Below are positions 1 through 64,000 of a stretch of DNA of 64,000 nt, piece by piece. Source of the DNA: Lingula anatina (lineage: Eukaryota > Animalia > Brachiopoda). Positions within the stretch are counted from its first letter, which is position 1, and each line of letters begins with the position of its first letter. Location: NCBI GenBank assembly GCA_051362555.1, contig CM120642.1, positions 3,224,001 to 3,288,000 of the forward strand, written 5' to 3'. The position numbers and the translations under genes were made by a program. The notes under the pieces were generated by a model. It was not told the DNA's origin and searched no databases. It saw only the letters and a program-made list of their open reading frames with translations.

Positions 1-203
1 CTATGCTTTGTAAAATTGAATTTAGGAAAATTGCAGTTGCTCTGAGTATAGTTTAAAATTCAGCATTATCTGAAATGGGAGAATTATCTGAAAATTGATT
101 TTGTGTTGATTATGTTTGAAATTTTCACAAGTAGCAACAATTGAACTGTTGTGTTGAAGAGCTTTATTTGTTTTGTAACTGAATATTTTTCCTTATTTTT
201 TAG

Positions 204-3200
204 ATGTGTGGAAAATTGGAAGATACAACTGTGAGCCGGCAAGCACAACCCCAGCAGTATAGAAATTCAGGTATTTTAAGTCGCTGTCATGTGGTAAAGT
301 AAAAACTTGCCTAGTGGTAGAGTTGAAAAAATACATTTATATGAAAATTAAATTTCAAAATCATATTTTTATTCATACAACAGTGGAATATTCTGCTATG
401 TAGACTTGTGTGTTTATATAGGGAGATATTGTCAGGTGTTTTCTATCGCAAGTATATCAGTTGGGATGAGGAATAAGGAAATAAAGAAAAAAAAAAATCA
501 CATTTTCATTCATACACCAGTAGAATTTTCTACTATGTAGACTTGTATGTCTAAATAGGAAGGTATTGTCTGGTGTGTTCTTTGTATATAGACTGCAAGT
601 ATATCAGTTGAGATGAGGAAGAAATAAAGAAAAAAATGCCAAATGAGACCATTTACATGAAACCTTTAATGAAAAATTTACTGATTTTCTGCATTTCCCT
701 AGGTAACTTGAATAGGGCACTACTGAAGAAGGGCAACCCTAATGTCAATGTTGGATGGATGGAATCAGTGTTGCAGAAGAAGATTGGCAATTCAGATATG
801 GTATCAGAGGAACAAAAGTATGTGTAGCATATAGAACTTGTGTTTAAATGCTTTTACATTGTAAACATTACTAGTATATTATAAATTATGAATTAATTGA
901 TGAATAAAAGTTATTCAGTTGTGCTCTGATGCAAAGACGTTTTTTTTTTCAAAATTTATCATATTCTGTTTCTCATAAAAACTATTTAAAACTGTTATTA
1001 TTATTATTATTATTTTTTCATTTTATATTTCAAATATTACTCACATTTAGCCGTTTGAGATAAATTTTAAAATCCTTTTCAGGTCTTTAGACAAAAGCGT
1101 TCTTGTAGAGCTGGAAAAGCTTTGGAAAGAGACAAAAGACAGAGATAAGCTTAAAAGCACAATAAGCCAAATTTGTCAGAGAACTTTTAGCACCTCAGAA
1201 AACCCCTACCTGACTGTTATCTTTTTAGTAGAAAATTGTGAAGATTTACGTGCAGGCAAAACTGTCTCTCTCTCTTTTATGGTGATGAGAGAGTTTGAAA
1301 AATGGGCAAAAGACAATGGCAGCCAGTTTGAGCACTTGTTAAACAATGGTTTAAAACTAAAAGCATTCAGGCTTGTAACAACTTTTCACATGCTTCTGTT
1401 TGATCCTGTTGTGAAGTCTTTTTGCCTAAGACATTCTGGGAATGACTATTTTGTGCCATATGTGAAGGTCTTCATTTCTCAGGGAAAGGATAAAGAGGTA
1501 TTTAAACTTCCATTAACATTTATGGATTTTAAAGTTTAAATTTATCAGGTATGTTTTTTTACACTCTGTTTGCATTATGATTTGATCGATGCTGTATGCT
1601 GTCATTGTTTCATTGATATATTGGAAAAGTAAGATATGCAGAAGCATTAACATAATTAGATTGATTTTTCTACACTATTCTTGTTCAAAATGGTACAAGT
1701 ACCTTCATGAATATAGTTACGATATTTTGCCATGTATTATTTTTTTCCTTTGCTTGATGTTCTGTATGTACATATTTCAAGGCTGCCACTGTTGCTTCTA
1801 AACTAAACCTGCAGAGCCATTTTGGAATAGAGGAGGTAAGTTTTAGAATTTACTGGGCAAAAGGTGGTTACATGTAAGTCTGTCTGTGACAGATTTGTCA
1901 TTTGCAGACTGGGTGATCCATATATTGTATAGTTTATTTGAATGGTAGTAAGGGGTCATGTAAAAGGAAATTGGTCAGGTTTTGATATAAAATGCACAAT
2001 AAATTTTTGTGAAGTTATGTACTAAAAGGTGTTATGAGATAAAAAGTGTTTCAATATCAGATATCTGTGTAACACTGAATGAATTTTTACAAGTTAGAAT
2101 TTTTCTCCAACAATTTGAATTTAGAGAAAAGCTTTGAATATGGTTAAATTTGCACGTGTAGTAGATAGAATATAGATAATCTTACAGTAATGGTCCCAGA
2201 TGATAAAAACCATTAAAGAAAATCAACTTTCAAATGACTGTGAGACCTGATATCTCAAAGAATTGGTAATTTCTCTTACAGATTATTGTTCCTCTCCTTC
2301 TACAAGACAAGGTGAATATAATAGAAAATTATGTATTTCGAGACAAGCAGCAGCAGGAAAATGTGGTAGCCTTACTAGACAGGATGTGTGATCGCAGTTT
2401 TGATTTGGAAGACCTACTAAGGTGATTAAAACAAAGACGGATGTCATCCTCTTGGAAATATAGGACAGTTTACAAGACCTGTATCTACTTGATACTCAAA
2501 GAAAGTCTCAGTTTGCATGATCCATAGACAACCTTTGCTTGATGATTGCTTCATGCAATTTAGATGTGATCAAGTTAGCAGAGAAAATGCAAAGTTACAG
2601 TCTACGGATCTATGCAATTTTTTTTTCGCACATGAACATAAATATCTCTGCTTAATGGTTTATCCTGTCTTATTGATACTAAGTATCTATACAAAGTTTT
2701 ATTGAATGAATATTAAGTTGATAGAAATTGATTTATGATCTGAACATTGTTCTTGTTTTCAGCAAGTCTGGAATTTCAAGATCGAAGATAAAACGTGACA
2801 AACTGCATCCTAAAGTTCTAAGCAAGTTGGCCATCAGGTTAATGAAGCTGTACCAGATTCCTCCAGGTATGTATTGTATATGAATGGCATCTGCATATGT
2901 ATGTTGCTCCATTCAGAATAAGTCCGAGGGTCAAATATGGCCGACCCTCTTGAATACATCCCCATGGGATATCTATTCAGTGTCTATTAATGGATTAGAT
3001 GGCAAGCTTTGTAGTGGGTCGACATAAGTTTGACCCTCGGACTAGTTAGTCCCCTATTCTGAATGTTGAAAATTATAATTGTACATAAAATGCTGCATGT
3101 TAGATTGACCCAGTTCAAGATGCATTGTATATTTAACTTCAGAGTTGTGTCCAAACATTTGTAATGCTAGAAGCCTTGGTGGATTGAAGTTTCTCATGTA

Positions 3201-6200
3201 CAAACGGTATATTGAGGTATGACTTTGTTTTTTCCTGCTAATTAAAAAAAAATGTTTTTAAAGAATTGCAATTTGTATTTTTGATCAAACTGTATTTTTG
3301 CATGTATATAAGCACAGGCTTCAAACAACTGCGCATGTGCGAAAAGTGCGCTGTTTAATGAACAAGTTGGTGAAATTGACAAAGCCTGCCGGCGTTTACC
3401 GTCTGGTTGATTTTATTGTACCACCAGCGTAGGCGCTGGCGGTACACATGGTTTTGGTCCCGACCCGTATGTTCCGCCGGCTCCGCCGGCTCCTGCGGCT
3501 CCGCCGGCTCCTGCGGCTCCTGCGGCTCCGCCGCCAAGTCACCGTTACCGCTTCTCCTCCTAGACGGTAAGGGCCTCCATACCCATCTCTTGGATTTAGG
3601 TCACCTATAATCTCAACTCGTTCCACGTAAAATTTGGGCTTTGTCGGTATTGGGGTCTAGGTGTGGCACTCATTGCAATGCACCCTTGTCCAAAAATGGC
3701 AAAATTAAATGCTAATTATCTCCCCTACAGAAGGAATTATGGGAAAAATTTCTACAGACAGCTTTCCAAAAGTCATATGTGTAGATTTCAAATATGCCCT
3801 TGGATTTGACCTTTGACCTTTATTTTAAGGTCAAACGGGCCAAAATTTTCAAAAAAACAAAATTTTTGCCGAAAAAAAAATTATTTGCGGTCTTATTCAG
3901 ACACCACACAGACTTAACTAATAATATTAATGGAAAGTGTTACCCTTCAGGTCATCTTTCATCTCCGTGAATTTGGGGTCAATCGGTGCATTTTCACGGG
4001 AGTAGCGGCCATAAGATATCGAAACTGAAAACTGTCTCTAATTCGGGAACCGTTAATGCTAGACACCCATTCTTTTTTGCATTTTGTAGAGCATGTAAAG
4101 CCCAACACTGGAGGTGGTCTCCGTTTTTTTGTATTCCATACGGTTTTCGAGTTACGCTGTATCAAAAAGTACATATTGGTGGTGAAAGCAAAATGTGCCG
4201 TACGGTAATGGATAATAAATTTTGAACTCCGTAAAAATAAAACATAAGGCTTGGCAAAGCAGACAACTTGTGGTCAAAAATGACATTATTTCATCAAATT
4301 TGAACATCTGGAACTTCAGAGCACCTCCCATTTCAAGAATTTTGACCAAAATGACCTTTTCTTTATTTTAATTAATTTTTTTTGTAGGAAATTTATGGCA
4401 CATTATGGTAACTCCAAAATTATAACATTTAGTCCCTTATATCTCCAAAACTGGCAGAGATAGGTCCATAGTTACTATTGAACTTGAATAGGAAGTCATA
4501 TACTGGCAATCTAAATGTGACCTTAAAATTGACCTTTGACCTACTTTTCACCATGAACTGAACTTTGCAAATTTTGCTTCCTTTTTATCTCCAAAACTGG
4601 CAGAGATAGGTCCATAGTTTCTATTGAACTTGAATAGGAAGTCACATACTGGCAATCTAAATGTGACCTTAAAATTGACCTTTGACCTACTTTTCACCAT
4701 GAACTGAACTTTGCAAATTTTGCTTCCCTTTTATCTCCAAAACTGGCAGAGATAGGTCCATAGTTACTATTGAAGTTGAATAGGAAGTCATATACTGGCA
4801 ATCTAAATGTGACCTTAAAATTGACCTTTGACCTACTTTTCACCATGAACTGAACTTTGCAAATTTTGATTCCCTTTTATCTCCAAAACTGGCAGAGATA
4901 GGTCCATAGTTACTATTGAAGTTGAATAGGAAGTCATATACTGGCAATCTAAATGTGACCTTAAAATTGACCTTTGACCTACTTTTCACCATGAACTGAA
5001 CTTTGCAAATTTTGCTTCCCTTTTATCTCCAAAACTGGCAGAGATAGGTCCATAGTTACTATTGAAGTTGAATAGGAAGTCATATACTGGCAGTCTAAAT
5101 GTGACCTTAAAATTGACCTTTGACCTACTTTTCACCATGAACTGAACTTTGCAAATTTTGATTCCCTTTTATCTCCAAAACTGGCAGAGATAGGTCCATA
5201 GTTACTATTGAAGTTGAATAGGAAGTCATATACTGGCAATCCAAATGTGACCTTAAAATTGACCTTTGACCTACTTTTCACCAAGAACTGAACTTTGCAA
5301 ATTTTGCTTCCCTTTTATCTCCAAAACTGGCAGAGATAGGTCCATAGTTACTATTGAAGTTGAATAGGAAGACATATACTGGCAATCTAAATGTGACCTT
5401 AAAATTGACCTTTGACCTACTTTTCACCATGAACTGAACTTTGCAAATTTTGCTTCCCTTTTATCTCCAAAACTGGCAGAGATAGGTCCATAGTCTCTAT
5501 TGAACTTGAACAGGAAGTCATAAACTGGCAATCTACATGTGACCTTAAAATTGACCTTTGACCTACTTTTCACCATGAACTGAACTTTGCAAATTTTGAT
5601 TCCCTTTTATCTCCAAAACTGGCAGAGATAGGTCCATAGTCTCTATTGAAGTTGAATAGGAAGTCATATACTGGCAATCTTAAAGTGACCTTAAAATTGA
5701 CCTTTGACCTACTTTTCACCATGAACTGAACTTTGCATAGTTTGCTTCCCCTTTATCTCCAAAACTGGCAGAGATAGGTTCATAGTTACTATTGAACGTG
5801 AATAGGAAGTCATAAACTGGCAATCTACATGTGACCTTAAAATTGACCTTTGACCTACTTTTCACCATGAACTGAACTTTGCAAATTTTGCTTCCCTTTT
5901 ATCTCCAAAACTGGCAGAGATAGGTCCATAGTTACTATTGAAGTTGAATAGGAAGTCATATACTGGCAATCTAAATGTGACCTTAAAATTGACCTTTGAC
6001 CTACTTTTCACCATGAACTGAACTTTGCAAATTTTGATTCCCTTTTATCTCCAAAACTGGCAGAGATAGGTCCATAGTTACTATTGAAGTTGAATAGGAA
6101 GTCATATACTGGCAATCTAAATGTGACCTTAAAATTGACCTTTGACCTACTTTTCACCATGAACTGAACTTTGCAAATTTTGCTTCCCTTTTATCTCCAA

Positions 6201-9200
6201 AACTGGCAGAGATAGGTCCATAGTTACTATTGAAGTTGAATAGGAAGTCATATACTGGCAGTCTAAATGTGACCTTAAAATTGACCTTTGACCTACTTTT
6301 CACCATGAACTGAACTTTGCAAATTTTGATTCCCTTTTATCTCCAAAACTGGCAGAGATAGGTCCATAGTTACTATTGAAGTTGAATAGGAAGTCATATA
6401 CTGGCAATCCAAATGTGACCTTAAAATTGACCTTTGACCTACTTTTCACCAAGAACTGAACTTTGCAAATTTTGCTTCCCTTTTATCTCCAAAACTGGCA
6501 GAGATAGGTCCATAGTTACTATTGAAGTTGAATAGGAAGACATATACTGGCAATCTAAATGTGACCTTAAAATTGACCTTTGACCTACTTTTCACCATGA
6601 ACTGAACTTTGCAAATTTTGCTTCCCTTTTATCTCCAAAACTGGCAGAGATAGGTCCATAGTCTCTATTGAACTTGAACAGGAAGTCATAAACTGGCAAT
6701 CTACATGTGACCTTAAAATTGACCTTTGACCTACTTTTCACCATGAACTGAACTTTGCAAATTTTGATTCCCTTTTATCTCCAAAACTGGCAGAGATAGG
6801 TCCATAGTCTCTATTGAAGTTGAATAGGAAGTCATATACTGGCAATCTTAAAGTGACCTTAAAATTGACCTTTGACCTACTTTTCACCATGAACTGAACT
6901 TTGCATAGTTTGCTTCCCCTTTATCTCCAAAACTGGCAGAGATAGGTTCATAGTTACTATTGAACGTGAATAGGAAGTCATATACTGGCAATCTAAGTGT
7001 GACCTTGAAATTGACCTTTGACCTACTTATTATCATGAACTGAACTCTGCTAATTTCTTTCTCTTTTAACTCCAAACCTGGCAGAGATAGGCCCATAGTT
7101 ACTATTGAAGTTGAATAGGAAGTCATATACTGGCAATTTACTGTGACCTTGGAATTGACCTTTGACCTACCTTGCGATGAACTTAACTTTGATTGTACCA
7201 TTTTTAGTAATATATATATTTTTTGCATATTTTGAAAATTCTTGTTGATTGCATTTTTACAGCTTGTCAAGCACAAGACTGGTGGCTGTGTTCCTTATTT
7301 TGTATATGTGGGGGTCTATATGAATGCGCTTGCTCCAGCTGGTGGTACAATATTCGGAGGCGGTATCGCCTCTCTGATCCTCTAGTTTCATTAGCTCTCT
7401 GGTGTCTTTTTGAAAGTTTATATTAGAAATGTTCTATTGATTTTATGTTATAAAAAGTAAATCCGTCTGAATTGCTTAGAAAAGCATTTATTTTACCTTC
7501 ATTTTAAGGGGATTCCCATTGTATTTATAGTGTTATATGTGGCCCCAATGGGGATTTTCACACCTCCCCCACTCTTGATTAATAAAATTCTTCATCTGGA
7601 GGATTGTAAATTATATTGCAAAATACATTGAAAATCGTAGGAAGGTTAACTGCAGATAATGTTGCGAGGATATTCTTAACAGTGGGGGAACTCGGCCAAT
7701 ATAAAATTTTTAACTTTGTTTTACGATTTTGGAGCGCCTGTTCTAATTTTTGAAAGTGAGGCAATGGAACCAAACAATGCGATACAATTTGTAATCTCGT
7801 AAAAATTGCTATTTTTATATAAAGGTTATAGCATGGAGTACATCGAAATGCGACTTGTTTATTATTATGATCTTAAATAATTATTAATATAAAACAAACG
7901 ATTTAATACGTTCTTAACGTTAGCCTATTTATTAGCTTAATTGATTTTTTTTCGTATTTGGAGATTAAAAACACAAAAGTTGTCTGGTTTCATGCACTAC
8001 GTTTCGTTCGTGTGCTATGTATATATGCAAATACATGGCTTAATGCAGTTGCAGTTGTGCAAAAAAAAAAGTAAAAAATTAAGACATTGTCACTTTCTGT
8101 AAACTGCTTTTAAAATTTGCATATTTTGATTAATCGTTTCCAATTTCAGCAATCTTTGACTGGAGAAATTTGGAATGAACTGGTTGAAGGAGCTGTGACC
8201 ACTGACTTTCTAAAGGAACAATTAATTGATCTTTTAATTGGTTACAATGAGGTGTCAGAGGCAGTAAAGTGGGCAAGATATTACAACATTGACTATGAAA
8301 AACTGCCTGAGCATTTACGAGATACTATGGCTAATGCAGCATAGTAAGGAGAATCACTAAAATATGATTTTGGGGGATTTCCAATTTTAATTCATCTGAG
8401 CCTTTTTATTTTATTACATATTAACTAAAGGCGCATCAGGTTTTATGTAAAACACAGTTGACTTATGACTCATTATCTACATCTGTCTTCTTCCTGGAAT
8501 CCAAACTTGATTGGATATTATTAAAACTCTTCTGAGTGTTGTGTTTGTAGAAGATATTGATGACGATTTCTGATTTACAGCTCCAGCCCTGAAGCAGAGA
8601 GTGCCGATTGGGACAGTGAATGTTACAGTGAGAAGGAAGTTGAGGATGCTGCGTACTACGCCCTGGACTTCCCAGAGGAGAACATCATATTTGTGGATAA
8701 CAGGAGAGATTTTTTACAACACATCAGAGAAATATCACAGGTAAGTCCTCTTTGGGCCATATTTCTGCTCCCATTTGGATAACCATAATATTATGTACTG
8801 AATAATGCATTTGTTTTTAAGAAGTTCATAATTACTGGTTTTTAACAAATTTATGATATGTATTAGATGTATGTTGCACCTTTCACTTTCATGTAACACT
8901 TTGTCCACCTCCAGCCTGGAAACATCATCGGCATGGATGCGGAGTGGAGACCATCATTTGGAGCATCCACACCACAACGCATGGCCTTATTCCAGCTGGC
9001 CACTCAGCATGTCATCATTCTCCTGGACATGTTGGCGTTGACCGAAAGACTGACCGCTGAGGATTGGAAGCAGTTTGCCGTCACCGTGTTTGCTAATGAC
9101 CAAGTATTAAAACTCGGCTATGGCTTTGGCTCAGACCTTCAAATGTTGGTGAAAAAGATCCCCTCCATGCAGGAGCCTCTGCTGAGTACCAAGAGAATGG

Positions 9201-12200
9201 TGGACTTGCAGACTCTTCATGCTAGAGTGAGTGGCCAGTGCACAAATCATGTGGAAGGATTTATATTTGAGACTGTTAAAATTTAAAGAGTATTTTTAGA
9301 CAGCTCACATTAAATGGCATTTTATTTTTATGCTGAAATATGACAAATATATATGATGAAACGGCTAGTGGAAAATAAAATAATTGTTTGTAATACTTTG
9401 GGTATAAGGGTGGCAAATGGTGTCATAACTTTCTTTCTTTTTATATCTTCGATAAGACACTTCATATCCAGTGCCTTTTTTCACACACCATCTCATTTGA
9501 ATATCAAAACAAAGTCTTTGGTTGCTGCTAATAATATACTAGTAACATTTAATGTGTACCAAAACTGTATGCAGCTTTACCCATATTTCAGTGCATTGAA
9601 ATTTCTTAATTTTCCACTCCTTATATTAATATTTGAGTAACTGTTATTGAAATTTTAAGATTTAATGAGAGTGTTGTTGGATTAATTTTCCAGATAGAAA
9701 AATCAATGCCAAAGGAACGGGTTCCCAACTTCAGTGGCATGGAAGAGAATGATAGTGATGATGACAAGGTTGTAGAAGATTCTGGAAGTGCAAGTGCTGC
9801 CCCCTGCAGTGAGAAGTCATATACAGTTATAAAGGTTGGTCTTTTTACATGGTATGACCCACAGAAAAAAATGTTATAATTTTGATGCCAAAATTGAAAA
9901 ATTCTTAGGAAATGTAGACACAGTGCCACATGGGCAATTTTGGTGATAGTTTTACTTGGTTCAATAAAATTTTTCTTTACCTAAACCCTTAGGAATGAAA
10001 AAAAAATGCTTAAGAAAATCATTCCTTATGTAAACCCTTTCATATTTTTAATTTTCATATTTAATTTTGAAATTAATAAAAAATGCTGTCAATTTCTTCT
10101 GTCACATATTGTCATGTTTGGATTCTGTTAAAGGTTGGACTGTGAAATGATGAAATAGACAACATGATAACTCATCAGTTAATGTAAAACATTGTGTTAT
10201 GTTGCAGACCTTCAAGACAGAAGAGCGTGGCCTGAGTGACCTGGTCAGACAGTGCCTTGGCAAGCCACTGAACAAGTCACAGCAGATGTCAGACTGGGAG
10301 AGGCGACCACTCAGACCTGCTCAGATCACTTACGCTGGTGGGTTCCTTTTTGTGTATGTTGCATTTGACTTAGAATGGATGATTTTGTGTTACAGCAGTC
10401 TGCTTAATTTAAAAGCCACACTGGTAGTTATCTTGTTTTGTTTAAATATTTTAAAAACCAACACAGATTTAACGGAAGGTTGGATTTTAGTGACAGTCAG
10501 TTTGATTAAACCAATTTAATTTTTAATCTTATCATGTGCAATCTAGATGTTTGTTATGGTTTTCATTACAATCAATGACTTGGGAGAAAAACTTCATATT
10601 TGGTCAAATGTGTTATCAGTGAAAATAATTTGGCTTGTATTTCAGCCTTGGATGCCTATGTGCTGTTGGAAGTGTATCAGGTTTTGACATCTAAGATCAC
10701 TGCCTATGGACTGAAAGTGAATCCTGAACCAAACATTCCTATTGGTAATGTAAAGGGAAGCAAAAAGTCTCGCCAGCAAAGAAAGCAAGATCATGTCAGA
10801 GAAAAACGGAAAGAGTTAGCTTCACAAACTGCAGAGCATCAAGATCAGGTACCATATTGTTATAGTTGATGCTTATGTACAGCTTAGAAATATATTTCAC
10901 TACTCAATATTGATTTAGATGGGATTTTGTTTATAAGTCAAAGAATGTGGTAGATATTTTTAAAGAATTCAATTTAATCATATCAATTTTGGAGTGAAGT
11001 GAAGCAGACAGAGAAGTAATTCACGTGTTCAAAATAACTAGGTACATTTTTAAAAGCAAATGTAAATCAAATGCCTGTATAGCCTAGTATTTTTAAATTA
11101 TTCCATGCAAAACTGTTTAAGTTGACTTCTATCAGTAACCTTATAAAAGAAACAATATCTGTGAAACTGCCATCATAAGACCAAAATAAAATGATTCTGA
11201 TATTTTAACAAAGAACAAATGTTTTCCCAACATTTTACTAAACTAAGTACATCTCTAAGTACACACTGTATAAAGGTACTCATTATTATAGTTTATAATA
11301 TATTTATATATTGTAGACAGCCAGAGAAGGTCGTTCCACTGCCACCCCCAGGCCTGCCATAACACCAGGTGAGCTTCAGCTGGTTGTAGATAATGTGTTA
11401 GGTGGCTTAGGGAGACAGCTCCGCTGTTGTGGAGTTGATGTGGTTATGTTAAAGGATCATGAAGACCACAGTGAAGCCATTGAGGTGAGAGAGCCAGTCC
11501 TGGAAATCCACATGTCATCATTTTATTGGGTGGCTGTTATTGGGTGTAAAACTGGAAATGTGTATAATTTTTTGTGCTCCAATATGTTTAAAGAAATTAT
11601 AGTTACGCTTTACTATTAGTCACTAGTATTTTTTAAGCTGAGACTGTATTTTGAAGCAACCTAAAACGGGTAATAACAATATGGTACTGTAAACAAGAAT
11701 GACAAAGGATGTACAATGTTTTCATGTTTTCTTTCCTCCAGATTTCCAGAAAACAAAATAGAATCATTCTCACGTCAGGAGAACCCTACAAGATGGTAAA
11801 TAATATAATAATAATATAATAGTATTTTAGAAATATGATTTTAATTGAAAATCATAAGGGATGTTTCAAGAGATGTTGAGTGAAAACTTTTTGTGCCAGA
11901 AACAAGCACAATGAAATTATTGTGAAAAGAAATATTTTGAATTACAATGGATTACTTATCATTCATTGAGATATTGAGTTTGGGAGTTTTGAATATTTTT
12001 GCTGGATAGATTATAAAAAGATAATAGTAATAATGTATTGTAATTGTAAATAAATATAATTTACAGTATTTCTCATCTTTTAATAAAGTTTTTTGTACCA
12101 ACAGTTTTATTGGCAGACCACCATGTTGTGATATATACATGTGTAATACTTTTTTAAAAATCTATAGTCAACAACTTCGACAATATTTGTGTTCCATTAG

Positions 12201-13194
12201 GTACTGTCAGACCATGTTATCACTGACTGTATGAAAAAAAAAAGAATATTCACAATAAGATTCGTTATTTTTTAGATCAGAGGACACGTTGGGGAGGATA
12301 TGTGCTACAACGTTGCATGTGATGTATCAAAAAGGGAACAAGTTGTGGACGTTTTACAGCATTTTAATGTGATAGTCATGCAGCGAGATATATTCAGCCG
12401 TTGTCAGGTATGAATATAATTATTATTGTGAATGGGTAATTTAGTTTCAGTGATGTAGAAAAGTATTTTAAAAAGAGGTAATTTGCTGTTTTCTTGTGAT
12501 TGTAAAACAAAGATATGTTACATTTAACACATGTGAAACAATAAGGTGTTGATGCCCAATTTCTTTTTGTGTTGTGGGAAGAGGGGGGCTATATAAAGTG
12601 ACAGGGAAGAACATGTGAAAGAGAGTAAGGACCCCTCAAAGTGATTGGGTACAGCTTCATCACTTAAGTATTCCACTTAATAAATAACAGGTCTTAATCT
12701 AACTGGTAACCATTGTTTGTTACAGTATCAAGATAGATCAGGCACTACTCTAAACTGCTCCTTCAATCTGGAATGCTCTTATGACTACATTTATGCTTAT
12801 CTTTTAGGTGTGTAATGGAAGCAACTATATCAAAATTCCACAAGCAGCAATGAAGGCAGCATGGCTGAGGAAAAAGGCGCTCAGCCAACACATTCCTTCT
12901 CCTGGCTCACCAAACACACTCCGCCTAGATCCTCACATGAGGCACTGTGAGAAAGAACTGGCTCATCTTGGCATTTTCCTATCAGATGTAACTATACAGG
13001 ACACAGGGAGCACCCTAATGGTTGAAACTGTACCAGAGGGCATTTTAAACAGCATGGAGTACTTTTATGGGTGTGGAACTTGTGGCAAAGTATTCTGGGA
13101 AGGACCCCATTTTGAAAGGACATGTAACCAGTTCAGTCACGTTTTACAAGATTCTAAAACAAATGGGCCTAAAACTGTGTATGATGCTGTATGA
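204..13194 (+). CDS. EXD3: Exonuclease mut-7 homolog (EXD3/Nibbler family): DEDDy 3'-5' exonuclease plus Mut7-C PIN/zinc-ribbon domain; 17 coding exons, about 949 aa
   Basis: Hand-spliced GT-AG exons with consistent phases: 204-270, 703-817, 1083-1497, 1782-1835, 2282-2421, 2763-2866, 3143-3216, 8150-8343, 8581-8740, 8915-9226, 9694-9834, 10208-10337, 10646-10848, 11317-11484, 11742-11795, 12276-12407, 12808-13194 (2850 nt). Motifs: IIVPLLLQDKVN, ExoI IGMDAEWRPSF, GYGFGSDL, SDWERRPLRPAQITYAALDAY (ExoIII), Mut7-C VVDNVLGGLGRQLRCCGVD, DIFSRCQVCN and CGTCGKVFWEGPH. The ATG at 204 directly follows an acceptor AG, so an upstream exon lies outside the window. The first two exons are the least certain. 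Confidence 0.93.
357..635. repeat. Two-copy diverged tandem duplication (about 140 bp unit) in EXD3 intron 1
   Basis: aaaatcatattttattcatacaacagtggaat...gcaagtatatcagttgggatgagg recurs as aaaatcacattttcattcatacaccagtagaat...gcaagtatatcagttgagatgagg. Confidence 0.8.
2910..3065. mobile_element. Short MITE-like element (TIR CATTCAGAATA)
   Basis: Terminal inverted repeat cattcagaata...tattctgaatg and internal inverted repeat agtccgagggtcaaa...tttgaccctcggact. Diverged relatives lie at about 25300-25370 and 50005-50160 (caaatatggcc; agttagtcc...tgaatg). Confidence 0.7.
3473..3535. repeat. 9-bp GC-rich minisatellite (TCCGCCGGC/TCCTGCGGC, about 7 copies) in the HINE 5' module
   Basis: Directly visible. 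It explains the low-complexity ORFs at 3355-3626. Confidence 0.9.
4441..7195. repeat. 146-bp tandem satellite array, about 19 copies
   Basis: The unit start atctccaaaactggcagagatagg recurs at 4441, 4587, 4733 ... 6631, 6777 and 6923, with a diverged copy at about 7068. Confidence 0.97.
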
Positions 13195-13408
13195 CAGATT
13201 TTATTTACTCCTATTTCTTAGTGATAATGCCATGTATTAATATGATGCCCTCTATGACTTTCAAATCTGGACTTACATATCGTTTTAGTATTGAATTTGA
13301 TTTTAATTCCATTTTTATGTACAGACAGTGTTTCAGACCACTGTTTGTTTGTAAATATATTACCTCTGTTGGCTGGTGTTGGCACCTTGCACTTTTACGT
13401 GTTAAGGC

Positions 13409-13414
13409 AATAAA
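13409..13414 (+). terminator. Candidate polyadenylation signal of EXD3
   Basis: AATAAA about 215 nt after the stop codon, followed by GT/T-rich sequence. Confidence 0.5.
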
Positions 13415-13719
13415 CGAATAACTATGTGTATTTTTATCCTCAAACTTTCCAATATGCATGTTGAACTCGCATCAAGTTGGAAGTTTTGGTCCTAATAAGT
13501 AGACTGATTTTGACCACAACATTTTCAGATCTATATATTTATATAAAGTCCACTGCAATTTTATAGATTCACTGTTTTTGTCATTATTTAAATAATCACC
13601 CCTACTCTTATAAAGGAATATTATACCACAGCTAGTACCTCCTTTTTTCCTTTTCTGTTTCATGTAAATTATTTACTTAAATTATTTATTGAATTTTCCT
13701 GATCATTTTCCGTTAAGGA

Positions 13720-13723
<4 letters not shown>

Positions 13724-13760
<37 letters not shown>
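13724..13760. repeat. (CT)n microsatellite
   Basis: Directly visible. Confidence 0.95.
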
Positions 13761-13762
<2 letters not shown>

Positions 13763-13849
13763 CACAAACATGCACACTTATATGTTTCTGTTTGTGAATT
13801 TGTTTTTTTTTTTTTTTTTTTTTTTAAAGAGCATGTTTGATTTTATAAA

Positions 13850-14520
13850 GTGCGTTAATTGTGACCCCCCAAATAGAGCCCCCAGAATCTAGGTCATCTC
13901 GTGACCCAATTTGTCGATTACAGCAGGTAAATAAATAAACGTGTTGTGGGAATGACTAATCGGGGGTTAAGTGTCACCGACCCATTAATCTCTTCCGTGA
14001 GCGGTAGAAAGTTAACAGTTCTTCTCTCCTCGATAGGAAAAAGTCGTTATTTTAAAAGAAATCTGACTCTTTAAAAATAGGTCAGGTCGATTGATATCGC
14101 TACGCTCGACAGCTGGTGGTAAACTCAAAATGGCGCAGAAAGAGGAAACACGGCGTACTGAATCCATGAAGAATTAAACTCATGTTTTGTTGGAATTGAG
14201 GATTTATACAGATAACCGGCGGAATATACAATTGACAGAAGTGAATATGGACGGAAATGCTAAAATGCCCTTTCCAAGTCGCATAGAAGGCTGGTTAAAT
14301 GTTTGGGGTGAGTAACGCTATCAGAAACTGGAATCTAACTGAATACTTGTCCATTGACAAGGGTTAATTTAACCGGCGGATCGCAGTATTACTTAATACC
14401 AGTTACAGTAACCTGTGTTTTAAACAGAATTTTGCAGTAATTAATAAAATATATTTAAAAAACTATCGAATGTCAGTTTCGACAGCAGGAAGTCGCCGGT
14501 TTCCTTCAGACACATTTACT
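13850..14520 (+). promoter_or_regulatory. CpG-enriched promoter/first-exon region of the RasGAP gene
   Basis: Local CpG enrichment against a CpG-poor background, a YY1-type motif AAAATGGCG at 14127-14135, and the first coding exon at 14247. Confidence 0.65.
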
Positions 14521-17500
14521 TAAAAGTTTTGTTTACAACTGCTTAAACTGAAGTTAAGAAAGCTCCGTACTCTAATTTTTGACATCAGGTCCATTCTGTC
14601 AGTGTTCTAAACGTTGTTGTTACTCTGCTTGTGTATTAAATCGCTATCACCATGTCTTGGGAAGTAATATAAAGGTTACAGGGCATTTTTAAGCCCTGGG
14701 TGGAAAATTCCATTCCGTACATACAATCAAGAAGATATATCATTAACTTATTCCCTCTAGGGTTGACTAACTAGTAGGTACAATAATACATCAGCTGTAA
14801 AAGCCCGGAACTGTTTATGGTCGATAACCCTTTGGCATACGAACTGTTATACAGAAACGCAGTACTGTTGAGATATTTTCTTGCTAATAATACAAGTTGA
14901 AATGAACTGACAGTTTTATTTTGTATTTTGTTTATGTTTTATTAATATCATAAATATGTGTCATTCCTTATAATTGTCACAGTAAGTATTTTTAAAGTGG
15001 AATCACAGCTTTATTGAATTATTTGTGACTGTTCAGTTTCAACATTCATCAGCCATAATTATTTATCCAAATAGATTTCTTGCCAGAAAAATTCAAGACT
15101 TCGAGCAGTGAGCAAGTTGTTAATTTGTAGTACTAATTAAATCTCTTTAGGTGTTCACATTCCATTGCATAACTGTTTGTATTGGTGATAGCTAGTAGCA
15201 GAGAACAAATATATTCACACTATAACAGTGTACTAGTAAGATGTAAGGTGTGTTGGCAAACATTGAGGTACAGCAGGTGTGGAGTCTCTGCTGATGGTCT
15301 GGTGCTGTATTGTATGTAACCAGTGAGCACAATAACTGCCCAGCTGTCAGAACAGGTGGACACAGGTCAGCTAAAGCCATCATGGGGCAGTTGGCTCAGA
15401 TCATGTCTAGCAAGGTGTGATGGAGTAATTTGCCTGAGACAATTTTTGAATGGTGTCGAACAAGAAAAAACACTACGACAGCTGATATTTCTGACTTTGC
15501 TTGTGCTTATTTCCCACAAGTGTGTCAAGCTGTAGTCTGTATATTTTACATTTAGATAAATTTGCCTGTAGTCTGACATTTTAAGTCTTACATTCACTAA
15601 TATGACATCTTATTTTAAACTTACTACTTCAGACATCATATCTGACATTGCTATTGACATTCAAAGTTTTGTTCTGTCCAAGCATTTAATTGATCTGTTA
15701 GCAAACTGGCTTTGATGTTAAGCTTCGCATTAAACTCAGACTTCTGATATTGCAGCTGTTTTGTGATAATCGCATCCATCAATATGTATCAATCTACCTG
15801 TCTTTATTCATTTGGAGTCCTAGCACTGGATGGCCTTTTAATTGACTGATTTAAAATGTCTGCCATCTGTCTGAATCAAAAGCGGACTTTTGATGGAGAT
15901 ATAGTGACATTTATTGTATAGATGCTATCAGCTATGCTGTTAGTGTTAAACTTCAGTTACTGTTAACAAGTTTTAGTGTAGGTCACCTGAATTTGAAAAA
16001 AAGATTGCATGTGGATATTTTTTTTTCATTTTTGTTAATAAGTTGGATACTTTCTGCCAGCTGTTTTTGCCAGCAACTTTTATCTTCAGCCAGATTTAAA
16101 GATTTCAGGCAATGGTGACATTTCTATTAATACTGTTAGGCAAAGCAAGAAGTAAAGAGCTTAATTAGCTGAAGAACTTCAGAAATGAAAGACTGCCTTG
16201 AGTATAAGTGGTGATTTATACATAGCAAACAGCATAGAAACATTTTCCCCACTATTTATCAGGGGCCGGTTTCACAAAGCAGTAGTTAGTTAGCGATCGG
16301 TAGTTAGCCTCTCGCTAGTTAGAGTGCCGTTTCACGAAGCAGTCGCTAGTTCTCTCGCTCGTTATTGTCTCGTTGTTGCCTTGGATATTTAACGACTGGT
16401 CAGACCAGTCGCTAACTCTAGAGTTTCATCGTACGCATGCGTAATGAGTGAAATAAAAAGGTTGCTTAGTTACCGTTGTCTGTCGTTTGTCTTTGTATCC
16501 AATATGGCGGCTACTTTTCTTGCTATCCGTACCGCCAGACGGCAACGTAGACTACGACGTTTTCATGAAAGGCAGAATCTATTAGAATATACACACGATG
16601 ATGCAATTTACAAGAGGTTGCGCCTAGCTGTGACAAAAAGAGCGGCAAAAAGGTGGTGGAGATCCTTTACGACGACCTCAAAGCAGACGTTCTTATGCAT
16701 TTTCAGCCACCAAAAATTGGAGAGTTAGTGCTTTCGTGACACTTTTACGCAAGAGTTCCACTTCCGGCAGACGGTTTCGAGACTACGGTGAGTAACGAGA
16801 GAACTAACGACCGAACTTTACGACTGAACTTAGCGATGAGTTAACTACTGCTTCGTGAAACACCCCTCGAAAATCGCTAAGTTTGCTCGTTAGCGAGGTA
16901 GTTCAGTAGTTAGTAGTTCTAACTAACTACTGCTTTGTGAAACCGGCCCCAGAGTTGTAAGACTTGAGGGTTCAGTTTTTTGTTTAAAATCCATTCCTCA
17001 AAAGCACAAATAAATCAGCTTGGATGCTGGAATATTTGGAATGGCCCAGTGTGGATTTTAAGTGACTAATTTGTGGAAGACTGAAAACAACAGGGGTGGA
17101 TTGAGATATATTCAAGTTTATATTAATGGGTATCTGATTTTTTTCTGTCCTAAGACAGCAAAAAATGGAGGGTGAATCAACAAAGATAGTTTGTCAGAAA
17201 ATATCTCTGGATCTGCCCCTGAAGATCGACAAAAGTAAAGAATGGACCAATCGAAAAGAAAGTGCAAGCATACAAATGGCACAAGATGGACAGACATGGT
17301 GATCCATGACAGTTAACCTGAGAGTGGATGGCACCCAATGATGATATATGATATATAATGTATCACTTTAAAGGGTCACGTTACACCGCGTGGTCAGTCA
17401 AGTAGTTAATTGGGATCGTGGCACGTAGATTGATGTATACATCCCTTCCTTGGCAGACAAAGACACCCTTTTTGCAAGGACCCTGTCATGTTATTGAAAA

Positions 17501-20500
17501 GGTAGCCTATAGAGTGACATTTTATCCTCAGACGCACACAAGCACACACCCAGTCAATAAGTTATGAAGGTTGTGTCTGGACACAAAGGGTTATGGGTAG
17601 TTGAAGAGAAAAAACAGACAATTTTATAACATAAGAATTTGATTTTAAGAGGTTTGGAAAAGGGAAATCCTGTTTTTAGAAATGAGTGTTCCTTTTTCTC
17701 AGTGTTTTTTTTTAATGCGATTAAAATCACTTTGTACCTTCAATAGTTTATATCAGCAGGAAAATATATCTTCTTAGTTTATGTGATGGTGCAAAAAAAT
17801 GTTTCCATTCCTATTGAGAACTGTTTACTGAACTGTATGTCTTAAATTTCATACTATTTTCATATCACATACACATAGCTGCATGCTGCATAAATGATTT
17901 ATATTTTAAAGGCATAGATAGGACAGGTTCACATTATCAAAAATAGAAAAACATGTCAGTGAATCAGAAAGAGCATTTGAGGTTGATAGTTTTAATGTCA
18001 TGAAATGTAGTACAGCTACTTGTTCGGCCGTCATGTTTTTTACCATTACATTCCTGAGTGCTTACTTCGATAAGGAAAAAAATAACTCAAAAATTATATT
18101 TTATGACAGCCCAAGAGTAACAAATGCAGTCTTAGAACAAATACAAGCTTGTTATGGTGAAGACATCCACATTTTTACAACACAATCAATCTCCATGCAT
18201 GTGGTGTAATGGAACCTGCATCAGTGAGTCTGAACAAGCTGGTCAGTAATAATAACACTTGTCAACTATGCCAGGGCTCATCATGCCCCATCTTTGCCTG
18301 TGCTAAGTGTCATAATCTGTGGACACTTCCCTGGTCATTGAGGAGATAATCACCTGCTATATGGGGGTGTGGTAATACCAACATGCCACACAGGCTTAAT
18401 ACCAGGTGGTCTTATGATGAAGGTCTGTTCGCATTGGTGTATGCATATTTATGGGGGTCTTTTCAATATAAACTGTTTTAGATTTAAAAAAAAAAAGAAA
18501 ATTTCCATAAATTCATAATTTTCTCTTAAATGCCTAAGTGTATCTTGTAGAATCAGTTGAGAAAGTAAAGATGGAATATTAGGTTTTAAAAACGAACTCC
18601 CCAGAATGTTTTTTTTTTTTTTTTGCAATACCTCAGTGTTTCTTTACTACAAGTGATCATTTGTTGTATGAGTGCAATTATTTGAATCTGCCCATAGAGT
18701 TAGAAGGTAAGAACAACTGCTTGTGCAAGGTCTTTGTTCAAGCAGGAAAGGTTCGAAATGAAAGTTAGATTTTGTAAAATTTTCATTAACTGTACACCTC
18801 AAATGCTTATTTCCTTTAAAATGATGTCCTTAAAACTAAGTATATTTTCAATTTGCCTTATTTCTCCACGTATGAAAAAGACCCCTTTGACTAAGAACCA
18901 TTTTAGAGCTATTGCTTTCTCCTTGCAAAAGGCTCAGATCAATAGTGTTCTTTTCAATTATCAAGTTGGATCTATAGCTCATCACCCAGGCTTGCAATTA
19001 ATTGAGTGGTTTCCAATCAACTACAGCTTTTTGCGTGGACAGCTGGCTGTGAACCTAGCAGGTTGATTGCAATCAGCATAGGCTGTAATGGCTGTATAGT
19101 GGGAACACATTGGAATGGCTTGTACAGGCCCATGGACAACGATGGGGAGGGTTTATCTAATCTTAATGATATGCCATTTCTCACGTTGGATAACTAGAGG
19201 GTAAAAAAGTCCTTTTTCTTCTTTTGCTGGTCACATGCCTGGGTTTTTACTGGCTGTACATGGATTGACTAGTTTGAATGGATTCAAACCATAATAACAG
19301 TTTGAACCCAGGAGTCTGTTTCACAAAATAACTCAATCTCAAAAGTCTAGTCGTAACTTTTTAGTCTACTTTCACCCATTGTGAATTATTGATAATTAAA
19401 ATAAACACTGCTCCTGCCCTGTAACAAGAAAGACATTGCTAGGACAAGTAGTTATTTTATTTAAAATGTGGATAGCTATGGACATACTAGTACCTTGGGT
19501 CTTTAAGTTAAGACCAATTTTCAGCTCAAGCCATTTTGTGAAACCTGCCCTACTGGTGACATGTCAGGTAGACCAGGTGAGACTGGGCAGGTAGATCTCA
19601 CCTGTCCCTTTGTTTGGCACCTCTATTCACCTGACCATCTGTTGTCTGTGTCTAAAACCTTTACATTTTTTTTAATGAAAGTTTATTGAAAATTGAAATT
19701 CATATATAACTAGCATTCCTTGTAAAGATACCATTAATATACTTAGTTATCACTGTGACAATAAGCCTCTGTTTTAGAAGTTGATTATGAAGATAATGTC
19801 AGTGACACATTTGGTTTTGTATTGGTATTTTCCTGTTGAGCTTTTTAACCACCAACAATTTTGCCAATGGCTGGGGGGAAAAAAGAAAATCAATGTTGTC
19901 TTAGGAAAAAAAAACAATTTGTCGTTCCTCTGGCTAAGACATTTTTATTGGGGGTTGATGGCATTATACTGATGTAGAATGTGAATCAAAAAAGAGAAAG
20001 AGAGTGAGAAAAAAATTGTTATTTCAGACACCTGTGCAATATATCTGAAATCTTAAACTTGTTAATCCTACTTCTGTTCAGGTATAGTAAAGGAAATCCA
20101 CATTGGACTTCCTGCTATGTAGCTTATCTAGAACAGCTTGCTACAGCTACTGTGTTACCATTTCTAGAAAAATGACTGGATGTTTTGTGTGTTTGAAAAT
20201 GATTAGGTTGTGCGCTCGACTTGTAGCTTGAACATACGGTTGTTCCGTTCAGCTCAGAAGGTCAAGAATCCGCTGTTTTCAGGATATTGTCCATTTAATG
20301 GCAGAAAAATTCAGTCAAGTTTCATTTCCGTTTGGTTGCTTTTAGGTTTGTTAATCTGTGTCAATAGTACATTTGTATGCAGGAAACGACAAGCCAATAG
20401 GTTTTAAGTGCAAAATTCAGGGATAGGAAATTACAAAGGTTGACAATATCACCAGCTATACACGGGCTGGGCTAATCATCTCTGAATAAATTGTTGGAGA

Positions 20501-23500
20501 AAATACAAGTGTTAATCAGAGCATGTTATTCACAATGAGAGGTTGAAGGGTGCAGGAGCAGATAGAGTTGTTTGTAAGCAGTGAAGAATGATTTTCATAC
20601 AACTGACCAAATTAAAACCGGTCTCGGCTGCTTGATATGTCACTGGTTGTATTGAAGCCTACACTGTATTGACCCATCTGTGGTCCAGACTAGTTTTGGG
20701 TCCAGTTTCACTAAAAAAACTAAATTCTACTTCATTTTGGGATTAATCCATAGAAGTAGGCTAAACTTAAGTATTCAGCACTTGCCTGGAACAATAGCCA
20801 TGTCTTTCTTGTTCTGAATCAGGTGTAATATTTCATTTAATTGAACTAATACTGATTTATCATGATTCACAGTGAACCAAAATTTTTCGTCTAAAAGATA
20901 ACATCAATTTTAGGGTTTAAGTTATTTTTTGAGTGACTGGCTTCTGGTCAAAATAAGTGAGGTGCGGTATTCTGGAAAATTTTCCATAACAATATTTCGA
21001 ATTTGTTGAGGATTCGTTCAAAATTTAGTATTCGTTAGCTTCAAGATTATCTACCCAAATTGTCAACATAACCCAAGACTTTAACTGTGCAAAACTGAGC
21101 CACATGTTAACGCTGTTTAGACATGAATGTAAATTGTTCTCGGAACAGGTAAGGTGCCTCATGGTGGTATATTGACCCCAACAATTGTTGGCTTTTTTTT
21201 ATCCTACTGTGACATTTTGTTGGGTGGTATTGTTTCTTATTGTGCTGAGTTGCCCTGAAAGGCAGGCATTTTCTTATAACAAGACTAGTGGGATCACAAA
21301 ACAAGAATAAGTCTTTCATCGGAAAGTATCATGTTTGACAAATGATATTCTGTCACCTTAGAAAGACTAAACATATCTGCTATATATGGAGCATCATTGT
21401 ATGGAAAACCAATGGGGATTAAATTAATGATTAGGAATATTGTAATGTGTGGAAGACTTCATGAGAAGAGTTGGTATAATTATGAAGAAAAAAAACTGAG
21501 ATAAAAATATTTCTTTGTCAGTGCCTACCCAAGTGAATACGTACATTTCTTTCTTCTCTTAGTCTCAGTGTTGGGCAACTCTGATTTTGTTTTTACTTGT
21601 AGAACAAGTATTGATATGGCCAACAGTTTCATTGATTTTGGACTCTAGATCAATAATGCAGGCACTCAGCAGATGCTAGGCGGCTTGTCAGGGGGCACGA
21701 TCAATCTTTTGGCAGACAACAGTGGAGGATTTCACCTCAAGAGTTGTTGTAATTTCTGTTTTTATTGTTTCATTACCACTGGGAGGCAGTCAATTAATTT
21801 TATGTTAACTTAAAGGGATCTCTACCCTCTGCATGCTGAGTGCCGCACACTGAGCAAACGTATACAAATCCATACTGATCAAGGCTAGAAATCCATTTGT
21901 TAAACTCTCCTTTTGTTCCCCACAACTGCTGTTGAGAGTATATATATATCCTTATTACAGATTTGGTTTATGTAATAGAATAATAATTGGGGGTTAAAGA
22001 GCCAGACTGTTGATGTAAGAGATGTATAATAAGAGTCTGCGTACTACAATAAACATGCATATAATGAAACTATTGAGTGGATTACTTCCTGACTTTGGAG
22101 AGACGTTATGCATGAAAACAAATAGTGTAAGAAAAGATACCTGTTTGACAATGCGGATAACTCTGACAGAGATTTTTATAGCTGCCTCCAGCTTGTCTGA
22201 ACAAAGACAGAGCTCTTTGTGAAATGGGAATAAAGAGTGGGCGCTTGATCTCTGTGAAATCCTTGTTTTGAAAGTCTTCACTGAGACCTTTGTTATTTAC
22301 ATGGTAAAATTCTCACGGAATTGTGCAAAACACATTTAATGTTAAGAACATGAGATGCCTTGTTTGCTTCCAAAGGAAGCAGATGGTTGCCATCCCAGTT
22401 TTGTGAATAGCTTACGTACAGGACTCCTGTTCAAACATATTTATTGAGAAATTTTGGGAGCAAATAACAAATGCCCAAGTTTGCAAATGGTTAAAAGTCA
22501 ATGTTTTGGATAAAGATTGTTTGCAGCCCTTACAGCAATTGTGGCTGCGTTAAAGCAACAAATTGTGATTGGATAATTTCTTTCATTGGCTGAACAAAAC
22601 AACAACAGGCATAAGATGGATTATCCTTTGCATAAAGTATGTATTTAGGATTATATATAATGGGAATATGCGATTACAGAGGCGAGGTTTAGTGATGCAA
22701 AAGTTGTGTAGGATTTTAGTCTTTCTTAACCTTCTTCACAGTGTGTGTGGTCCATGATTTAGATTCACTGCACTCAGCTTCAAAAAGATTTACTGAAAAC
22801 TTGAAATTGATTTTTTATAAAATTGTCCGGACCATCGCAATGATGTTTCAACATTAGCTGAAAGAAGTTTTACTAAAATTTTGAGCACATTCAAGTCTTT
22901 TTCCATTTGCTTTTGAAAAGATTATTGTCACAGTATATAGGTTTTTTTACTGAAATGCTGGCTTTAATTGGCCAATCTGCCAAAGATGTATTGATGCTTG
23001 AATTCAGTGTATTGCCATCTCAATCAATCTCACAAAACAAATAAATTCAATTATATTTCATAATGAATGTGTCTTGGGGACAGATAAGCTCTTGCGTCTT
23101 TCAACAACATTGACAGAAGAGCTGTATTCATTGTCACCATGGTAGCCTGGGATCAACGGAGAAGAAAAAAGCTACATTAAAGGTGTAGTTTAAAATCCAG
23201 TTGTAATGTGACATTAGCTACACTTTGTACAATTGCCATTTCTGTAGACCATGGAGTTAAAGGGTTCTCTAAAGAATGTGAACCAAAATTCTACAAAACT
23301 TAAAAATTGAAAAGAATTTCAGCCAAATAACTATTTTAAATCAGGCTCCTGCAGTTAAGATGGAGAAACCAAGTTGAATTGTCACAACTGACCAAATAAT
23401 GCGTCTTGTCAGGTACAAGACCAGTTTTATGTTAAAAGGAATAAACTTCCTGTGCTCTGTGACAGGCCGTCAGTCTCCAGTCTTGGCACAGGTCAGTTCA

Positions 23501-23621
23501 TGAATGGGGTGTGTCAATGTGTGGTCATATATGTCAGTATGTAGTTTTCCTTGCCATGTACTCTGATGGTGATTGGTGATATGGTTCTCTCTCCCTCTTT
23601 CTTTCACTACCCACGTGCATG

Positions 23622-23659
<38 letters not shown>

Positions 23660-24106
23660 ATTTACTCCCATCTACTCTACCCTTCTAGAACGGACACTCG
23701 CACTCAATGTACATGTATGCACATGCACACACATATACACATCCAATATCCAGTTCAACAGCTTTTTCGTAAGGTTGAAGGTGTCAAAATTGATTAAAGT
23801 TTTCTATTACAGTTCTGTTGAAGGTTATATAATATATATCATGCAATATTAAAATTGTATCATGGTTCATTCAGTAAATTTAGCTAGGAATCGATGAACT
23901 AAAGTGTAACATTTGAATAATTTAATTGACAAACAGTGGACTCATATAATGTACAAAATACATGAAACATATTGCCAGTTGGTATCTGTAATTGTATTCA
24001 CACAAATAAAAATAAAACCAGTTCCAATGTGCTTTGTTTGATATCAGCACATGGTCGAAGTTTTCAGATCAGAGATATTTTTCAGGACATGAACTTTATT
24101 TCTTTG

Positions 24107-24142
<36 letters not shown>

Positions 24143-27100
24143 CCAAATGAGCCCGTGCCATGTGTATTATGTTTGTGTTTCTGAAAAAGTTTGTATTTAT
24201 AAGTGAGTATATGTACATGTGTGTGTTTGCACTATACTGTAGTATGCCATGTATATTTGTTTGGGTATTTTATGTTGGACAACTGGCTAATGGACCTGAA
24301 GATAAAGGTGAGACAGATGGCTCAAGCTCAGAGATGTAATCAAGTGGAAGCCAGGTGTTTTCCATGGCACTGTTACCTCTACTTCGCTTTTGCATCACAC
24401 CTGCCCACTGTTTATCATTCAAATATATTTTCATATGAAACAATAATGGGCATCAATGAAATTATAACCAAGTAATTTTCATGTGCCAAAAAATATTATG
24501 ACAATAAAAACAAAAATAAAACAGCAAGCAAAAGTTAACAAAAATACTATTGTGGAATCCCTAGCACCTGTAAGTGTCATTGAAAAGAAAAATAGTTCAG
24601 ATGAAATATTGGATGGTAAGATCAAACTAATATAAATAGCTATAGACAAAAGAATCTTCACAAGTCTAAAAATAGTTCAGTTTTCATGATGTCTATCACT
24701 TTCATGTGAATTCAGGCTGGTTCAGAACTGTTCTGATTTTAATCAGAAAGAGTCCAGCTAACATTGATCAGCAGAAGCCCTGATTGCTTGAATGAGACTT
24801 CAAAATTCATAGAGTGCAATTTGGAACTGTCCTTTGTATTCCTCTTGTGTGCTGACACCACTTAGAATATTTCATTGTTTGCTTGGTTTGATGTTGCATG
24901 CACTTATGAAAAAAAAACCCCTGAAGATCAGATTGCCTCAAGGATGATTTCCTTTGTGTATATACCTGTGACTGGACAGGTCACGATATACCCTAGACCC
25001 GTGGTAGCACGCCAGGTGTGCGCAGGTTGGATCAGTTTCTGTAACTTAAGATCATAAATCAGCATGCTGCCTGCCCGACATATTGTTGCTGTAGGCAAGG
25101 AGATAAAGGAGATAAAAATTTACAGTCATTTTGAAGGTTTTAAGATTGAGATGTTTTTGATATTGTCTAATCTGGTTCCTGAGATATGGGACCATTATTT
25201 AATGATTAAATTATCTTCAACAGGATGCAGACCTGAAGGAAAATTTATCAGCGAGTCTTGCTTCCAGTGTCTTGAACAGCGCATATGGGAGGGGGGAATC
25301 CATAGTCCAGTGCATGCCATATTTGATTCACAGACTAGTTAGTCCATAGATCAATGGGTCCTGAATGCACCCAAACCACAGGTGTCACAGGAAACAGCAT
25401 TTTGTCCTAAACTTATTTTTTAACCAGAACTGAATGTTAGATTAAAATGTACCATATTCTGTAATGAAATAATTATTTTGAGGCATTTAATTTTTTTTTT
25501 GGGGGGGGGGGAGAGGCTTAAGAGATTGATTTATGTATGATAATGATATGATGGTGCGATATCAATATTGTATAAGCCCTGCAGGGCAGTAACAGATAGT
25601 CCTACTTAATAGACATTTAGATGTATTAACACCTGGAGGGGTGTCACCCCACTCAGAGGACCTGTCACCACTGTAAGCTATATGATATATGGCACAACAT
25701 GATGTGGGTACTGACACAACCCACTGAACTATAACACAATCAATTTGTGGGTAGAACATAGAACTATGTATTAAAGGAAGATTATGTTTTACTGATGGTG
25801 CTTAGGCACAGTTGCTTCTTTTCATTTCAGCATCAGTTTCTCTCAAGACTGATAAATAGGAAAAAAGATACAGAAAATAAATGAAATTTTACTTACAGGG
25901 TTAATTTAGGTGCAAAAGGAACACCATATGTACATTTAAAAATGATGAAAGGGACATATTGTTCCTAAATATCAGATTTTGGTTAAACTGATCTGAACTC
26001 CACTTAACAGGTGTAGTTTGAGGCACATTCCTGATGTGAATCTACCCAAGTGCAAGGTGCAGTTAATTATACTTTTTGTTATGACCAAAAAAAAAAAAAA
26101 AAAAAATCTCTTGCCTGAAGCTGTCAGTATTGTAACATCAAAGTGCAGAATTAATGTTGCCAGTACAATGGTCATGGCATGCCAAACTTGATTAGCTCCG
26201 AATATGAAATAATAATGTTATTAATGATACCACCTTGATGGAGGAGGTATTTATGACCACCCCTTTGTAACCTTGGTGGGACTGTTTCTTGAGGTGTCGA
26301 CTAAATGTTAGATTTTGGAGAAATGATTATATGCTGATCTTCTATGTAGGTTTCTCAATATAATACAAAGTCAGTTAAAGCTCTGATTGGTAACTAGCAA
26401 ACTATCTTGCAAACTTGCATTGAATTATTTGGCTATGAAAAGAAACGAAAGCTTGTGAAACCAAGTTATGAAGAGCCATTGTGAAAATGAGTCATGACTC
26501 TTTCGTTCTGTTTTTTTTTTTTTTTTTTTTTTTTTGTTTCCCTGAGGAAGGCACAGGTGAAATGCATTCTGTTATATCCCAGTGATAACAGTATTTTTTC
26601 ATTACCTATGTGGATGTCAGTGCCAAAGTACAGCCATCTCACATTTCAGACCTGAGCATCCTGGAACTTTTTCAATAAGTAATGGAATGTAACAACGTTC
26701 TGCATGAGTTGATAATCTTGTTTCATGTTTTTTTTTGTGTGTGTTCATGTTTAAAGGGCAGAGTACAGCCATCTTGGAGGTGTTAGAATGAGTTTGATCG
26801 CATTAGCTAGTGTCCACCAACTCCATGGGGACTCTTGCTAAATGCAGTCTGATTAACAGACTAACACCTCCTCCTGGTGTTGAGTAAATACAATACTAGT
26901 AATTTTATAACAAGTTGGGGCTTGTATTATTATTAGGCAGCCTTGTTTGTACACAAATGTGTGTTACCTGGAGTTCCTTGAGAATTTTGTATTGTAACTG
27001 ATGGTATTCACTCCTAGAGCATGAAATAAGCAATTAACCTAGGTAATAAAAAGTCATCAGTGACAGCCTCGAAGTGTCTCGTAACAGTTGTGAGTTGTGA

Positions 27101-30100
27101 CAATAGAAAAGAGAAGAGTCAGATGGTAAATTGCCAGGTTCACCTGTGTGTTCTAATTTGAGTAGAGTTGCTGCAAATTTCCGTTGGTAGTTTTGGTGAG
27201 CGAATACATCAAATACAGAGCACTGGAGTAATGTTAGGGAACACTTAACATGTCATGTAAGGAGGCCAACTTAAAAATTTCCCAGAACAGTCTTTTTTTA
27301 AGAGCTCATGAATCAACTCACATTTGTAAACAAGTACATGCCTTTTTCCATGCAGTACAAAAAATGCAATAAAAAGCAAAAAAAAAAAAAAAGGTGAATA
27401 TTGATATGGTGCCTTACATGTATTTATGTCTAATATGAACGTCCACGACCATGAATATTTTGAATAGACTCAAGGCCCTTGAAGATAGTGTCAGCATCTG
27501 CTGTTCTAATTATAACATCATCATGCATATAATTATTGTAACTTGAAATCTAAATACCTAGTTGTTTTTTTTTTTTTTTAATTTAAATTTCTTCTGAAAA
27601 ATAAAAGCAGGGTATTTTTTTTTCATTTAGTGTCTTCTATTGTCCAAAACCAGAATAGTTGGAAGGATTTATATTAGGAGAAATGGGAGAGTTTGTAAAT
27701 CAAAATAAGATATCAACAACCATCAGTTTTTGCATTCCAACACAGACAACTGACACCCATTATGATACCCCTGCCCTGAATCTACAGACCAAAGATAAAG
27801 GCATCATCTTACTAGGAGGTAGTTGCTTTGGAGAAGCATGTGTGAGGCCTAATGTGTGCTAATAAGCTTCTCATCACATAAGAGTAAATCTGTGAAATGA
27901 GGTGTACCAGTTGACAAGATGAGCCGTGAAATGAGAGGTAATCATTCTTGGCAGTGGGGTCTACAGAACTGTGTCAGACCAAGAGCTTTCATATAAATTA
28001 ACAAAATATTGCAATTAGAAATTCATGCATATGGTAACTCAAACACTTAATCTGTGGTTAACAGTTATGTGAGCCCATCTTGAAAAAATGAGGCATGATT
28101 GAAATTACCACATTTGCCCGTACATTGAATTATATTTGTTTTCATTTGAATTATTGAATGTATTTACCACATGTCAATGATTATTTCCACAAATTGGTAT
28201 CTAAATTGTCTTTTGTCTTTTAAAAGTAAAATGTCATTTTTCCCTCATATAATTTAAGAAGGGAGTAGATCCATATGCCATAAAGCAATGATCCATGAAC
28301 AAATGTTCATCATCAGACAGTCCATGCTTATAGTTAAACATCCATGTTAGCATTAATAGCTGTATCTAATGATGCTGAAAGGCCTTAAAGCCAACACACC
28401 AGGGAAATTTGAATGGTAACTGGATTAATAATCAGTTCATACTTGTCAGCGTTCGTTTGGACATGACCTACGAGGAAAAGAAGTCGAGCCCGAGTCAAGT
28501 TTATTAGCTTTTGTTACGAGATACACTTTCTCATTAGATAAGCGGCAAGGTTCGTGGGCAGTTAAACATGACTAGGATTATTGATTTGTTTCACAGAGGG
28601 AAGACTCCGTAGGTCTTGCAATAATCAGATCAGTTAATTTGTGGTCAATTTCACTTCGGAAGTAATTTCTGAAGTATCCTTCCAAATTAACAGAGCATAT
28701 GAAATTTATGTGGAATAAAGTGGTGGTAAAGCCGCCGCATGAAAAAATGCATGAGTTTGATGCTGTGTTAATTTTATTGATTTCTTTAAAGCTGTATAAA
28801 TTTGAGTTTGATTTAAAAACAACCAATTTCTTGATTTACAAGAGAATAAAAAAGTGAAAGCTGTAGCAAAGATGCTGCACTGACCATGATACAAGACAAT
28901 TTATGATGCTTAATAATCATAATAGTCTTTATGAAGAAGATAATGATAAGAGAAGACAGCTCACCTCCTCAAATTGTATTATACAATAATACCTGATTGA
29001 TAACATGTGGCTAATGGAGCAGTAATAAGCATATAATCACTACAATGACTGCTCCCTGAATACACCTGGTATCCTGGGCCCCGTATCTCGAAAGTACCAC
29101 GTATTGCGAATCGCTATATCAAAAAGAGGCTATAGTGTATTATATGGGACGAGTATGGGCGAGTTATGGAATCGAGACGCTTACGCATTTGCGCAACATA
29201 GCGAAGCTTTCGAGATACGGAGCCCTAGTCTCACTCTTCCATGTCTTTATTTTCATATCTAGGTAAAATGATTTTTTGCCTGATCAGAATGTGAAAAAAA
29301 TATTAGTCAAAAAATTAATACCATTCGTTTCTAAGAAACTATTTAGAGAACAATTGTATTAGATTAATTTTAAAATATTATGCACACCCATATTCAGAAC
29401 AGTGGACTGAAACCCTTTCTTTTGTGGTAATATTGGTTTGAAAAACGTAATATTATTTGCCTTATTCACTTCCATTCCATGCACTATGACTTTCTGGTCA
29501 AACACATAATCAGAGTTGCCAGTTCTACACAATTACTCATAATTTACTTATTATTTAGGATAGATTCCCATTGTTTACAGGTGTTATTTTATTGTTCATA
29601 AAGCCTTGGAGATTATTTCTACACAATTTAACTTGTGTCATGTTGGCAACTCTGCCCAAGATGCTCAAAAGGAGCCATTCACCATATCATGTGCCATTGG
29701 GGAAACAATAAGCTCAGTAACTGGAACGCTTACATTTTATCTCTCCAAACTTCTCCCTTTCTCATGACTCACATGCTATTATTTCATACTTTGTATGTTC
29801 TATGATGATTAGTCTTCGTTTTCTCTGCCTATGGCCTGTTCAGGCAGCCTGCTGACGGGGATGTTCAGGACAACCTGGGCCAGTTTGCTGGCAGTGGTTT
29901 GTGGGAGCTCGCGGAGGGGGCAGGGTAGGTAGGGAGGATCAGGAGGCCCTGTTCACATAGAGCAGTACAAATAAGCCACACAGAACCTAAAATGTGATAT
30001 CTCACATTGTAACGGTACAGACTGTATCATCAAAGTATACCAGTCAATGTTAATGATTTTCATTTATTTTGCAGTGCTTGATAGGCCAGAGGAAACCGTG

Positions 30101-33100
30101 CTGTTTGAAAATGGCAACATCCCAGCACCAAAATTTGAACCTGCCTTCTGTGTTCTTCTCCAGGAGCAACATAACCTTACTATGCACAGGACAGAGAAGG
30201 TGAGTGCAATTTTTATTTTTTATATTTTTTATTTTATTTATTGCTTCATTAAAGCTTTGTTACAATGTTACCATTTCATTTACACTGAGTCAAAAAAAAA
30301 TGCATGCCAGAGCATATGAGTCTGCTTAAGATTTTGTCTTTTTCGGGTGAAATTCATCAAAAACTTTAATAGCTTCACCAGGCAGCAGTTGTTCTGCAGG
30401 GATCCTTCTCTGATTGGTCTCTTTTCTAAGGTCGTCTGCCACGGCTTTCACATCTACACATCCCGCTTCATCCTCAAAGTGGGGAGAAATATCATCCGCT
30501 GTGGTCCCATAGTAAATTTTAACTATTCTGTAAAATGGCACATTTCTAATATGAACATCTTTTAAACATTTATGTTGCCATGAAAACACAATTAATATAA
30601 AAGAAAAAAGCCATTGAATAACATCCATAATTGTTCTGACAAATGAAAATGACAGTGATCAGCTTTTTACACTGAGTCTACTTATTGTGGTTGTTTGTCT
30701 AATTTTAGCAGTCTTAGCTTTGCCCAAAAACTTAATATTTCAATATTTCAAAAAAAAAAAAATGTCCCCTCTGACTTGCCATACCCAGCATACTGTATCA
30801 CAGCAGCACACATGATACATGGCTCACAGTTCGTGTAAATCTCGGCTCCCGTGAGATGTAGCGTCTTTAGTGCCGAGCACGTGTTACGAATGGCCTCCAC
30901 TTCTCCGTGTGCAGTGGGATCATGGCGTACTTTGATGTGATTCCAGCCTTCTCCTGCAAGAGATGGAAGATGTTTAGTTTGAACACTGGAATTAGATTTT
31001 GTACAAAAATAACTAGCATGAATAGAATAACATCCAGAGGTAGACATGGATTTTAGAACCCTTTATTGATAATCTCAATGTAACAGGTAAAAGTGTTAAA
31101 AGGGGAGGGGGGGCTAGAAAATATTTTTGTAGAAATTGGCCAAATGTAGCCCAAGGAGATAATGTGTGTCTGCTGGTCCTCAGGTGTGCTGGGATATATT
31201 TTGCCCTCAGTCCCACATGTCCTGCTCTTGCCCAGGTGTCATGGACCAAAGCCTGCTTCATGTGGTAAGCTTAGGCTGCTAAAATTGCATAGTCAGCAGG
31301 GGCGGATTTAGGCCGTCTTCTGGGTCTTCCGGAAGACGGTCAGATTTTCAAGTTTACATTGACGGTATCTATTTTTTTCTGATGGAAGATGGTCAAAATT
31401 GGAGGATGGATCAACAAAGATAATTTGGAAGACTGTCAGAAAATATCTTTGGATCCGCCCCTGGTCAGCTTCATTATAAATAATCACATTCTTTTACTAG
31501 TGGTGATAGGGGCAATGGTAGGACGTGCAGTAAGGGGGTACACCTGACTGATCAGGGGCTTATTTTTCATACTCAAACCCACAATGATAGATCCCTTACA
31601 GCAATATTCCAATACAGCACAAGCAAAAAACAACAATCACAACGACTTTCTTTCCTGTATTTGTTGACAGCTTATTTTTATTTGCCATATTTGCATTAGT
31701 CATTTTCTTTCTCTTATGTAAGATGATATGCAGAAACTACAACCAACAATATATACATATAACACAATAAGCTGAAGATATAATTCTAATGATTCATTGC
31801 ACCCTACCTATAATCTTGTAATCTCTCACAATGACACTTCCAAAAGCCTCACCATCTCCAGTGGCTGCTGCTCTTCTGCTGAGTTCTATAGCCCTCCTCA
31901 TGAAATGCAGCTTTAGGGCCTCTTCTGTGGCCATTTTATAAATTTACAGAACAAGTGGTCATCATTGCTCGTCTAAGTTAATAGTGACTGGGAAGTGACT
32001 GGGTGGCAGATATTATCACTGTACAAACAATTGTTGATTGACCTAAATGACTATTTGGGTCATTGGTTTGATCTCCTGTCATCTGTTTTGGGAAATTATG
32101 CTATCGTTTTAATGTTCTAAATTATAAAATTCAGTGAGAACATCTGTGAGTATTTGCTAGCCCTCTAACCTAAGAAATTTGATGTGCTTGTACCATAACA
32201 TGGCTTTATAAATGATCACAGACTAAATTCATTCAGTCTAATAACTTTATTCTGTAAGTACAGAAAGCTACAGAAAGGTAGTGGTTTTTCAAGTAACTAA
32301 ATAAATGGTTAGTGTGTGTATGCGCACGTGCACATGTGTGTGTGTGTGTGTGTGTGTGTGCATGCACACAATTTCTCATTGTTTTCCTTGGTGCCATTCT
32401 TCAAAAACTTTCTGAGCTTCTCCTGATAGTAGGCTTTGTGCAGGAATTTTGCGCTGGTCAGTTGGATTTTTCAGGTCTTCCTCAATGGTCTTTAGCGGGT
32501 GACCCAATATGGAGTAGACCACACACTTGGATACGCCGTAGTAAACCTTTGAAGCTCTGAAATGTAAAGCAAGTAATAAAAAGTAAATAATTGGTACTTT
32601 AATTTTTGGTTAAAGTTGTTTTATTTTAGTCAAAAGTTCTTGGAAATGAATGCTTCTTTTTTAACATTTGACTTTTTACTTATTTACCTCCACCCCCTCC
32701 TGCCCCCCCCCTCCCCCTCCCCCGTGTTTTCATGCTTGATACTACTCTTCTCATTTAATAGTGGTTACTGAATGTCATGGAAAACTTTAAGTGAGAATTT
32801 CAAAAGTTTGTAAAATATTTCATAAATTGGAAATTAATTTTTTTGTTTTTGATTTTAGGAAATAAAATGAATTATAAATTGGAAAAACCACGTTTTCTTT
32901 ACCCAATGATATGTATCGCAGCTGCACACATAAGACATGGTTCACAACTACAGTATATCTCAGTGCCCTCTAGTGACAAAGTCTTCATGGCACGACATGC
33001 GTTACGTATGGCATCGATTTCACCATGAGCTGTAGGGTCGTACTGGGATTTTGTATGGTTCCAACCCTCACCTACAAAATGAAATGGAATACTTAGCGAA

Positions 33101-36100
33101 AATGATGTTTGGTTGTATTATGGCTAGAATCACTGTTCAGCAGTCTGTATGGTTCCACCCCTATGATAAAAAATACTCAGCAAAAATGATGTTTTGTTAT
33201 ATTATGGCTGGGATTGGTGTGGGGCAATCTGATCAGTTTCATTTTACCCTGAAATTTAAAGTACACCTTTAGGACATGAACATAAGTCCCATTCCCAGCA
33301 TACCCAAGGTATGAACTCTGCAAAGATTATGCAAGATACCCAACTCACAGTCATTCGTAGATTTTTGTTGCACTCTTTGTCATATCTTTTATCTGGCTTT
33401 TCTTGACAATAATACTACTTTAAGGAGAACAGTGTGTAATACCTCACAGGGTGTATTAACGATCTTCATATATATTTTTTTTCTCTGCCTTCTGTCTTAC
33501 CTGTAATCTGGCTACCCTGGACAATAATACAACCGTAATGAGAACAGTGTGTAATACCCCACACAGCGTATTAAAGAAAACCTTCATATATATTTTTCTT
33601 TTTTTCTCTGCCTTCTGTCTTACCTATAATCTGGTTGTCCTTGACAATAACACATCCGAAGGGGGCCCCATCCCCAACTTTTACTGCATGTCGGCTAAGC
33701 TCTATGGCTCGTTTCATAAAGTGAATCTTAGATTCTTCTCCTTGACCCTCCATTTTCTATAAACAAAATGTCACAGGTGACCTGTTCCGCTATGTGACTT
33801 TACACTGCTGGGGGTGACAAGTGACTGTCACATAAGTTTAGTACTTGTCAAGTGCCATGTTGGCCTCGACCTGATCATGCGATGTGCAATGCATAACAGT
33901 GAAACCCATTACCAGGGATCAAACTCTTAGTATGTGTAGTTTGTTGAAGATTTTCTTTAATAATATTTTTAAAAATACACACTTTAGCAAAAATGATGTT
34001 TGGTTGAGTCAGTGTTCAACAACATGATCAGTTAGTGGGATTTTGTGTGGTTCCACTCCTCACCTACAAATGAGAATTGATGATGAACAATACTTAGCAA
34101 AAATGATGTTTGGTCGTATTATGGCTGGAATTGGTGTTGGGCAATCTGATCAGTTTCACTTTACCCTGAAATTCTTAAGTACACCATGAGGACATGAACA
34201 TAAGTCCCATGCCCAGGGTATGAACACTGCAAATATTATGCATGATACCCAACTTACAGTCAATCATAGATTTTTGTTGTGCTCTGTGTCATATCTTTTA
34301 TGTGGTTTTTTTTGACAGCAATACAACCATAAGGAGAACAGTGTGTAATACTCTAAAAATGTATAAAGGACCTTCATTAATATATATATATATTTTTTTT
34401 TGCTATGCTTTCTGATTTATCTATAATGTGGTTCTCCTTGACATTGTAAGGAGAACAGTGACTGTGTAAGTATATCAGTGACTGTGTAAGTATATCAAAG
34501 AAAGCCTTCATGTATATTGTTTTCTTTTTTACTCTGCTTTCTGTCTTACATATAATCTGGTTGTCTTTGGCAATAACGCATCCGAAGGGGGCCCCATCCC
34601 CAACTTTTACTGCATGTCTACTGAGCTCTATGGCTCGTGTCATAAAGTGATTCTTAGATTGGTGATTGGGGGATTGATTGATTGGTTGATTTGGTTAATG
34701 ATTTTTAATGAATTGTTATTTCGTAATATTTTAGTTATTTTAATTATTATGTTTGGAGGGAAAATAATTGTTCCTGTTTAGTTTTGTATTTACATACAAA
34801 GTTTTATTTAAGTCACTCTTGATATTTTTCCCGTGTAATGGTAAACATGAAAACTTTTATAAGTGTTCAGCATTGTGGAAGAGAAAAAAAAAACAAATGT
34901 TCTAAATTATAATTTAGTTAGAACATCTGTGAATATTTGCAAGCCCTCTAAGTTTGATTTGCTTGTACCTTAACTTGGTTTTATAAATTATCACATACTA
35001 GATTCATTCATTCTTAGTACTTTACTCTGTAAGTACAGAACAGTACAGAAAGGTAGTGATTTTTCAAGTGACTAAATAAATGGTTATTGTCAGGGACACA
35101 GTTTCTCAATGTTTTCCTTGGTGCCATTCTTCAACAACTTTCTGAGCTTCTCCTGATAGTAGGCTTTGTGCAGGAATTTTGCGCTGGTCAGTTGGATTTT
35201 TCAGGTCTTCCTCAATGGCCTCTAGGGGGTGACCCAATATGGAGTAGACCACACTCTTGGATACGCCATAATAAACCTTGGAAACCCTGAAATGTACACC
35301 AAGTAATAAAAAGTAAATAATAGGTGTTTTTTCTAGTGAAAGTTGTTTTATTTTAGTCAAAAGTTCGTGGAAATGAATGCTTCTTTTTTTAACATTTGGC
35401 TTTTTACTTATTTGCCTCCACCCGCTCCTGCCCCCCCCCCCCCCTCCTCCCCTAGTTACTGAATTTCAAGGAAAACTTCAAGTGAGAATTTCAAAAGTTT
35501 GTAAAATCTTTCATTGGGAGAAATTAATATTTTTTTTTTGTTTTTGATATTAGGAAATAAAAATGAATTATGAATTGGAAAAATTATGTTTTCTTTACCC
35601 AATGATATGTAACGCAGCTGCACACATAAGACATGGTTCACAACTACTGTATGTCTCAGCTCCCTCTAGTGACAAAGTCTTCATGGCACGACATGTGTTA
35701 CGTATGGCGTTTATTTCACCATGAGCTGTAGGGTCATATTGGGATTTAGTATGGTTCCACCCCTCCCCTACAAATCAGAATTGATGATGAACAGTTCTCG
35801 GCAAAAATGATGTTTGGTTGAATCAATGTTCCACAATCTGATCAGTAGTGGGATTTTTTATGGTTCCACTCCTCACTTACAAATAAGAATTGATGATGAA
35901 CAATACTCAGCAAAAAATATGTTTGGTTAAATTATGGCTGGGATTGGTGGTTGGCAATCTGATCAGTTTCACTTTACCCTAAAATTTTAAGTACACCTTT
36001 AGGACATGAACAGAAGTCCCATACTAGCATACCCAAGGTAAGAACACTGCAAAGATTATGCATGATACCCAACTAACAGTCAATCATAGATTTTTGTTGC

Positions 36101-37281
36101 ACTCTTTGTCATATCTTTTATCTGGCTTTTCTTGACAATAATATAACCGTAAGAAAAACAGTGTGTAATACCCCACAAAGTGTATTAAAGAAAAGGTTTA
36201 ACCTTCATATATATTTTTCTTTTTTTTGCAGTTCTAGTTATCTTACCTATAATCTGGTTGTCCTTGACAATAACACATGCGAATGGGGCCCCATCCCCAA
36301 CTTTTACTGCATGTCGGCTAAGCTCTATGGCTCGTTTCATAAAGTGATTCTTAGATTCTTCTCCTTGGGTCTCCATTTTCTATGAACAAAATGTCACTGA
36401 TGGCCTATTCTGCTACGTGACTTTATGTGGCTGGGGGTGACAAGTGACTGTCACATAAGTTTAGGACTTGTCAATTGCCACGTTGGCCTCGACCTGATCA
36501 TGTGATATGCAATGCATAACAACAAAATCTGTTACCATGAATCAAACTCCTAATATGTGTGGCTTGTTGAAGACTTTCTTTAATAATGTTTTTAAAATTG
36601 CACAATAGGTTTAATATTTGCAATAGTAAAATGTTGAAATTATTTGGGCACATTGGGAATCAGTCACCCTCAGTGTAGATATTGTGTCAAGGATATGACA
36701 TCTTCCTTATATAACAGATACAATCCCCTATTAGGTATTACATATATTATGAAATGAATGAATATTGTATTACTTTGGAATATGTAGATCAAATTCTGTC
36801 ATAGAAAACCTAAGATATGCTCTTTTTGCCTCTTATTGAAGATTTTAGAGAAAAGAACTGATTTAGAAATGTAAAATCTAAAAGTTTTTGATGCTTTCTG
36901 CTAATGTCTCCCAGAAATTCTTGTCAAAATGATGTAGTAATTATCCATGTAATGATTCATTGTCAGGGAAACTGGACTAAGCTATCCAATTTATATACAT
37001 GGAATGAAGGACAGAATTAACAAAGACAGATAAAAGTGCTTTATCTTTCAATATTGACATTGTTCATTAACTGCAAGTACATTTTTCATCAAAAAGACTA
37101 AAGTTATATAATCATTTGATTGTCAAGTATCTTATTCTGAGCCATCAATTTATCTTCTTATCAGCTTTGCAATTTATATAATTTATATTTCACAAGTCCG
37201 GCCGCTACAAATAGTCTTCAGATGAATTCTGGGTAAAAGACTGAAGTTCTGGGTCAGAAGATACTGAAAGTGACTTTGTGC

Positions 37282-37328
<47 letters not shown>

Positions 37329-40300
37329 GTTGAAAATAATCAGTATTCTAATAACTTATTCCAGTAACTGTTATGAAATACAGTTTTTAAAAAATTATGA
37401 TACTAGTATTTATATGAACATTATTGTTTACAATTATTAGACGTTTCCAGATGAATAAACTGCTAAATATACACCAAGTGAATCAACTGGCTTGTTCTAA
37501 CCTTTTGACATGCCATCCTCAAATTAACTCAGCACAGATTGATGTATTTTGCACCTATCAGGGAGGTTTTGCTCTCTGGGTTTCAAAAATCAATCTGGGA
37601 AAAAAGCCAGTGAGTCAGAAACTCTGTGTAATCAATACCCAGCATAAACATTTCCTCAATTTTTATTTCTCATGGAGGTTTTTATATTGAGCTGTCCCCA
37701 AAGGAAATGAAGTCAGTCCACAGTGATTCAGACCAAGTTTTAAGTTCATACACAAACAATATGTCTGTCAAAATAATTGATATTTATTGTGTTTTTCTTT
37801 TCCTTGTTGCTGTAATAGGTCCAGATAATTTCAAAGTCCTAATCAGTCACTGATGAAGCCTGCAGATTTGTTCCCTCTAAAGCATGTGGGTTCAGGTTTC
37901 CTTTACATCATGTGTTCCTACAAATGAGGGATATGCGTGGAGGTTAACATCTTGAGATTGTACCAAATTACATATCATGTCATAAATGAAATTGAAATGA
38001 GCTCAGAAATGTCAACTCAAAATAAATTCAGATTCAGTTTTTTTTGTTCCAGTCAGGATTGAAAGGTGCATGAAATGCTAACCATCACATTTGGATACAG
38101 GAAATTGATTTTCTTTGTTTGGAAGGATTCCTGCATGCTTTCTCTTCTTACCAGCAGGTGTATGGCTTCTTATAAATTATTATTCTGTGGGAGATGCCAA
38201 GGCGTGCTTATAACTGGAAAATATCTTTTATTATATAGGATGAATTTTGTCAAATTATATAATTTTAAAAAAATTATTATACTTTGTTTGTTAATTTTTG
38301 TTAAATGATTTTTTTATTTGCTTGTGCAATTTATAAATGCAAGAGTGAGAAAAAATACAGATTATAATATTTTTTTCCACTTATCAAATTTCTTCATTAT
38401 CAACATTGCCTTGCAAGAAAATTCTCTGTCTGAAACAACCTCAATTCTCTAAAGATTAACAGACAGCCTGCATAATCCACAACATAAATAGTAGATGATT
38501 ATTTTGTACTTATTGATTTTCTAAAATTGCCTCTTAAAAGCTTAATATAAGCAATGGATATTGAAAATGAAGAGGCTTTCACGGTTCATTAAAAGGAACT
38601 TGTTATTGAGATTATTTGAATAAAGTCCAAGTATTTTACTAAGGCTTCGTTCACATGCAATGTCTATTTTCTAAATTCTGTTTTCTATTCGCGCTATCTT
38701 ATGATCACGGTCTGTGCCCTGAATATCCCGCCGCGTAATTACTGGCAGCGCGAGCCAGTTACTTATAGTAACTTATAGTAACTGGCTCGCACTGCCAGTA
38801 ATTACGCCGCGGGATATTCTGGGCACAGCCTGTGATCATAAGACATACTGCGAATAGAAAATAGAATTTAGAAAATAGACATTGCATGTGAACAAAGCCT
38901 AAGTAGCAGTGAAATATCCACAGAATCCAATATTGTGTCTTTCATCTAAGACATATCTACATCAGGATTTCATAACAAAGCAAAGAGATTGTTATATCTT
39001 TTTTATCTGTTATGATTACTTTTTCATTCCTTCATGCTAAACGAGATGTCTATATAATATGCAAAAGAAGGGATTTTGATTTTAAAAAAATGTCGATTAT
39101 TGTTAATGGTACAGAAAAAACTTATAAAGCTGGTACAGGGCCAAGCTCATAAATTCAGTCCAGGTTTACCGTCACCTCACAGTGCTGGCTACCAGTCTAA
39201 TTACCAAGTCTGTTTTTTGAAAACAAAAAAATGTGCCTTTCACTAAAATTCAAAAATAGCCCAAAACCTTGTCAAAATCTTCATTGCTGTCCCCTGATCA
39301 GTGTATGTGACTGTTGATGACATACACTAGGGTCTCATAGGAAGAGGATCATACATCATTTCATGAGTATGTGAGTCACTCTCTTGAGATATATTACCTG
39401 TGCTTTTTTTTTTTTTTTTTTTTTGATGAGTGACTTATGTTGGAATAATAAAGTGAGTGTGCTTAAAATGAGATGTGGATGACTGCATAATGACACTTAC
39501 ACCAGATCTGGAAAAATATGGATAAAGTGACATTTGACAGTAATAAGGATGTAAATTTCTGAAATATATATGGGATTTGTATAAAGAATGTAATTTCTTC
39601 TCTCTAAAATTTTGTACTGGATACCACCAAAGAAACATATTCCAGTACTTCATCATGGCAAAAACTAAACAGCTATAGCTACTGCAGTGAGAAAATTCTC
39701 ACAATTTCACTGATGAGACTTTTCCTACTTTTGTCGGAATTCCGACTTTTTCAGGGTCAATCGGGTCATTCTTGTGAATCTTGTACCCTGGACCCACGGC
39801 CAATTTTCCTACTTTTTCATTGAGGACTGGTCTTATCCCTGCGATTTAATTTGTGGTAATTCGGTGAACCCTGCCTGCATGAAAGTTATGATGAGGTCCC
39901 TGTGGTTTGTTCTTATTAATTTATCCCACAAATAGACATCACTTAGTCATGATTAGACTGACACTCTGAACTCCCCCACAGACATAACTGAATTTTCTAG
40001 AGCGCTGGGGCTATCCCTTGTAGTATTAGCTTATCAGAGGTGGTGACAGTGTTGGATGTATGAAAGATGCATTCTGCATGTATGTAGATGGTGTTATTAA
40101 AAGAAGACGGGGGAGAGTGCTAGAAATTTTAGATATTTGTACCAATGTACTAGAAACTTCTGTATCCTCTCTCTTGGATAGACTATGGTCCTATGATAGG
40201 ACCTCTACTGAGTGTCCAGTGATGTAAGATTTTGTCTTGGATTTAAACTACCAGGTAGCTACTTTCCTGTGCATTGTGACCTGGAAATTCACCCAGATAT

Positions 40301-43300
40301 AAAAATGAGGTTGCTAGCTTTGCGTGGATTAGGAAAGGGGATTCTGATTCGTATGCAGATTTTGATGCACCAATTAAAACTGTATTTTATCAGAACTATT
40401 GAGAGAAGCTGAGAGGGTATAACCAGAAGTGAATGGTGAACTACAGCATATGGAGAAAGTGAATCGTCCGACATGTATAAATGGCATTTTTTTATTCAAA
40501 CCATTTATATTGAACATTTGGAATTATTTCCCCCTCTCTTCCTCTTTTCAGTTGGAGTTTTTAATTCTGGAATCATTTCCACACACCACCCTCCCCCTTC
40601 TTTAAAGATGAGGAGAAAAGGTATTGTCTCAGTGACAAATTGGCATTACTTCTTCTCCTCTAGTCTTTGTGATAATCTGATAGAAAAAAATCAATTCTCT
40701 GCCTCTTTTCTAATCACTTAAGTTCCTAATTCAATTTCAGAGCTGCTGCATTTTAATTTGAGCCAGTAATTGATGTATAGCAATTCCTATTGTGTTGGTG
40801 TTTCAATATTTAATGCTTGACCTTCCTCTAGTTGATTTGCTTTTGGGTCTGACATGGAATGAAATGCAGAACTGATTTCAGTGTATGGTGTGATACATAA
40901 TAAAGTCTTACACAGTATGGAGTGTTGTCCATATTTAGCTTGAAAAAATTGATTTGTTTTGTCTGTTAGTTTTGTCTGTTATCCTTTTTTTCTCAAAGCA
41001 CTAGTAGTTTATGCTGAAATAATTACTCCCTGAAATGAAAATTGATCTTCTGGGATTTAGATATGAATTAAGAACTACTCACTACATGTTTTTGATGAAG
41101 GTTAAAAAGAGATGAGAAAATGCTATAATGCACATTCAGTGTATACTGCCTTAAGTGGAAAGTGTATTTTATATTTGTTATGGATTGTTTTGATTCCATG
41201 CTCCATGGCTTTAGCATATTTTCCTCTAGAGGATGAAAAAAGATGAGATAAATAGATAAATAAATGATGTTGTAATACATTGGCAATGTGTGATATTGCC
41301 TTAAGTGGAAAGCGTGTTTCACAGCTGTTACATTAGCATCACTTTCTTCATTCTGATCATTCTTAGCAAAAGTAGCAAGTCAGGGAAGGTGTGCTTGGTA
41401 ATGTCTGACATGTAGGTTTGATAGCAAGGATGAGTGTTTGTGTGTCAGTGTGTGTGTGTATTAGGTGCATTGTCTAAGATGCCAAGGTTAGAAACTAATT
41501 CACGTGTGAGATTCTCCATATTTCAATGGCAATTAAATGATAGAATATCAGTAAGATTGAATTACCAGTGAAATTCAAACTTGGGTATTTATTGTGAACT
41601 TTAAGTGGAATTTATGATATTTATGAAACAAAGTTAGTAGATATTATATTATAATTGTGCTGTCTGTCCTTTTCCATAAAATTCCCTCTACACAGGGGCG
41701 GATTTAGGCCGTCTTCTGGGTCTTCTGGAAGACGGTCAGATTTTTTAGTTAACATTGATGGGTATCTAATTTTTTCTGTCGGAAGACGGTCAAAAATGGA
41801 GGATGGATCAACAAAGATAATTTGGAAGTCTGTCAGGAAATATCTCTGGATCTGCCCCTGCTATACACTTACATAGAATAACTAAACAAACTGATTTGAA
41901 ACATTGATTATAATTGCTTTCTTCTCTACGGATTAAATTACTGAAGAATTTTTATATAAAGTTTGCATCAATTGTATGCAGTATTCAGGCTGAATGGTTG
42001 AGTACCTCATTGTACAGAGCACATCCTCTGTGTCACATCTAGCACAATTGTGCCTGTCACATCTAGGGCAGTCTCAACTACAACAGCCTGTTAAAAAGGA
42101 CTTCATACTTTTCAGAGGATTAACATGACAGTGTGCAAATGTTTACTTGCTTTTGAGTGTATGACTTTCGGAGCTGTATCAATATGCATTTGTCTAATTA
42201 TAGCCAATAAGAAAAATATTTTTTGTTAAAGGCATGATTTTTTATGGAGCATGTTTTCTTTTCTTTTTGTGCAGATTGCAGAAGAGAGATGCCCAAGCTC
42301 AAATGTCCCAGTCCTCCGCCTGGATGAAGGAAAAGCCGAGTTTGACTTGAGATGGGGTTACGAAGCATTGGAAAGCATCAGGGAAAATTCTTTGTCACAA
42401 ACACCGAAAAGTAAGTAAAAATGGCAAAATATTAACTATAGTACCTGGTAAGTAGAGGAAGACGGCATGATTTCATTTTAGTGTAGTTTTAACCAATTTT
42501 AAAGAAATAGATAACGCACGAGTGAAAATTCATCATTGTCTCACTGGTTCAGTCCGGATCAATAACAATTCTACTGCAGAATCTTAAGACCATGAATATG
42601 GAAGCTCACAGGAAATGGCCATTAGGCAGTATATGCATCAGACACTTTTCCTAGTCAGCCAGCAATCCATTAAGTAAATCATGTGAATTAATCTGTGTAA
42701 CTGCCAACCCCAGGGCTAGGTATTGGCGCTATCTGAACGTATCATTACTTAGTGTTGGGTCCAATGGAGAGTTCAAGCTCTCTCAATAGCCAGGGGGATG
42801 TATACTGCATCTCAAAGTAATGGCTTTGTTTAAATTGCTTCAAGGGCATTTATGCTACTGTGGCCGTTTGTGAAATTGAATACCAACTTGGATTATGATG
42901 TTAACTGTTGAAAGGCTTGCTTTTTCTTTGGAACACATCCCGAAGAAATGAGTCACTTTGAAAGGGCTCAAAGATTGTGTAATAGCTGGGGAAATAATAT
43001 GTTGAGAAAAAAAAAATCAATTTTTGATTACTTAATTGTTGCATCTCATATTTTATTGGTGGTCCAGTCAGTTGACAGTAGTGACTATTCTGGAGCACTA
43101 GTAAATATCCACGAGGATCCCTTTTAAAAATAAAAATTTGAATTTGAATTATATATTTTACCCATTATCAAGTTAGTGAAAAGATAAATAAATATACAAA
43201 AAAAAAAGCAATTTGAGATAAGACTAAGAGGTGATGTTTTCAGGATTGTTTGCTAAAAGCCATTTTGTTACTTGATAGTTGATCACTTCATCCAGTGGCT

Positions 43301-46300
43301 AAAAATCCTAATAGTCGGACAATTCTTTTGCTGAAGGGATTTTTCCTTACTATCAAACTTTTTATAGCCCTGTACTGCAAATATCACACTTTGTAAAACA
43401 ATAACTAAACATGTTTTTTACAACTTGGCCCATCTTTCATTGTTGACTTGCCCTCAGGCCCTTTAGAATGGATATTGAATGTCTTCAGATTCTTCTCACC
43501 TTAAAATATCTCGTGAATACTGTTAATGGGCCAAATTACATTATTCACTCAACTTGGATACAGTTTGCCTGCACATGAATATTGCTTGAAATGGAAACAC
43601 TCGATCTTTTGGACTCTAGTGGGTTTGGTAGCATATAGCCAGTGGGTATTCAGTAAAAGTCTACTAAGTGTTCCGTTGGATATGAACTGGTGTGGAATAT
43701 GTTAGCTGGTCTACAGGACACTCAAGTTTTGATGCTGTAAGGTATATGACTGACCATCATAGTCAGATGACGGACCAGCTGACAGGGATTGGATCGTCAG
43801 TTGATCTTCGACCACTTTTGATGAAGTAAGAACATATTACAACATGACTGATAACAGAGGTTGTAAGCATTAATAACTCAAGTTGCAGTATGTACTGTCA
43901 ATACGCCGTGGATCACATGTAGGTTTTTTTTTTTTCTCGATATGTCACTATCTTTACCTGTTGACCATTGTGGTGGGCATTTAAACCACAACTATTGAGA
44001 CAATTATATTATCGATGAGAAATGAATGTTTATAAAGCATTGTTAATGACTTTTTGACAATCAGTTGACCGTTGTGGTGGGCATTCGAACCACAACAGTG
44101 AGATAGTAATATTTATCTGTAGGGAATGACCAATGTGGTCAGTTACCGAGGGAAGGGCAGTGGTTCTATTGCTATATTGTTTATTGTTTTTCATCATTTT
44201 GGTTTGATTATTGTTGCTCATTGTTGTGTATTTTGGCATGTAGTTAGGCTCATTGTTTTATAGGCTGACAGTTGTGGGTGAGGCAAGGGGTAAAACATTT
44301 GGAAATAAAAAAGAAATAGATAAAAATCAAGTGTAGGTTAGATTGAGCAACAATGGAAATCAGCAGTCCACTTTTGACTCTTTGAAAGTAATTTGACCTA
44401 GTTCTTAAAAAAATAGAAGTTTTTGTTTGAGATTAAATCTGTTGTTTTGTGTATTCAAAATTCCTGTCAGTTCTCAAACAATATTCAGGTGCAATGTATG
44501 ATAAAGAGCCCATTATTTCTTTATTAAACTGTGTATACAAGTATATCGAACAAATCTTACCACAAATATGAAAGCCATCAGCAACAAACCCATTTTTCAA
44601 TAATGTTGTGACATTACTTTACAGTGAATCAACACACAAATCAGCATCATGAAGCAGACCACCCCATGTCTGTTTTCCACTTAGTTAAATTAAACCCCAG
44701 TTGTAGACCATTCAGGGGTAATAATGAGTCTCTTTAGCAGCCTTATCTGCCAGGGGGAGGGCCGCAGTCCATTTATTCCTTACCTGGTGTTACACTAACC
44801 ACCTGTGATCTATGCTTTTACCTGGACTGTTAAAGCACACGCCCCCTCCTCCCGTGGAAGTCATCACTGAATCACCCGTCTTTGCATTCCATTGAGACTC
44901 TCTGTGTAATTGCTTCGGTCAATTGATGAGCCGATGGTCAGTTGGTGGGATGACCAGTTCATGACTCGGAAAAATAATAACTGTAGTCTCTGTGAGATGG
45001 ACAGCTAGTTTATCATTTGGCTGCCTGGGCCTGGACAACAGTAGTGACCACAGTGACCACCTATGTGGAAGTCAGCATGCAGTTTGCAGTGGGCAAAGTA
45101 TGGGGTGAGAGCATTTGTTTTCTATTTCATTGGTACTATTTTAATTATTTAAATATTTCATATTCAGGAAAAAGAGTTTTGGGGTATTTTTTTGAAACAT
45201 TTCTTTTATCAGTTCATTGTATGTCTCCATATATATATGTATGTTATGATTTAGAACTTACTGATATTTTGCGGTGGTTTGACCTAGTCAGGTTATTTCC
45301 TCCGTAGTTCTTAAGACCATGTAGGACCACTCGCAGCGCCATGGCTTTGAGCACCTGAGCCTGCGTCTGAGAGGAAAAGAACTGCCGCTGAGACAGATGG
45401 CAGATAGTGCATATAATATTATATTCTGCTCAGGAATGTACATCTGATTTGTTTTCTTACTTTCTCTTCAAAGGATATGACTTTGTTATTTCAAATTTGG
45501 ATGAAAAGAAACGTATGAAAAATTTAGATTGTTCTGGGTGGAAGTGTTTATATTATTCATGGATGGGTAAGGATAGTAATTGGTAAAATAATTAAAAAGA
45601 GAAAATAATAAAAATGATAAAGGGAGAGGAAAAAGGTGAAGTGAATCAGTCTTATTTGAAATGTTGATTACAGTACTTAAAGGCAGTAATGATGAATTCA
45701 TAAATATTGTCTTGGCAAAAACACTGTCTGTAGGTAGGGGTGGTGTTCCAAAAAAAAAAAAAAAAAAAAAATCTCCCATTTTGCTGGAAAAGAACTGTTC
45801 TAAATCAAAGTTTGATATGGATTCCATGTCATTTCTCAGCTTAAGTCATCAAATAGGGTAAATGGGTCCACTTTTTCAGACCCCCCCCCTTGATATCCTT
45901 TACTGACTATAGTCCTGAAGACATTAATTAAATAAGTTCAACCATTCTTCCTTTTTAATGTAATAACACAGTCGTTAAATAGTTAATTACAAAACTGATG
46001 GTGTTCTCTGTTAGGTTGTGACACTCGTTAAGGCGTTTCATTTCTTTGCCCGCCCTTGTTCAGATGTGTACAGGTTGCCATTTATCGTTTATCGCCAGTC
46101 ATAGCCAGATATCCACAGGCATTCTCTTTGAAGTTTTATGTCGTCTTCCATGTCAGCTTTGATGTCTGGGTACACTTGTGTGAAATCGCATCAGACGGAG
46201 GCTTAATAGGTGGGCACAGTGATTGTCTTTTCTTAAACAGGTGATTGCTAAACAAAGAAAAAAGAACATGGCTTTGGGTTGTTGACACTGTAAAAAGGTA

Positions 46301-49300
46301 TGAAATGCCAAGAATTGAATTTGAAGGAAAAGAGCAAATTGGCATCATCAGCATTAGACATATCTCTGTTATAAATTATATGGTAAGTTAAGATAAGTAT
46401 TTTTAAAACATGAGACTTTGTACAGGGATTTGGTCTTACTTGTTCTTTCTTGACAGTTTTTGGTGTAATTTTTAACATTGGGTGGCAGGGGGATCGTTGC
46501 TAATTTGCAAATTGAAATACTGAGATTTTCAGCAACATTAATGATAGTAATGACCACCAGGAATTAGAAAAGAATGATTGCAATAAAAATAAAATTCATT
46601 AAGCATAATGAAAAATTGAAAAGAATTATCTGTACTGTTGGCATGGAACAATATTTTTTTTCTTGACACATTTTTGTAGTGTAACTAGATATTTGTAGAA
46701 GTTTAATGTTAAAATGTGGCAAATGTGTAAGCATATATTTGAGAAGAGAGGAATGATAATTTTGATGAATCAAGTAGCGTGGATGCAAATGGGTTGAATC
46801 ACGCCAGTCACGCTTTTGATTTATTTTTTTGAACCCGCAATTTAGGTATATTCTGTAGTCAACAACAACAAAAACATGTTGATGTCACTCAGAAAAAATC
46901 AATTGCAACTTAAAGAAATACTTGCAATACCTGCATTTCTAAACTACATGTGATAAATTAGATAAGCTTCAGAACAAACCACATTTGTTCTACTAGCTTT
47001 AAATCAAGAACGAAAGATTGATGCTTGCAGTTCTATTTAGTTAAATTTAGTGCTTACAGATCTAATGATTTGAACATAGCTTGGGCAGTTTCTCAGCATG
47101 CTGGGTCCCTTGTTTCTTCCTGCTAGAGTTGCTCTTTTTCTGTGGTAGATTTGTGTAAGTTCTTAAGGTTAATAGTTAAGGTACTGGGCAAAGGTAAGTA
47201 TTGGATATCATTCATCCAGCATCACTAATTTGGTTTGTACAGTTTCATCCTGATGTTCTGTTGAAGTTATGTAGAACAACATCCCTGACATTTGTTACTT
47301 TAATGGATATTTTTGTATCTCCTTGAAACTGTCTTTGTAATAAATAAACCAGTGCTAATGATAGATGGGTAAGATATGAAATCGGCTTGGCTTATCAGCG
47401 TTCCGGTCTCAAATTTAGGGATAGTCCGCGTAAAGCACACCTGGTCCATGTGTTAAAGTACACTCCAGGAAAATATCTCTTCTGAGGAACATACTTCAGT
47501 TTGGGTGACTCACTGAAAAAGTGAGAGCTGTAGCTTTATAATTAATTGGTTTCTTAGTAACTCGTGAGTATAGAAAGCTGGCTGAGAATCACCAGACTTA
47601 AAGCTTTTCTTGCTTTGCAAGTCTCTGCTGTGAGATGCCGTCTGCTCTTGGTCCTTGCTCCACAGTGATAGCTTCTTGTGTAAGATTTACAAAAACTTTT
47701 TTTGGAAAAGAATAGAAAATTGAGGGAGATTTGAGATGTTTTGTGCTCACTGGGCTTCCCAAGCTTGTTTTTGTTCAAGGAGAGGAACAGTATCTAGGTG
47801 CAGCAAGAGGAATGTTAGTGGAAGATGAAGTCTCTTCACCAAGGATTTCCTGCATTTTTGTTATTACCTCAAACAGATAAGAGAAAAACAAGACTAAGTA
47901 CAACAAACATGTTTGTGGATATTACATCAGAGTTTTACTAAAGAAAATCAACAGGAAGAAAATGTTTCTTTTTAAAAGAAGAAAGAGAAAGTACAGTCTT
48001 TGTAAGTAGTATGATTGTTCAACAATATTTTGACTTTATTACAGTTATGCCTAGTGATCAATATAAGTTATTTAATGAATGGACCAAGCCGATGAAATTC
48101 CCTCACTTTGAAATATGTTGAAAATAATTAAATTTTTGAAGTGTATTTAGGATTTGGTCTTAGTGGATTTAGTGGATTTTATTGTACTTGATATAGATGG
48201 TTTAGAGAGAGGTGTGTTAATGGGCTCTCTCTCTCTCTCTCTCTCATTATACAAAAATGATAATGACCCCTTTTCTTTCACAAATGGCCAGTTGTCAGTG
48301 TATACTTTTCATTGAATTTTACTTATTTTTGATTTTGATCTTTTTTGGAAATCAAATAAGTACATTTTCAAAAAAAAAATCATTTGCCTTCCGTGCTGTT
48401 TTGGTCTTGGACTTGTTGATGTACTGTAGCTGTCTATGGGGATTAATAAGGAAGCATAAAAAAACTACATGTCTCCACAAAATTACTCATGTGCAGCCAG
48501 CATCAGTCTGGAATCTGAGGCTGGAGCCTCCCAAAGTATTTACAAACAATTCAAGGTGTCTTTTTTTTCAGTAATTTTTTTTTTTCGTTGATGTCTGCTG
48601 TTTCTCAATTAATGCCAGGATGCTTAATTCACTGTAGCATCTTTGTTTTGGAATGCCCTCACTCTAGAGAATCTGGTGGGAGAATGTGGTCACGCTATTT
48701 GCTGACTTGCTAAAAAATTATCACTATGGGGAAGCAGATTCCTAAAACTCTCTGACATTGGTGAAAAATATTGGGCTGCTTTAGAATGGGTACACCAAAC
48801 ATGTTTGTAGCTACATTTCTTCCTTCTCCATCCCCCTTTCTTTTCAATCGCCAGCTTTGGGCCAAGTATGTATGTCATTGGCAGACACAGGTTAAAATAT
48901 GGTATTTTTCATTTCGGTAAGAACAGGTGCATTTGTCTTGTGTGTGTGGGCTTGGATCATCAGGTCTTCACCTTTGTGCATATTTTAAAGATTAAGTATG
49001 CCAAAAAGTGTTGTTTTTGTATGCAGTGAATTGTGGCCTTTAAGATGCATTGTCAGTGTGTATCAAATACCTTGCCATGGTTGTTAACATCTATCATCTG
49101 AAGCCACTGAAACATTTCTGTACAGTTTGAAATTTAGAATTGGGGTTATAGCATTTACAAATACAAGAGCACAGTAAGGAAATTAAAAACAATTCATTTT
49201 AGGTATCTTAGAAGGACTGCAGCAGTGGTTGAAGGTTCACATGAACTTTTAGTGATACACAGGGGCGGATTTAGGCCGTCTTCTGGGTCTTTCGGAAGAC

Positions 49301-51084
49301 GGTCAGATTTTTAAGTTTACATTGACGGGTATCTAAGTTTTTCTGTCGGAAGACGGTCAAAAATGGAGGATGGATTAACAAAGATAATTTGGAAGACTGT
49401 CAGAAAATATCTCTGGATCCGCCCCTGATACAATCCATAAAAATGTTGAAATAAAAACTGATAGAAAGTGGAAGCTCTAGAGATAATTTACTTATTAGTG
49501 ATTGTAAGTTTACAGAAGTGTTAATAGTTTTAGGTCTGTGGATATTTAGGATTGTTATCAGTTCAAATTTGGATATGTTTTGTTTTTGATTACCCAATCA
49601 AAACTGGAGTTCAACATAACAATATCGATTAAACTGGTGTTAAGTTTACCATACTACATTGTCTATACATGAGCCAGAGGCGGCTGTGTTGTTGGTAGAG
49701 TTGGGAAATAGTTTTTTTTTTCTAGGACCAAAACATTACAGCAGTACTCTGTTTGTTTTGAAATGGTGTTTTGTGTAACATGAGAAAAATGTGAATATTT
49801 AAACTTTTAGCCAATAGGATGAAATTATGATCTGATATGTGCCAGATTTTTTTATTAATTTTATTAGTGAATTAGATATATAGAATTTCTTGTCATAGAA
49901 TTGAATGCTGTCACACAATGTTTATATTATGAAGATTGAGTCCTGTATATTGAGATCATTTACACACTTAAAAATATCTGGCCCAGTGTTTTACTGCTAC
50001 TCATAAGCAGATCAAATATGGCCAACCCACTTGAAAGCTTACCGAATAATCCCTGTGGAGAATCTATTTAGTGCCCATCAGGGGATAATGCAGCAAGTAT
50101 TCAAGTGAGTCATATTTGATCCGCAGATCAGTTAGTCCATGGATCAACATGTTCTGAATGTGCTCACATATCCTGTTAATAGTTCATTATCAGGATATAT
50201 TACATTTTTCAATGTTTATTATAACTAATTTTGTGGTTAATGGTAATCATACTTGAAACCCAAACCACAGCACTATAATTTGCTTATCTGAAGTCAGGCA
50301 ATTCTGTAATATGATCTCATCTCAATAATGAATATTAACTCTGTTGGCTCTGGAGCCATGGAAGTCTGTGATCTGAAAGGAAAAGATTATTATCATCCAA
50401 GCACAACCATGAATGCTAATAGTCTATAATAAAGCCAGATGAGTAGGGGGAAATGTTATCATAAATGAGGTCCAGGCCATTTTTCAGAATGTTGTTGACT
50501 TTTATATCATCAAATGGGTCTGTAATGAAGCGTGATGGTTATTCACAGCAAGCAAGGATGTGAATACAAATGAAGTAAGGGCTTCATTTAGTTGAAGGCG
50601 GTCATTGTTTCCCCCTTTGGTGCTTTTCTTGGACATGGGCACTCCTGATAGAAAAGATGTTATGCAGTTCATCCTTTTTTCGCCTTTCTGTATAAATAAG
50701 TATGATGCCTGCAGCTGGAGGAAGAATCTACTGCTGCAGACATCACAACTTCTAATTGCTTGTTTGTGTCAAAAAAAACTACCATTAAGATCTGTACTGC
50801 TTGACGGAAAGAGTAAATCTTCAAGGTGAAGTCTTTTTTTTCTCTCTCTCTTTAGGCCTGAAAATATAACGCAGCTTGAGTATATCACTTATAATGTAAT
50901 GTTGCTTTGACAAGTGTCAGGTATTCGTCTCGTAGCATGAGTGGCTACTTGTCTTTTCTGGAAGTTGCTCAAGCTCTTGCTCAGTTACGTGCCTGATGTT
51001 TACGCATTTTCTTTTCAGGCTCCGAATCCTTTCTTCGTGAGAAGAGCCAGACTATCGCCACTTCCCATGCACTGTCACCTAAAG
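14247..51084 (+). CDS. Ras GTPase-activating protein of the raskol/DAB2IP/RASAL2(nGAP)/SynGAP family; 5' part only (N-terminal split PH region), gene continues beyond the window
   Basis: Phase-compatible exons: 14247-14307 (MDGNAKMPFPSRIEGWLNVW), 30075-30199 (VLDRPEETVLFENGNIPAPKFEPAFCVLLQEQHNLTMHRTEK), 42275-42410 (IAEERCPSSNVPVLRLDEGKAEFDLRWGYEALESIRENSLSQTPK) and probable 51019-51084 (SSESFLREKSQTIATSHALSPK). This matches my recollection of the Drosophila raskol N-terminus (YPSRIEGWLDV...PLYCVLQQD...IPRVRLD). The C2 and GAP domains are not seen in the window. Confidence 0.78.
16263..16949 (+). mobile_element. Non-autonomous PIF/Harbinger transposon (internal-deletion derivative) with a transposase N-terminal remnant
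   Basis: TIR GGGCCGGTTTCACAAAGCAGTAGTTAGTTAG with its perfect reverse complement at the right end. 3-bp TSD CAG (16260-16262, 16950-16952). Subterminal repeats gtttcacgaagcagt. ATG 16504 opens MAATFLAIRTARRQRRLRRFHERQNLLEYTHDDAIYKRLRL, which resembles HARBI1-type transposase N-termini. Confidence 0.88.
17091..17221. mobile_element. Degenerate copy of the CAGGGGCGGAT-TIR MITE family
   Basis: caggggtggatt...atcaacaaagata...aaatatctctggatctgcccctg; internally deleted relative to the copies at 31297, 41693 and 49260. Confidence 0.8.
19311..19550. mobile_element. Old Harbinger-like MITE
   Basis: Degenerate TIRs ggagtctgtttcacaaaat...attttgtgaaacctgccc resemble the termini of the 16263 element. 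A similar, weaker pair lies at about 20698-20942. Confidence 0.5.
23625..23658. repeat. (AG)n microsatellite
   Basis: Directly visible. Confidence 0.95.
24112..24141. repeat. (TG)n microsatellite
   Basis: Directly visible. Confidence 0.95.
29076..29225. mobile_element. About 150-bp Harbinger/Tourist-like MITE
   Basis: TIR gggccccgtatctcgaaag...ctttcgagatacggagccc (one mismatch) with a CpG-rich interior. The TSD is imperfect. Confidence 0.75.
29844..29924 (+). CDS. Candidate 81-nt in-frame cassette (or alternative first) exon of the RasGAP gene
   Basis: Pyrimidine tract plus ttcag acceptor, donor G|gtaggt, symmetric phase 1, GC-rich and open in the frame of the flanking exons (GSLLTGMFRTTWASLLAVVCGSSRRGQ). 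An in-frame ATG lies at 29831. Confidence 0.4.
30326..31934 (-). CDS. CDA-fold zinc-dependent nucleoside/nucleobase deaminase, GuaD/guanosine deaminase-like, copy A (165 aa, 3 exons)
   Basis: Exons 31934-31808, 30953-30785 and 30527-30326 (498 nt, GT-AG, phases 1 and 2). Protein: MATEEALKLHFMRRAIELSRRAAATGDGEAFGSVIVRDYKIIGEGWNHIKVRHDPTAHGEVEAIRNTCSALKTLHLTGAEIYTNCEPCIMCAAVIQYAGIVKIYYG...RRIPAEQLLPGEAIKVFDEFHPKKTKS. HxE and PCxxC are intact. Confidence 0.9.
31297..31463. mobile_element. 167-bp MITE (TIR CAGGGGCGGAT) with 5-bp TSD GTCAG, in intron 1 of deaminase A
   Basis: gtcag|CAGGGGCGGATT...GATCCGCCCCTG|gtcag; near-identical to the copies at 41693 and 49260. Confidence 0.9.
32376..33753 (-). 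CDS. CDA-fold zinc-dependent deaminase, GuaD-like, copy B (159 aa, 3 exons)
   Basis: Exons 33753-33624, 33071-32903 and 32556-32376 (480 nt). Protein: MEGQGEESKIHFMKRAIELSRHAVKVGDGAPFGCVIVKDNQIIGEGWNHTKSQYDPTAHGEIDAIRNACRAMKTLSLEGTEIYCSCEPCLMCAAAIHIIGASKVYYGVSKCVVYSILGHPLKTIEEDLKNPTDQRKIPAQSLLSGEAQKVFEEWHQGKQ. Confidence 0.9.
33975..34660 (-). pseudogene. Truncated fourth deaminase copy (5'-truncated exon 1, intron 1, aborted exon-2 start)
   Basis: 34660-34550 encodes SKNHFMTRAIELSRHAVKVGDGAPFGCVIAKDNQII without the original start. A copy of the B/C intron 1 follows, then an exon-2 start (34063) that reaches TAA at 34034-34032. No HxE or PCxxC exon is present. Confidence 0.85.
35106..36376 (-). 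CDS. CDA-fold zinc-dependent deaminase, GuaD-like, copy C (159 aa, 3 exons)
   Basis: Exons 36376-36247, 35767-35599 and 35286-35106 (480 nt). DPTAHGEINAIRNTC and SSCEPCLMC are intact. By hand count it differs from copy B at 15 amino acids. Confidence 0.9.
38643..38899. mobile_element. 257-bp foldback MITE with TAA TSD (PIF/Harbinger, Tourist-like)
   Basis: taa|GGCTTCGTTCACATGCAATGTCTATTTTCTAAATTC...GAATTTAGAAAATAGACATTGCATGTGAACAAAGCC|taa. The arms are complementary over about 120 bp up to the centre. Confidence 0.9.
41693..41860. mobile_element. 168-bp MITE (TIR CAGGGGCGGAT)
   Basis: Same family as 31297; flanks ctaca / ctata (4 of 5 match). Confidence 0.9.
49260..49427. mobile_element. 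168-bp MITE (TIR CAGGGGCGGAT) with 5-bp TSD ATACA
   Basis: ataca|CAGGGGCGGATT...GATCCGCCCCTG|ataca. Confidence 0.92.
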
Positions 51085-54000
51085 GTAAGTTATAGATATT
51101 AACACTAGGCATGTAGGGGGTATGGGTTGGAAAGATGCACCATTTTGCCTGAAAGAGATCCACTCTGAATCAAAATTTGATCTAGGTTGTACAATATGGG
51201 TCAATTAATAGGATAAAAAGGTCCATTTTTCAGAACCCCCCTCAGGCTTCAAGCCAGACATATACATTTTTATTACTAAATTTTGTTTATTGGTTTCTTT
51301 AGCATGTTTTTTTTTTTATTTATCTTCAAAATGTTTGATATTTGATCTCCTATCTGATGCCATTATTTGTAGGAATGGCTTAACTGCTAAGAGAGAAAAA
51401 ATCACTTATATTTTGAAGATGTCTTCTGTTATATGATGTTATTTGTGTGTGAGTTTCTGTCAGTCCAATTATACTGCCTTATAGCTAGCAACCAACTGTA
51501 ATAAGAGAGTTGATGATAGTGTCCTGTTTCCTGAGTGTCGGATTCCTGCACGAAATCAACATTCGTATCCATTGGTGGTGGACAGAAACATTGTTTTTGA
51601 CTGACGTTATTGAGTCTCTAAAAAAAGAAGAATTCTATTTTATTATCCTATCCAGAAACCACAAAAAAAGTTTTTCGTATCAACTGTAATAGTTTCTCAT
51701 TAGTGTAAAGAGTACATTTGATAGCCTGATTAAAGCTTACCAGTGCCATTTACTGCAATTATTCTGTAACCTGAAACAAAAGCGATTACTTATTTTCATG
51801 AATGATATTTACTGTATAAAATATAAAAATGTATAAAACAGACTCAGTGGTAAATAAGTGAATAAGTAAACCACATCCCATATATAAGAAAAAGGAAGCA
51901 GAGTTCATGTTAGATTTTTTTATGATTAAAATTTAATTTATTAAGTACTACTACCTAAAAAGATGAAGCATGAGCATACTACCAACATGGTTATAACTTA
52001 AATGAGTAAAATGTGTAAATAATTATCTTAAGTTTACATATCTATTACAAAATGACTGCAGTGAAATGGCAAAACCACTTCAGATTTTTTTTTTTTTTTT
52101 TGTACTTATGGATTACACACACAAGGAGCATTAAATATTTATGTACCTTGCAGGTTTTTCCTTTTCAGATTTCCAGCCATAATTTTTAGTAACTTGAGAA
52201 GTTACTGCATTAGAGAGCTCATCCTTTTTCAGATGTCAAGGATTGCATGAACATAAAAAGTTTGCAATCTGGTGAATCAGTAGTTATTCAGTGTCTGCTA
52301 GCAGGAGATAAGCTGGAAATTACAAAAAAAGGTGATTAATTATTGAGATAGATCTAACTGACTAAGAAGAAATTGAATTGGACAGGTGTTCCTATGTCAG
52401 GCACCATAGGATGTGCTTAGAATTGCGCAGTGTCTCAACCAGTGTCTCATCTAACACATTGGTCTAGGTTATGGTTTTGTATCTGTTGATATCACCAATG
52501 CATAAAATGCCATTCTGAGCTACAGAAAAGCTAAAAGAGGAGTTCTTGAAGAAAGAAGTGTCAGTCAAGACTAATTTATATATATAAATTTGTGTATTTT
52601 GGTTGATATATTCAAAATTATTTTTTAAAGTAAATGGAAAAAAGCGACAGCGAAACAATTAATTTTACTAGTATAACCACCTGGTCCATAAGCTCTGAAC
52701 AACAGCTATGTTGAAGATATCTTTGTGGAGAATGAAGTGTCATGAATTGCCCTTCAACATCTTCGACACCAAGGGCCATGAAAACTAATTATGCCATTGC
52801 CACCATCTTCTACAGCTTTGAACAGAAAACCATTTCAATCTTATTCCTGCATTAAAAAAAGTGATTAATTTAGCCATTCCACTGTCTGCTTTTATTGCTT
52901 TTAATATACATTTTAATATTACAAAGCACTAGCTGCATAAAGTTTCTGCTGAGGCCTGTACCATTACCCATTTGTAGGTGCAAATGCCCTAGATGTTTGG
53001 AATTTTGACTTGACTGTAAAACATTTTCAGCAAAAGCCTTTTTTTTTTCAATTACCAGATAACCTTGATGTATAAATTTAGAATTGTGGCATGATCTTTA
53101 TACGACTTTATATGTGCAGTCACATCCCAACATTCCAGTGATCAAACTTTATATATGCTACGTCACAGGTAGACTTCCCTGGGGAGGAGGAGGGGGAGAC
53201 CTGAAATGATACAACCTAGGGCAGACGGAGGTTTCATTGCACATGATTAATGCCTTTTTTTGTTCAATTTATTTCTCTAATGAAATCTGAATTCTCATAG
53301 AAATATTCTTATTTAAACATTTAAAAGTGTGATAGCAACTTGAAGATATGAGAGAGAGAGAGAGACAGAGAGAGAGAGAGAGATGTGAAATAAATTTTGA
53401 TCGCAGATTCTTAGTCAATGTTCGAAAACAGTATTATGAGTATATCCCATTTTCTGTCTATCAATCCCAAATCCAAATTTTTGGATTCATGAAAACAACT
53501 TCTTAGTCCGTGAGCTTTCATGCTGATTTATACTTAGTCTTGGCTGAAGTACCTACAGTAGATGACTAATGGACACAATTTAGCAGTGTAATGTCATAAG
53601 TTTTCTGTCACTTTCTTGTGTCTCCAAATTCCTGCTCTGCCTGAATGACATGTAATACTCACTGTTCTCTTCTCTGCCCATTTATAAGCATGCCTACGCA
53701 ATGAGGCATTTTTATGCCGAGTAGCACAACGAAACGGAACAATGCAATTTGTTGAGGGTGTTCTTTAGGGGGATGGTTCTTTCTTTCCATTTTAAAAATC
53801 CAAACAATTTAGTGTTATCAAACAACTACTTATTTTTAACCAAAAAAATCAGAATTATCAGATAAACCTTCCTTTGACTCAACATTTACTTAGCTTTACA
53901 GTACTAACTTGCCTTTCATAATCTTCTTTCTTCAAATAAAAATGTATCTTCCAGTTGAGGTTCACCATGTTATATTTAACTGTGTATTAGGGTATTATTA

Positions 54001-54212
54001 CGCAGATTATTGCCGACGGCTAGTTCATTGGGTGCAGTGGGCCCACCAGTCGTTAATTGGGTGATTTAATTTTCTTGTATTATTGATATGATTACATCGC
54101 TGTTATACATATGCAGCTAGGTGCTGTTTAACCACTGCCTGTAAGCTATACAATGTTATCTGGGGTCAGACAATATTTAACAAAATTTCTCTTTCAAAAC
54201 AGACACACTTTG

Positions 54213-54219
54213 TTTTATT

Positions 54220-54270
<51 letters not shown>
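54213..54270. repeat. (TTTA)n microsatellite
   Basis: Directly visible. Confidence 0.95.
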
Positions 54271-57200
54271 TTTTGTTATCTTACCTCTATATTTTGAACA
54301 TTTTTTTTAGTAATATACTCTGAGCAAAGATGTATTTTATTTGTGAATTGATTAAGAAAGTACAATAGATACCTTCTAAGAAATATATATAACATGGAGT
54401 TCAAACATAATGAAATTTACCCAACAGCAGTTTGTGTATTACTTGCAGCTTTTAGTTGTAAAACAGGCTTAGATTGTTTGTAGAATCAGCAGCTGTTATG
54501 GTTTTTTAGTTTAAGGAATTTAACTGCCATCCAACATATGCTTAAAGTCGTCCAGGTAGTTTAAAGAATAACTTTCATTTCTTATTAAATGGCAGGAATT
54601 TGTAAAATGTCAGTTTAACCTTTTCACCGTGGAGGGCCGTTTTGATGCCAGGTGCAAACAGAGGACTACATACCTGGCTAGGTATAGGGCCTCCCAAAGG
54701 TATTTGACACTTAGAGATAGTCACGTGTGCCACTTGCTGATAATTTATGACTCATGTGAGGGAAACGGTTTTATGTAATATATGGTTTTAAATGTAAGAC
54801 TAAATGATATAAAATACCATTATTGTTGAGACCAGGAATATTTATGTGCACCATTAAAAATGTGAAAGATGAGTTATGGTGCTCAAAAAATGACCAAACT
54901 AACCTAGTAAACAGTTTGTTTCAGTCCGTCACATGATCTTGTTTTACAGAAAATTTTCTAGAATATTTCATGAGATAAGGACGCGTTTTCTTTTGCTAAA
55001 ATTAATCCTGGTTGTGCACGTGGTAGCTTAAGATAGTATTAAGATAGCTTTGTAGCACCCTGTACTAAGTAGGACCAGGTGCATTTTCAAAACTACATAT
55101 TGACTGCTTTGTCATTATTTCTGCCTTTCTCAAGTTCGCTGGTTTTGTGAATTGACAAAGTGGCCTTTTCTGCTCATTGTCAAAAGCCAATGTTTCCGCA
55201 AACCATTTGCTACAGATTAACACTGAGACCACCTAAGTGTGCCATAGCTTCATGCTAAATTAGGAAAATAGGGCCCACAATTCAAAAGTCAGAAGGTTGA
55301 GGTGTGAAAAAAGGAGGTGCGCTTTGTGTGGCTATTGTCGCAGATGTTCGATAGAGCAATGACAACAAACATTGATTTTCTTCTGCTCAGTTTGCACTTT
55401 TAATCCCCCTTCAGATAATGACTGGAATGGGCTCGTTGTTATTCCCCAACATGTCAGGCGTGTGGTAACTGTACATAATAGAGCTGACACCTGTATGAAG
55501 TGAGGCAGGGGGGGTAAGGATAGCAAGGCCCTATGGACACATCATAGCACGCTGTGGAACTTTAATGGAGACGTAGGACACAGGAGACTGTAGTTTATCC
55601 AGAAACTGTTTCTTTTGAAAAGAGAACAAAACTATTAGAAAGTGTTGGTAGCATCCAGTGGGAATTGTACCCAAATAGTTATGATGGAAAAATAGACGCG
55701 ACTCTTCTGTATAACGACAGACTTAAGCAACAGGGCAAATGAAGGGGGAAGTCTGAGGTTGACCCTCTGTGTCCTTAATCCAACTGACTGAAAAATAGAC
55801 ATCTGCCTGGGATAATAAACTCTATATAACCTTCTACCTGAATCAGGTAAGTGAGTATCCATGGAAACAGTCGGTCTTTTGCACTCGAATTTTTTTCTGC
55901 TTAAAGGAAATGAGGAAAGTATATTTTATTTTGAATTTTGCATCTTACATTTTATGTTTAAAATTGGTTCTTGTTTTTTAGAAATTTATGAAAATTTCAA
56001 GATTGGCTAAAACTTTTAGAATGTGAAACAATGGGAGCAGAGGTTTGCCATAATGGTATATATAGGTCGGGTAGAAAGAAAATGTAGTGATTTTTGCTTC
56101 TGATTAAGCTTATTGTGATGTCGCTATGCTGGTTAAAATACCAGTATTGTTAAATCCAGAGTGTCTGTTTGAATTATTTAATAGCAATAGTTCATAAGTT
56201 CAAATATTTCATGACTGCCCCTGATTGTGCGGGTGTTATTTGTGGTCTCATGAATTTTAGGATTAACCAAGTTACTGTAAATGGTATGAACTTTATAGTC
56301 ACAAATGCATGCGCATGCACACACAACACACATATACACTTGCGCAAGTATACATACACTTACCTCATGCATACCTGATATGTAATTTTGTCAAATATGT
56401 CCATGCTAAGTGTGGAGAAGTTCTGTTATAAGTTGAACCATTTCTGGAAAAAATAAAGGGATAGGATACAAAAGGTATTTATAATGTAACCAGACTTCTT
56501 AATTAAAAGCAGAAAGTTTGACTTTTTTCAGAAAGAAAAGGGGAATATATGCTGCAGGCAGAATTTTTTTACCACAAGAAAGTTTACAATAAAATTAACT
56601 GAAAGCACCCTCATGATGAATATAGGATCTACAGAGAGACGTAACTGCAAAAACTTAGACAAATTTGAACATCTGAGTAGAAAAATAAGAAAAAAAAATA
56701 GAAAAACATTAAAAATTGTGCACTGTGAAATTTTCAGATACTCCTTAATGAATCAAAGCCAGTCATTCGATCACAACACCACAATCACAAATAGGCCATT
56801 AAATAAGTAAAAGCTTAGATGGATGTTGTTTGCCACAGGTAAAAGCAGGAATTGAGTATTGACACAATTTAATTGAACTGTTTGCTCGTCACCCGGCACA
56901 GTATCAAGTCTGCATTCGACTGATACATAACACATACCAAAATATGTATTAAAAGAGCCCCCTATGCCCTTGGGTAAATGAGATTCTATCAGTTTTCAAA
57001 TTGAAAAAAAAAGTGTTGAATTGGTTAATTTTTTTCCTCATATTATTTATCACCATTGTTTGGGGTCCTGTATTGTGTTCTGTGTTACTTGCCAAAGTAT
57101 GTTCTTTAACCCTTGTGTGTTATTGGACTCGAAATAACCTGGATTCACGGTAAAGATGTGTGTACTACCACCCAGAGAGCGGGGTCTTTTTCTTATGGAA

Positions 57201-59299
57201 TCTTGTAAATAGTAACAAGCTGATTTAATATCATGGGACATCGGGCAAATAGTTGTTGTTTGCATTTTCATTGTTAAACACACAAAGGAAAAGAAAAGTA
57301 GTGAAACAGTTGTCATGAAGAAGTAATATGATGAATTTGAGGCAAACAATTTTTTTTTTTTTTTTGTAAGAAAAATCTCAACTTCAACAAGTTCAAGTAA
57401 TCATAACAATTCATGCTTCCCTTCCTGACCAGTAACAGTAAGGATTTATCTGAATGACATCCATCTTTTATCTATGAATATATCTACTTGCCTGCCAATA
57501 ATAACAGTGTCTTTAATGTATTTATGGAGTACGGACCCCCTACTTTTAGACTGCACTCATGGATCAGATAAAGCTGACATTTATTTATTGCCAGTATAGT
57601 GAATAGCGAAATGGGAAGCCACATTTGTTGAACATTTTTTGTTTGTCATCTGCAGTCTGCATCATTATTATTATTTTACAAGGATGTGTGATGAGAAGTC
57701 AGGTGTTTGGAAGGTGTCATGATTGAGCACATTGAGAACAGATGATACACGGACTAACTGATCCCAGACTAAATGTTGCCCACCCCACTTAGGAACACCG
57801 CTTTATCCCCTGATGGTCTCCCCCCCAATCCACCCACCCCCCACCCCCCGTCCACACATGCCATTAAATGGATTAAATCTCAGCCCCAAGGTTTAATTGC
57901 AAGGCCCCTGCAGTGACCGGCCATGTAGAGGTGGGCAGACCATCAGGGAATTGGTCGGCACTACTTATAAGTGGAGTAAATTCAGTTTCATCTTACTTGG
58001 ACTGCTCTACTAGTATGTTTTAACAGATGAGGTGATTTCATGAGATCAGCTGCAACAGTGGAGTGTTTCTCCCTCTTTTTATTTCTTCTTTGAAAATTGA
58101 TAAAAAGTCATGCTTCTGTATTTGTTATTAAGAAGCAATAATAATTATTCACAATAATATATTTACAATGTAGAAATTACGAAAGTGAAGAATATTGGAA
58201 ATAACCTAATTTTATGAAATGCATATAAATATATATACATGTAAATTAAAATTAAATTCATGCTTTAGTCCAATTTGTCATATTTGGCGTTAAAGATAAG
58301 ACCTGTCATTTAATGTGTGCTAGCTATAGGAGTCTCTGAATCATTATTACACTAACTTACCTTCTGAAATACAAGTCCTAAATTAAATTCAAATACTTGG
58401 AAGACTTGCCTGGTAATATCCTGGTATAAATTGATACAGTTGGCAACCACTTGCGATCGAACAAAAAACAACTGTTGATTTGTGAGTTGTCATTGGATTA
58501 TACGCTGCTAGTCTGTCTGGTGAATCATTGTCACGCTAACTAGATAAGGGACATGCTGGCAGTTGTCAATGATACAGTTTTATCTCTATGCCTCCATCAT
58601 ATATTTATATGTGTGTTCAGAGTTGGCAGACTGCTAGTTGGAAACTCAAGAACACAGCTTGGACATGTCTTCAAGTCCATGATTATTGCTGGATTGTTGG
58701 TAGACTTAATGATAGTGCAAACAGGTTCCATTTACAGTTTAGATGATACTATGTGCATTAATTGGGGGTGATAATTGTCGTATTCGTTAAAATTGCTAAT
58801 TACTCGGTGCAGATACATATGCTAAAATCACTAGGTTGGAGGAGACACAGACAGAAGTAGTACCTGTGAGGGTGGCAGTACCCAGCTCTTAGTACATGCA
58901 CCTCCAATTCATGGACTGACTTAGGAATGCCAAGTATATATGAATATTTGAAAATCCACGAAATTCACCATTGCAGTATTTGTGTTGAATCATTACCTGT
59001 TGATGTTTTGGAGTAGTACATAGAACTGTCATTGGAATCATTCAAGGCACAGGTTGTGATAAGGGTTATCAGTGGACCTAATGAGACTGTAGGAATTTAT
59101 CCAGTGATAGTTTTTGTTGGAGGACATCATAGGCGAGATGTTGCTGTGTTGTGGTAGTAGGAGGAGGACAGAGGTGGATCCAGATAACCTGCCATGTAAG
59201 TCAGAAGAAAGGTTTTTCAGTGTGTGTGTGAGAGAGAGAGAGAGAGAGATTCTTATGATGGAAATTTGTCTTTTTAACTCTTTTCTTTGATTTTTGTTT

Positions 59300-59302
<3 letters not shown>

Positions 59303-59347
<45 letters not shown>
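59303..59347. repeat. (AT)n microsatellite
   Basis: Directly visible. Confidence 0.95.
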
Positions 59348-59353
<6 letters not shown>

Positions 59354-59401
59354 TATTTAAGAAAGTGGAGTGTTTAACCAGTCACTTCATAATTCTGTGT
59401 A

Positions 59402-59528
59402 CAGGGGTGGATCCAGAGATATTTTTTGAGTCTTTCAAATTATTTTTGTTGATCCATCTTCCATTTTTGACCATTTTCTGACAGAAAAAAATAAGATACC
59501 CATCAGTGTAAACTCAAAAATTCTGATT
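59402..59528 (-). mobile_element. Truncated, inverted copy of the CAGGGGCGGAT-TIR MITE
   Basis: caggggtggatccagagatatttt...tttgttgatccatcttccatttttgacc...agatacccatcagtgtaaact is the reverse complement of the family's 3' three quarters. Confidence 0.85.
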
Positions 59529-60093
59529 TGCCCACAGTTATTTTAACAGTCACTTATTTACAAACAAGTGCATTTAGATATGAATCTTTATTTTAAGTTA
59601 ATGGGTGAAATACATGTTAAGTTTACTTACTAACTTTCCTAATGCTGTCACAGATGAGTAACTTAAATACAATATTAACATTATAATGTTTAAATACTAT
59701 TTCATGGTTGACAGCAGTCATGTTATTCTGAATGTTGTATTTTTATGTGCACATGTGTTTATCTTGGTGTATAACATACCCTGGGAGTATATGGCAGCTG
59801 CTGTACCTCTTACTAATGTAATTATCTCAACAAATTCCTGAGATAATGATGGATATGTTACTGATGAATATTTAATCTTTCTTCATCATTGGAATTAAGA
59901 GACAAATGCTTTCTCACTCCCGGGGGTGAACTCCTGTACTTATCAATGTGCTATCTTAATTGTAATGTCTCACAGAATGCTAATGATTATATTTAACATC
60001 AAGGAAAGTCTAACTGATCTTCATATGGAGATGTTTGAGGAGAGATTTTAAGACAAAAAATAATGAATGTGAAAGTCACAGTCGCTTTTTAGT

Positions 60094-60101
60094 CACACAC
60101 A

Positions 60102-60151
<50 letters not shown>
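60094..60151. repeat. (CA)n microsatellite (second tract at 60226-60259)
   Basis: Directly visible. Confidence 0.95.
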
Positions 60152-60154
<3 letters not shown>

Positions 60155-63100
60155 AAAGTCCAACCTGTTTTTATTAGTTGCTTTGTTGCAGCATTTGCAT
60201 GCATGCACACGGACATAAATATGTGCACACGCACACACATACACACACACACACACACAGCATTTTATGGGTTCAATCAATTTTAGTGGGGCCCCAGTGT
60301 AGAGTTTCCCATTGTGTGACGCTGTGTGATGTGACTGGAGAAATAATGAATGAATGATGTAATTGCGGTGTTTACAGAGCCCGTCAGCGAGCTGTCACGG
60401 CAGGGAAATCTATACTTGCACTACATGGCATTTGCCTGACGGGTGCGGATCTTGTGCTACATTATGTCACAACAGAGAAAAACATTTTCTTTATACTGTA
60501 TGCTCTATGAAATTGGATAGTCTGGCCGTATATATATGATTGGTATAATGGTCCTGTTATTGCATGTGAAAATTGGGAAGTATTAAAATTTAATGACACA
60601 CCTGCGATTTGTTACCTGTCTTTGGAGTAATCATTGTGAAATATTGTCAAAGAGTTTAATAGAAGCTTTTCTTTGGTGACAACTGAGAAAACCTAAAATG
60701 GTTTAGGTAGATATTTAACAAGATGCCACCAGCTCTGCTTCCTTAATTTTCTCCCTCTGCAGTTTTATTTTTGGTATCTGGAATTTTCTAAATATCATGA
60801 AAGGGCATTGTGATTTACCAGAAACAGGACAATAAAAATCAACCAATCAATCTTTATAGGTTTTAGCACATTTCTTACAGAAACTGTTGCCAAACAACAC
60901 ATACTAATCAGTTATGAACTGTTTCCATGGAAATCAGTTGAGGTGGGCCATGCTAAAAAGAAGTGCTGACATATTCCTTATGTGAATGCAACTTACGATG
61001 GCTCTTATTATAATCATGGAGACAGCACGTGTGAGTGTCAAGATTTGTGAAGTATTCACCTTAATGAGGCCAAATCCTTGTTAATGACCATATTCTGTGA
61101 GGATATTTGACAACATTTGGTGAATCTTGCTCTGGATGAAATGATTGCTATTTTATTTACTTTTAGAAAATGTCAAGTACCGATGTCTGTCGTTGTTTTT
61201 TTAATATGTTGAAATGATACATTATTATCACAAAGTGTGGAAATAAACCTGAACTAGGCCTTTTTTTATATCAAATAACATAGGATACTGGAGACGTTTA
61301 CTATTATACAAGGAAATAAGCTGTCAGCTATATTCATATGGAATTTCTTAATTTTTTTTTAATAAATAAATAAATAATAAACAAAAAAACATTGTTCTCC
61401 TCCTTTGTCCCACTGTCACATGGGAAATAAGGAGAACATAATTTATTAGATTGGTCTGGTTAAGAAATGCATGACCAATAGAGGAAATATTGGCCATGAC
61501 TAACTACTGCCACAGCTGCATGTGTTTGGCTTTTATCCCTTGTCCATTCATTAGTGATATAGGTTTAAATATTACATTATTTTTATATCTAATAGGTAGT
61601 TTCCCAACTGGGGAAATCTTAGGACATAAATTTCAGGCTGGAGTCTCAGCCAACCCTATATTGGTCCAAACAGTACAGTAATAGTATTGTTAAAGACAAC
61701 GCATCTTCTCATTAGGGTATAATGATTCTTTTGAAGTATCACTTGCTAGAGAGTAGAGGAGTTCGATTTTGTGGCTTAAATCCAAATCCTAAATTAGCCA
61801 TGCTGTATGAAGAGCATCATTTATCTTTACCTTAGTGCAACAGCTGCAGTAAATTTATACATACACCTTCATGGAGTTTTTTTCTGAAGATCAACAAAAC
61901 CACAAATATTTGCTGTTCGAAAAACTGGTTACAGTTGTGAAGCAAGACTGGCCTTCTCTTAAAAGCACTCACATCTTTTTCAAGCACCTGAGCCAATCAA
62001 TGCCTATTTGAGCTCCTCTAATCTGTGTTTGCTTTAAGACACTAGTGATTATCCAACATTTGTGAAGGTGGTTTTGAGATACTGACCACACCACAGATTG
62101 ATGAAAAGTTGACCACTAAAAACTTGTCCTGGGACTTGAAGCCAGTAAAAGGTGACGTGCTCTGATGAGGTGAAGGCTCTCGTCCTGTAAGTACTTCTTA
62201 ATGCAAATAGTGTAGTGATTATAGCTCTACAGTTGAGCATGTGTGTTTTCTAAGCTTCTTAGATTTTGTGAGTATTTATTTCCAGGAGTGACAAGTGACA
62301 TAACACAATATATCAGAGCACAGAATAAACATTTTATAATATTGTGATTTTGTTTTTAAAGTTTACATTTTTAATGTCAAGCTGTATGAAAAATAAAACC
62401 AAAACAGAAGTGCAGTCAAAATTGAGATAAAGCCATGATCAATTTTAAATTTTGGATTACTTTCTGGCTCTCATATTTGGATCACTTTGGAGATAAAATC
62501 CAAATACCAGTAGACAAATGATCAATTAGATTTTTCTGTTAGACTTTCTAATCCTCTCCACCATTTGACACTGATAAAGATTATCCAGTCTTAATATTGT
62601 CAACGTGACAAGTCATTGCTGTTCATTTTACTGTGATTATGTCCTGATAATGATCATTCTTTTCAAGACTGCCACATGGCTGTGTTATTCCACAGAGTAC
62701 CAGGTTGTCACTGAAAACAAAATAAGCTGCTTTAAGACCTAGAAATATATATAATACCTTGAAGTTAAATCTCTGATGTATCTGATAGTAAATAGCAAGT
62801 ACTGGTTTGGTGTAGGCCTCATTGAGGCAGTGAACTGAAGAAGTTTGCACTTAATTTGAAGGACTTCTGTAAGATTTGTTTTGCTGGAAATTTACTCTTT
62901 TCTCACTTGTGTTCATATATTTGGTTGCACATCAGTTTCTTTTGGTATATATACCTTTGGAAGGTGCACCATGCCACACGCTAAAACTTGCAGAAGGAGG
63001 CTAGGGTTTTGTGACTTAGGTAAGTACACAGCTTTGATACTTTTCATTATTGAAAGACCAAAAATTATTATCATCTTTAAAAGAAGATCAATAAGGTCAA

Positions 63101-63611
63101 AGTGGATAAAAATTTCAGTAAACATATTTTCAGAATTCACACCTTAGTCTGCATGTAACATTATAGATGTAATAAATGTTAACCTTACATCAGGTGAACT
63201 GGACTCATTTTCATCAAATACTGCTTTGGTAAAGTTTGAGTTTGTGATTGAGCACCCAGTAGGCTAGCTAGAAGTTTACACACACCTATTGTTAATTCTT
63301 GCCGAGTTTGTAACCACGAATGAATTTCAAATTGATTTCAATAATTTCTTTTGATGTAAATGGAAGGAAATAGAAGGAAGAATCAAAAATCAATATCAGT
63401 GGTACATATTGTAGTTTTCATAAAAGGCTGTTACATAAAAAGGGTGCTGCACAAGATGGGATTGAGATTGCTTAACATGTTTGATGAATCTTTCCCGTCA
63501 GTTGCTGTATAAACAATGACTTCTATTTTTGTACTTTTTGTAACAGTTTTAGCTCTCCATTCATTTTCATGATTGCATTTGCAGTCTTTGACAAATGATG
63601 CGCAAGGCACC

Positions 63612-63643
<32 letters not shown>

Positions 63644-64000
63644 GGGGGGGGGGGGGCAGATTAGACTAATTTTAGAAACGTGGGTCTTATTTTAGTCTCA
63701 AATTAGTCTTTTAAAGGAATGTTGGATAAATACCAAATTCAGGTTTACCTGAATGTATCATGGTGTCAAGAAGAGAAATTTCAGCAATTGCTTTCAGTGT
63801 TAGAAGGGGAAAAAGAGGAGAGACAGAGAAAGACCTAGTAGAGCAACAAATGCAGATATTAAGACATACATACTACGATTTGTCCCATTGCATTGCATGT
63901 CAATGTCTCTTAATTAAATGTCATATCAACCTGTTGTCAGTGGCATTGATGATTCAGTCACCCTTTGCATTGTGTGTCACAAGGTCTCATTCAGATTGAG

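Follow-up and report, generated by a model that had tools for sequence, protein, structure and literature searches.

A tandem cluster of GuaD-type deaminase genes lacking guanine-reading residues, antisense within an intron of Lingula anatina

Three deaminase genes lie on the minus strand of the window, i.e., the whole 64,000-nucleotide stretch of Lingula anatina DNA that was analyzed: gene A (35106..36376, 159 aa; exons 36376-36247, 35767-35599, and 35286-35106), gene B (32376..33753, 159 aa; exons 33753-33624, 33071-32903, and 32556-32376), and gene C (30326..31934, 165 aa; exons 31934-31808, 30953-30785, and 30527-30326). Each frame is intact across its three exons, and the introns are GT..AG, of phases 1 and 2, and at equivalent codons in all three genes, as the original prediction had it. 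Exon 2 of all three genes passes the PF00383 cut-off (E = 5.5e-15, 1.2e-15, and 2.4e-13). A truncated fourth copy had also been proposed. This fragment D (33987..34660, minus strand) contains an exon-1 remnant (34660-34551) and intron-1 sequence, its blastn blocks 34660-34505 and 34443-33987 matching exon 1 and intron 1 of A, but it lacks an ATG, and no coding counterpart of exon 2 or 3 follows the intron-1 sequence; it is likely a by-product of the A/B duplication. A short dispersed repeat (31297..31463, no strand) lies within intron 1 of C and does not belong to the gene itself; it has 5 copies in the window (self-blastn), and many loose-ended RNA reads fall there. The genes are not hidden, as had been claimed, since RefSeq already lists them as uncharacterized models with 98% identity (A, LOC106176444, 156/159; B, LOC106176361, 156/159; C, LOC106176276, 162/165). 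Nine named Lingula models belong to the family, in agreement with the predicted local expansion, and suggest that it was re-expanded in Lingula by tandem duplication.

The entire cluster is contained in a 12,075-nt intron (30200..42274, plus strand) of a host gene, between host exons 30075..30199 and 42275..42410. The GT..AG splice of this intron was confirmed by five reads at four starts in run X4. The host had been labeled a RasGAP gene, a label that gained no support: a six-frame search found no RasGAP-like motif, and none of the 145 plus-strand ORFs outside the cluster between 13.3 and 64 kb reaches any Pfam cut-off or matches a GAP family, the host exons being short and the gene perhaps passing the window edge. 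RNA evidence was drawn from seven of nine same-species raw-read runs, with about 6% of each run sampled. Both junctions of B (13 and 8 reads) and both junctions of C (10 and 6 reads) are spanned. The first mate of these reads is always on the plus strand, with ends CT..AC, and the reads across the host intron are oriented in the opposite way. B and C are expressed, spliced antisense genes, and they account for all four of the six deaminase junctions seen in RNA; no junction of A was listed among the reads, its exon depth being about 1 in runs X4 and X6. Expression is low overall, with a mean depth of at most 5 in the sampled reads.

A and B have diverged under purifying selection (dN/dS = 0.27, P = 0.001, Fisher's exact test). 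A pseudogene reading was rejected by the intact frames, the splicing, and this ratio. Bacterial contamination was likewise rejected by the spliceosomal introns, the nesting of the cluster in a spliced host intron, and a GC3 (0.39-0.42) near that of three neighboring exons (0.44-0.46; a fourth neighboring exon has 0.60).

The best PDB match by sequence is Bacillus subtilis GuaD (E = 1e-26). Two monomer models (pLDDT 94.7 and 93.6), folded from alignments rich in GuaD sequences, align with GuaD (1TIY/1WKQ) over 152-154 residues with Z scores of 21.8 and 21.6 (rmsd 1.7 over 152 residues at Z 21.8), which bears out the predicted GuaD-type cytidine deaminase (CDA) fold. GuaD itself is an obligate domain-swapped dimer. 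The helical insert and the extended C-terminal arm of the GuaD clade (table in PMC3239186) are present in the models, and the arm (residues 110-157) pairs with GuaD rather than TadA in the structure alignment. The TadA fold is matched at Z 17.0 over 105 residues only. The C-terminal half of TadA type (the loop after strand 5 and a long helix) is absent, the structural match of B stopping at residue 111, and the loop of E. coli TadA is absent from the Lingula proteins in the sequence alignment. Against a cut-off of 150 bits, the NCBIfam TadA equivalog gives only 81.5 and 78.6 bits, and a canonical GuaD-type protein gives 86.9. The AID/APOBEC fold is matched at Z ≤3.8, and the SNAD4 profile stays below its cut-off (E = 0.005-0.03). 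Identity with LaAIDL1/2 was rejected, as the LaAIDL genes carry other LOC numbers (PMC5956068). A search of the ESM Atlas returned only generic bacterial nucleoside-deaminase clusters. As judged from sequence and modeled fold, the Lingula proteins are of Bacillus GuaD type, and not TadA or APOBEC.

Residue numbers of GuaD were read off the alignment to 1TIY/1WKQ. The HxE and PCxxC zinc motif and the catalytic Glu are present in A, B, and C, and Phe26, Asn42, His53, Glu55, Cys83, and Cys86 of GuaD are all kept (Phe26 and Asn42 being Lingula Phe32 and Asn48). Other pocket positions have changed: Ala54 is Gly; Trp92 is Ile in A and B and Tyr in C; Phe112-Asp113-Asp114 is His-Pro-Leu in A and B and Val-Asp-Val in C, which puts Leu, Leu, and Val at position 114; and the C-terminal Tyr156 lid is lost, the proteins ending in His, Gln, and Ser. 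From the F-x-acid pattern, Asp114 would correspond to NE0047 Glu143, the second acidic proton shuttle. Because the alignment is gapped around residues 112-114, another acid could replace Asp114; C keeps the Asp113 equivalent and carries an acidic insert of five residues in its substrate loop. Among the GSDA pocket residues Phe53, Leu119, Phe139, Phe142, and Tyr185 (PMC10663702), only the Phe53 equivalent and, in A and B, a Leu119-like Ile were found. Since the guanine-reading residues of GuaD and GSDA are lost, "GuaD-type" denotes ancestry and fold, and not the likely substrate. This loss had been missed in the original prediction.

The same pattern extends to other animals. Trp92, FxD, and the terminal Tyr are all kept in 107 of the 114 top unnamed, mostly metagenomic matches. 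Among 18 named animal sequences, Gly is at position 54 in all and Asp114 in none, Trp92 is kept in four, and the terminal Tyr is kept in two; the animal clade may thus not share one substrate. The four zinc and catalytic residues together with Asn42 are kept in 17 of the 18, across four phyla, and one Oculina copy has Lys instead of the catalytic Glu.

Lid-less GuaD relatives were found in corals, an annelid (tube worm), a brachiopod, and a hemichordate (acorn worm), and among unnamed sequences, which fits the poorly characterized, patchy animal group that had been anticipated; the named matches include no nematode sequence. Outside Lingula, A, B, and C each have their best single BLAST score with canonical FDD/Tyr proteins. 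In the tree, the animal and unnamed sequences form a clade with support of 96/90. Of the 57 rows of an earlier set, 23 had been dropped for this tree, a ciliate being among the 5 removed as long-branch or unstable, and 10 others were added. Support is weaker in larger sets: SH-aLRT 90 in a tree of 121 domains (163 of 177 domains were kept at first, and 42 with short coverage then dropped), 81 in another set, and 84/82 in the 57-row set. A 100/100 branch separates TadA from the ingroup in a tree with two TadA sequences, no ADAT2/3, and no nematode sequences, and the AU test does not reject a root placed on the Lingula branch (P = 0.36).

The simplest history would be a single ancient acquisition of the lid-less branch from bacteria, after which introns were gained and the gene was lost many times. 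As a less probable but serious alternative, one microbial lineage without the lid, perhaps that of the unnamed sequences, may have donated the gene to various marine animals in several separate transfers. The distribution is very patchy, the branching within the clade departs from animal phylogeny (Owenia groups with corals at 90/86), and a group of six unnamed sequences, which could be bacterial, nests inside the animal clade. Against this, the clade is well supported, the alignment of 160 columns has little power for inner branches, and peptide-pattern scans of GTDB genomes, JGI metagenomes, and IMG/VR, which detect close relatives only, found none for the unnamed sequence P0408.

We lean, with some reserve, toward reading A, B, and C as GuaD-fold zinc enzymes whose substrate is a nucleoside or a small, free amino-oxo heterocycle, and probably something other than guanine, and as members of a lid-less, patchy animal branch derived from one old bacterial entry. 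By homology to GuaD and GSDA, His59, Cys89, and Cys92 are the predicted zinc ligands and Glu61 the predicted water-activating residue, and Asn48 and Phe32 may anchor the carbonyl edge of the substrate. Loss of the second acid, Trp92, and the Tyr lid would open the pocket further and leave it with a single proton shuttle, and such a pocket might suit a more easily deaminated substrate. A different small molecule is predicted because the guanine-gripping residues are missing; creatinine or another cyclic guanidine is the leading candidate, and a modified base or nucleoside is next.

From their residues, A, B, and C are probably not guanine deaminases. It is unlikely that they still deaminate guanine or guanosine with a pocket closed in another way, as a second animal case beside nematode GDA-1/2. 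GuaD and GSDA are the top sequence and structure matches, the His-Ile of A and B lies at GSDA His118-Leu119 (PMC10663702), where Ile98 would make room for ribose like Leu119, and two Oculina members are named "guanine deaminase-like" automatically by NCBI. PMC9081823 also describes NE0047 as a guanine deaminase with a differently built lid. However, the proteins have neither the second acid nor the terminal Tyr, and the two pocket Phe residues that follow the loop are missing as well. These residues are termed essential in PMC9081823, PMC11963756, and PMC9739398; the first two papers state that guanine deamination requires the C-terminal lid and the second acid, and in the third the re-capping by Tyr185 is one of two key steps in GSDA. 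Furthermore, the amidohydrolase GDA has already been reported in non-nematode animals (PMC13419446).

Bacterial relatives offer a lead to the substrate of the preferred small-molecule enzymes. All six annotated lid-less bacterial plasmid loci adjoin ABC importers. At one of them, L020, the deaminase gene shares an operon with N-carbamoylsarcosine amidohydrolase (1NBA, E = 9e-73), hydantoinase A/B, and a creatininase that scores above the TIGR04448 cut-off, and no CodA-type deaminase lies within 8 kb on either side of the deaminase gene. This creatinine-degradation operon may serve as a substrate clue, as a lead only. Among eight lid-less loci, creatinine-degradation genes form one full and one partial operon, and four of four other N-carbamoylsarcosine amidohydrolase loci examined are without the deaminase. 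The position of L020 relative to the animal clade is unresolved in the tree, and an AU test fails to reject their grouping (P = 0.25). Five more plasmid loci (L029, L062, L063, L064, and L066) hold more distant relatives and are uninformative. Across a sample of 401 genomes of the phylum of genome G001, the top loci are canonical GuaD (30 loci; among the 29 translated, Trp92 in 29 and FxD in 27), and no further lid-less context came from them. Creatinine is a spontaneous breakdown product of phosphagen, and its deamination is usually credited to microbes. The lid-less GuaD branch might then be a CDA-fold deaminase of creatinine (a cyclic guanidine), present since early animal evolution in marine invertebrates ranging from corals to acorn worms and clearing this breakdown product, a speculative proposal that we regard as quite improbable. 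Among the papers searched, none reports a CDA fold for creatinine deamination.

Action of the open pocket on polynucleotides (tRNA, RNA, or DNA editing), e.g., in innate defense like the expanding AID/APOBEC-like genes of Lingula, is very unlikely. Lid loss opens the site, the tandem expansion is accompanied by fast divergence of the substrate loop between paralogs, TadA is the next fold match, and a root placed on the Lingula branch passes the AU test. Nevertheless, the proteins retain the GuaD arm, which matches GuaD rather than TadA in the alignment, the TadA equivalog score and the missing E. coli loop speak against TadA, as do the AID/APOBEC Z scores and the other LOC numbers of LaAIDL against an APOBEC-like role; moreover, dN/dS is below 1, and the lid-less bacterial relatives are located in small-molecule import operons. 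The least probable reading takes the proteins for binding proteins or for enzymes with weak or failing activity, whose residues were lost once redundancy with the amidohydrolase GDA had relaxed selection. It can draw on low expression, the broken fragment D, and the Oculina copy with Lys, but is opposed by the retained zinc and catalytic residues across four phyla and by purifying selection between A and B.

A 2026 preprint describes CDA-fold guanine deaminases as nematode-specific among animals, with one transfer, and concedes that the genes could instead be ancestral and have been lost repeatedly. This second history becomes directly testable with an intron-bearing GuaD-family clade in four other phyla. 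The coral, tube worm, and acorn worm relatives point to an overlooked animal enzyme group, and the loss of guanine-reading residues suggests that animals carry out a small-molecule deamination that is still unassigned. The bacterial operon offers a separate route to a possible creatinine deaminase of CDA fold; if true, the creatinine reading would be an animal-encoded version of a reaction usually credited to microbes.

Among known systems, B. subtilis GuaD (1WKQ/1TIY) shares the fold along the full length, including the C-terminal arm, but has the Ala54, Trp92, Asp114, and Tyr156 lid that the Lingula proteins lack. Arabidopsis GSDA (7DBF) is the second-best fold match (Z 17.9, 124 residues); the Lingula proteins lack its Tyr185 lid and equivalents of Phe139/Phe142, and their sequence match to it ends at residue 110. 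C. elegans GDA-1/GDA-2 are likewise duplicated animal CDA-fold GuaD-family genes of proposed bacterial origin, but they keep the BsGDA substrate-binding residues, absent from the Lingula proteins, and their guanine activity was shown genetically (PMC13419446). These characterized nematode enzymes had been missed in the original prediction. Mycobacterial Msd (5XKO/5XKQ), as described in PMC9081823 and PMC11963756, lacks the C-terminal lid and the second acid and accepts triazines and isoguanine, but not guanine. With tail and second acid missing as in the Lingula proteins, it offers a functional analogy, although it is a distant lineage (E = 1e-9, Z 13.3) with its own gating loop. The Ancylobacter pLGM "nucleoside deaminase" at L020 (WP_163078025.1), itself uncharacterized, keeps Trp92, unlike A, B, and C, but shares with them the HGE motif, a hydrophobic residue 114, and the lack of a terminal Tyr, and it sits in a creatinine-degradation operon.

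The three-gene deaminase cluster is a real feature. Within the host intron (30200-42274), genes A, B, and C were read from the sequence as intact on the minus strand between 30326 and 36376, each with three exons and, as the original prediction had it, with matching intron positions and phases: the introns are GT..AG, of phase 1 (after codon 42/43) and phase 2, and the frames are intact. A and B encode 159 amino acids each and C encodes 165; A and B are identical at 144 of 159 positions, C and either of them at 86-87 of 158, and exon 2 passes the PF00383 cut-off in all three genes. Self-alignment traces the origin of B to a duplication of ~1.9 kb, flanks included, common to A and B. The truncated fourth copy reported earlier survives as fragment D between A and B, a remnant of exon 1 that lacks an ATG and is not followed by a coding exon 2 or 3. 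A decayed duplicate of the exon 2 acceptor and start was observed in intron 1 of A (35737-35932) and is copied in D (34033-34114).

Seven of nine same-species RNA runs were read, ~6% of each (25% for run X7). Splice junctions were read across both introns in B (13 and 8 reads) and in C (10 and 6 reads), each exactly where predicted; the junction reads of the two genes share one orientation, opposite to that of the 5 reads splicing the host intron. Four of the six predicted junctions were thus seen; gene A has exon reads in runs X4 and X6, and none of its junctions is among those listed. Read depth is low overall. Three AATAAA signals on the minus strand 3' of C (30217-30242) come within 18-43 bases of where the host exon ends (30199), and the 3' end of C may therefore run up to that exon or, in antisense, into it.

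The host is a large, multi-exon, plus-strand gene (~25200-62000), none of whose tested exons matches Pfam. It had been called a RasGAP gene, a name for which no support emerged: no RasGAP motif was found in six frames, and none of 145 ORFs matches a GAP family, although the shortness of the exons weakens these negatives. A multi-exon, EXD3/mut-7-like plus-strand gene at 8587-13188 encodes 3'-5' exonuclease and Mut7-C domains, and a tandem array (146-bp unit, ~19 copies, ~95% identity) occupies 4433-7191. A short dispersed repeat (31297-31463, 41693-41860, 49260-49427, 17108-17221, and 59402-59526), which has many RNA reads with loose ends, is likely a non-autonomous mobile element, and a 269-bp near-perfect palindrome (38637-38905; 89%), present in RNA reads too, is likely a foldback element.

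The three proteins match RefSeq "uncharacterized" Lingula anatina models sharing one 1.12-Mb contig: A, LOC106176444 (156/159); B, LOC106176361 (156/159); C, LOC106176276 (162/165). Among six further named Lingula models, LOC106154580 and LOC106154581 are on a separate contig, perhaps as a haplotype copy, and LOC106165098, LOC106165116, LOC106162324, and LOC106169874 form a sister group. The proposed GuaD-type CDA fold holds by two comparisons. A PDB sequence search ranked B. subtilis GuaD (E 1e-26, residues 11-148) ahead of GSDA (3e-23, to residue 110) and TadA (2e-19). The B and C proteins of RefSeq were modeled with AlphaFold (pLDDT 94.7 and 93.6); the models superpose on GuaD across 152-154 residues (Z 21.8 and 21.6), and that of B on TadA across 105 (Z 17.0). 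GuaD sequences abound in the folding alignments, so the structural evidence depends in part on the sequence match. Neither profile nor structure placed the proteins in the TadA or APOBEC families.

Among the matches listed in profile and representative searches, relatives occur in Owenia fusiformis, Saccoglossus kowalevskii, Desmophyllum pertusum, Oculina patagonica (three adjacent accessions), and three Porites species; each search covered the best 120-150 matches, so this animal range is a lower bound. In one of the adjacent coral copies (P0424, O. patagonica XP_078357779.1), Lys replaces the catalytic Glu, and the protein is probably inactive. Many unnamed ENA/Logan/JGI relatives were also found; those nested in the animal clade (P0002-P0005, P0406, P0408-P0415, and P0420), some of which have paired tandem domains and occur in clusters of 13-31 members on contigs of up to 1.5 Mb, gave no close match in GTDB, JGI, and IMG/VR scans. 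A 44-row tree groups 10 animal and 6 unnamed rows in one clade (96/90), whose support is weaker in larger sets (SH-aLRT 90, 81, and 84/82). The canonical GuaD clade has support of 91/97, and bacterial groups lacking the C-terminal Tyr lid ("lid-less") lie at the base, where branching is not settled. TadA is set apart at 100/100, but the position of the root is not fixed (AU p 0.36 for rooting on Lingula). A lid-less HGE-type GuaD relative from the ciliate Pseudocohnilembus persalinus (P0345) shifts position between trees. One old entry followed by losses is favored as the origin; repeated transfer is less probable.

A 2026 preprint (PMC13419446) holds CDA-fold guanine deaminases to be nematode-specific among animals. 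In its accessible text the claim rests on per-phylum means of top-50 BLAST scores, and such averaging would dilute the signal from a few patchy members. The accessible part of PMC3239186 records the GuaD clade in eukaryotes without detail, and those of PMC5956068 and PMC5889660 concern other Lingula deaminases. Our search, poor in subscription journals, found no paper that describes this animal clade or any creatinine deaminase of CDA fold.

On balance, the Lingula proteins more likely than not act on some free small molecule that is not guanine. By homology, zinc-bound water would attack the substrate, Glu61 would serve as shuttle, and the protein would form a dimer like that of GuaD. A lead comes from lid-less relatives on bacterial plasmids, which adjoin ABC importers in all six annotated loci, three of these with amidohydrolases as well. 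Plasmid pLGM of Ancylobacter pratisalsi (3216-13419) carries a complete creatinine-degradation operon: N-carbamoylsarcosine amidohydrolase and hydantoinase A/B, then the lid-less GuaD-fold gene, then the importer and creatininase, with no CodA-type deaminase in the surrounding 16 kb. The lid-less gene occupies the creatinine deaminase slot among the route enzymes listed in PMC5364220, and its product is a candidate CDA-fold creatinine deaminase. The Terrarubrum locus has creatininase and a CodA-type enzyme too. Against this lead, creatininase occurs in two of eight lid-less loci and N-carbamoylsarcosine amidohydrolase in one of eight; four of four other loci with that amidohydrolase have no lid-less deaminase. 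For sisterhood of the Ancylobacter protein and the animal clade, the AU test gives p 0.25, a failure to reject rather than support. Creatinine would suit the chemistry: it retains the amino-oxo edge that Asn42 and Glu55 recognize, whereas the imidazole ring, which the lost residues recognize, is absent from it. In animals, creatinine arises from phosphagens; no paper on the phosphagen kinases of Lingula came up in the literature search.

Retained guanine or guanosine activity is unlikely. We take Asp114 to be the second acid of GuaD, an assignment drawn from the F-x-acid pattern. Because the loop alignment is gapped, and C retains an Asp and carries an acidic insert at this place, another acid may substitute. 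According to the accessible texts, deletion of the C-terminal loop ends guanine deaminase activity, of which two acids are a hallmark (PMC9081823); Msd is inactive on guanine, ascribed to its absent second acid (PMC11963756); and re-capping by Tyr185 is essential in GSDA (PMC9739398). Polynucleotide editing is improbable. Decay is more improbable still; dN/dS between A and B is 0.27 (Fisher p 0.001).

A non-guanine small molecule as substrate can be set against the pocket of the known enzyme, with positions in GuaD numbering read off the PDB sequence alignment. Among the best matches listed, 107 of 114 new ones have Trp92, FxD, and Tyr together; the 18 named animal sequences have Gly54 in 18, Trp92 in 4, terminal Tyr in 2, and Asp114 in none. 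Like GuaD, the Lingula proteins keep Phe26, Asn42, His53, Glu55, Cys83, and Cys86, but Ala54 is replaced by Gly, Trp92 by Ile or Tyr, and Phe112-Asp113-Asp114 by His-Pro-Leu or Val-Asp-Val, and the terminal Tyr is missing.

What the first reader, a model, noticed from the sequence alone, without database searches (positions are those of the whole stretch)
32376..36376. Copies B and C keep the catalytic zinc core but lose the guanine-recognition residues, suggesting a new substrate
Seen: B and C retain the Phe of PF(G/A), the Asn of GWN, HGE and PCLMC. After the last core strand they read YYGVSK(C/S)VVYSILGHPL and end in WHQGK(Q/H). Known (recalled from the B. subtilis GuaD structure): specificity depends on a Trp after PCxxC (AIYWA), the FDD loop and a C-terminal Tyr that seals the pocket. 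B and C have Ile at the Trp position, no FDD and no terminal Tyr. Copy A is intermediate (Tyr at the Trp site, FED, ends KTKS). Inference: the pocket has been opened or remodelled, so substrates could be other purines, modified nucleosides, pterins, dietary nucleoside toxins or even nucleic acids.
Basis: partly seen in the sequence, partly recalled or inferred. Interest (0 to 1): 0.8.

Follow-up and report, generated by a model that had tools for sequence, protein, structure and literature searches.

The report
Lidless guanine-deaminase-like enzymes in animals
A lamp shell (brachiopod) carries three neighbouring genes for zinc enzymes built like a bacterial guanine deaminase but lacking the residues that grip guanine; they belong to a family also found in corals and a marine worm, and likely act on some other small nitrogen-ring molecule that is still untested.

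Summary
The window is animal DNA (Lingula anatina by near-identical proteins) with three intact three-exon genes, A, B and C. A and B are spliced in RNA, and B/C are under purifying selection (dN/dS 0.29). B and C keep Phe, Asn, HGE and PCLMC and are predicted to keep the strand-swapped fold of Bacillus subtilis GuaD. They have Ile for Trp92 and HPL for FDD, and end four residues short of the terminal Tyr.

This is not a B/C invention. A also lacks the Asp114 and Tyr156 equivalents: its 'FED' sits in an inserted loop. None of 19 rows of a clade holding Lingula, an annelid and two corals has Asp114. B/C are its most derived members. Bacterial relatives with the same losses sit in ring-catabolism operons, often beside creatininase, but the tree does not prove they are the source.

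Best reading: cytosolic one-acid deaminases for a free small heterocycle other than guanine (about 0.55). Rivals are creatinine-type substrates (0.13), weak or no activity (0.13), guanine/guanosine (0.12) and nucleic acids (0.04). New variant of a known kind; substrate untested.

The parts
33624..33753 (-). Copy B exon 1 (start codon to the first base of Gly44; includes PFG)
   Evidence: Gene model; intron 1 joint in RNA runs X1 (7 reads), X2 (1), X3 (6)
32903..33071 (-). Copy B exon 2 (GWN, HGE, PCLMC, His97-Ile98)
   Evidence: Pfam dCMP_cyt_deam_1 E 1e-14; both flanking introns seen in RNA
32376..32556 (-). Copy B exon 3 (remodelled pocket wall, swapped strand 5, shortened tail, stop codon)
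   Evidence: intron 2 joint in X2 (3 reads), X3 (4), X6 (2)
36247..36376 (-). Copy C exon 1
   Evidence: read depth about 2 in X4 and about 1 in X6; no splice joint listed
35599..35767 (-). Copy C exon 2 (GWN, HGE, PCLMC)
   Evidence: Pfam E 5e-14
35106..35286 (-). Copy C exon 3 with stop codon
   Evidence: the protein differs from XP_013414325 at 3 residues
31808..31934 (-). Copy A exon 1
   Evidence: intron 1 joint, 8 reads in X3
30785..30953 (-). Copy A exon 2 (GWN, HGE, PCIMC, Gln96-Tyr97)
   Evidence: Pfam E 4e-12
30326..30527 (-). Copy A exon 3 (inserted FEDEAG loop, VDV in FDD register, ends KTKS)
   Evidence: intron 2 joint, 4 reads in X1 and 1 in X7; model
34035..34660 (-). Partial relic of a further B/C-type copy: most of exon 1, intron 1 and a stub of exon 2
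   Evidence: 80% identical to 33163-33734; tblastn stub at 34094-34035; GT donor kept, last exon base changed, first codons missing; no joint listed in RNA

Best explanation
B and C are intact zinc-deaminase genes of the Bacillus GuaD fold that lack GuaD's second acid and C-terminal lid, and they likely deaminate a free small nitrogen heterocycle other than guanine. Shown: gene structure, splicing of B, purifying selection, retention of the His/Glu/Cys/Cys zinc site with the stacking Phe32 and anchoring Asn48, and loss of the Trp92, Phe112, Asp114 and Tyr156 equivalents. Predicted: a strand-swapped homodimer in which the partner's Ile98 region and Val113/Ile116/Leu117 form a hydrophobic, acid-free pocket wall that stays open on the side the tail seals in GuaD. 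Inferred mechanism: zinc-bound water activated by Glu61 attacks an amidine or guanidine carbon, with Glu61 as the only proton shuttle, as in mycobacterial Msd. The His-Ile pair matches His-Leu119 of plant guanosine deaminase, which suggests room for a ring substituent (a ribose or an alkyl group). The likely role is catabolism or clean-up of a modified base or nucleoside in the cytosol. The lidless, one-acid state is inherited from an older family (A, a second Lingula locus, an annelid, corals); B/C diverged further after an old duplication from A.
For: Catalytic residues are kept in 19 of 19 rows of the animal-containing clade and Asp114 in 0 of 19; one row (Owenia P0130) ends in Tyr. B vs C: 15 synonymous changes in 108 sites, 16 non-synonymous in 369, dN/dS 0.29, Fisher p 0.0012; A vs B synonymous sites are saturated (pS 0.79) at pN 0.29. 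Both introns of B and of A are seen in RNA. The AlphaFold2 model of P0122 (pLDDT 95) matches GuaD best: Z 21.6, rmsd 1.7, 152 aligned. Homodimer model: score 0.87 against a best control of 0.01, runs agree in at least 96% of contacts, partner pLDDT at least 88, residues 137-139 pair with 103-105 of the other chain. The mark was reached by 21 of 30 solved one-chain pairs and 0 of 23 single chains (animals 7 of 16), and a like complex is solved (1wkq), so the pass may be from memory. Two acids and the lid are essential in NE0047; Tyr185 capping is critical in AtGSDA; one-acid Msd skips guanine and takes isoguanine and 5-azacytosine. Bacterial relatives with the same losses lie beside ABC importers, amidohydrolases, creatininase, hydantoinases and RutR-like regulators.
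Against: No assay exists and no substrate was tested. No coordinates were available for docking or for a residue-level superposition, so a replacement acid cannot be wholly excluded. The same papers say closure of the site is universal and that lid deletion abolishes NE0047 activity, which also fits a weak or dead enzyme. Expression is low (depth about 1-4 in the runs that cover them), and no joint was listed for C in 8 runs read at 6-30%. B's best BLAST hit is a canonical GuaD-type protein (52%, 160 bits against 135-141 for the others). The canonical/non-canonical split is weak (77/92), and an AU test does not reject grouping the animal rows with canonical GuaD (p 0.27), so the bacterial operons may not speak for B/C.
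Confidence: 0.55

Rival explanations
1. B and C deaminate creatinine-type cyclic guanidines (creatinine, glycocyamidine), which carry the same amino-C=N / carbonyl face as guanine but no imidazole ring for Asp114 and Tyr156 to grip.
For: Creatininase (TIGR04448 above cut-off) lies near 24 of 66 non-canonical bacterial loci and 0 of 20 canonical ones, or 9 of 29 against 0 of 15 groups after collapsing at 75% identity. L001 is a full creatinine route (N-carbamoylsarcosine amidohydrolase E 9e-73, hydantoinase A/B, importer, creatininase) in which this deaminase is the only annotated deaminase in the 18 kb shown. B/C share Ala30 with that group (97%, against Gly in 100% of canonical rows).
Against: That bacterial group keeps Trp92 (100%) and Phe112 (93%) and has Glu inside CxxC (93%); B/C have none of these. 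It is not the sister of the animal clade. 9 of the 24 creatininase loci also carry a CodA-type deaminase that could do this step. The loci were seeded from one query (P0142). An opened pocket suits a larger, not a smaller, substrate.
Confidence: 0.13
2. B and C are weak or inactive enzymes kept as ligand-binding or partner proteins (for example in heterodimers with A), because an unsealed site without a second acid cannot finish the reaction.
For: Lid removal abolishes NE0047 activity and truncation weakens AtGSDA binding. Position 119 is polymorphic. Expression is low. The branch to B/C is long (0.76 against 0.36 for A).
Against: Phe, His, Glu and both Cys are kept across the clade (Phe or Tyr at the Phe site) and Asn in 18 of 19 rows; core dN/dS for B vs C is 0.26; Msd is active with one acid.
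Confidence: 0.13
3. B and C still deaminate guanine or guanosine, with a rebuilt pocket.
For: Best sequence and fold matches are GuaD, then GSDA. His-Ile matches GSDA's His-Leu119. Nematode CDA-fold enzymes are true guanine deaminases.
Against: No acid in the FDD register, and the tail is four residues short. GSDA keeps the terminal Tyr and needs it. Animals other than nematodes are reported to have the amidohydrolase-type guanine deaminase (Lingula itself not checked).
Confidence: 0.12
4. B and C edit RNA or DNA, with the nucleic acid closing the open site as in TadA.
For: The site is lidless; tRNA occludes TadA's cavity; Lingula has tandem clusters of AID/APOBEC-like genes.
Against: The fold is GuaD's swapped tail, not TadA's. 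The TadA model scores about 80 against a cut-off of 150. Net charge is slightly negative. B/C show purifying rather than diversifying selection. Bacterial relatives sit in small-molecule catabolic operons.
Confidence: 0.04

Closest known systems
Bacillus subtilis guanine deaminase GuaD (PDB 1wkq, 1tiy)
   Same: Best sequence match (E 1e-26) and fold match over the whole chain (Z 21.6); zinc site, Phe26 and Asn42; predicted swapped strand 5.
   Different: Trp92 to Ile, Phe112-Asp113-Asp114 to His/Gln-Pro-Leu, no terminal Tyr. The roles of these GuaD residues are recalled; the 2004 structure paper was not held.
Arabidopsis guanosine deaminase AtGSDA (PDB 7dbf series)
   Same: His-Leu119 at the site where B/C have His-Ile; core match E 3e-23.
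   Different: GSDA keeps the Phe139 loop and needs Tyr185; the structural match stops near residue 130.
Mycobacterium smegmatis Msd (isoguanine / 5-azacytosine deaminase)
   Same: One proton shuttle, a roomier pocket and no action on guanine: the nearest mechanistic precedent.
   Different: Distant in sequence (E 1e-9) and fold (Z 14); Msd closes its site with an inserted loop of its own.
C. elegans GDA-1 and GDA-2 (PMC13419446)
   Same: Animal genes of the same fold, proposed to come from bacteria, then duplicated.
   Different: They conserve the substrate-binding residues and are proven guanine deaminases. That paper found strong B. subtilis-like hits only in nematodes and does not mention Lingula or Cnidaria. 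I did not include nematode sequences in the tree.
Uncharacterised alphaproteobacterial 'nucleoside deaminases' in creatininase operons (e.g. WP_163078025, locus L001)
   Same: No Asp114 and no terminal Tyr; Ala before Pro-Phe; non-Pro inside CxxC.
   Different: They keep Trp92 and Phe112, have a conserved tail with Phe, and are about 39-45% identical to B.

Membership tests
Deaminase (CDA-like) superfamily, helix-4 division | HxE and PCxxC zinc site | tested here: met
   HGE and PCLMC in B and C, PCIMC in A; Pfam PF00383 above cut-off
GuaD clade (structural definition of Iyer 2011, passage read) | Obligate dimer with strand 5 swapped and a helical insert between strands 4 and 5 | tested here: met
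   Predicted only: monomer models match 1wkq/1tiy end to end; dimer model 0.87 against control 0.01 pairs 137-139 with 103-105 of the other chain, possibly from memory of 1wkq
CDA-type guanine deaminase (functional) | Stacking Phe and anchoring Asn | tested here: met
   Phe32 and Asn48 align with Phe26 and Asn42
CDA-type guanine deaminase (functional) | Second acid (Glu143 in NE0047; Asp114 in GuaD, equivalence recalled) | tested here: not met
   Leu121 in B/C and Val125 in A; A's inserted FEDE loop might supply one
CDA-type guanine deaminase (functional) | C-terminal lid ending in Tyr | tested here: not met
   B ends at GuaD 152 and A at 154; 113 of 119 close hits end in Tyr
CDA-type guanine deaminase (functional) | Trp lining the pocket after PCxxC | tested here: not met
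   Ile98 in B/C, Tyr97 in A
CDA-type guanine deaminase (functional) | Guanine to xanthine activity | not testable with these tools
   Needs an assay
Plant guanosine deaminase GSDA | His-Leu119 in place of Tyr-Trp | tested here: met
   His97-Ile98, a conservative match
Plant guanosine deaminase GSDA | Tyr185 cap and Phe139 loop | tested here: not met
   Both absent
TadA/ADAT2 tRNA deaminases | Equivalog score and unswapped C-terminal helices | tested here: not met
   79-84 bits against a cut-off of 150; structural match about 105-120 residues
Creatininase-linked bacterial group (candidate creatinine deaminases) | Trp92, Phe112 and Glu inside CxxC | tested here: not met
   100%, 93% and 93% in 30 bacterial rows; none in B/C
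AID/APOBEC-like deaminases | Profile match and loop-7 aromatic | tested here: inconclusive
   SNAD4 only at E 0.005-0.025, below cut-off; loop 7 not examined

The most novel reading that the evidence does not exclude
Corals, annelids and brachiopods share an ancient, bacterium-derived enzyme family that deaminates creatinine-type cyclic guanidines or other non-canonical ring compounds, an activity not credited to animals, and its bacterial kin are cytidine-deaminase-fold creatinine deaminases; Lingula B/C are a further-specialised branch for a bulkier substrate.
Probability: 0.15. Interest if true: 0.75.

Novelty: new variant of a known kind. Interest (0 to 1): 0.5.

Why it matters
A 2026 preprint (PMC13419446) reports strong Bacillus-type guanine deaminase hits among animals only in nematodes. 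This locus exposes a second animal branch of that fold, in a brachiopod, an annelid and corals, that has dropped the guanine determinants yet stays under selection. Finding its substrate would add an unknown reaction to invertebrate nitrogen metabolism and test the rule that these enzymes need two acids and a lid. A, B and C are small single-domain proteins that differ mainly in the pocket wall, so they make a cheap natural series for that test. The bacterial relatives give a separate, sharper lead: a candidate cytidine-deaminase-fold creatinine deaminase. My ten literature searches listed no paper describing either; the library lacks most subscription journals.

Tried and rejected
No whole genome was held, so other Lingula copies and an amidohydrolase guanine deaminase could not be searched directly. 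No RNA holder was listed by index; same-species raw reads were laid instead (8 of 9 runs, 6-30% of each). No splice joint was listed for C; this is not evidence of silence. Contamination was rejected: shared GT-AG introns, spliced reads, host-like GC and an EXD3/Mut-7-like neighbour. Mis-splicing as the cause of the odd tail was rejected: B's intron 2 joint is seen in three runs. 'A keeps FED = FDD' was rejected as the helix-register alignment but left open as a loop-borne acid. 'Animals descend from the non-canonical bacterial group' was tested and not shown (AU p 0.27). The ESM Atlas gave only generic bacterial deaminase clusters. Earlier-findings look-ups gave nothing by sequence or by the first word set; two entries from the third look-up concern amidohydrolase operons and did not bear on this. 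The GuaD structure paper was not held. A search on Lingula phosphagens found no paper, so I cannot say whether Lingula makes creatine. My first notebook entry calls the relic's donor 'broken'; one search shows the GT is intact. A scan for exons of the plus-strand neighbour found nothing decisive. No supplements were read; those of PMC13419446 (per-phylum BLAST hits) may bear on the claim that this branch is unreported.
Full report
What is there. The window is AT-rich animal DNA. Three minus-strand genes lie in tandem between 30326 and 36376, each with three exons and GT-AG introns at matching positions: A (165 aa), B and C (159 aa each). B and C share 144 of 159 residues; A and B share 89. Each differs at only three residues from an annotated Lingula anatina protein (XP_013414087, XP_013414209, XP_013414325), and a second scaffold holds A- and B-like versions. 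A partial fourth copy lies between B and C.

Are they live genes? Eight of nine same-species RNA runs were laid, 6-30% of each. Both introns of B appear (intron 1: 7, 1 and 6 reads; intron 2: 3, 4 and 2 reads), as do both introns of A (8 reads; 4 and 1 reads). C shows depth of about 1-2 on its exons in two runs but no listed joint. B vs C gives 15 synonymous changes in 108 sites and 16 non-synonymous in 369 (dN/dS 0.29, p 0.0012). A vs B is saturated at synonymous sites. So the A/B split is old, and B and C are conserved as proteins.

The observation. Against B. subtilis GuaD, B and C keep the Phe26, Asn42, His53, Glu55 and both Cys equivalents. They have Ile for Trp92 and His/Gln-Pro-Leu for Phe112-Asp113-Asp114. 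The model of a B allele (pLDDT 95) matches GuaD end to end (Z 21.6, rmsd 1.7, 152 aligned) and stops at GuaD residue 152. Among the 119 other hits listed, 116 keep the Trp, 116 the F-x-D and 113 a terminal Tyr, so the loss is specific. A homodimer model scored 0.87 against a best control of 0.01, with at least 96% contact agreement and pLDDT at least 88, and it shows strand 5 swapped. The mark was reached by 21 of 30 solved pairs and 0 of 23 single chains (animals 7 of 16), and the solved GuaD dimer may explain the pass. Interface residues 112-113 and 116-117 are Val, Val, Ile and Leu, with no acid.

Correction on copy A. Its 'FED' precedes a five-residue insertion. The paralogue P0126 reads PHF-SVDY where A reads PHF-EDEAG-CVDV, and A's model starts the next helix at Val125 with the loop at lower confidence. 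A therefore has Val at the Asp114 site and ends at GuaD 154. It keeps an aromatic at the Trp site and the Asp113 equivalent, and its loop might still supply an acid.

The wider family. A profile search of 1.84 billion representatives and a further word search found relatives in Lingula (another locus), the annelid Owenia, the corals Desmophyllum and Pocillopora, and unnamed records. I chose 66 rows by hand from about 400 proteins and 86 loci. In that tree 19 rows form one clade (94/82, just short of starred): 8 named animals and 11 unnamed rows whose origin I did not check. The five Lingula rows are starred (98/93), and A is sister to B+C, with the longer branch to B+C. In these 19 rows the zinc site is intact throughout, Asp114 is in none, Trp92 is in one and a terminal Tyr in one. 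The loss thus predates B/C. The 34 other non-canonical rows, presumed bacterial, also lack Asp114 (one has Glu) and the terminal Tyr; that class was picked for these losses. The split from canonical GuaD is weak (77/92), and an AU test does not reject placing the animal rows with canonical GuaD (p 0.27). B's best BLAST hit is canonical, though that pool was larger (247 against 30 and 17). Several shared changes favour common descent with the non-canonical bacteria, but this is not shown.

Bacterial context. I examined 80 loci and 6 chosen from the 262 plasmid records, all seeded from P0142. Creatininase above its curated cut-off lies near 24 of 66 non-canonical and 0 of 20 canonical loci, or 9 of 29 against 0 of 15 groups at 75% identity; many loci are short or closely related. 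L001 reads N-carbamoylsarcosine amidohydrolase, hydantoinase A/B, deaminase, importer, creatininase. That leaves the deaminase in the creatinine-to-1-methylhydantoin slot (this step is named in the passage; the later steps are recalled). Nine of the 24 loci also have a CodA-type enzyme. Other members sit with RutR-like regulators, flavin monooxygenases, racemases and ureidoglycolate lyase. The common theme is import and breakdown of small nitrogen rings. B/C lack the Trp, Phe and CxxC Glu of the creatininase group, so creatinine is a lead and not an assignment.

Mechanism. NE0047 needs two acids and its C-terminal lid (PMC9081823, parts 2-3 of 6 read). AtGSDA needs Tyr185 to cap the site (PMC9739398, parts 1-2 of 4), and its pocket includes Leu119 (PMC10663702, passages), the position of Ile98 in B. 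Msd, with one acid, skips guanine and takes isoguanine and 5-azacytosine (PMC11963756, passages and discussion). From these I infer that B/C are one-acid enzymes with an open, hydrophobic pocket for a substituted ring other than guanine (0.55). The same papers leave room for a weak or dead enzyme (0.13). Creatinine-type substrates (0.13), guanine or guanosine (0.12) and nucleic acids (0.04) follow. The GuaD-specific roles of Trp92, Asp114 and Tyr156 are recalled, since the structure paper was not held.

Comparison with what is known. B/C are predicted members of the GuaD structural clade (PMC3239186, passages) but fail the functional tests for guanine and guanosine deaminase. PMC13419446 (outline, passages, sections 12 and 16) reports strong B. 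subtilis-like hits only in nematodes and mentions neither Lingula nor Cnidaria; its supplements were not read. PMC5889660 (passages) covers Lingula AID/APOBEC-like genes, a different family. PMC13054789 (passages) did not bear on the question. Ten searches listed no description of this branch.

Verdict. This is a new variant of a known kind, interest 0.5: a real, selected, apparently unreported animal branch with a testable shortlist of substrates and no activity shown.

Noticed in passing
L001:4228-14431 (Ancylobacter pratisalsi plasmid); also L007-L045: Operon of N-carbamoylsarcosine amidohydrolase, hydantoinase A/B, CDA-fold deaminase, ABC importer and creatininase: a candidate cytidine-deaminase-fold creatinine deaminase. 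In other Ancylobacter loci an unassigned amidohydrolase and an amidase stand where hydantoinase A/B and the amidohydrolase stand in L001.
   Followed up: partly
window 34035-34660 and 35845-35932: Relic partial copy (exon 1, intron 1, exon 2 stub) and duplicated stubs of the exon 2 start inside intron 1 of C, pointing to repeated unequal crossing-over in the array.
   Followed up: partly
window about 1051-13194 (+): Exons of an EXD3/Mut-7-like gene (3'-5' exonuclease and Mut7-C domains).
   Followed up: no
window 29900-30341 (+): A plus-strand transcribed exon-like stretch (ORF 29975-30319; reads in X4-X7) abuts the 3' end of A tail to tail; no Pfam match for 30077-30199, gene unidentified.
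   Followed up: partly
window 31297-31463; copies at 41693-41860, 49260-49427 and 59402-59526: A short interspersed repeat of about 167 bases in intron 1 of A, abundant in RNA reads from other loci.
   Followed up: no
window 38637-38905: A 270-base imperfect palindrome (89% identical to its own reverse complement), possibly a miniature inverted-repeat element.
   Followed up: no
window 32499 and 32525: RNA alleles of B give Gln119 and Ser111, as in XP_013384426; position 119 aligns with GuaD Phe112.
   Followed up: yes
proteins P0125, P0299, P0128, P0136, P0148, P0159: Tandem two-domain versions of this deaminase occur; in P0128 the second domain has a degenerate zinc site (SEV, PDVMS).
   Followed up: no
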